Assembly: GCA_963743885.1 (NCBI GenBank)
Contig: CAVURJ010000002.1
Span: forward strand, 1 to 34,720
Origin: Candidatus Moraniibacteriota bacterium
Lineage (GTDB): Bacteria > Patescibacteriota > Minisyncoccia > Moranbacterales > UBA1568
Reading direction: 5' to 3'
Length of the DNA: 34,720 nt
Shown: in pieces, positions 1 to 34,720 of the stretch
Layout: every line of letters begins with the position of its first letter
Numbering within the stretch: the stretch's first letter is position 1
Position numbers and translations under genes: made by a program
The notes under the pieces: model-generated
The model's database searches: none
What the model saw: only the letters and a program-made list of their open reading frames with translations
What the model was told of the DNA's origin: nothing

Positions 1-609
1 AGGGTGACGGCGAGGTCCTCCTGCGCTTCGGCATCGCGTTCACGATCGATGGCAGGCGGTCAGTCCGGACGCCGAGATCGGTTTGAACCGTCCGGCGGAC
101 ACGCAGTCGGCGTGGGTGGTCAACGTCCAGGAACTCGCGGACGTCGAAGATCGAGCCTGCCGTACAGGCGGCGAATGGGGCACAGCGTTGTGCTGAGCTG
201 GCTGGTCGCTGATCTTCTGTGTGGCGCTGGGCGGATAGCCGGCGGGGCGTCGACCCCGATTCGGCCGCGGGCGAGCAGGGACTGGGGTCCGTGGCCGGGC
301 AATGTCGCCCTGCTGATCGGGGCGGTGCTGATCGGCGGGCTCGCAGGGGTAATGGTGGCAGGGTTCACGCTCCTGCTCTAGTCGCCCGACCGGAACGTCA
401 GGCCCCGGACGCTCTGCTCTCGTGGCGCTCGGGCTCATTGTGCTGGCGGTGGTCTTCACCGCCCCCCCTCGGGCCATCGCTCGCGCCGCTCTTACTTCGG
501 ATGGGCCGGGGCGAGAGAGACGGCGCATGCTGCCGGTCGACTGGCAGCAGTGGTATTGCTTGTCGCCCTGGTCCTGTTCGGCCGATCAGAGCGCGTCGTG
601 GTCGACCGC

Positions 610-1585
610 TTAGTCAGGTCCGCTTCCGGCTTCGAGCCAATGGTTCAGCACGCGATGAATGCAGTTGCTCGAGCACGCCGACATCGTCGGCCAGGAGGCT
701 TCGGTCCTTGCCGCGGTTTGGGCGGGAAGGGCGGGATAGGGATTCCTCCCCGATTGAGTCGACCGAGGGCAAGAGCACGTGTCGACCGGTGGCATGGGGC
801 ACCATTGATCATCCTTGTCGGAGTCCCGCCGGCAGTCGGTTGGCGACGGATAGCGGCCGAGACCTCCGGTGCTGCCGACGTCTCAACCGACAACCGGGGA
901 GGCGTAGGGAAAGGGGTCGACGTCGAGGTCTGGTGAGAGGAATCGCCTCCCCGATGGGTCCCGGATGAGGTCTTCAGGCAGAAGTACGTGAAGAGATGTG
1001 ATCGGAAGATCTCTTGCCACTGAGAAAGGTGATGGCCGTACGGGCGGCCCCGAGGTAGTCGGTGGCACAAGGTATGGATTTAATCCCGGTGGGACGGGGT
1101 TGGTCGTTCGCTCAATGGCGACTTTCATGTGGATGATGCCCGATTGAGCCCCGGCTCGGACCATGTGCCGAGTAGTTGAATCAGACCTGTCTCGACCGGG
1201 TCGCGGAGGATGGCCACCGATGAACCGGTGACTCAGTCGGGAGGTCGTTCGCGATTCGATGAGCCACCGAAGTCGAGTACAGGTATGAGGGGGTGCTGTT
1301 TCCTCTGGCCATCACCGACCGGGATCTCTTGAAGAAGGTGCCGAGTAGTAGGTGGTTCCTTGGCGTAGAGGTGGGGATCCAAGAAGTGGGTACGTCTCCT
1401 TGACCTTTGCACGTCGATCTGATGATGGTCGGCCAAAGTCCGGTCAGGGTGGTGGAGCCCGACTTTGCCGCGCCAATCACGAAGAAGTTGGGTAGCGGTC
1501 CGACGTTGGGGTCTGGCGAGACCCACATCTGATCATCGGTGGCAGCGGAGTAGTTCCGGCCGAGCCCGGTGGCGCGCCGTTCCAC
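610..1585 (-). pseudogene. Sulfotransferase-family protein with a reading frame broken several times
   Basis: ORF 1181..1585 carries the PAPS-loop-like motif PNFFVIGAAKSGSTTL. Later sulfotransferase-like pieces (GNSTPSYLYS, HFLDPHLYAKEP, YGHHLSQWQEIF, LLPEDLIRDP, LLADDVGVLEQL) sit in other minus-strand frames (ORFs 1233..1526, 645..1070, 883..1164, 614..805). Confidence 0.4.
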
Positions 1586-1599
1586 CAGGTCGGTGTCCG

Positions 1600-2352
1600 C
1601 CAGACGTCGGTGTGGTGATCAACCTTGCTCTTTCGGGATCGCGTCGCTGATAGATCGGCGTTGCCAGCGCAATCACGCCTTGGGACAGCAAGTGCAGGCC
1701 GTCGAACGCTCGTAGCAACTCGGGTCGACCGTCGAGGCTCGTGCGACGTTCGAAGGGTAGTTCCCGTTTGCCGTCCGCGAGCAACGCGGGTTCGGGTGAT
1801 GTAGATCGTCCCAGGCCGTTCGGCGACGTGGTCGACGCATACCTGGTTCATGTCTTGAACGTAAGGCCGGTCTCGGCGATCACGTTCAACCAGCCAGCGT
1901 GGCCAGTCGGCGGAAGCCGACCCACACCACCTCGGCGCCGGAATGGGTCACGGCGTTCAGCGCCGGTTCAGGAGGTCGAGTGGAGTAGCGGCTCACCCAG
2001 TCGTCCTCTGTGTGGCGGGAGCGCTGCGTGATGATCCTGTGCTCCATCAGGCGGCCATTATGATCACGACGACTTCGGGATCGAAGGTCTCCGGCTGGTT
2101 GCGAATCAGCCGAGGGGTTGTCCAATACGAACCCCGTCGAGGCTGCCAGGAGGAATTGGACCGACGCGGTGCCCTGCGCCTCGAGGGCCGGGACAATTGC
2201 CTGCCTGCGACAACTGGTTCATTACCGAGTCCCCGAGGAGCAGGACCCCAGAGGAATCCGTGCCGACACGGTTCGGAAATCCGCTTGGCGCTGACATGAC
2301 CTTCTGCCCACAGGCGATGAGGCACAGAGCAGCGAGGGCCACGAGCCGCCGT
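1600..2352 (-). pseudogene. SGNH/GDSL-type hydrolase lipoprotein (DUF459-like), frame-disrupted
   Basis: A lipoprotein-like signal (RRLVALAALCLIACGQ) is followed by VLLLGDSVMNQL (the GDS block). FDPEVVVIIM, GAEVVWVG and FDGLHLLSQG blocks are found in three different minus frames (ORFs 2106..2918 tail, 2047..2358, 1886..2125, 1533..1784). The boundaries are approximate. Confidence 0.35.
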
Positions 2353-2410
2353 ACCCATTGCCCTGTGGATTGACGACGAGGCGTTCGCAACTTACGATGT
2401 CTGACCAGGA

Positions 2411-2994
2411 TCACTCGGTCTTCGGCTTGCCGGCGGCCTTCTTGGCCTTCTTCCAGGCCCGGACGTCGAGCAGGTCGGCCTCGGAGCCGATGTCGGCCAC
2501 GGAGCGGGGCTGGTCGTCGGCGAAGGGGCCGGCGACGGCCTCCCAGCCCTCGGGGGCCCGGCCGAAGCGCTTGCCGAGCAGGGCGATGAAGATCATCGAC
2601 TTCTCCTCGCCGAAGCCGGGCAGGGCGTTGACCCGCGCCGAGAGGTCCTGCGGCGTCGGCCGCCCCCTCCCACACGTCGGCGGCGTCGCCGTGGTGGTGC
2701 TCCACGAGGTGCTCGCACAGGGCGTGGGCCCGCTTGCCCATGGAGCCGGGGAAGCGGTGCAGGGCCGGCTTCCGGCTGAACAGCTCGGCCACCACGTCGG
2801 GGCCCATGGCGGCGATCTCGGCGGCGTCCAGGCGACCGCCGAGGCGCTCGCGGAGGCGGGCCGGGCCCCGGAAGGCCCACGCCATCGGCACCTGCTGGTC
2901 GAGCAGCATCCCCAGCATGCAGGGCCAGCGGATCGTCGATGAGGAGCTGGTCGTCCTCGGGGTTGCCGGTGATGGGGAAGGTCGGCTCGGCCAT
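2411..2994 (-). pseudogene. HhH-GPD-type base-excision-repair family protein, frame-disrupted
   Basis: The protein has to be assembled from three minus frames. [25 protein letters not shown] comes from the tail of ORF 2593..4356. [19 protein letters not shown]...[30 protein letters not shown] comes from ORF 2106..2918. The C-terminus [12 protein letters not shown]...AWKKAKKAAGKPKTE comes from ORF 2411..2596. Confidence 0.5.
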
Positions 2995-3022
2995 GGAATC
3001 GGAAGCTACCGCCCGCGGCGGC

Positions 3023-5761
3023 CTAGTGGGTCCACGGCGGGGCGCTCTCGGGGTCGAGGTCGTAGCGGGCGATGGCGTCGGCGACGACCGCCGGCGTCGA
3101 CGGCGCCGTCGGCGGCCAGGCCGGCGAGCACGGCCACCACGACGTGGGCGGCGTCGGTCTCGAAGAAGCGGCGCAGCGTCTCGCGGGTGTCGCTGCGGCC
3201 GAAGCCGTCGGTGCCGAGCGCAGGACCACGGCCGCGGGCGACCAGCGGGCGACCTGGTCGGGCACGGCCCGCATGAAGTCGGTGACGGCCACGACCGGGC
3301 CCGGCGCCCTCGGCCAGCCGCTCGGTGACCAGCGGCGTGCGGGGGTCGTCGGCCGGGTGGAGGCGGTTCCAGCGCTCGACGGCCAGGGCCTCCTCCCGGA
3401 GGCGCTTGTAGGAGGTGGCCGACCACAGGTCGACGCCGACGTCGTAGTGCTCGGCCAGCTCGGCCTGCGCGGCCCGGGCCGCGCCCTGGGCCGAGCCGGA
3501 GAAGAGCACGGTCGCCGGGTGCGTCGGGCCCTCGGGGGCCGCGGCGCAGCGGTAGAGGCCCTCGAGGATGCCGTCGTCGACGCCCTCGGGCTTCGGCGGC
3601 ATGGCGTAGTTCTCGTTGTAGACGGTCAGGTAGTAGAAGACGTCCTCGCCCGGCGGCGTCGCCGCCCGGGTACATGCGGTGGATGCCGTCCTGGACGATC
3701 GCCGCCATCTCGTAGGCGAAGGCCGGGTCGTAGGCCTCGCAGGCGGGCACGGTGGAGGCCAGCACGAGGCTGTGGCCGTCCTGGTGCTGGAGGCCCTCGC
3801 CCAGCAGGGTGGTGCGCCCGGCGGTGGCGCCCGAGCAGGAAGCCCCGGGCCCGGGCGTCGGCGGCGGCCCAGATGAGGTCGCCCACCCGCTGGAAGCCGA
3901 ACATCGAGTAGAAGATGAAGAAGGGCAGCATCGGCACGCCCCGGTTGGCGTAGGAGGTGGCCGCGGCGGTCCAGCTGGCCAGCGCGCCGGCCTCGGTGAT
4001 GCCCTCCTCGAGGATCTGGCCGTCCCGGTCCTCGGTGTAGGAGAGCAGCAGGGCGTGGTCGACCGGCTCGTAGAGCTGGCCGAGCGGGGCGTAGATCTCG
4101 AACTCCCGGAACAGGGAGTCCATGCCGAAGGTGCGGGCCTCGTCGGGGACGATCGGCACGACCCGGGGCCCGAGGCACTCGTCGCGGGCCAGGTTCCGCA
4201 GCAGGCGGGTGAAGGCCATGGTGGTGGAGGCCGCCTGCTTGCCGGAGCCGGCGGCGAACTCGTCGAAGACCGATGGCGGCGGGCAGCTTCAGCGGCCGCC
4301 GGTCGCGCACCACCCGGCTGGGCAGCGGCGCCGTCGAGGGCCTGGCGCCGCTCCATCAGGTAGCTGGTACTCGACGGAGTCCTCGGCCGGGCGGAAGTAC
4401 GGGGGGGCGCTCGGCGTCGAGGGCGTCCTCGGGGATCTCCTCGTGCAGGTGGAGGCGGTCCCGCAGCGCCTGCAGCTGCTCGTTGGTCATCTTCTTGATC
4501 TGGTGGGTGGCGTTGCGGCCCTCGACGCCGGGGCCGAGCGTCCAGCCCTTGACCGTCTTGGCCAGGATCACCGTGGGCGCCCCCGTCTGCTCGGTGGCGG
4601 CCTTGTAGGCGGCGTAGAGCTTGCGGTAGTCGTGGCCGCCGCGGGGCAGGTTGCGGAGGTCGTCGTCGGAGAGGTGGTCGACCAGGTCCGCGCAGGCGGG
4701 GGTCGGGGCCGAAGAAGTGCTCGCGGATGTAGGCGCCGTCCTCGACGGCGTAGCGCTGGAACTCGCCGTCGACGGTCGTCGTTCATCTTGTTGACGCAGC
4801 ACGCCGTCGACGTCCTGGGCCAGCAGCTCGTCCCAGCGGCGAGCCCCAGATGACCTTGATCACGTTCCAGCCCGCGCCCCGGAAGATGGCCTCGAGCTCC
4901 TGGATGATCTTGCCGTTGCCCCGCACCGGGCCGTCGAGGCGCTGGAGGTTGCAGTTGACGACCCAGGTGAGGTTGTCGAGGCCCTCGCGGGCGGCCAGGG
5001 AGATGGCGCCGAGGGTCTCGGGCTCGTCGACCTCGCCGTCGCCGACGAAGCACCACACCCGCGACGCCGCTGGTGTCGTCGATGCTGGCGGTTCTGGAGG
5101 TAGCGGTTGAACCGGGCCTGGTAGATGCGAGTTGATCGGGCCGAGGCCCATCGAGACCGTGGGGTACTCCCAGAAGTCCGGCATCGAGCCGGGGGTGCGG
5201 GTAGCTGGACAGGCCGCCGCCGCCGATCTCGCGGCGGAAGCGGTCGAGCTGGTCCTCGGTCAGGCGGCCCTCGAGGAAGGCCCGGGCGTAGATGCCGGGG
5301 GCGGCGTGGCCCTGGATGTAGACGGCGTCGCCGGACTGGCCGTCGTCCTTGCCCCGGAAGAAGTGGTTGAAGCCCGACCTCGTAGAGGGCGGCGGACGAG
5401 GCGAAGGTCGAGAGGTGGCCGCCGATGCCGTCGGCCTTCTTGTTGGCCCGGATCACCATGACCGCGGCGTTCCAGCGGATGAAGGCCCGGATGCGGCGCT
5501 CGATGTCCTCGTCGCCGGGGAACCAGGGCTCCTGTTCGGCCGGGATGGTGTTGATGTAGGGCGTCGAGACCGACGCCGGGGTGCCGACGCCGAGCTGGCG
5601 GGCGCGTTCGAGCAGCCTTGGACAGCAGGAAGCGGGCCCGGGCCTCGCCCTGGGCGCCCACCACCGCGTCCAGGGAGTCCAGCCACTCCTGGGTCTCCTG
5701 CGGGGTCGGTGTCGGGCAGCTGGTGCACGTACCCGTCGATGAAGGTCACATCTGTCACCAT
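3023..5761 (-). pseudogene. aceE: Pyruvate dehydrogenase E1 component (homodimeric AceE type), split across all three minus-strand frames about ten or more times
   Basis: Colinear AceE-like peptide blocks are scattered over ORFs 5453..5761 ([20 protein letters not shown]), 5260..5664, 4860..6287 ([33 protein letters not shown]), 4783..5184 ([18 protein letters not shown]; [51 protein letters not shown]), 4356..4802, 3626..4219, 2593..4356, 3006..4313 and 3023..3292 (C-terminal [13 protein letters not shown]). Confidence 0.8.
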
Positions 5762-6826
5762 GCCCCGGATGCCGACGATCGTCTACACCGATGGTGCCTG
5801 TTCGGGGAACCCCGGACCGGGGGGCTGGGCCTGGGTGGTCCCCGACGGCCCCTTCGCCAGCGGCGCCGATGCCCACACGACCAACCAGCGCATGGAGATC
5901 GAGGCCGCCACCGAGGCCCTCTACGCCATCGACGGGCCGGTGACCGTGGTCAGCGACTCCACCTACGTCGTGCACTGCTTCACCAAGAAGTGGTACGTGG
6001 GCTGGAAGGCCAAGGGCTGGAAGAACGCGCAAGAAGGAGGACGTGGCCAACCAGGACCTGTGGCGACCCCTGATCGACCACGTGCTGGAGCGGGACAACG
6101 TGACCTGGCAGTGGGTGAAGGGCCACAGCGGCGACGAGTGGAACGACGTGGCCGACCGTCTCGCCGTCGAGGCCGCGGCCACCCAGCAGGGGCGGTCGGG
6201 GGACCGGCCGCCCGAGGTGCTCGGGGTGGCCGACGCGGTCGGGCCTGGGGTCGTGGGCGCCGCCGGAGACCGAGGCGCCGTCGGCACCCGCCGCGAAGGG
6301 CCCGGCGGCGAACCGACCGACGGGTCACCTGGTGGCGGTGTTCGGCCACCGGCCCCCGGAGCTGGGGGGCTATGAGCCCAACTTCCTGCAGGCCGCGGTG
6401 CAACGCCGGCTGGGGGACATCCTCGATGCGCAGCGGATGCTCGACGAGGACCTGGTCCTGCTCACCGGCCTCCAGCTCGGCGCCGAGCAGCTGGCGGCCG
6501 AGGCCGCGGTCGACCGCGGCGTGCCCTTCGTCGTCGTCCAGCCCTTCCCGGACCCGGACAGCAAGTGGCCGTCGTCCAGCCGGGCGGCGTACCGGCAACT
6601 GCTCGACCAGGCCCGTGAGGTCGTGCTCCTCCAGAAGAAGGCCGTGCGCAGCCCGGGCGACGTCCGCCGGGCGATGGGCCAGCGGGACGCCTGGCTGACC
6701 CGGGCCGCGGATGCCGCCGTGGTCGTGTGGGACGGCAAGGACAGCCTCCTGGCCAAGCAGGTGAAGGCCCTGGAGCAGGAGGTCGGCGACGAGGTCTGGA
6801 TCGTCGACCCCGGGGAGCTGGCCTGA
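5760..6826 (+). pseudogene. rnhA: RNase HI fused to a C-terminal YpsA/DUF1273-like (SLOG superfamily) domain, with two frame breaks (about 6040 and 6330)
   Basis: The RNase H motifs [31 protein letters not shown] and VVSDSTYVV lie inside ORF 5349..6698. [20 protein letters not shown] lies in ORF 6043..6375. [14 protein letters not shown]...VVVWDG lies in ORF 6332..6826. Confidence 0.6.
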
Positions 6827-6859
6827 CCGAACCGTCCGGCCTGGTCGGCCGGCAGGGGG

Positions 6860-7352
6860 TCAGTGGAAGTGCAGGGCCCGCAGGGTGGCGTGGGCGGCGT
6901 TGATCTCCGCCATGCGGTTGCGGCCGATCTCCTGGGCGGTCGGCGAGTAGTCGACCAGCCGGTCGGGGTGGTACTGCTTGGCCAGTGTCCGGTGGGCCCG
7001 GGTGACGGCCTCCCAGTCGGCCCCGATGTCGACCTGCAGCACGAGGTGGGCCGAGTCGAGGTCCATGCCGCCCGGTACGTCGAGGTCGGCTTCGACCTTC
7101 TCCTCGACGGGGGGCGGCGGTGGGGGAGCCTGGTCCTCGAAGAGCGACTCGGCCGTCCAGTAGTCGGCGAACTGCGAGTCCGGGCGGCGGCGGGGGTGGG
7201 TCGTCCTCGTGCTGAGGACCCCGGGGGACGCCGGCCACCTCCTCACGGGCGGCCCACCAGGCGTGCTCGTCCTCGCTGAGGTCGGCGTGTCGGTCGTCGA
7301 GATCGTCCTCCGCGCGCCGGAAGAGGCGGCCCCGCCTCCCGGTGGTGGTCAT
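6860..7352 (-). pseudogene. J-domain (DnaJ-like) protein, one frame break near 7210
   Basis: The C-terminal J domain (AHRTLAKQYHPDRL) is in ORF 6860..7246. The N-terminus MTTTGRRGRLFRRAEDD...AWWAAREE is in the frame of ORF 6462..7805, starting at ATG 7352. Confidence 0.5.
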
Positions 7353-7407
7353 GAGTCCCTTATCGGCCGCCGGGACCCGGCCTTGACGACGGGTACATTC
7401 CGCACGG

Positions 7408-7806
7408 ATGCGGATCGGGTCGGACACCGGGGGCACCTTCACCGACCTGGTGGACGAGCGGGGCCGCGTGGCCAAGGTCCTCTCGACCCCGTCGGACCCC
7501 ACCGAGGCCGTCCGGGCGGGGATCGCCGAGCTCCGGGCCCGCCGCGTCGACCTGCTGGCCCACGGCACCACCGTGGCCACCAACGCCCTGCTCGAGGGGA
7601 CCCTGGCCGAGACCGCCCTGGTCACCACCACGGGCTTCGCCGACGTCATCGAGATCGCCCGCCAGGACCGTCCCCGCCTGTATGACCAGTGGGCCGACCG
7701 ACCGCCGCCCCTGGTCGAGCGTTCGCTGCGGCTCGAGGTGGACGGTCGGCTGGCTGCCTCCGGCGAGGAGATCGAGGCCGTCGGGGAGGTCCCCGAGATC
7801 CCCAAG
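7408..7806 (+). pseudogene. Hydantoinase/oxoprolinase (HyuA-type) N-terminal fragment, truncated at the composition break
   Basis: The sequence MRIGSDTGGTFTDLV...LAHGTTVATNALLEG is typical of this family. The GC-rich coding sequence stops abruptly at about 7805, and the ORF then runs into AT-rich repeat DNA. Confidence 0.6.
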
Positions 7807-7810
7807 AATC

Positions 7811-7912
7811 AGCACCAAGTTCCAATAAATCTCAAATACAAAATTTGAAACGTTTTGAAATTATTATTTTGATATTGTAATTTGTTTGGAAATTGAGATT
7901 TTGGATTTGTTA
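7811..7912. repeat. AT-rich palindromic intergenic repeat, copy a
   Basis: The left arm is agcaccaagttccaataaatctcaaat. The right arm tttggaaattgagattttggatttg (7885..7909) matches 24837..24861 and is the reverse complement of motifs at 23537.. and 28829... Confidence 0.7.
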
Positions 7913-7923
7913 TTTATTTTGTT

Positions 7924-8160
7924 ATGGGTGTAAAGCGAATCACAATTTGCCACAAACGTAACGATTGTATCGGCTGCGGATCATGTGCGATGATTTCGCC
8001 GGATCGTTTCGTGATGAGCGCTGCCGATGGAAAGGCTGATCTCCGGGATGGGCAGTGGCATGGAGAGGAATTTATGGTGGCCAAGATTGATGAGGATGAA
8101 TACGATTTGAATAAACAAGCCGCCGACGCCTGCCCGGTCGGGATTATTAGATTGGATTGA
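7924..8160 (+). CDS. Small single-cluster ferredoxin
   Basis: The 78-aa ORF has a CIGCGSC...ACP cysteine pattern and is followed by a terminator. Confidence 0.7.
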   Translation: MGVKRITICHKRNDCIGCGSCAMISPDRFVMSAADGKADLRDGQWHGEEFMVAKIDEDEYDLNKQAADACPVGIIRLD

Positions 8161-8184
8161 TACCGGAAAAATTCACCACAAAAC

Positions 8185-8210
8185 AAAAACGCCATCTGGG
8201 CGTTTTTTTA
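8185..8210 (+). terminator. Rho-independent terminator
   Basis: The hairpin aaaaacgcc-atctg-ggcgttttt is followed by a T run. Confidence 0.65.
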
Positions 8211-8324
8211 TTTTGGCTTTATACTGGAAGTGTAGTCAACAAAAATAAAAAATGGACAATAAGAAAATTCCTACCAGTATCGGAACTATCGTACTCGTCA
8301 TCATTGCCGTGACAGTTTTTTTGT

Positions 8325-9677
8325 TTGTGTGGGTGTACTGAAAAAGGACAAGAAAAAACTTTGTCACTAATAACAAATAATCTTCAAAAACAGCCAGTGC
8401 AGTCTTCTGCTCTTTGCAATGATCCTCAACAGAAGGCTGCTGATACAAAATCAGCAATAGCCCAAACAACGCAAACGCCAGACGAAGAATACATAAGCGA
8501 TACGCACGATATATCAGCAGAAAAGAAAGCTCTCAATAAAATCAACATTGATAAAGCGACTCCGGAATCACTCGTGGTCGATATTTATAACGCAATTTTT
8601 AAATCAAATAATAACATCAATACAACTATAGGACAGTATGATTGTGTTAATTGGAAAATTAAAGATGATATCAGTTTCGGTTTTGACGGATGGAGAATAT
8701 TGACTGTTCGCCCAAGTCTTTCAACCATAAACGATGACGTCGATATACTGAAAGATTTTTTTGTAAATAACGGCTTTTCAAAGAGTAAAAATAACACCAA
8801 TTCAAATCTAAAAGGAATGGATGGGCTCAGTATTCCTGGCGAAACATTTGGTTTTGAAAAAGATGACTTCAAATGCTCATTCGGATGGAGCGAGGCGACA
8901 TCTGATCCAAATCCTAAAAATTTAAAAAAGGATTATTTTAATCTCTCATGCGCCAAATACACGTCACAAGACCAAGAAACATTTCAGACATTTCTTGGAG
9001 TATTTGGAACCGGAACTACGAAATATTTTTGCGTCAAAAAACAAGATGGTAATTTTTCCAAAGGATTAATGTCGTGGGCAGCATGGTATGGGAAAAAAAT
9101 ACATGGCGATTGGAAAATTATTTGGAGTGGCCAAGATATCCCGCCATGTTCGGAAGTAACTGATTTCCCTCACGACATAGTAGACAGCTGTTATGATAAA
9201 GAAGATGGGGGAGAGAAGGTGTTTTCAGATGACAAATCAGACCCGATTATATATAAAGAAAGAACGTCCATATACACAAACAATGTACATGGATTTGAAT
9301 TCAAATATCCACAAGGACTTTCAGTTGCAAAGGGTTCGACCGACGATGTCCTTGGCTTGAGCGATAATTCAAGCGATCCATGGATAATTAAGGTCACTGT
9401 TTCTGAAAATACAGATGATCTTTCTCTCGAGCAGGCTTTCGGTGAGGAATTGGATAGATACCAAAAATCCGCACCGAAGAGTGTTATTATCAATACAGAT
9501 ACTCGTATTAATGGGAAACCAGCCAAAAAATTCTCAATTGTTAATTCTCACGATGATAGAAATGCCGCAGTAGTTTTTATTAATGGTAAAAATGTAATAA
9601 CAATATACGGCAATGATTCGACTATGTTTCTAAGAACAATTCTCGAAACCGTGCTTTATTCCTTTAAATCTATATAG
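8325..9677 (+). CDS. Secreted or membrane-anchored protein of unknown function; its N-terminal anchor (8252..8341) lies in a different frame
   Basis: This is a 450-aa ORF. Upstream, ATG 8252 encodes MDNKKIPTSIGTIVLVIIAVTVFLFVWVY followed by TGA, almost identical to the N-terminus of the next gene. It shares a YxxxxxGFEFKYPQ block with ORF 9805..10506. It is visibly more AT-rich than its neighbours. Confidence 0.6.
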   Translation: MCGCTEKGQEKTLSLITNNLQKQPVQSSALCNDPQQKAADTKSAIAQTTQTPDEEYISDTHDISAEKKALNKINIDKATPESLVVDIYNAIFKSNNNINTTIGQYDCVNWKIKDDISFGFDGWRILTVRPSLSTINDDVDILKDFFVNNGFSKSKNNTNSNLKGMDGLSIPGETFGFEKDDFKCSFGWSEATSDPNPKNLKKDYFNLSCAKYTSQDQETFQTFLGVFGTGTTKYFCVKKQDGNFSKGLMSWAAWYGKKIHGDWKIIWSGQDIPPCSEVTDFPHDIVDSCYDKEDGGEKVFSDDKSDPIIYKERTSIYTNNVHGFEFKYPQGLSVAKGSTDDVLGLSDNSSDPWIIKVTVSENTDDLSLEQAFGEELDRYQKSAPKSVIINTDTRINGKPAKKFSIVNSHDDRNAAVVFINGKNVITIYGNDSTMFLRTILETVLYSFKSI

Positions 9678-9804
9678 GCCCTAGCTTCATTCTAGGGTCT
9701 CAGCTAATATCTTAAAAGAAACATCGATCAAGATGCTTCTTTTATTTTTACTGACTTTTGAGTATACTAAACAGTATAAATAGAAGGATAAAAATAAAAA
9801 TCGT

Positions 9805-10506
9805 ATGGATAACAAAAAAATCCCGACTTGTCTCGGAACAGCTATTCTCGTCGTCATGGCCATCACGGCGGGAGCTTTTGTGTGGGTGTACGAACAGAAT
9901 CAGGGGGCAATAGAAACAGACACAATTATCCAAACAACTATTAAGAAAGATCAGAAAACTGATACCGGAAAGGAAACAGTGGCGAATACCCCGCAACAAT
10001 TCCCCGAAATGGATCCGGCTGAAAAAGCCCGTCTTGCAGCCCTGACCAAAGACTGGCAAACGTATCGGGATACGGAGTATGGGTATGAATTTAAATACCC
10101 ACAAAATTATTTTGTTGTAAACAAAAAAGGAACATCTTCCCCAGAGACCCTCACTATAACTAGCAATAAAGGGTATCCAGGAGATGGCGGCTGCCCCAAA
10201 CCTCCTTGTAATTTCCCAACACATCCACACGAAATTACTATCACAGTATTCGAAGAGCCAAACAATTTCTCCTTAACCGAAATCAAAAAGAGGCTCGAAG
10301 GCAATTACGTGACTATGGGGTCCGAGAAATATATACTTATTAATGGTAAATCAGCATTATATTATAGAAGTTATCAATATTCAGATGCTATATATATAGT
10401 TGGATATAAAAAAACATATTTTATATCATCTGACCTAGAGTGGATTGAGACCTATTTTAGCGATACATTCAAAGGAATTTATTCAACGTTCAAAGAGATT
10501 GATTAA
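9805..10506 (+). CDS. Membrane-anchored extracytoplasmic protein, paralog of the upstream gene
   Basis: It has the MDNKKIPTCLGTAILVVMAITAGAFVWVY signal anchor and a YGYEFKYPQNYF block. Confidence 0.65.
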   Translation: MDNKKIPTCLGTAILVVMAITAGAFVWVYEQNQGAIETDTIIQTTIKKDQKTDTGKETVANTPQQFPEMDPAEKARLAALTKDWQTYRDTEYGYEFKYPQNYFVVNKKGTSSPETLTITSNKGYPGDGGCPKPPCNFPTHPHEITITVFEEPNNFSLTEIKKRLEGNYVTMGSEKYILINGKSALYYRSYQYSDAIYIVGYKKTYFISSDLEWIETYFSDTFKGIYSTFKEID

Positions 10507-10567
10507 ATTAGAAGGGTAATCCCTATCTTTGCCACCAGTGATGATGTGGCTTTTTTCCTGTAAAAAG

Positions 10568-10604
10568 AAACGCCTACCTGCAAGATTCTGCTGGTAGGCG
10601 TTTT
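10568..10604. terminator. Bidirectional terminator hairpin between convergent genes
   Basis: The stem cgcctacc...ggtaggcg has an A run on the left and a T run on the right. Confidence 0.6.
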
Positions 10605-10620
10605 AATTTTCCTTTACTAT

Positions 10621-12249
10621 TTACTGGATCGGACCGACGTACTCGAACTTCACAGCATCGGCAGCGATTACTTTTCCTGTCTCACCAGTATTTCCTTGGA
10701 GAGATACGGAAGTACTGCCAGCATAGAGGTTGTAAGTGCCGATGCTGACCCAACTGTCCTGACTACTGCTTTGATCTACCGACTGAGCTGTGTAGTTCGT
10801 GCCATTGCTGCTCACGGTATATGCCGCCGATTGGCTGCTCGCATATTCGTCTGGTACATACACCTGAACTTTGTATTGTCCATCTCTGGGCAGATTGGGT
10901 GTCCAGGTTACCGTCCCTGCGACGTTGGCTTCCTTGCTGTAGATGATACCGCTATAGCCGAGCTCATAACCACCAGGATCATAGGTCGCCCCCTGTCTCG
11001 CCCAGTTCCCGATCGTACTCGACGGACTGGAACATCCCGGAGTCGTACCGCTCAGTTGGAACGCGCCGTTGCACTCATACGGATGCACAACGATGGTAAA
11101 CGTCGTCGATTGATCTGAATACAGGCCGTTTGCAATGAGCTCGGACGGGTCAGTGAAATTACCAAGCGCGCTCCAACTGTACGGATCCTGACTACGATAA
11201 CTAGTAGCCAGATTTCCGTCCGTCAGGATTGCGAAGTGAAGATGACATGCATTCGAATAATACCCGTTGCCATCACCCACTTGCCCGACCGGATTACCCT
11301 TCATAATCGGCTCGTCGACATCTTGCTGGATATCCTTCTCCGCAATGTATCCCGTCTGCGACGAATTGAGCATGTGCCCATAGAGCGAATACACCGTAGA
11401 GAGCAGTTGCCCGGTACCGGTCAGGAAGTATTTCCCTTGCGGCGCATCGTGCTGGATGAGGATAGTTCTGCCCCACGCATCGTTGATGGACGTTTTGTCT
11501 CGTACTGTTCCACTGGCAATCGCGAAGAGCGGCTCACCGGAATCGTCGCAGGTTCCACCCTTGTTCCAGTCTTCCGCAGCGTGTGGTACGCTGTCATAGT
11601 TATTCAACGACCCGAAGCTCTGTTTCTTCTTCGTCCAGCCGTTGGGATTTTCCGGAGTGAATGCAAGCGGAAACCGCGTGTAGCTTCCAACGAGGATATC
11701 CCCCGCCGAAAGGCTCGGCAATCCGAACTGCCCATCCCAGTTGTAACCGAAGTTGACCTTAATATCGATGCCAACCGCCCTAACCAGGTCGTTCTGGAGA
11801 TCGTACCCAGTCGGGCCAGCGTAGGTCCAGTCGAACCAGGTATATGACCGGAAGCGGCTCTGGTTTATCGAGACCGGATTGCCCCAGGTATCGTTTTCGC
11901 ATTTGCCATCCTGATTCTCGTAGCAGCTGTAGATGATGACATTCGGATTGTAGTCAAAGCTGTCGAACGCCTGGCTTTGGGAAAGCGGATTGAGCAGGAT
12001 CCAGAGGTGCTGGTAGGGAGGACCCTGGTTGTAGTCGACGGCGACCGGCTTCAGGCTTTCAGGGATGTTTTCCGGATAGTAGACGGTGTAGTTCTGGTGG
12101 TACCACGGATGCCTCGTCTGGACGAAGGCGTCGTAGGTGACGCCGTTCTCCGTGAACGGGATCGGTTTCGGAGGAGGCAGCCGGCTCCAATCGAAAGCAT
12201 TGGCGAGGCCGGAACAGAGGAGGCAGAGGATCAAGATGAACGTTCTCAT
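10621..12249 (-). CDS. Secreted M23 (LytM-type) metallopeptidase with an extra C-terminal beta-rich, possibly carbohydrate-binding, domain
   Basis: The signal peptide is MRTFILILCLLCSGLANA, after an AAGGAG RBS at ATG 12249. M23 motifs present are HAAEDW, GTVRD...WGRTILIQH, YSLYGHM and HLHFAI. The C-terminal QYKVQVYVP...DQSSSQDSWVSIGTY...AADAVKF resembles golvesin-C-like modules (recalled, not searched). Confidence 0.75.
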   Translation of the reverse strand: MRTFILILCLLCSGLANAFDWSRLPPPKPIPFTENGVTYDAFVQTRHPWYHQNYTVYYPENIPESLKPVAVDYNQGPPYQHLWILLNPLSQSQAFDSFDYNPNVIIYSCYENQDGKCENDTWGNPVSINQSRFRSYTWFDWTYAGPTGYDLQNDLVRAVGIDIKVNFGYNWDGQFGLPSLSAGDILVGSYTRFPLAFTPENPNGWTKKKQSFGSLNNYDSVPHAAEDWNKGGTCDDSGEPLFAIASGTVRDKTSINDAWGRTILIQHDAPQGKYFLTGTGQLLSTVYSLYGHMLNSSQTGYIAEKDIQQDVDEPIMKGNPVGQVGDGNGYYSNACHLHFAILTDGNLATSYRSQDPYSWSALGNFTDPSELIANGLYSDQSTTFTIVVHPYECNGAFQLSGTTPGCSSPSSTIGNWARQGATYDPGGYELGYSGIIYSKEANVAGTVTWTPNLPRDGQYKVQVYVPDEYASSQSAAYTVSSNGTNYTAQSVDQSSSQDSWVSIGTYNLYAGSTSVSLQGNTGETGKVIAADAVKFEYVGPIQ

Positions 12250-12464
12250 GTGAGACTCCTTGGTTTTCGTTTCAGAGATTATGAGGATGGAGATACAAAC
12301 AAACAAAAATCCGTTAGGATTTCATGATAATTCTCCTTAGGTTGTGAAAGAACGGGTGTAGACTAGCAGGGATATGGGGGGTGTCAAGGGATAGCGTTGA
12401 TTCACGAAGTACATTTTGAATTTTTATGATATCATGTAAAACTTGAAAGACAATCGGTATATTC

Positions 12465-13523
12465 ATGATTATGCAGCCGTATTTGGGATTCTGGGGAGAA
12501 TTGAAGAAACCGTTTTTTGTCCTAGCGCCAATGGCCAATGTCACGGACGCTCCTTTTCGTCGTGTCATTGCGAAGTATGGCAAACCTGATGTGACGTGGA
12601 CGGAGTTCGTCTCAGCGGACGGACTGTGTCATCCTGTTGGGCGGGAGGCACTCCTTCGTGACCTTATGTACACCGAAGGCGAGCGACCGGTCGTGACGCA
12701 GCTCTTTACGGCACATCCCGAGAAGATGTTCGAAGCAGCGAAATTCGTGGCAACACTCGGGTTCGATGGGATCGATATCAATATGGGTTGCCCGGACAAG
12801 AATGTCATGAAGCAGGGCGCCGGCGCGACGCTTATGAAGGATCCGAAGTTGGCGCAAGCGATCATTCGGGCGGCACAGGAAGGTGTGAAGGCATCCGGTA
12901 GGGAGATTCCGATCTCGGTGAAGACGCGGCTCGGGTATAACGAAGACACTCTGGAAGAGTGGTTACCGGCCTTGCTTGAGATGCAGCCGGCCGTGATCAC
13001 GGTGCATGCTCGGACGAAGAAGGAGATGTCCAAGGTGCCGGCGAGATGGGAACGCGTGAAGCGGGCGGTAGAGATCGCGCGCGGTTCGGGGACGCTTATT
13101 ATCGGTAACGGCGATGTGCGAGATCTCGCGGATGCTGAAGCGAAGGTCCGTGAGACTGGCTGCGATGGTGTGATGCTTGGACGAGCTGTGTTCGGCAATC
13201 CGTGGCTGTTTGCCGATGTGGCCCGCGCTCGTCGTGGTAGCGATAATGACGGTGCGGGATGGACTCAGGTGACGGTGCAAGAGAGACTAGAAGCAGCAGT
13301 CGAACATACGAAACTCTTTGAGGAAACCTGGAAAGATACCAAGAGCTTCGAGCTCATGAAGAAGCATTATCAGGCGTATGTGAATCATTTCCCGCTGGCC
13401 AAAGAGCTCCGTATCGAACTCATGAACTGTCATGATGCGGAGTCGGTAGAAGGGATAGTCATGTCGTTTTTGGAGAAACATGCTGATATAGCGGCCGAAA
13501 CGGTCGTGCACGGCGAACATTGA
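12465..13523 (+). CDS. dus: tRNA-dihydrouridine synthase
   Basis: Dus-family motifs are present: FVLAPMANVTDAPFRRV, GFDGIDINMGCP, ISVKTRLG, ITVHARTK and GNGDV. Confidence 0.85.
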   Translation: MIMQPYLGFWGELKKPFFVLAPMANVTDAPFRRVIAKYGKPDVTWTEFVSADGLCHPVGREALLRDLMYTEGERPVVTQLFTAHPEKMFEAAKFVATLGFDGIDINMGCPDKNVMKQGAGATLMKDPKLAQAIIRAAQEGVKASGREIPISVKTRLGYNEDTLEEWLPALLEMQPAVITVHARTKKEMSKVPARWERVKRAVEIARGSGTLIIGNGDVRDLADAEAKVRETGCDGVMLGRAVFGNPWLFADVARARRGSDNDGAGWTQVTVQERLEAAVEHTKLFEETWKDTKSFELMKKHYQAYVNHFPLAKELRIELMNCHDAESVEGIVMSFLEKHADIAAETVVHGEH

Positions 13524-13580
13524 TTTTTTCCGGTTCTCGGTGTACTATAGCCAGTCTGGTTCTTTTGAAAGGAAAATGTC

Positions 13581-14423
13581 ATGGAGCGGTCTATGTCGGA
13601 GGCGGAGCGTGATATCCTGCGGATTCTCGATGCCGCCATCGCGCAGATTGGATCCAAAGGGAGCGGGAAGACGAGGAGAAAGCCGGGAGAGGGTAAGGTT
13701 CTCTCTTCGGTTACGGAAATCATTTCTGGCGAGTACCGAAGCCGGGAATTCTGGTTGGAGCTGCATGTAATCGTCGGTCTGGCTCTATCTGAGGCGGACT
13801 GTCTGGGACGGCGGAAGGAAGTGTTCCTCCGTGAGTGGCAGCGGTTTCTCCGGATGGGCGATGACAGTCATGCGGTAGAGCTCCTCGCGATTCTTCGCCG
13901 CATGAGGGATAATATAGCAGAGCTCGATATCGCCCTGTCCAGGAAGGACATAGATATCGGTGTCGCCATGTATTACGATTTTCTCAGACAGGAAAGGAGA
14001 GAAAGAATGGCTCTGACAGGAGAAGCACTTGAGCGCGTAGTAAAATTCCGTGATGGTGTGGTACGCGTGCTCGATGTGGCCAAGAGAAACAAGACGTTCA
14101 TCGTGGGTCGGAAGCGTAAGCAGCCCGAGTGGGATGATCTCAATCGTCTCGTCATGGCGTTCAACGAATTTCATAGCGATGAAGACGAGAAGCTCCGGCC
14201 GGATGTGTATGCTATCGGCGAAGCGATGGATCGGGCAGCCGAGATATTTGACGTGAAGCAGCATTCTTCTACGACGAGCTGTCTGGCTCGGTGTTTCTAC
14301 GGGCTTCTGGAAGGGAAACCCCTCGAAGAATATTCGTTGTATCGGGCGGATATGCTGCTCTTTCTCGGGCGGCTTCGGAACAGCCTGGACAACAGGATCT
14401 GTTGGGCGAAGCGGAAGAAGTAG
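13581..14423 (+). CDS. Hypothetical cytoplasmic helical protein
   Basis: This is a 280-aa ORF with an RBS-like gaaagga upstream. I recognise no motif. It sits between dus and mnmA on the same strand. Confidence 0.55.
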   Translation: MERSMSEAERDILRILDAAIAQIGSKGSGKTRRKPGEGKVLSSVTEIISGEYRSREFWLELHVIVGLALSEADCLGRRKEVFLREWQRFLRMGDDSHAVELLAILRRMRDNIAELDIALSRKDIDIGVAMYYDFLRQERRERMALTGEALERVVKFRDGVVRVLDVAKRNKTFIVGRKRKQPEWDDLNRLVMAFNEFHSDEDEKLRPDVYAIGEAMDRAAEIFDVKQHSSTTSCLARCFYGLLEGKPLEEYSLYRADMLLFLGRLRNSLDNRICWAKRKK

Positions 14424-14442
14424 GGCAACGGTCCGGTTTTGA

Positions 14443-14475
14443 AAGGCATACCTCAGGGTACGCCTTTTCTTTTTT
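14443..14475 (+). terminator. Rho-independent terminator
   Basis: The hairpin aaggcatacc-tcag-ggtacgcctt (one mismatch) is followed by ttctttttt. Confidence 0.6.
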
Positions 14476-14605
14476 GGCACAATGGTTTAAGGTGATTGGG
14501 CACTCAGAGTCGTTTTTTTTGTGAAGGTTTCATATATGCATACGGAACAACGGTCGTGGTGAAGTGTGCAGAGCAAATCGATGTGTATAAGTTTTACTAC
14601 CGGGT

Positions 14606-15898
14606 ATGAAAATAGCGGTTTTGGTATCGGGTGGGGTGGATAGTTCGGTGGCGCTCCGGCTTCTTCAGGAAGAGGGGCACGAACTGCACGCCTTTTACCT
14701 CAAAATTTGGCTAGAAGACGAGCTGTCCTTTTTGGGCGAATGCCCTTGGGAGGATGATTTGTCGTACGTGCGCGCGGTCTGCGAAGAGGCGGGGGTGCCG
14801 CTCACGGTGGTGCCGTTCCAGAAAGAATACTGGGAGCGCGTCGTGAGCTATACGATCGACGAAGTGAAGCATGGGCGGACGCCTAATCCGGATATGCTTT
14901 GCAATGCGCGGATCAAGTTCGGCGCGTTTCTGGATTTTCTTCACTCAGGTCATTCTGATCCGCCAGTTGGCGGAGAAGAATCTATGTCGAACGATATACA
15001 TAATGAGATTCCTCGACAAGCTCGGAATGACAGCTTCCTTTTCGATAAGGTAGCGACTGGGCATTATGCACAGGTTGAGAATTTATATCAAGGACGGTCC
15101 TTGATAACGTCAAGGACCGTCCTTGATATAGCGGTGGGTGTATCGAAGGAACGCTCTGCTTTGCCTAGCGCTTTCCGACTCAAGATGTCTCCTGATCCGA
15201 TCAAGGATCAGACGTATTTCCTCTCGCAGCTTTCGCAGGCACAGGTAGCGAAGGCACTTTTTCCAATCGGGAAGTATGAGAAGCACGAAGTGCGTGCTTT
15301 GGCGGAGAAGTTCGCTTTGCCGAATGCCAAGCGCAAGGATAGTCAGGGTATCTGTTTCCTTGGCAAGATCCCGTTTGATAAGTTTTTGGAATTTCATCTT
15401 GGCAAGCGGCCGGGCAAGTTGATTGAATATGAGACTGGTACAGTGATGGGCGAGCACGACGGCTTTTTCTACTATACGGTCGGGCAGCGTCGTGGCATCC
15501 GGCTTTCGGGTGGCCCATGGTATGTGGTGGCCAAAAACCCAGAGATGAATGAAGTCTTTATTTCTCATGGCGAGCATCATGAGCTCTTGGCGAAGGATAT
15601 CTTCATTGTCGGGGGATTGAACTGGATTTCTGGTAATTCACCCCTCAGTCTCGCGGACTCGACAGCTCCCCTTGGAAAGAGGAGCAGGAAAAGAGAGGAA
15701 TGGGGGAATAAGAAGATGAATGTGATGGTCAAGATTCGCCATGGTGCCAAGATGTATAAGGCGACGATCGAGTCTTTGGAGGGTGATAGATTGAAAGTGA
15801 CACTTAAAGAAAAAGACCCAGGGCTCGCCGCGGGCCAGTTTGCTGTTTTTTACAATGGAGAGTATTGCTTAGGAGGAGGAACAATATTAGAAAGTTAA
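14606..15898 (+). CDS. mnmA: tRNA-specific 2-thiouridylase MnmA carrying three in-frame repeat insertions
   Basis: MnmA motifs are present: MKIAVLVSGGVDSSV, NPDMLCN, ATGHYA, KDQTYFL, KDSQGICFLG and AAGQFAVFYNGEYCLGGG. At 430 aa it is longer than the roughly 360-370 aa I recall as typical. Confidence 0.9.
   Translation: MKIAVLVSGGVDSSVALRLLQEEGHELHAFYLKIWLEDELSFLGECPWEDDLSYVRAVCEEAGVPLTVVPFQKEYWERVVSYTIDEVKHGRTPNPDMLCNARIKFGAFLDFLHSGHSDPPVGGEESMSNDIHNEIPRQARNDSFLFDKVATGHYAQVENLYQGRSLITSRTVLDIAVGVSKERSALPSAFRLKMSPDPIKDQTYFLSQLSQAQVAKALFPIGKYEKHEVRALAEKFALPNAKRKDSQGICFLGKIPFDKFLEFHLGKRPGKLIEYETGTVMGEHDGFFYYTVGQRRGIRLSGGPWYVVAKNPEMNEVFISHGEHHELLAKDIFIVGGLNWISGNSPLSLADSTAPLGKRSRKREEWGNKKMNVMVKIRHGAKMYKATIESLEGDRLKVTLKEKDPGLAAGQFAVFYNGEYCLGGGTILES
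14949..15031. repeat. MITE-like element with terminal inverted repeats GTCATTCTGA / TCGGAATGAC, in frame inside mnmA
   Basis: The element reads gtcattctgatccgccagttggcggagaagaatc ... gagattcctcgacaagctcggaatgac. It translates as SGHSDPPVGGEE...EIPRQARND, and in another frame as FLDKLGMT. It accounts for an insertion of about 28 aa relative to E. coli MnmA as I recall it. Confidence 0.65.
15084..15130. repeat. 47-nt double palindrome inside mnmA
   Basis: The sequence is tatatcaaggacGgtccttgata-acg-tcaaggacCgtccttgatata. It forms two adjacent perfect 10-bp-stem hairpins, and the whole is nearly palindromic. Confidence 0.8.
15641..15706. repeat. In-frame hairpin repeat (CCCCTCAGTCTCGCGGACTCGACAGCTCCCCTTGG...), mnmA copy
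   Basis: It shares a core of about 40 nt with 17236.. (mutY) and 31705.. (argS). Confidence 0.8.
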
Positions 15899-15926
15899 CG
15901 GGTTCACGAGTTAACGGGTTTCAAAT

Positions 15927-15964
15927 CAAAAAAAAGAAAACCGTCACGAGCGTGGTCGTGACGG
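15927..15964 (-). terminator. Terminator for the minus-strand gene 16016..16348; it may also stop mnmA
   Basis: The hairpin is ccgtcacga-gcgtgg-tcgtgacgg, with a T run on the minus strand (an A run at 15927-15940 on plus). Confidence 0.6.
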
Positions 15965-16015
15965 TGGGTATTGCTTGAGAAGGAATCATTCTCTGGTGAG
16001 TTCGAATTCTGGTTG

Positions 16016-16348
16016 CTAGACGGGAATTGCGCGCTTCGCCTTTTTGTCTGTCCGGATGAGGATGTAGCAGTCGCGGGACCACAGAGCCATCTTGTTCTGG
16101 CCGGTCCAGTTGATATCTTCGGCGAGGATGTCGACGTAGTGATTAAGGCCCAAATGCTCCTTGATGATCCGGAGCGCTTCGCTTGGGTAAGCGAAATGAG
16201 ACTGGTCCTTTTCGCCATCACTAATCTTGATGTTGATGAGGTCACGCATCTCGAGTCTGAAGCTGTGGCTATTTGGATGTTCAGCCGGGGCGGCAGTGCA
16301 GTTTCTTTTGAATATGTTGACGGCTGTCGGTATGAACAAAGCGTCCAC
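16016..16348 (-). CDS. Hypothetical 110-aa protein
   Basis: The GTG start at 16348 is preceded by AGGAGA with a 5-nt spacer. I recognise no motif. Confidence 0.5.
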   Translation of the reverse strand: MDALFIPTAVNIFKRNCTAAPAEHPNSHSFRLEMRDLINIKISDGEKDQSHFAYPSEALRIIKEHLGLNHYVDILAEDINWTGQNKMALWSRDCYILIRTDKKAKRAIPV

Positions 16349-16446
16349 AATCGTCTCCTTTTCGGTTGGTAAGTTGCTGGGACTTCATGTAGAATCACAT
16401 GAAGTGGCAGTATAGGAAACAGGGTGGGAAAAGTCAATTTTTCCAA

Positions 16447-16588
16447 GAAAAAACCACCAGTACTGCATCAGGGAGGCGTGTACAGGAGTCCGCGTTGCAG
16501 GACTCGCCCTGATTCTGGTGGTAGCCTAGCGTCGTCACTTCCAATGTTCTGGAAGAAGCAAGAAACCCGGCTAAGTCTCATGCTGCTG
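16447..16588 (-). ncRNA. Candidate small RNA (about 140 nt), identity unknown
   Basis: On the minus strand there is TTGACA (16623-16618), a 17-nt spacer, then TACCAT (16600-16595). Downstream are several hairpins, ending in a long stem (16454..16521, ccaccag.../...ctggtgg) followed by T6. Confidence 0.3.
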
Positions 16589-16672
16589 AAAAGCATGGTA
16601 GTTTGGAATTAGAAATATGTCAATCAGGAAAGAAGTTTTGAAGAATCAGGATGTGTGATTTAGGATTTAAGA

Positions 16673-17914
16673 ATGAAAATCATGAATCGTAAATCTCTGC
16701 CTCGTCGGCAGACAGGGAAAATCATAAATCATCCCAGACACATGAAGATTTCTGCGAAATCAATCAGCTTTTTTGAGGAGAAAATAACTGATTTCTTTAG
16801 GAAGGCTGGGCGGGAGCATCTGCCATGGCGGAAGAAGCGTATCTCGGCCTATGAGGTGTGGGTCTCGGAGATTATGCTTCAGCAGACGCAGGTCGTACGC
16901 GTCATCGGCTATTATGAGCGATTCCTCAAGAGATTTCCGACCATCGAAGCGCTCGCTAGCGCGACATGGGAAGCATTCTTGCCATACTATGAAGGCTTGG
17001 GGTATTACAACCGCGGGCGCAATATGCTCAAGGCCGCAAAGGAGGTGACAACGAAGCATCAAGGAAGATTCCCTCGGGATGCCGAAGCCCTGCGAAGGCT
17101 CCCAGGTATCGGACCGTATACGGCGGCAGCCATCATGAGTTTCGCGTATGGCGATGACCATCTGGCTTGGGATACGAATCTTCATCGTGTTATCGGGCGG
17201 TTCTTCTATGGGACGAAGAGTGCGTTTTTTTCGAACCCTTCAGTCTCGACGACTCGACAGCTCCCCTTGGACCCGCTTCGACGGAGCGAAAGCGAGGCGA
17301 GAAAGGGGAGCCGGAAGAGGGAGGGAGGGATGACAAATAATAGCGAAGCGTTCTGGGAAGACAAGTTTGTGACGCCGAAAAAGTCGATGAACGCGGCGCT
17401 CATGGATTTCGGCAGTGCCCTCTGCGTCGCGCGTCCGAAGTGCGAAGCGTGCTCTTTGCGGCAGCGCTGTGCTTTTTATAGGGACGGCGGGAAGCTAGAA
17501 GCGGTAGAAAAGAACAAACGACGTATATCGTATCCTGTATCTCGTATAACGGGAAACGGAAATCGCGGAGGAATCCGACATACGACATACGACATACGAC
17601 ATACGGATATCGATTGGAGAGAAGCGAAAGCGGTTGTTTTCCTGCATGAGAATCATAAGAAATATTTTTCATCGGTTAAGAAAGAATACAAGCCGTTTGT
17701 GTTGCCGTCCGGATATAATACGCGGGCCGGCATCAAGAAGTATTTTCTCGAAAAATACGGACTCCAGCTCGCGGTCCGCCCGCCGCATGAGAAAAAGCTC
17801 ATTAAGGGCCAGTCGATGCTTTTCGTGAACGCGCAGATTTTGCTTGGCACCCCGTCATTTTCCGTATTTCCGAAAAATGTCGTCGAGGGGTATAATGAAA
17901 GCATGAAAAGCTAA
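16673..17914 (+). CDS. mutY: A/G-specific adenine DNA glycosylase (MutY family) with in-frame repeat insertions
   Basis: MutY motifs are present: YEVWVSEIMLQQTQV, GLGYYNRGRNM, LPGIGPYTAAAI and the Fe-S loop CVARPKCEACSLRQRC. An alternative start is possible at ATG 16742. Confidence 0.8.
   Translation: MKIMNRKSLPRRQTGKIINHPRHMKISAKSISFFEEKITDFFRKAGREHLPWRKKRISAYEVWVSEIMLQQTQVVRVIGYYERFLKRFPTIEALASATWEAFLPYYEGLGYYNRGRNMLKAAKEVTTKHQGRFPRDAEALRRLPGIGPYTAAAIMSFAYGDDHLAWDTNLHRVIGRFFYGTKSAFFSNPSVSTTRQLPLDPLRRSESEARKGSRKREGGMTNNSEAFWEDKFVTPKKSMNAALMDFGSALCVARPKCEACSLRQRCAFYRDGGKLEAVEKNKRRISYPVSRITGNGNRGGIRHTTYDIRHTDIDWREAKAVVFLHENHKKYFSSVKKEYKPFVLPSGYNTRAGIKKYFLEKYGLQLAVRPPHEKKLIKGQSMLFVNAQILLGTPSFSVFPKNVVEGYNESMKS
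17236..17329. repeat. In-frame hairpin repeat, mutY copy (long-loop variant)
   Basis: The sequence is cccttcagtctcgacgactcgacagctccccttgg...aaaggggagccggaagagggagggaggg. It accounts for roughly 30 extra residues compared with E. coli MutY as I recall it. Confidence 0.8.
17577..17604. repeat. Tandem heptanucleotide repeat (GACATAC)x4 inside mutY
   Basis: Read directly from the sequence: gacatac gacatac gacatac gacatac. Confidence 0.9.
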
Positions 17915-17952
17915 AGAAGCTAATGCAGCTAAGAAGCTAAAAGCTATCCAGT

Positions 17953-19011
17953 ATGCAGCTCCACTCCCTCAATGTCTATTTCTTTCTCGCGCTTCTCGTG
18001 GGCGTCGGTACGGTCGTTTATTTCATCTTTGAGCCGTTCCTGACAGCCATCATTGCTGCCGCTATCCTGACAGCTCTCTTCAAGGGGACGTATCACAAAT
18101 TTGAAGAGTGGTTTCGGGGGCACAGGGGGTGGAGTGCCTTCCTTACCTGTATCGTAGCGATCATTGTCATCGTGACGCCGGTATTCTCGGTGCTCAGCCT
18201 GGCTATCAGCGAGGCGAATTCGCTGTATCATACGCTCGGACAGGAATCATCCATCGAGCGAGCCATCGATACAGGAATCCGGGCGGTACGCGGTCTGCCT
18301 TATTCGGAAGCGATTTTCGGTTCGCAGACGCTTGATCAGAAGCAGGTTTTGGATGATGTCAAGCAGCTCGGCCAGAGCGCTCTCGGGCTTCTCCAGGCGG
18401 CGTATCAGGGCATCACGAGCTTCATCTTCTGGGTGTTTGTCATGTTCTTCACGCTCTTCTACTTTCTCATTGACGGCAAGCGGGCACTCCGGGCGCTCAT
18501 GGACCTCTCGCCGCTCCGTGATGAGCATGACAAGCTACTCATACGCAAGTTCATTTCTATCAGCCGCGCGACGCTCAAGGGGACACTCGTCGTCGGTATC
18601 GTTCAGGGCTTTCTTGGTGGTCTTGTGTTTTGGATTGCTGGGATTCCATCGCCAGCCATTTGGGGGTTTGTCATGGTGCTCTTCTCAGTTATCCCAATGG
18701 TTGGGACCGGTATCGTGTGGCTGCCGGCCGGCATCATTATGATAGCGCTCGGCCATATCTGGGAGGGTATCTTCATTATTTCTGTCGGCGCTGGCGTCAT
18801 CTCGGTCATCGATAATATCCTTCGTCCGAAGTTGGTCGGCAAGGATACCGAGATGCATCCGCTCATGGTGTTCTTCGCGACAATCGGCGGCATCTCACTC
18901 TTCGGATTGTCCGGCTTCGTTATCGGGCCGATCATCGTTGCGCTCTTTATGGCGCTTTCGGAGATCTATAGTATCGAATTCCGTGATCAGCTGAAAGAAT
19001 ACAACCAGTGA
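17953..19011 (+). CDS. AI-2E family (PerM/UPF0118) membrane transporter
   Basis: This is a multi-TM 352-aa ORF with the family-typical segment LKGTLVVGIVQGFLGGLVFWIAGIPSPAIWG...VIPMVG. Confidence 0.75.
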   Translation: MQLHSLNVYFFLALLVGVGTVVYFIFEPFLTAIIAAAILTALFKGTYHKFEEWFRGHRGWSAFLTCIVAIIVIVTPVFSVLSLAISEANSLYHTLGQESSIERAIDTGIRAVRGLPYSEAIFGSQTLDQKQVLDDVKQLGQSALGLLQAAYQGITSFIFWVFVMFFTLFYFLIDGKRALRALMDLSPLRDEHDKLLIRKFISISRATLKGTLVVGIVQGFLGGLVFWIAGIPSPAIWGFVMVLFSVIPMVGTGIVWLPAGIIMIALGHIWEGIFIISVGAGVISVIDNILRPKLVGKDTEMHPLMVFFATIGGISLFGLSGFVIGPIIVALFMALSEIYSIEFRDQLKEYNQ

Positions 19012-19094
19012 GTTTGTAAAGTTATCAAGTTATCAAGTCCATAAAGCAGAAAAGAATCCCTCTAGCTTTAAGGACTTTATAAACTTTCAACTTG

Positions 19095-19940
19095 ATGGAC
19101 TCTATCGTTTGGCAGCAAATTCCAAGCCATCTCGATCCGATCGCTTTTGCGGTCGGGTCTTTTTCCATCCGTTGGTATGCGATTTTTTTCATGGGAGGAT
19201 TCATCGCCGCTGCCTCTTTCTGCCTGGGGTGCTTCCGCAAAGAAGCCGCCGGTTTCCATTCGCAGGAGGAGCTCATCGATACGCTCCTTACGCTCTTCCT
19301 TGGCGCGCTTATTGGTGGTCGGCTCGGCTATGTCTTTCTGTATAATCCGGCATTCTTCCTCGAGTCGCCGCTTCGGATCATTTGGCCATATGATGCTCCG
19401 GTTGGCTGGTTGGGATTATCCGGCATGAGCTTTCATGGTGGGTTGATTGGTGCCGCGATCGCCTTTGTCTGGATCGTTAAGAGAAGGGGACTGCCATTCT
19501 GGCAGACGGCGGATTTTTTTGCGCTTGCCGCTCCGATAGCGCTTTTTTTCGGTCGTCTGGGAAATTTTTTCAATCTGGAGCTTTATGGCCGGGTGACGGA
19601 ACAGCCATGGGGCATGGTTTTTCCGTATATTTGGCCGATCGGCGCACTCCGACATCCCTCGGCGCTCTATGAAGCCGCACTTGAGGGCGCGCTGCTTTTC
19701 ATGATCCTTTTCGCGTATCAGCGGACAAGTCGTTTTCCGGGCGCTCTTTTTTCAGTCTTCCTTATTGTTTATGCGTGTCTTCGTTTTGTCGCAGAGTATT
19801 TCCGCGAGCCGGATCTGCAGATCGGGCTCCTCTCCGGAGGATTTAGCCTGGGGCAGTGGCTTTCGATAGCCATGCTGCTCCTCGGGATGACACTTTATGG
19901 ACTTACCTCGTCCCATTCTGCAAGGAAAAATCAGGATTAG
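19095..19940 (+). CDS. lgt: Prolipoprotein diacylglyceryl transferase
   Basis: Lgt motifs are present: SIRWYAIFF, GGRLGYVF, FHGGLIGA and GRLGNFFNLELYGR. Confidence 0.85.
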   Translation: MDSIVWQQIPSHLDPIAFAVGSFSIRWYAIFFMGGFIAAASFCLGCFRKEAAGFHSQEELIDTLLTLFLGALIGGRLGYVFLYNPAFFLESPLRIIWPYDAPVGWLGLSGMSFHGGLIGAAIAFVWIVKRRGLPFWQTADFFALAAPIALFFGRLGNFFNLELYGRVTEQPWGMVFPYIWPIGALRHPSALYEAALEGALLFMILFAYQRTSRFPGALFSVFLIVYACLRFVAEYFREPDLQIGLLSGGFSLGQWLSIAMLLLGMTLYGLTSSHSARKNQD

Positions 19941-20078
19941 GAACGGTGTAAGTCGCAGCTGGATCTGAGGCATGATTACGTGTTATCACTAGCGATTTCG
20001 GGAATGGATCGTGGTGGCTCAAGAAGAGAAATGATGGTACAATTTATGGGCAGAAGTGATATTTTCCGTTTCCTTTCT

Positions 20079-20474
20079 ATGCTTGATAAGAAAAACATCG
20101 CCATTCTTGTCGGAACTGTCGCAATCATCATCGGCTTCGTGGCTTGGGGACTCCAAGGGGAACCAGAGGCGCCGGCGGCTGATCCGAATGCTATCGTCTA
20201 TTACTATGGCGACGGCTGCCCGCACTGTAAGGTAGTCCAGGAATTCCTCGATGCCAATGATATTGCTTCCAAGGTTTCGTTTGAGAAGAAGGAAGTCTGG
20301 AATGATCGAAAGAATGCAAAGGAGCTCGAGGCGCGTGCCACAGCGTGCAGTATCAAGCCGGAAGAGATCGGTGTACCGTTCGTCTATGGTGGTGATGGCA
20401 AATGTTATGTCGGTGAGCCCGATGTGAAGAAGTTTTTCAGCGAGAAGGCGGGTATCGCCACGGCTGGAGAATAA
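20079..20474 (+). CDS. Membrane-anchored thioredoxin/glutaredoxin-fold thiol-disulfide oxidoreductase (CPHC active site)
   Basis: It has a TM anchor (IAILVGTVAIIIGFVAW) followed by YYYGDGCPHCKVV. The start is uncertain; in-frame ATGs also occur at 20031 and 20046. Confidence 0.65.
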   Translation: MLDKKNIAILVGTVAIIIGFVAWGLQGEPEAPAADPNAIVYYYGDGCPHCKVVQEFLDANDIASKVSFEKKEVWNDRKNAKELEARATACSIKPEEIGVPFVYGGDGKCYVGEPDVKKFFSEKAGIATAGE

Positions 20475-20498
20475 TAGTAGAGACAAACATCTTTTATC

Positions 20499-21467
20499 AT
20501 GCAGATGGATCCTCGTACAACGCAGAATATGGGCGCGCCCCGGCGTCCGGCGCTTGATATGGTGTCGCGCCGCCCAGCTCAGCCTGTCCGTCCGGCACGC
20601 GTTTTTCCGATGCAGACTTCGGAGCGGCTTTTGTCTAAGAGACGGGCGCTTGACGGGCTGCTCAATGCGCCGACCCCTGTCGCTCATCTGAAGCGCCGGA
20701 GCCTGGAAGGTGCGTGCTGGCGGTTTTTTCGCAAGTCGCAGCTCTATGCTCGTTTCGCGAGGCGGCGTTTCATGCGCCTCATGCCGGACATTGCTCCGCA
20801 TAAGATGCTCTATGGGTCGCTCATCGGCGGCGTAGCGTTTGGTATGGTGACGATGGCGACTATGGAACATTACTTCGGGCCTGGCGTCTTCGCTCGTTCC
20901 TCGGATGTCGAGATACAGGGGCGGGCGGTTTTGGGGGCCGAAGACCAGTCGGAGGAGAGCAACCAGGCGTATGACGGCCGGAACGATATCTTCTTTGAAT
21001 ATTTCAGCGAGGCGGCCGACAAGGAATACCAGGACAAGGTCCGCGAGATGGTGAAGGGGTACCCGATTGAGGCGATGCTCCCGTATATTTTTGAGAAGGA
21101 TCGATTGACAGCCTCATTCCTCATTGGTATTGCCAAGAAGGAGAGTAATTGGGGCAAGCGCATCCCAGTGCTCGATGGCCAGGATTGTTTCAATTATTGG
21201 GGCTACCGCGGCGTGCGCCGGATGATGGGCTCGGGTGGCCACACGTGCTTCAATAGCCGCAAGGATGCCGTGGATACCGTGGCCGTCCGTCTGGATAAGC
21301 TGATCAATTCCGAGAAACTCAATACCCCGGAAAAGCTCGTAGTCTGGAAATGTGGTTATAGCTGCGCTGGCCATAGTCGGGAGAGCGTCCTCAAATGGAT
21401 CAGCGACGTGGATATGTACTTCAGTCGTCTCAACGACGATGACTATGACGAATACGAAGAGCAGTAG
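20499..21467 (+). CDS. Membrane-anchored lysozyme-like / SLT-like putative cell-wall hydrolase, paralog 1
   Basis: It has a basic N-terminus, one TM segment and a C-terminal domain with IGIAKKESNWGK...CFNYWGY...VWKCG...WISDVDMYF. The Glu-Ser motif is reminiscent of lytic transglycosylases. Confidence 0.55.
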   Translation: MQMDPRTTQNMGAPRRPALDMVSRRPAQPVRPARVFPMQTSERLLSKRRALDGLLNAPTPVAHLKRRSLEGACWRFFRKSQLYARFARRRFMRLMPDIAPHKMLYGSLIGGVAFGMVTMATMEHYFGPGVFARSSDVEIQGRAVLGAEDQSEESNQAYDGRNDIFFEYFSEAADKEYQDKVREMVKGYPIEAMLPYIFEKDRLTASFLIGIAKKESNWGKRIPVLDGQDCFNYWGYRGVRRMMGSGGHTCFNSRKDAVDTVAVRLDKLINSEKLNTPEKLVVWKCGYSCAGHSRESVLKWISDVDMYFSRLNDDDYDEYEEQ

Positions 21468-21559
21468 CTTCTTCGCTTGGTAGAAAACGGAAAGCCCCAA
21501 AATATGTGGCTTTTTCTTTTGTATTTTTGCTTTAAATAGCCATTAATCGTTAAAAACCA

Positions 21560-21588
21560 TTGACGGAAAGCCATCTTTCGGGTATGAT
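21560..21588 (+). promoter_or_regulatory. Sigma-70-type promoter: TTGACG, 17 nt, TATGAT
   Basis: The -35 box is ttgacg at 21560-21565, the spacer is 17 nt, and the -10 box is tatgat at 21583-21588. This implies a leader of about 115 nt before ATG 21707. Confidence 0.55.
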
Positions 21589-21706
21589 GGAGAACGTGTT
21601 CCTTGGAACGTTTTCGCCAAATGGGGTGGAAATCCGGCCAGGAAACGGTAAATCTCTAAAGGACTGTTCCGGAGGGTCGCGCAAGCGAAAGGGGAGCGGG
21701 TCTGTT

Positions 21707-22498
21707 ATGGGAGCAATCGGCAGTGATACGGTTTTTTCAAGAAACCTTCCGCAGCTGAAAAATATTTATCATTCGTTATTCCGTCGTGTCGGGCGTTCCT
21801 TGCCTGCCGCGGCTGTTTTTGTGGGCATGCTCGTGCCCGCTTTTCTTGTTTTTTCAGCTGATCGGGCTGAATCTTCTGTTGAAAAGGCTACCGACCGACC
21901 GATCTCAGCTGTTTCGGCGGCTGATGAGCTTTGCCGCTGGAAGCGCGATGTCGCTTTCTTTTCAGCGCTTCGTGACGGCCGGAAGGCTGAGCAGGAAGGT
22001 GTGCCTTGTGAAGTACCGGAGCAAGGACCTGAGAAATCCGAATCGGATCGGGATGCTGCGGCATCAGGAAATAATGATCTTGCTTCGGCTATCCGCGAAT
22101 TGACGGCTGGCCATCCGATTGAGGCGATGGCGGGAACGATAGCCGGGTACGACAAAGAGGTCGCGGCGCTCATTGTTGGTATCGCCAAGAAGGAGAGCAA
22201 TTGGGGTAAGCATGTGCCGCTCGATGCCGAGGGGAAGGACTGTTTCAATTATTGGGGGTGGAAAGGTGCTGGAGCGCGCGGTACCGCTATGGGCCATGGT
22301 TGTTTCGGTAGTCGTGAAGAAGCGGTCAAGGCGGTTGGTGATCGTCTCGTGAAGCTCGTAGAGCTGCGTCAGACGAGTGAGCCGAAGAATCTGACGGTCT
22401 GGAAGTGTGGATCAAGCTGTGCGACGCATAGCCCTGAGAGTGTACGCAAGTGGGTGAGTGATGTCGACATGTATTACCGCAAGATCGCGAAGAATTGA
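21707..22498 (+). CDS. Lysozyme-like / SLT-like putative cell-wall hydrolase, paralog 2
   Basis: The C-terminal domain VGIAKKESNWGKHVP...CFNYWGW...VWKCGSSC...WVSDVDMYY is colinear with paralog 1. I placed the start at ATG 21707 (MGAIGSD), after GGGGAG. The TTG start of the ORF track at 21560 coincides with the putative -35 box. Confidence 0.6.
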   Translation: MGAIGSDTVFSRNLPQLKNIYHSLFRRVGRSLPAAAVFVGMLVPAFLVFSADRAESSVEKATDRPISAVSAADELCRWKRDVAFFSALRDGRKAEQEGVPCEVPEQGPEKSESDRDAAASGNNDLASAIRELTAGHPIEAMAGTIAGYDKEVAALIVGIAKKESNWGKHVPLDAEGKDCFNYWGWKGAGARGTAMGHGCFGSREEAVKAVGDRLVKLVELRQTSEPKNLTVWKCGSSCATHSPESVRKWVSDVDMYYRKIAKN

Positions 22499-22511
22499 CT
22501 ATGATTTTTGC

Positions 22512-22541
22512 AAAAGCTCCATCAGAATGGAGCTTTTTTTG
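22512..22541 (+). terminator. Rho-independent terminator
   Basis: The hairpin agctccat-caga-atggagct is followed by T7. A TATAAT lies at 22553-22558, just downstream. Confidence 0.7.
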
Positions 22542-22584
22542 ATGCATTCGGGTATAATAGAAAGGTAATACATGGAATATTCTC

Positions 22585-23517
22585 ATGTCCTGGCTACTTG
22601 TAGCGCTCGCGGGCTACCTCTTCAATGCTGTCGCGGCCATCTTCGATAAATTCCTCCTTTCTGATCGCATCAAGGCGCCGGCAGCGTATGCCTTTTATGT
22701 CTCGATGTTCAGCTTGTTCGCGCTCGGCTTTATCCTGAGGGGGGATTTCCAGTGGTCGAACGGCGTAGCGGCCGGTATCTCAATCCTTTCCGGTCTCGTC
22801 TTCCTCTACGCGCTCGTCGCTTTCTATGCGGCAGTGAAGCGGCACGAAGTCTCACGCGTGGCGCCGCTCGTCGGTACGGTCACGTCGCTTACGGTCTTCG
22901 CGGCTGCGCTCTTTTCTAGTGAGGTTGGGGATGGTGTACTCGTCGCTCTTTCGCTTGTGCTCCTTATCGGTGGTGGACTCCTCATATCATTCGATCTGCC
23001 GCTTCGCCGCGGTGAGCACATTCCGATCCTTCCGGTGCTCGCGGCCGGTATCGGTATGGGTGTTTCACTTCTTCTTCTCAAGGAGGCGTATGCGGCGAGC
23101 AATTTCACCACCGGGCTCGTCTGGTCACGGATAGGTATGTTCTTGGGTGGTCTTTCACTCCTCCTTATTCCGGCTTTTCGTCGAGATATCTTCGGTCATA
23201 CTGACGAGTCGACATCCGCACCGAAGCGGGCGGCTGGTACGGCAGTGTACTTCATTATCAACAAGACCTGCGCCGGCGTCGGGACGTTCCTGGTCGCGTA
23301 TGCGATCTCGATCGGATCCGTATCTTTCGTCCAGGCGCTCTCTGGCATGCAGTATGTCTTTTTGCTCGCGATCGCCTTCCCGCTCTCTTTCCGCCATCCG
23401 GATATCTACGGCGAGAAGCTTCTTTTTTGGGACTGGTTCCAGAAGATCGCGGCGATTGGTATCATCGGCCTCGGATTCTGGGTCGCATCGGTAAGTGGCA
23501 TAAAACTGTTGATGTAA
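22585..23517 (+). CDS. Polytopic membrane protein, DMT/EamA-like
   Basis: This is a 310-aa ORF with about 10 hydrophobic segments. The family assignment is tentative. Confidence 0.5.
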   Translation: MSWLLVALAGYLFNAVAAIFDKFLLSDRIKAPAAYAFYVSMFSLFALGFILRGDFQWSNGVAAGISILSGLVFLYALVAFYAAVKRHEVSRVAPLVGTVTSLTVFAAALFSSEVGDGVLVALSLVLLIGGGLLISFDLPLRRGEHIPILPVLAAGIGMGVSLLLLKEAYAASNFTTGLVWSRIGMFLGGLSLLLIPAFRRDIFGHTDESTSAPKRAAGTAVYFIINKTCAGVGTFLVAYAISIGSVSFVQALSGMQYVFLLAIAFPLSFRHPDIYGEKLLFWDWFQKIAAIGIIGLGFWVASVSGIKLLM

Positions 23518-23536
23518 AGATGTTTCACATCAACAG

Positions 23537-23672
23537 AAATCCAAAATCAAAAATCCCAATTTCCAAATAAATCACAAATCCAAACAACAAAACTCGAAAC
23601 GGACCAGTGTCTATCTCATTTTTTGATATTTGTTATTTTAGATTTATTTGGAGCTTGTAATTTTGAATTTTT
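23537..23672. repeat. AT-rich palindromic intergenic repeat, copy b (left flank of the GH gene)
   Basis: The sequence aaatccaaaatcaaaaatcccaatttccaaataaatcacaaatccaaa...tttatttggagcttgtaattttgaatttt is the reverse complement of copy c over nearly its whole length. Confidence 0.8.
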
Positions 23673-23690
23673 TATTTTAGAAACTTGCTT

Positions 23691-24728
23691 ATGCGTTATC
23701 TCCGGTATGCTCTGAAGGGGATTGGTCTCGTTCTCCTCGCGCTCCTTATTGTCATCCTTCTCCTGTTCGCGTATTTCAATCTGCCCGGCCCGGATCCGCG
23801 CGAGGACGTGCAGCTCGGCATGACCTTCTCGCATCGCTATGCGAGTGGTCTTGGGCTTGATTGGAAAGAGACATATCTCGCGCTCCTTGACGAGGTTGGC
23901 GTTCGCAAGCTCCGTATCCCAGTGTATTGGGATCTTGTCGAGAAGGAGCCGAAGTCGTATGATTGGTCGGATATTGATTGGCAGCTCGCGGAGGCTGAGA
24001 AGCGCGATGCCGAAGTGATCCTCTCAATCGGGCTCAAGGTGCCGCGTTGGCCGGAATGTCATATTCCGGGCTGGGTCGGCGATGATACTGATACTCGCCA
24101 TGGTGCGCTCCTTCGCTTTATGATGAAGGCAGTCGAGCGGTATAAGGGTCATCCGTCAGTAGTTGTCTGGCAGGTTGAGAATGAGCCATTTTTGCCATTC
24201 GGCATCTGCCCGCCGTTTGATGCGGACTTCCTCGATCAGGAGGTGGCGTTTGTAAAGGCGCTTGATCCGTCGCGGCCGGTGCTGCTTACGGATAGCGGCG
24301 AGCTTTCGCTCTGGGTTGCGCCGGCGTCGCGCGGAGACATGTTTGGTACGACGCTGTATCGCGATATCTATAGCAAGAATGTCGGTGGTTATTTCACGTA
24401 TCCGATCGGTCCGAATTTTTTCCGAGCTAAGGAACAGCTGGTCCGGCTCTTGACTGACCAAGAAGACTTTTCGGTCATCGAACTCCAGGGCGAGCCGTGG
24501 GCGAGCGGATGGATAGCGGAGATACCGCTTGAGGAGCAGTTCCGGACTATGACGGAAGACAAGCTGCGTGAGAATGTCGAGTATGCTCGTCGGGTCGGCT
24601 TTCGGGATATTTATCTTTGGGGCGGTGAGTGGTGGTATTGGATGAAGGTCAAGAAGGACTATCCGGCGGTATGGGAGACAGGGAAGGAGCTTTTCCGCGA
24701 GCAAGGCCGGGTAGTAGGTAGTGAATAA
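23691..24728 (+). CDS. Membrane-anchored clan GH-A (TIM-barrel, GH5/GH42-like) glycoside hydrolase
   Basis: It has an N-terminal TM segment, WQVENEPF (acid/base NEP) and IELQGEPW (candidate nucleophile). Confidence 0.65.
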   Translation: MRYLRYALKGIGLVLLALLIVILLLFAYFNLPGPDPREDVQLGMTFSHRYASGLGLDWKETYLALLDEVGVRKLRIPVYWDLVEKEPKSYDWSDIDWQLAEAEKRDAEVILSIGLKVPRWPECHIPGWVGDDTDTRHGALLRFMMKAVERYKGHPSVVVWQVENEPFLPFGICPPFDADFLDQEVAFVKALDPSRPVLLTDSGELSLWVAPASRGDMFGTTLYRDIYSKNVGGYFTYPIGPNFFRAKEQLVRLLTDQEDFSVIELQGEPWASGWIAEIPLEEQFRTMTEDKLRENVEYARRVGFRDIYLWGGEWWYWMKVKKDYPAVWETGKELFREQGRVVGSE

Positions 24729-24866
24729 ATTCAAAATTCAAAATTACAAGCTCCAAATAAATCAAAAATAAAAAATATCAAAAATAAGACAGATAGCGGT
24801 CGTTTTTTGGTTTTGTTTTTTTGGATTTGTAATTTATTTGGAAATTGAGATTTTGAATTTGGTGCT
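24729..24866. repeat. AT-rich palindromic intergenic repeat, copy c (right flank of the GH gene, inverted relative to b)
   Basis: The sequence is attcaaaattcaaaattacaagctccaaataaatc...ggatttgtaatttatttggaaattgagattttgaatttggtgct. Confidence 0.8.
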
Positions 24867-24874
24867 TCTGTAAT

Positions 24875-25360
24875 ATGGTAGATAATAAGCGATTGATTCT
24901 AGTTATTCACAACATCCGGAGCGCACACAATGTCGGCTCGATGTTTCGGACGGCCGATGGGGCGGGTGTGGATGAGATTATCCTCTCCGGCTTTACGCCT
25001 GTGCCACCGAAACGGGGTGCCTTGTATCTCTCTTCGGCTGATAAGGCGCTCAAGAAGACTGCTCTCGGCGCGGAGGAATATGTCCCATGGAAGAAAGTCG
25101 CGTCACTTGCTAGACTCATCAGTAAGCTGAAGAAGGAAGGATATGAGATCGCGGCGCTTGAGCAGCGTGAGGGGAGCATCCGGCATGATCGGTACCGTCC
25201 GAAGAAGTCGGTCGCACTTATCGTAGGGAACGAAGTGCTTGGTGTCGATGAAAAGACCTTGGAGCGCTCTGATGTGGTTATCGAGATACCGATGCGCGGT
25301 GCCAAGAACTCGCTCAACGTATCAGTCGCAGCGGGCATTGCTCTCTACCACCTGCGATGA
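24875..25360 (+). CDS. SpoU/TrmH-family RNA 2'-O-methyltransferase
   Basis: Family motifs are present: NIRSAHNVGSMFRTADGAG, LIVGNEVLGV and IEIPMRGAKNSLNVSVAAGIALY. Confidence 0.8.
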   Translation: MVDNKRLILVIHNIRSAHNVGSMFRTADGAGVDEIILSGFTPVPPKRGALYLSSADKALKKTALGAEEYVPWKKVASLARLISKLKKEGYEIAALEQREGSIRHDRYRPKKSVALIVGNEVLGVDEKTLERSDVVIEIPMRGAKNSLNVSVAAGIALYHLR

Positions 25361-25374
25361 CGCGCTGACTGATA

Positions 25375-25481
25375 CGGACTTGAGCGGACTAATGCGGACA
25401 GAGCTGTTTCTGGACCCATAATTCTGGTATTATTATAGGGTGCGGGTCCGTATGGGTCTGCGTATAGTCTGTGTAAGTCTG
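25375..25481. promoter_or_regulatory. Phased pentamer arrays flanking an extended -10-like box
   Basis: CGGAC occurs at 25375, 25385 and 25395 (exact 10-bp phase). TGgTATTAT lies at 25425-25433. GTCCG/GTCTG occur at 25446, 25456, 25467 and 25477. Confidence 0.4.
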
Positions 25482-25486
25482 TGCAT

Positions 25487-26206
25487 ATGAAAAAGCAAAA
25501 GATAGCCATTTTCGATATCGACGGAACGATCTTTCGTAAGAATCTTCATTTTGAGCTCATCAACGAGTTGTCGTGGATGAAGATATTCCCGCACAGCATC
25601 CGTGCTCGGCTCACAGAAGTCTATTCGAATTGGACTGAGCATGAGGGGACGTACGAGGATTATCGCAAGGCGCTCGTCGAGCTCTATGCTGAGCATATCA
25701 AAGGTTGTTCCAAGGAAGATGTCATCAAGGCGAGCAAGATCGTTATTCCGTTCCATGCCAAGCGGACCTACATTTTCGCTGAGCAGCTTATCAAGAAGCT
25801 CCGGAAGGAGGGGTATCATCTGATCGCGGTCTCCGGGTCACCGATCGAGATTGTTGAGGAATACAATCGGCATTATCTGAAGTTCGACCACGCGTTCGGC
25901 AGCGTTTATGAGCTGGATGACACGGATCATTACACTGGAGGAGCGACCTTTGAGCCATCCAAGAACAAGGGACATCTGGTGAAGCAGTATGTCTATGAGC
26001 ATGGACTGTCGCTCGAGGGGTCGTACGGTATCGGTGATACGGAATCTGATATCAGCTTCCTCAAGGTCGTGGAGAATCCGATAGCCTTCAATCCGAATCA
26101 GGGCCTCAAGGCGGCGGCGGTGGAGGGAGGATGGAAGGTAGTAGTGGAAAAGAAGGACGTGATCTATGAAATCACACCAGAATGTTTCTTAACGCCGAAA
26201 ATCTGA
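25487..26206 (+). CDS. HAD-superfamily hydrolase (subfamily IB, SerB-like)
   Basis: HAD motifs are present: IAIFDIDGTIF, AVSGSP and GIGDTESDISFL. Confidence 0.75.
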   Translation: MKKQKIAIFDIDGTIFRKNLHFELINELSWMKIFPHSIRARLTEVYSNWTEHEGTYEDYRKALVELYAEHIKGCSKEDVIKASKIVIPFHAKRTYIFAEQLIKKLRKEGYHLIAVSGSPIEIVEEYNRHYLKFDHAFGSVYELDDTDHYTGGATFEPSKNKGHLVKQYVYEHGLSLEGSYGIGDTESDISFLKVVENPIAFNPNQGLKAAAVEGGWKVVVEKKDVIYEITPECFLTPKI

Positions 26207-26213
26207 GAGTATG

Positions 26214-26338
26214 CCCGGTAGTAGAACTTCAAAGACATATAGGAAGTTTGAGGCTGGAGGGAAATGGGTATATGGTGTATAAGAACCAACCAAAGAACAA
26301 GAATCAGTTAAGATAACATTTGAAGTTTCACTACCGGG
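26214..26338. repeat. Long-range inverted repeat (20-nt arms, about 85-nt spacer)
   Basis: The arm cccggtagtagaacttcaaa (26214-26233) is inverted relative to tttgaagtttcactaccggg (26319-26338). Confidence 0.75.
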
Positions 26339-26339
26339 T

Positions 26340-26453
26340 ATGGATCTGAACAAATTTTTCGATAATTTCCTCAAGAAGACGCTGTGGATCTGGCTGCCGT
26401 TCTATGCGTTTTTCCGCCTGATCCGTGAGGCTGGCGAGAAGATCGGAAAGTAG
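26340..26453 (+). CDS. Possible 37-aa small membrane protein
   Basis: The ORF is ATG..TAG and encodes MDLNKFFDNFLKKTLWIWLPFYAFFRLIREAGEKIGK, with a hydrophobic core. It ends 6 nt before the vanZ-like gene. It is too short to appear in the ORF track. Confidence 0.3.
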   Translation: MDLNKFFDNFLKKTLWIWLPFYAFFRLIREAGEKIGK

Positions 26454-26459
26454 CTTCTT

Positions 26460-26870
26460 ATGATAGCCCTAAAACCAGCAACACAATCCCTGCTCGTAGC
26501 TCTCCTCCCGCTCCTTCTCTGGATGGGAGTGATTTTTTTCTTCTCATCGCTTCCGGGATCGGGAGCTGATTTTGAACCGCCGCTCTGGTATGTGCTTGAG
26601 CGCAAGAGTGCCCATGTCTTCGAATACGCCGTGCTCATGCTGCTCATGTTCCGTTTTGTTCGGAGGGCTTTTCCTCGGGATGTCTTTCTGGGATGGCTCT
26701 CACTTTCTATGGTGTGTTCGCTCGCGTATGCTGCGACCGATGAGCTGCATCAGTTCTTCGTTTTCGGCCGTGGTGCCAAAATGACGGATGTGGCGATAGA
26801 TGGGATAGGGATTATCTTTATGGTTGTCGGGTTGCTTGTTTTTAGAAAGTGGAATGGAAAGAAGGGTTAA
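26460..26870 (+). CDS. VanZ-like family membrane protein
   Basis: Motifs typical of VanZ-like proteins are present: KSAHVFEYAVL and ATDELHQFFV. Confidence 0.7.
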   Translation: MIALKPATQSLLVALLPLLLWMGVIFFFSSLPGSGADFEPPLWYVLERKSAHVFEYAVLMLLMFRFVRRAFPRDVFLGWLSLSMVCSLAYAATDELHQFFVFGRGAKMTDVAIDGIGIIFMVVGLLVFRKWNGKKG

Positions 26871-26970
26871 TATAAAATATCAAATACTAAATATTAAATG
26901 AATACTGAAATATCCGAATATATTGAAGAATTGGTATTGGTTTGATATTTGATATTGGATATTGGGTATT
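26871..26970. repeat. AT-rich palindromic intergenic element, copy d (divergent type)
   Basis: The arm aaatatcaaatactaaatatt...atatccgaatat opposes ggtattggtttgatatttgatattggatatt. Confidence 0.5.
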
Positions 26971-26971
26971 A

Positions 26972-26999
26972 AAAAACTCCCGCCGAGGCGGGAGTTTTT
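26972..26999. terminator. Bidirectional terminator between the vanZ-like gene and rplT
   Basis: The hairpin is aaaaactcccgcc-gag-gcgggagttttt. Confidence 0.75.
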
Positions 27000-27000
27000 G

Positions 27001-27345
27001 CTATTTGATTGCTTCGACGAACTTCGCGAAGACTTCCGGATTTTCCACTGCCATCTCGGAGAGCACTTTGCGGTCGAGAGCGATGTTCTTCTTCGCTTCG
27101 AGGGCGATGAAGTCGCTGTAACGGACGCTATGCTGGCGGAGGGCGGTGTTGAGGCGGGTGATGAAGAGGCGGCGGAAGGAGCGCTTCTTGGCGCGGCGAT
27201 CGCGGTGGGCGTACTTACCGGCCTTGATCACGGCCTCCTTGGCCTTGGTGAAGAGGTTCTTGCGACCCCAGCGGAAGCCCTTAGCGGCCTTCAGGATATT
27301 CTTGTGGCGCTTCTTGGTCATCACGCCGCGTTTGACTCTGGACAT
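27001..27345 (-). CDS. rplT: 50S ribosomal protein L20
   Basis: The protein begins MSRVKRGVMTKKRHKNILKAAKGFRWGR..., as expected for L20. Confidence 0.95.
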   Translation of the reverse strand: MSRVKRGVMTKKRHKNILKAAKGFRWGRKNLFTKAKEAVIKAGKYAHRDRRAKKRSFRRLFITRLNTALRQHSVRYSDFIALEAKKNIALDRKVLSEMAVENPEVFAKFVEAIK

Positions 27346-27453
27346 ATGGAGTAGTGGGTTATGGTGTATGAGTTACGATGTATGAGAAACGAATCTGAGA
27401 AATGAGCGGTGTAACGGGGGAGCGCTCATGTCCCATGACTCGTGCCTCTTACC

Positions 27454-27654
27454 TCATTCTTTATGCGTTGAGCGCCTTTTGAGGTTCTTTTCGACGGCCG
27501 GGTATACGCTCTGGTCGAGACGCTTGGCACGGGTCGCCTTGCCGGTATCGCGCGTATTGTAGTGATTGTGGCCGGTCGAGCGGACTTTCAGCTTGCCGCT
27601 GCCGGTCACCTTCACTTTCTTCGATATCGACTTCTTTGTCTTCTGCTTCGGCAT
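27454..27654 (-). CDS. rpmI: 50S ribosomal protein L35
   Basis: The protein begins MPKQKTKKSISKKVKVTGSGKLKVRSTGHNH, as expected for L35. Confidence 0.9.
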   Translation of the reverse strand: MPKQKTKKSISKKVKVTGSGKLKVRSTGHNHYNTRDTGKATRAKRLDQSVYPAVEKNLKRRSTHKE

Positions 27655-27696
27655 ATCTTTGGGATGATGTGTGGATTATGAGATCTGGCACCCTGC

Positions 27697-28193
27697 TTAT
27701 TCCGGGACGATCGTGGCGTTGAAACCTCTCGGTCCGCGCTTCACGGCTTCTTCGAAACGATGTGGGATAGCGAGGCTTTCTACGAACTGCGAGGAGATTC
27801 TCTCGTGCCTTGTCCTGCATCGCTTTCTCTCGTCCGCGGAGGAGGATTTCCACCTGGACCTTGTGGCCCTTCCCGAGGAACTTTTCAGCCTGGGTCTTCT
27901 TGAAGAGGAGGTCATGTTTGTCAGTGCGGAAGCCGATGCGGATGCCCTTGGTCTCGACTTTCTTCTGCTTGGCCTTCTGCTGCTGCTCCTGCTTCGCCTG
28001 CTTGTACTGGAGCTTGCCGTAGTCAGTGACCTTGCAGACCGGCGGGACAGCGAGTGGGGAGACTTCGACGAGGTCGGCTTCCTGCTCCCGGGCCAGACGC
28101 GATAGCGGCCGCAGTATCCATGAGGCCGCGGTTCTCGTTATTCAGGTCGATGACCATCACTTGCGGGGCGAGGATCTGCTCGTTGATCCGCAA
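27697..28193 (-). pseudogene. infC: Translation initiation factor IF-3, interrupted by two single-base frame changes; putative TTG start
   Basis: IF-3 blocks lie in three minus-strand frames. These are (M)RINEQILAPQVMVIDLNNENRGLMDTAAAI; then LAREQEADLVEVSPLAVPPVCKVTDYGK...KGHKVQVEILLRGREKAMQDKARENLL; then QFVESLAIPHRFEEAVKRGPRGFNATIVPE followed by a stop. The gene is in the canonical infC-rpmI-rplT order. Confidence 0.8.
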
Positions 28194-28259
28194 GCGGTCC
28201 TTGACCTGTACCTTTCGGTTTCGGCCGGTTGTGTCGTCTTCGTCTCATTGTATTATAGC

Positions 28260-28335
28260 GATCCGAATATTACGGATTAACATCCGAATGCCACGAATTT
28301 CCCCTCATTCGGGTAATTCGGATTCAATTCGGATC
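28260..28335. repeat. Inverted cluster of ATCCGAAT / ATTCGGAT octamers
   Basis: The sequence is gatccgaatattacggattaacatccgaatg ... cattcgggtaattcggattcaattcggatc. It lies between the tmRNA 3' end and a TATAAT (minus strand, 28257-28252) upstream of infC. Confidence 0.7.
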
Positions 28336-28346
28336 ATTCGTATCGA

Positions 28347-28744
28347 TGTGGAGTTGATGGGAATCGCACCCATGTCCAGAGAAGTTTTTCCAAAATAGTC
28401 TACAAGCTTAGTGTCGCTTGGTGTGAAAAGGAAGGGTAGAAGCGGACGAAATCCCTTGCTAGTCGGTTCTTCTGCAACAGTGGTCGGAAATGAAGAAGAG
28501 GAAGATTCCCGGGCCGTCTCGATAGTATGACACCGGAGGACCCGTATCGAGAATAGGGGGTCCGATGGCTCAGGCGATTAAGCGAGAGCAGGGGCGAAAG
28601 ACGGAGCAAACGCTTGCGCGAATGCGTTCTTGGCCTTAGTGATGAAGTTTGCAGTTATCATCGTGGGAACGAGTTTTACGATCATGTTCCCGAGATCGGC
28701 TTGCGTATTTTGAAAGTACAACCTGTCGAATCTAGACAACCCCC
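28347..28744 (-). ncRNA. ssrA: tmRNA (SsrA)
   Basis: The minus strand begins GGGGGTTGTCTAGATTCGACAGG. It contains CTAAGCTTGTAGAC and ends GGACATGGGTGCGATTCCCATCAACTCCACA. The acceptor pairing GGGGTTG/CAACTCC includes G3:U70. The tag ORF GCA AAC ... GCT TAA (28652..28578) encodes ANFITKAKNAFAQAFAPSFAPALA. The gene lies directly downstream of smpB. Confidence 0.88.
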
Positions 28745-28828
28745 GCCCGTGACGCTTCGTAGAAGGGTCGCGGGCGGCAGTGGTCTAATGGTTTTTTGAG
28801 GTACGCTTCTGAAAAACGGCGGGAATGA

Positions 28829-28943
28829 CCAATTTCCAAATCCCAATTTCCAAATAATTTCTAATGTCCGAATATCCAAGTTTCAAATATTGGAATTTTG
28901 GACCTTGATGATTATTTGTATCTTGTGACTTGTCACTTGGTGC
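28829..28943. repeat. AT-rich palindromic intergenic repeat, copy e
   Basis: The sequence is ccaatttccaaatcccaatttccaaataattt...caaatattggaattttgg...cacttggtgct. Its right end abuts the smpB stop codon. Confidence 0.7.
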
Positions 28944-29390
28944 TTACGAAGTTTTCATGGCGCGTTCGATCCTGCGTTTCGCTTCGCGCTTACCGATATC
29001 GGACCGCTTATCGAAAGCCTTTTTTCCTTTGCCGACGGCAAATTCCAACTTCACGAGTTGCTTCTTAGTATACAACCGGATAGGGACCAATGTCAAGCCC
29101 TCTGTGCGCGATTTTCCAATCAGGGAGCGGATTTCCCCTCTGCGGAGGAGGAGCTTCCTCGATCGTGTGTCGTCGTGCTTGGTATCCTTGTGGGCATGTT
29201 GGTAGCGGGGGATGAGAGCGTTGGTCAGGTAGAGTTCACTTCCTTTGACGGTCACGAAGGCTCCTTTGAGGCTCGCATGGCCGGTTTTGAGCGATTTCAC
29301 TTCCGATCCAGTCAATACTAAGCCGGCCTCATACCGGTCGGAGAGGGCGTAATCAAAACTTGCTCGCTTGTTGGTGGCTATCGTAGGCAT
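28944..29390 (-). CDS. smpB: SsrA-binding protein SmpB
   Basis: SmpB motifs are present: NKRASFDY, YEAGLVLTGSEVKS, RSRKLLL and LVPIRLY. I placed the start at ATG 29390 (MPTIATNK). Confidence 0.9.
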   Translation of the reverse strand: MPTIATNKRASFDYALSDRYEAGLVLTGSEVKSLKTGHASLKGAFVTVKGSELYLTNALIPRYQHAHKDTKHDDTRSRKLLLRRGEIRSLIGKSRTEGLTLVPIRLYTKKQLVKLEFAVGKGKKAFDKRSDIGKREAKRRIERAMKTS

Positions 29391-29508
29391 GCTCTGACTA
29401 TGCCATATATGGCTTGAAAAAGCAACTTTTCCGTAATTATGGGCTTGCGCCACCGTGGGATACTTGTTACATTTGACTATCGTTCTTTCACATCAGAGGA
29501 GAGTCATC

Positions 29509-30486
29509 ATGCCATCGGGAAAAGATGTTCCTCGGGCGGTGACGCTCGAGAAGCTGGATCGTGACGGTAGGAACCTACTCGAGTATGCTCGATTTGCCAT
29601 CGTATTCATCGACGGGAAGCCACAGTTGATCGACAACGGATTCCGCCGCAAGGATGGATTGCCATATGCCAAGCTGGTCGCCGTGCTCGCTCCCTGCGAA
29701 TATGACGGTAAGCTGATACCACATGCGGATGTACTCGAGATCGGGTATTCCCGTACCCGGCCGTATACACAGATCGAAAGCAGATCATATATCGGCGGAA
29801 ACGGGACGCCCAAGTGGTTCATCAAGGGGCGTCTCCGTAGCAGGAAGATCACCGATGGAGAGTTGGTCCTCGCGTACCCGATCATCCTGAAGTGCATGGC
29901 TGAGATTGTGCTCGAGTGCCGTGAGTCGTGGAATACGAAAGGAACCTGGTGGGTTGATGGTGCTTGCGGAGTCGAACGTGGTATTTACTTCACGTTCAGC
30001 AAATCCGATCAGTCGCTTTATCGCCAGATGCTTGTCGAGGATATCCGCTATCGGCGGATGAAGTACATCGGTTGGCATGCGTCGTGCGTCGATCTTTGGT
30101 TGAAAGGCTATCGATGGGTGCATTATCCCAAGGAGAAGCTGAAGAGCCTTTCCGGTGCGCAGAAAGTCGCTGAGCTGTTCGGGCGGTATGACAATCCGTT
30201 CTATCGACAGGTGTTGCTTCGCTCGCTTGGCAAGGGAACGAAGGTTCGGGAACTTGCGGAGTTGATCGGCGAGGCATTCAGTCTCGGTCTCAATCAGGAA
30301 ACTGATGAGTCGAAGCTCGTGTGGGGGAACAGCCCGAAAGGCCGTCTGCCGCGCATGACCGCGACGCATTGTTATAGGGTTCCACATCAGCCGAAAGGCC
30401 GTCCAGGCAATCATGCAAGTGGTTGCGCCATATTTGAAGTCATCCTTGAAAGGAGCTATCGTGCTCAGTACGAAATCCCGTTCTGA
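29509..30486 (+). CDS. Hypothetical protein (325 aa), first gene of an overlapping pair
   Basis: ATG 29509 is preceded by GAGGAGAG. I recognise no family motif. A possible HTH-like segment is GTKVRELAELIGEAF. Confidence 0.6.
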   Translation: MPSGKDVPRAVTLEKLDRDGRNLLEYARFAIVFIDGKPQLIDNGFRRKDGLPYAKLVAVLAPCEYDGKLIPHADVLEIGYSRTRPYTQIESRSYIGGNGTPKWFIKGRLRSRKITDGELVLAYPIILKCMAEIVLECRESWNTKGTWWVDGACGVERGIYFTFSKSDQSLYRQMLVEDIRYRRMKYIGWHASCVDLWLKGYRWVHYPKEKLKSLSGAQKVAELFGRYDNPFYRQVLLRSLGKGTKVRELAELIGEAFSLGLNQETDESKLVWGNSPKGRLPRMTATHCYRVPHQPKGRPGNHASGCAIFEVILERSYRAQYEIPF

Positions 30487-31417
30487 AATTGTCGTCGATA
30501 AGGAGCGGGCCAGGGAAGTCCTCGGCACGCTCTACGGTACATACATGCGGGACGGGGGACTGTTCCGGTATGTGAACCGCCATGAACATGCGCCGCAGAG
30601 GAAGCATTTTCCGCCAGGCGTGAAAGTCGCAAGTCTCGGCCATCGGCGCTGGCTTTACCCTACTGTCATGACGGACCGTCGGGAAGTGAGCGAACAGGTG
30701 TATGCAAGCCATGAGCACCTTGCCGCAAGGTATCCGGAGCTGTATACGGGGGACGTCCTCAGGATGGCGCCGAGTGAGATTGAGGTGCTCCTTAGAAAAG
30801 AGCGCGTCGGATCACCAGGACAATCGGCCAAGTACTGGCCGCGTTGCGTTGAGACGCTGTTCGGTGAGTTCGGTGGCGATCCACTCCATCTGTATTGGGA
30901 GGGCAGTATCGATGCATTGCTCCGGTTCAAGCGGAGCAGGAAGATGGATCCGCTGCCTGGATTCGGTCCCAAGATCCTCTCACTCCTCTCTTTGTTTTTC
31001 GAAGAGCTCGGGCTGATGAAGATGCCGCCGGATGCTTTTCCGGTCGACGTCCATGTGCAGCGCTTCGCGATCTCTACGGGCATCATCAGATGCACGGGGA
31101 ATGTCGTGAATGAGCATGTGGAGCAAGTACTGCGGAAGCTTCTGTGCGGATTCTGTCTCGAAGAAGGATGGTCGCCGCTTGAATTGTCGCACGCGATCTG
31201 GTTCCTCGGGAATCGTCTCTGCAGTGGTTGCTATCGCAATAAGACTGTGCCGATGCTTTGCCCTGTGCATGGCCAGTGTGGCGGAAGCATCTCGACCCTC
31301 AAGTACTTCAAGAAGGGTCTTTGGGATTTCGATGCTCCGCGGCATCGCAAGGGTGGAGAACTGAAATTTGTCGCTGATTTGAGCGATGCGCCTTTGTTCA
31401 CTATTACCGGCGGCTGA
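30461..31417 (+). CDS. HhH-GPD superfamily DNA-glycosylase-like protein with an atypical 4-Cys cluster
   Basis: The GTG start at 30461 follows GGAG and overlaps the upstream gene by 26 nt. LPGFGPKILSL (HhH with Lys) and FPVDVHVQRF (Asp) resemble the EndoIII catalytic layout. The Cys spacing CSGC-x9-C-x5-C differs from the C-x6-C-x2-C-x5-C of EndoIII/MutY. Confidence 0.6.
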   Translation: MLSTKSRSEIVVDKERAREVLGTLYGTYMRDGGLFRYVNRHEHAPQRKHFPPGVKVASLGHRRWLYPTVMTDRREVSEQVYASHEHLAARYPELYTGDVLRMAPSEIEVLLRKERVGSPGQSAKYWPRCVETLFGEFGGDPLHLYWEGSIDALLRFKRSRKMDPLPGFGPKILSLLSLFFEELGLMKMPPDAFPVDVHVQRFAISTGIIRCTGNVVNEHVEQVLRKLLCGFCLEEGWSPLELSHAIWFLGNRLCSGCYRNKTVPMLCPVHGQCGGSISTLKYFKKGLWDFDAPRHRKGGELKFVADLSDAPLFTITGG

Positions 31418-31438
31418 CAGTGTCAGCCCCGGTTTTTT
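31412..31438 (+). terminator. Rho-independent terminator overlapping the stop codon
   Basis: The hairpin ggctgac-agt-gtcagcc is followed by ccggtttttt. Confidence 0.7.
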
Positions 31439-31463
31439 CTTTGCTTTTTGGCTTTTTTGGGCT

Positions 31464-33158
31464 ATGATAAAGAACATGAAAGTGATTTTGGAGCAGAAAA
31501 TACGTGCGGCTATAGGCGCGTTGCAGGAAGAGGGAGCTCTGCCTGTTTTTGAGGCGCCTGAGATTCGCGTCACCCAGCCGAAGGACGAACAGTTTGGCGA
31601 GTATACGACCAATGTGGCGCTTGTGTTGGCAAAATTGGCTGGGAAGAGTCCTCGAGAGATAGCGGGGCTGATAGAATCTCGAATTTTGAATATGGAATCT
31701 CCCACCCCTCAGTCTCGCGGATTCGACAGCTCCCCTCGGGCAGGGGAGCAGGAAAAACTGTTTGAGAAAATCGAGGTGGCGGGGCCGGGACATCTGAATT
31801 TCTATCTTTCGCAGTCTGCCTTGCGTGGCGTTTTGTCGGAGGTTTTGGAGAAAGGCGGGGCGTATGGGGATGCTGATACGAAGAAGGATGGAAAGATAAA
31901 CAATGAGTTCATCTCGGCCAATCCGACCGGTCCACTCCATATCGGCAATGGTCGCGGTGGCATCTTCGGCGATGTGCTTGCGCGTGTGCTCCGTAAGGCG
32001 GGGTATGATGTCACGAACGAATATTACGTGAATGATGCTGGCGAGCAGGTATCGAAGCTTGGTCATAGCGTCCTGAAAGATGATGAAGCTGTGTATAACG
32101 GTGAATACGTTGAAACGCTCGCAGAGCGTTTTAACGAACAACGAACAACGAACAACGAACAACAAGAAGAGATTGTCCGCGAGGCGGGGGAATGGGCAGC
32201 GGAGATCGTGCTTGATGAATATATCAAGCCGACGCTTGAGGAGAGGCTTCATGTTGCGTTCGACGTTTTCACTTCGGAGCGGCGCGAGGTCGTCGAGAAG
32301 GGCTATGTCGACAAGGCACTCGGAATCCTGAAAGAGAAGGGTTTTACCTACGAATCAGAAGGCGCTCTCTGGCTCCGGACGACGGACTTCGGCGATGATA
32401 AGGACCGCGTGCTCGTGAAGGGCGACGGGTCGCGGACGTATTTTGCATCAGACTGTGGTTATTTGCTTTCCAAGATGGAACGAGGCTTCTCGCGGCTCAT
32501 ATTGACGCTCGGCGCGGATCATCATGGCTATAAGATGCGGCTTTTGGCGGCAGCGCAGGCGCTCGGCTTTGCAGGTAAGTTTGACTTTGTCTTCGTGCAG
32601 CTGGTTCGGCTCATGAAGGATGGCGAAGAGGTCCGTATGTCCAAGCGTGCCGGCAATGTCGTGACGATCGATGAACTGGTAGAATCGGTCGGTGCCGATG
32701 TGACTCGCTTTTTCTTCCTTATGTACGCGCCGGATACGCATATGAATTTCGATCTCGGGCTGGCCGAGGAACGGTCACAGAAGAACCCGGTCTTCTATGT
32801 GGAGTATGCACATGCCCGTCTCGCGAGCGTGCTCCGCAAGGCTGAAGAAGAGGGCTTCGTCGGGGAGGGTGCGGATCTTTCCCTGCTTGTCCATCCGAAG
32901 GAACGCGAGCTCGTTCGTGAGCTGCTTTTCTTTCCGGAGCTTGTCGAGGAAGTCGCAGCTGACTATGCTGTCCACAAGCTGCCGCAGTATGCGATTCGGC
33001 TTTCTGACAAGCTGCATTCCTTCTATGATGCCTGTCGTGTCCTGGATGCCGAGAATAGGGCATTGTCGCTGTCTCGTCTCGAGCTCATCAAAGCGGTGAA
33101 GGCTGTGTTGGCAGAGACACTCCATCTCATGGGTATCGATGCCCCGGAGAAGATGTGA
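31464..33158 (+). CDS. argS: Arginine--tRNA ligase, carrying in-frame repeat insertions
   Basis: ArgS motifs are present: SANPTGPLHIGNGRGG (HIGH region), MSKRAGN (KMSK-like) and the C-terminal anticodon-binding domain YAHARL. The start is ATG 31464 or 31476. Confidence 0.9.
   Translation: MIKNMKVILEQKIRAAIGALQEEGALPVFEAPEIRVTQPKDEQFGEYTTNVALVLAKLAGKSPREIAGLIESRILNMESPTPQSRGFDSSPRAGEQEKLFEKIEVAGPGHLNFYLSQSALRGVLSEVLEKGGAYGDADTKKDGKINNEFISANPTGPLHIGNGRGGIFGDVLARVLRKAGYDVTNEYYVNDAGEQVSKLGHSVLKDDEAVYNGEYVETLAERFNEQRTTNNEQQEEIVREAGEWAAEIVLDEYIKPTLEERLHVAFDVFTSERREVVEKGYVDKALGILKEKGFTYESEGALWLRTTDFGDDKDRVLVKGDGSRTYFASDCGYLLSKMERGFSRLILTLGADHHGYKMRLLAAAQALGFAGKFDFVFVQLVRLMKDGEEVRMSKRAGNVVTIDELVESVGADVTRFFFLMYAPDTHMNFDLGLAEERSQKNPVFYVEYAHARLASVLRKAEEEGFVGEGADLSLLVHPKERELVRELLFFPELVEEVAADYAVHKLPQYAIRLSDKLHSFYDACRVLDAENRALSLSRLELIKAVKAVLAETLHLMGIDAPEKM
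31705..31757. repeat. In-frame hairpin repeat, argS copy (short variant)
   Basis: The sequence is cccctcagtctcgcggattcgacagctcccctcgggcaggggagcaggaaaaa. Confidence 0.8.
32133..32160. repeat. Tandem heptanucleotide repeat (AACGAAC)x4 inside argS
   Basis: Read directly from the sequence. It translates as NEQRTTNNEQ. Confidence 0.9.
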
Positions 33159-33171
33159 TTTGCGGAGCAAA

Positions 33172-33250
33172 TCACCCTGTCATCGACTCTGAGGGATGAG
33201 CCCTCAGGCTCAGACTCGAAGAGAGTTTGTCGAAGGGTACGTCGAAGGAT
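33172..33250. repeat. Intergenic palindromic element related to the mnmA TIR element
   Basis: The sequence is tcaccctgtcatcgactctgagggatgagccctcaggctcagactcgaagagagtttgtcgaagggtacgtcgaagg. The minus-strand translation contains PFDKLSSSLSLRAHPSE. It shares the TCGACAA(A/G)CTC core with 15012-15024. Confidence 0.5.
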
Positions 33251-33431
33251 AAAAAATCAAAGTCTTGAAAAATGATCAATCGAATACCGCGGAAATACCG
33301 AGAAAAATATAAGCAGAAGCCGAGTTGGGATGAGGAGCTGGTGCAGTTCGCTGTGAAGGTCGTCGGATCGGCCTCGCTTTTTTTCATGTGTGCTATAGGC
33401 GCAGATATGTATAGGTTATTTCATTAGAGTT

Positions 33432-33995
33432 ATGATCACTTTTTATCTCGTCCGGCACGGGGAAGCCGAGAACAATGTCCGTCACATCCTGAATTCTTTG
33501 CCGGAAAAGAGCGAGTATCCGCTGACTGAGCGCGGACGCGAGCAGGTGGCTGTTTCATCTGCTCGTCTTGCCGGGAGCGGAGCGGATGTTATCTGGAGCT
33601 CGCCAATCCTGCGGGCGCGACAGACGGCCGAAATCATTTCCCAGGCGACTGGACTGACGGTGAATATCGATGACCGGCTGTGCGAGGTGCGTTTCGGTGT
33701 CTTCAATGGGCGGCAGCAGGAAGAGTTTCTCGCGAAGTATCCAGAGGCGGAAATGCGTCTCTCTCCTGATCCGGCCGATGGCGTCGAGAGTTATCTCGAT
33801 ATCCGGGCGCGTCTGACGACGTTTCTTTCTGATATGGAGGAGAAGCATGCTGGAAAAAAAGTAATCATCGTGTCGCACGGGGATACGCTCGAGCAGCTGC
33901 ACGGCATCCTGACAGAGGAGGCACCGGGCCGCTCGGCGACTGGCTGGTACCCGGAAAAGGGATCTTGTACGGAAGTCGTCTGGAAGGGTGTATAA
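33432..33995 (+). CDS. Histidine phosphatase family protein (phosphoglycerate-mutase-like)
   Basis: Family motifs are present: LVRHGEAENN, SSPILRARQTAEI and VSHGDTL. Confidence 0.8.
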   Translation: MITFYLVRHGEAENNVRHILNSLPEKSEYPLTERGREQVAVSSARLAGSGADVIWSSPILRARQTAEIISQATGLTVNIDDRLCEVRFGVFNGRQQEEFLAKYPEAEMRLSPDPADGVESYLDIRARLTTFLSDMEEKHAGKKVIIVSHGDTLEQLHGILTEEAPGRSATGWYPEKGSCTEVVWKGV

Positions 33996-34040
33996 TGGAG
34001 GTACCTCTCGAAAGAGGGTAATCCATCTAATACTAATCAT

Positions 34041-34448
34041 ATGGCAGGCGGTCTCGTGTGGAAGGATGAGTATAGCGTCGGCGTGGCGATGATTGATGCA
34101 CAGCATCAGATGTTCATCGGCATCATCAATGAGCTGTATGCGGCTATCATGTCAAAGAAAGAGAAGGATGTGCTTGATGACATCTTCAATCAGCTCGTTG
34201 CCTATACGCAGTTCCATTTCCAGACGGAAGAGCGGTATTTCGATGAGTTTGGCTATGAGGGCGCGGCGGAACACAAAGCAGCGCACAAGAGGCTCTGCGA
34301 TCAGATCGCTGATCTCCAGAAGCAGGAGAGCGATATCATGCAGGATCCTTTCAAGCTGCTCGATTTCCTCGAGGACTGGCTCATCGACCATATCATTGGT
34401 ATGGATAAGTTGTACGGTCCTTGCTTCAATGAGCATGGTCTGAAGTAG
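34041..34448 (+). CDS. Bacteriohemerythrin-like protein
   Basis: Hemerythrin motifs are present: WKDEYSVGVAMIDAQHQ, YTQFHFQTEERYF, EHKAAH and DWLIDHI. Confidence 0.85.
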   Translation: MAGGLVWKDEYSVGVAMIDAQHQMFIGIINELYAAIMSKKEKDVLDDIFNQLVAYTQFHFQTEERYFDEFGYEGAAEHKAAHKRLCDQIADLQKQESDIMQDPFKLLDFLEDWLIDHIIGMDKLYGPCFNEHGLK

Positions 34449-34482
34449 GTTCTTGTTGAGATTATCATTATCACAAGCAAGT

Positions 34483-34720
34483 ATGGTAAAGCTCGAATGG
34501 AAAGATGAATATAGCGTCGGCGTTGAGCTAATCGATGCCCAGCACAAGATGTTCGTTGGTATCGTTAATGAGCTCTACGAGGCGATCGTGACCAAGAAGG
34601 ATAAAGAGGCGCTTGATAACATCTTCAAGCAGCTCGTCGCGTACACCCAGTTCCACTTCCAGACAGAGGAGCGGTATTTCGATGAGTTTCAGTATGAGGG
34701 AGCTGAGGAACACAAGACGG
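34483..34720 (+). CDS. Second bacteriohemerythrin-like paralog, 3'-truncated by the window end
   Basis: ATG 34483 begins MVKLEWKDEYSVGVELIDAQHKMFVGIVNELYEAIV...YTQFHFQTEERYFDEFQYEGAEEHK, read in frame to the window edge. It is absent from the ORF track because no stop codon is reached. Confidence 0.8.
   Translation, partial: MVKLEWKDEYSVGVELIDAQHKMFVGIVNELYEAIVTKKDKEALDNIFKQLVAYTQFHFQTEERYFDEFQYEGAEEHKT

Follow-up and report, generated by a model that had tools for sequence, protein, structure and literature searches.

The window analysed here, a stretch of 34,720 nucleotides (34.7 kb) from a Candidatus Moraniibacteriota contig, carries within its mnmA gene a palindromic segment across which the reading frame stays open. 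The question raised by this locus is what the segment is, how it came to lie inside the gene and whether the enzyme is made with it. We consider it highly probable that the element is a REP-type head-to-head hairpin heterodimer, non-autonomous, REPIN-like and CGTC/TGTC-tagged, which landed in a loop of MnmA and is simply translated.

Position and anatomy of the element in mnmA

The host gene encodes a protein of 430 aa, compared with about 351 aa in Moranbacteria orthologues without inserts. Top database matches were named Moranbacteria MnmA proteins, the MnmA alignment showed no variation in the PP-loop or at either catalytic Cys, and MnmA entries of the PDB matched at E=2e-71 with the alignment interrupted at three places. 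The gene carries three inserts, which come from three different repeat families. The features discussed below are the following:

14606..15898, forward strand: mnmA, tRNA 2-thiouridine(34) synthase, ORF of 430 aa that hosts the element
14942..15031, forward strand: site 1 insert, 90 nt, aa 113-142, HSGHSDPPVGGEESMSNDIHNEIPRQARND, absent in empty-site orthologues
14949..15031, forward strand: the element, 83 nt, read as two REP-type hairpin modules joined head to head, tags outward, into a heterodimer
14947..14984, forward strand: left module, with (G)GTC tag, stem ATTCT/AGAAT, tandem G.A/A.G and tail CTA
14985..15004, forward strand: spacer between the modules, about 20 nt
15005..15033, reverse strand: right module, with TGTC tag, stem ATTCC/GGAAT, G.A/A.G, loop GCTTGTC and tail CTC
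15083..15175, forward strand: MnmA site 2 insert, aa about 160-190, a different insert with an inverted repeat
15639..15692, forward strand: MnmA site 3 insert, aa about 345-366, LSLADSTAPLGK.., a copy of repeat family D2
17234-17287: D2 copy in an HhH-GPD gene, 69%
31703-31756: D2 copy in argS, 91%

The sequence at 14949-15031 is as quoted in the preliminary description of this DNA, which had given its size as 84 bp instead of 83 nt; with the adjoining tag bases the element covers 14948-15032. Its inverted-repeat ends, GTCATTCTGA and TCGGAATGAC, are complementary at 9 of 10 positions, and GAAGAATCT base-pairs with AGATTCCTC. Both modules follow one plan: the (Y)GTC tag is unpaired and is joined by a stem of 5 bp starting A-T, T-A, tandem G.A/A.G pairs, a small inner hairpin and a C-rich 3-nt tail. 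The inner hairpin is canonically GCGNAG(T)C and is represented here by GCTTGTC on the right and by TCCGCC-AGTT-GGCGGA on the left. The TGTC tag of the right module lies at 15029-15032 on the minus strand, and the left tag, GGTC, is a variant. Folding of the 101-nt region gave -30.7 kcal/mol as RNA (z=-2.8 against shuffles) and z=-2.45 as DNA.

The element lies between FLDFL and FDKVATGHY of the MnmA ORF, in agreement with the earlier placement between the FLDF and ATGHY blocks, and two forward frames cross it without a stop. The window protein has 30 residues more than the orthologue of L004, whose site is empty (FYDAFGKDFDK); these correspond to the element plus 7 nt, and the extra loop is in frame as first described. 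The 83 nt of the element are not a multiple of three, and the clean 90-nt difference requires the 7 additional bases. At the junctions the flanks read ..CTCAG/../AGCTT, and when joined they match L004 and L005 contiguously. Neither homologous residues nor homologous DNA were seen at site 1 in orthologues from distant lineages. Because close relatives are either empty at this site or carry entirely different inserts, the element is an insertion and not an ancestral segment of MnmA, which upholds the reading first given to it.

A covariance model (R1) built from 46 modules, all from unrelated genomes, recognised the right module with 44.2 bits (E=7.2e-10) and the left module with 24 bits (E=1.8e-4), and over the 34.7-kb window it found no match better than E=1 beyond these two. 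The terminal 10-mer alone was not enriched in the window (6 matches with at most one mismatch, 5.2 expected). Two motifs that had been listed as related, at 28818-28830 and 33172-33250, gave no R1 match at E<=10. The former is at most a 12-nt half-module without a partner arm, and the latter is a different hairpin repeat that, by eye, has a 15-mer (TTGTCGAAGGGTACG) in common with the mnmA site-1 insert of the closest relatives. As for the other inserts of the gene, two 21-nt arms at site 2 (15084-15104/15110-15130) form an inverted repeat that is 100% complementary, and D2 at site 3 is a second dispersed repeat of 54 nt, distinct from the dimer family; two relatives (P0010 and P0117) have LSLEDSTAPLG at site 3. 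Neither the site-2 palindrome nor the D2 repeat had a match in any of the 246 loci searched.

Dispersed copies, their architecture and their movement

Further copies, which had been called for as a check on the insertion reading, were missing from the rest of the 34.7-kb window but present in relatives and in other genomes: the same dimer architecture was found in at least 120 stretches from at least 12 phyla. The left-module type GTCATYCTGATCCGCC..GGCGGAGAAGRAT occurred exactly in at least 120 metagenome stretches, and the right-module string GATTCCTCGACAAGCTCGGAATGAC also in Bdellovibrionales, Thermomicrobiales, Verrucomicrobia, Adhaeribacter and others. The two hairpin modules in inverted orientation that had been noticed in the window represent the dominant arrangement of the family, with 106 tag-outward (head-out) pairs and at most 5 of any other close arrangement; single modules also occur. 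Most dimer copies were intergenic (90 of 106), and dimer length modulo three was roughly uniform (45/33/28). Spacers were constant within lineages, such as the Udaeobacter type and the Dehalococcoidia type, and differed between lineages; none among the copies retrieved was similar to the spacer of the window.

The stems of the dimer are under selection and are maintained through compensatory changes. At stem position 6 we counted 157 UA pairs, 116 CG pairs and 5 mismatches, and at position 8 the counts were 160, 119 and 1, respectively. Across the stems 99.6% of the cells were paired, a value reached by 0 of 500 shuffles, and AT...AT was invariant in all 46 aligned modules as well as in both modules of the window. 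The base preceding GTC across 100 dimers was T in 64%, C in 17% and G in 12%, and the junction flanks read YT/GTCAT..ATGAC/AR, that is, a T/CGTC tag. Unbiased evidence on module asymmetry comes from the heterodimer count, 54 of 62 dimers. An intrinsic polarity, with a CTGA-type module on the left and a CCGAGC-type module on the right, was considered and dropped, as it had been imposed by the search pattern of the genome scan.

The preliminary description had called the element MITE-like, and a classical MITE would be a deletion derivative of an IS that has terminal inverted repeats, depends on a DDE transposase for its movement and is flanked by a target-site duplication. The 10-nt terminal inverted repeats, the small size, the AT-richer middle and the many dispersed copies would fit such an origin. 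We nevertheless regard it as very unlikely, since there was no target-site duplication (direct-repeat lengths at the junctions of 100 copies equalled the shuffled expectation), the presumed terminal repeats are themselves self-folding hairpins with covarying stems, modules are also found singly, both ends are systematically non-identical and no IS-like ORF recurs in the about 1 Mb of flanks covered. A REP-type hairpin dimer in head-to-head orientation describes the element better.

The search for a mobilising enzyme covered the window and 8-kb pieces of other genomes. Near the copies no transposase recurred: when the 3516 ORFs of 120 loci were clustered all against all, only housekeeping families emerged. 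Within the 34.7-kb window none was found. In about 1 Mb of flanks there was neither a RAYT-like ORF, phmmer with E. coli RayT giving one chance-level match, nor any head-out module pair enclosing 60-3000 nt. The dimer pattern had no match in viral contigs, so nothing indicates that phages carry it. Rfam retrieved only tmRNA from the window at gathering threshold and placed no family over the dimers of 18 dimer-bearing loci; in one of the loci (L030) an Acido-Lenti-1 match corresponds to a different hairpin repeat, located 1 kb from the dimer. By analogy, and given the lack of target-site duplication, the dimers are probably mobilised as single-stranded DNA hairpins by a trans-acting enzyme, which may be of the HUH/Y1 type (RAYT/IS200-like) or another hairpin-specific one. 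Conservation of the modules across phyla together with the GCGNAGC-type mini-hairpin points to recognition as single-stranded DNA.

Copies inside genes and the fate of the insert in the protein

The same architecture was present in mnmA site 2 of L001, in the HhH-GPD gene and in intergenic DNA of L002, and in a glycosyltransferase of a contig labelled Moraniibacteriota. It was also found in frame in five Verrucomicrobia Obg genes, an occurrence that is new here, and in these the insert is conserved across the five species representatives. All genic copies examined (the three inserts of the window, L001, L002, the five Obg genes and L104) were stop-free in the host frame, and the difference from the empty-site orthologue amounted to whole codons (90 nt in the window, 75 nt in L001 and 81 nt in L002).

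These results bear on the possibility that the element escapes translation, either through programmed translational bypass of the kind known from the 'byp' elements in yeast mitochondria or through its removal from the mRNA, with the hairpins as the signal. The strong RNA structure of the region and the element length that is not a multiple of three could be taken as hints of such a process. We give it hardly any credence, because every genic copy examined keeps the host frame free of stops, because the whole-codon differences are not needed under bypass or excision, and because an Rfam E-value search of 14850-15200 found nothing relevant, with no intron or ribozyme. The open frame suggests that the insert is translated.

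The translated insert is predicted to form a disordered surface loop that leaves the rest of MnmA intact. In the AlphaFold model pLDDT fell below 50 solely at the three inserts, namely residues 117-142 (site 1), 164-186 (site 2) and 351-366 (site 3), and the predicted structure aligned with 2DEU/2HMA at a target TM of 0.84-0.86. In this model the site-1 insert is a low-confidence loop on an MnmA-like core. The three loops are recurrent insertion sites, which is new here: 30, 21 and 10 of the 120 closest homologues carried inserts at them, from several repeat families.

A different interpretation would be that the insert forms a loop with a function specific to this lineage of MnmA, such as binding a partner or the tRNA, and that the palindrome is incidental or is an exapted repeat selected as protein. 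Maintenance of the frame, the repeated filling of three MnmA loops in Moranbacteria and the conserved Obg insert of Verrucomicrobia could be explained in this way. However, intergenic repeats from unrelated phyla have nearly the same DNA sequence, the inserts at the same site are wholly different among close relatives, many of which have none, and the model predicts disorder. In addition, the protein cluster with the site-1 insert has one member, so that conservation of the peptide cannot be judged. On balance we hold this reading to be very unlikely, though a little less so than an origin as a MITE.

According to the REP-type reading, the dimer would have inserted into a permissive mnmA loop bounded by the helix after the catalytic Cys and by the ATGHY strand, or would have taken the place of an earlier repeat there. 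It would have survived because the dimer and the 7 bases at the junction together amount to exactly 30 codons and contain no stop. Turnover at the same site may proceed by recombination or conversion between repeat copies. Such an insert would be selfish DNA on which selection acts as a filter, in a compact genome whose intergenic space is scarce, and no function would be required. Repeats at a few permissive loops account for the spread of MnmA lengths in Moranbacteria from 350 to 430 aa, and lengths driven by repeats matter when orthologues are assigned, structures predicted and genome 'streamlining' estimated.

More tentatively, and with clear doubts, one may ask whether (Y)GTC-AT dimers constitute one pan-bacterial family moved by a single conserved enzyme, be it one that is specific for hairpins of single-stranded DNA or one that all hosts possess. 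In the compact genomes of the candidate phyla radiation the surface loops of housekeeping enzymes would then be the main places where copies survive; turning over there by nested insertion or conversion, the copies would be a main source of protein length variation. A single conserved mover would be implied by the 26-nt terminal modules, which are nearly identical over at least 12 phyla, in combination with lineage-specific spacers. If this were true, the three MnmA sites, HhH-GPD, ArgRS, Dus and Obg would be examples of such length variation.

Comparison with known systems

Palindromic elements that lie in frame within housekeeping genes and are translated occur in Rickettsia, whose genome is small and compact; these RPEs are tolerated because they are located in loops. 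Ogata et al. reportedly described them in 2000 and 2002 as RPE-1 to RPE-8, and to our knowledge they were described as a peculiarity of Rickettsia. As a phenomenon, both systems have in common that a palindromic repeat keeps the frame of a conserved gene and lies where the fold tolerates it. RPE-1, which is longer (about 100-150 nt), has no sequence relation to the element, and the host here differs in being a member of the Moranbacteria in which one gene holds three inserts of three repeat families. In-frame palindromic insertion was therefore already known from Rickettsia, and the new aspect is the host in the candidate phyla radiation; the phenomenon reaches beyond Rickettsia to Patescibacteria and Verrucomicrobia. 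No earlier account of such an in-frame repeat in Moranbacteria was found in the literature searched. A string search for 12-mers of the element returned only unrelated primers, and a search combining REP with the candidate phyla radiation gave no paper on both among the matches listed.

REPINs and their RAYT transposases (Bertels & Rainey 2011, PMC3116915; Ton-Hoang et al. 2012, as cited in PMC3733652) resemble the dimers in several respects: two inverted REP hairpins and a spacer form one replicative unit, an unpaired tetranucleotide tag lies 5' of the hairpin, target-site duplications are lacking, and the sequence can fold as one long hairpin or as two. They differ in the tag, which is GTAG (GTRG) in REPINs and (Y)GTC followed by AT here, in their lineage-specific sequences, as opposed to modules that are nearly the same across phyla, and in that no RAYT flanked by modules was found in the window and the 8-kb pieces. 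Coxiella burnetii QMITEs (PMC5896051) and other intragenic bacterial MITEs (reviewed in PMC10969869 and PMC2229807) are likewise small non-autonomous repeats that can occupy ORFs and add residues; however, they have terminal inverted repeats linked to IS families and are not tagged REP hairpin dimers.

The closest resemblance is to the CGTC-tagged REP superfamily (Di Nocera, De Gregorio & Rocco 2013, BMC Genomics 14:522, PMC3733652). That survey lists five phyla for CGTC, and the superfamily includes Rickettsia conorii RPE-6 (CGTC-1) and RPE-4 (CGTC-4) as well as the Neisseria dRS3 repeats; the survey describes an unpaired 4-nt CGTC tag, often replaced by TGTC and with CCTC as a further variant, and notes that bulged or unusual members may have been missed. 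Intragenic in-frame copies, with dimers coding for 20-30 aa, are already catalogued there, and no associated transposase is known, so that the question sharpened by our data is that of the mover of CGTC-type REPs. Measured against this description, both systems have unpaired tags (CGTC/TGTC there, TGTC on the right and GGTC on the left here), stems opening with A-T and then T-A, and mostly head-to-head dimers that are often heterodimers, with spacers of 20-100 nt there and about 20 nt in the window; we equate the 'HH' of the survey with the tag-outward arrangement. Occurrence in several phyla, intragenic in-frame copies and the lack of a transposase are also common to both. The short 3-nt tail, which may be a further point of resemblance, has the consensus CCA in the survey, CTA and CTC in the window and C[C/T]N in the family studied here, CCA included.

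The published stems are uninterrupted (8-9 bp, with loops of 4-5 nt), unlike our modules, which have 5 Watson-Crick pairs, tandem G.A/A.G, 1-2 pairs and a GNA-type loop; the left module of the window departs from this pattern, its inner stem having 6 bp and its loop 4 nt. Patescibacteria, including Moranbacteria, and most of the at least 12 phyla found here lie outside that survey. Peptide-level likeness extends to the R. conorii peptides reported there: VIPAKAGI, CHSRRSGNP, DSRFCRND and SFPRKRES are similar to GHSD..RQARND of the window and to CHSRAGGNP and VIPAQAGIQ of the relatives. Matched with the published description, the element fits the CGTC/TGTC-tagged REP superfamily, an assignment that applies at the superfamily level only because our stems are broken by G.A pairs. 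The preliminary description had suspected a widespread but poorly characterised repeat: widespread it is, but it matches this superfamily, which is already described. Peptides such as ..CHPERSEGS.., ..RDSSxxLGMT.., ..RQARND.. and VILSEAKDL, which turn up in 'hypothetical proteins' and as unexpected insertions in genuine enzymes, trace to a repeat class that is described but little used.

The element in MnmA

An ORF of 430 aa on the + strand (14606-15898) contains the element. The product is MnmA: PDB MnmA chains align with it (E=2e-71) in a match interrupted at three places, and its closest database relatives are named MnmA from Candidatus Moranbacteria / Moraniibacteriota. The gene order Dus, hypothetical gene, mnmA, HhH-GPD, AI-2E transporter, Lgt ... 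SpoU, HAD is common to related contigs, and neither the PP-loop nor the two catalytic cysteine columns vary in the MnmA alignment. Re-reading of 14949-15031 confirmed the sequence quoted in the preliminary description, although the element measures 83 nt and not 84 bp. It is built as follows:

Left module, + strand: GTCATTCTGA-TCCGCC-AGTT-GGCGGA-GAAGAATCT
Spacer: ~20 nt, between left and right modules
Right module: GAGATTCCTCGACAAGCTCGGAATGAC; minus-strand reading GTCATTCCGA-GCTTGTC-GAGGAATCTC

The element ends show 9/10 complementarity, the inner arms are complementary too, and inverted-repeat analysis indicated that each module can fold on itself. The region folds more stably than dinucleotide shuffles (z=-2.8 for RNA and z=-2.45 for DNA). 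Because the terminal 10-mer by itself was not enriched across the window, significance must rest on comparison with the family.

Relatives whose MnmA carries no inserts have proteins of 350-352 aa. At site 1, the homologues P0005, P0014 and P0015 (81% identity) and P0019 and P0024 (80%) read FYDAFGKDFDKVATGHY, and the window MnmA reads FLDFL-[HSGHSDPPVGGEESMSNDIHNEIPRQARND]-SFLFDKVATGHY. The 30 additional codons (14942-15031) consist of the 83-nt element plus 7 nt, and after in-silico deletion of the element the joined flanks aligned unbroken with the empty-site orthologues of two other genomes (L004 and L005). The element is an inserted repeat, placed in a permissive MnmA loop, and leaves the frame open. 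In an AlphaFold2 model computed from a 28-sequence alignment, the three MnmA inserts (residues 117-142, 164-186 and 351-366) had pLDDT below 50, as did two short segments (247-254 and 290-297); the remaining model fits MnmA crystal structures with a target TM of 0.84-0.86. The insert is thus predicted to form a disordered loop. A 20-nt direct repeat, AAGTTTYACTACCGGGTATG (14589-14608 and 26323-26342, 95% identical), extends into the mnmA start codon, its other copy lying upstream of a VanZ-like gene; it may be a common leader or ribosome-binding-site motif.

A family of paired hairpin modules

The same dimer architecture was present in relatives: in mnmA at a different loop (L001 5161-5233, 73 nt), in frame in an HhH-GPD glycosylase gene (L002 12353-12425, 73 nt) at a site that is empty in L005 and L001, and in intergenic DNA (L002 7109-7207). 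A pattern derived from these relatives' copies had matches in at least 120 stretches of species-representative genomes. By record labels, they belong to Verrucomicrobiota (many Udaeobacter), Chloroflexota, Bacillota, Bdellovibrionota, Alpha-, Beta- and Gammaproteobacteria, Acidobacteriota, Planctomycetota, Lentisphaerota, Kiritimatiellia, Spirochaetota and five Patescibacteria lineages, as well as Bacteroidota, among them the cultured Adhaeribacter aquaticus DSM 16391. The left-module type of the window occurred in at least 120 metagenome stretches, and viral contigs searched with the dimer pattern gave zero matches. The consensus is (Y)T|GTCATCCTGAGCGAAGTCGAAGGATC(YC) - spacer - (GR)GATTCCTCGACTTCGCTCGGAATGAC|A(R), with spacers kept within lineages and differing between them.

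A covariance model built solely from genomes other than the window's recovered both modules: the right one with 44.2 bits (E=7e-10; 15005-15033, - strand) and the left one with 24 bits (E=2e-4; 14947-14984, + strand). No other part of the window did better than E=1; the motifs at 28818-28830 and 33172-33250, previously regarded as related, did not match this model. A short hairpin repeat on a Verrucomicrobia contig (L030 3612-3656), which matches Rfam Acido-Lenti-1 at 37.5 bits and would translate to 'PQGVALGWYISP..'-type peptides, likewise has no kinship with the family.

The family unit is the tag-outward dimer, with 106 such pairs versus few of other arrangements. Most dimers (54/62) are heterodimers, the stems of the two modules differing at one base pair. 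Among the metagenome loci L127-L246, a left ATTCT stem usually accompanies a right ATCCT or vice versa (43/62), homodimers are rare (8/62), and a heterodimer in the long-hairpin fold keeps one T.G or C.A position. Stem positions switch together between U-A and C-G with hardly any mismatches, and 99.6% of cells were paired in a 46-sequence alignment, a value equalled by 0/500 shuffles. Selection on hairpin pairing is shown across the family. The most frequent loop, GCGNAG(T)C, is of the d(GCGAAGC) type, a very stable DNA mini-hairpin, and can be read as a hint that the single-stranded DNA form is important. No target-site duplication was found at dimer junctions (100 copies compared with shuffled ones), which speaks strongly against a classical MITE; the earlier label 'MITE-like' is wrong in that sense. 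Since dimer lengths occupy all residues mod 3 and 90/106 copies lie outside long open frames, the element is basically non-coding.

Recurrent insertions in MnmA and other genes

Inserts of at least 6 aa were counted among the closest 120 MnmA homologues:

Site 1, window 14942-15031: insert in 30 of 120
Site 2, window 15083-15175: insert in 21 of 120
Site 3, window 15639-15692: insert in 10 of 120

We found no earlier report of this three-site pattern in the literature. The inserted peptides are numerous and unrelated (..PER..VEGYD.., CHSRAGGNP, TPPQSSPWKWEE, CHPERSEGS..RDSSTTLGMT, VIPAQAGIQ, LSLEDSTAPLG), and the majority are recognisable as hairpin-repeat translations. Near-identical pairs differ in the insert alone (P0012 versus P0018, P0098 versus P0103), which indicates quick insert turnover.

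The window mnmA carries inserts of three kinds, one at each site. The site-2 insert includes an inverted repeat with perfectly matching 21-nt arms and a 5-nt loop (15084-15130, TATATCAAGGACGGTCCTTGA / TCAAGGACCGTCCTTGATATA), composed of two copies of a self-complementary 19-mer; judging by the reading frame, it would be translated within mnmA. It was not found in the 246 loci of other genomes. Site 3 holds D2, a 54-nt dispersed repeat (CACCCCTCAGTCTCGCGGAYTCGACAGCTCCCCT..GGAGCAGGAAAA) whose three copies all lie in ORFs: mnmA (15639-15692), HhH-GPD (17234-17287) and argS (31703-31756), the last between the regions for the N-terminal and catalytic domains. An exact search of the other loci with its 15-nt core gave no match. 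Downstream of argS, an intergenic hairpin repeat (33172-33250) has, by eye, TTGTCGAAGGGTACG in common with the ..PER..VEGYD.. type site-1 insert of the closest relatives; an older insert family therefore has an intergenic copy in the window.

Other genes are also interrupted. Beyond Patescibacteria, five Udaeobacter-type Verrucomicrobia (L006, L034, L035, L098, L125) carry the dimer in frame in Obg (..PVILSEVEGSR..RDSSTSLGMT..), where it interrupts the GTP1/OBG domain; one Acidobacteria Obg lacks it. The dimer is fixed in this essential GTPase across five species-level genomes, its spacer kept in that lineage. A glycosyltransferase on a contig labelled Moraniibacteriota contains the dimer in opposite orientation, and the window Dus (12465-13523) has a 13-aa insert. 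The window HhH-GPD glycosylase (16673-17914) has 413 aa versus 333 aa in L005 and contains two inserts: the first, at the site of the L002 dimer, terminates in ..GGGATGACAA, which resembles a degenerate right end, and the second is ..IRHTTYDIRHT...

The element might instead be bypassed in translation or excised. This is unlikely, because the genic copies examined are all stop-free and each exceeds the empty site by whole codons. In substance the preliminary description holds: the palindromic repeat is widespread and, as inferred from the open frame, is translated with its host gene.

The empty target sites (L004 10340-10360 and L005 ~11720-11740; compare window 15041-15052) are similar to the GCTTGTC loop or the tag of the module itself. 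The mnmA FDK codons read TTCGACAAGG versus CTCGACAAGC in the module, and the empty HhH-GPD site reads AGCTTGTCGC. The likeness may be accidental or may point to insertion guided by homology.

Elsewhere in the window, AT-rich intergenic repeats ..AAATTCAAAATT..CCAAATAAAT.. (23533-23683, 24724-24871, 28823-28938) make up inverted repeats of 58-67 nt (complementarity 93% and 79%) that flank a glycosyl-hydrolase-like gene (23685-24728) and recur upstream of one further feature:

28346-28743, - strand: tmRNA gene, tag peptide ANFITKAKNAFAQAFAPSFAPALA

GC content is 62-75% at 1-8000 and ~38% at 8000-10500, versus ~50-55% in the Moranbacteria-syntenic remainder. The GC-rich part holds pyruvate-dehydrogenase-E1/transketolase-like gene pieces in two frames and an RNase H domain, and the AT-rich ORFs at 8000-10500 had no Pfam match; positions 1-10500 may be foreign DNA or the product of chimeric assembly.

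Proposed mechanism and relation to known repeats

The modules may move as single-stranded hairpins through a putative trans-acting enzyme, with occupied sites refilled by recombination among copies. Inserts would simply be read through in translation, and purifying selection would leave only in-frame, stop-free, loop-located insertions.

GTAG REPINs were rejected as the element's identity, since the tag differs and phmmer with E. coli RayT found no RAYT in ~1 Mb flanks of copies. We found no earlier report of the element's phylogenetic setting in the literature. The repeat class, previously taken as poorly characterised, matches the CGTC-tagged REPs described by Di Nocera, De Gregorio & Rocco 2013 (PMC3733652). 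As described there, these REPs, known from five phyla, often have TGTC as tag, stems starting A-T, T-A and 3-nt tails; head-to-head dimers prevail, heterodimers are frequent, spacers are conserved and transposase association is absent. Intragenic in-frame copies include R. conorii RPE-6 and RPE-4, dimers code for 20-30 aa, and encoded peptides include VIPAKAGI, CHSRRSGNP and DSRFCRND (PMC3733652). Apart from the uninterrupted 8-9-bp stem and the 4-5-nt loop of the published families, the window element agrees with this list; for the tails the agreement is in length, with CTA and CTC in the window and C[C/T]N across the family, a range that includes the published consensus CCA. Compared by description, it is placed, at superfamily level only, as a variant module type of the CGTC-tagged REP superfamily.
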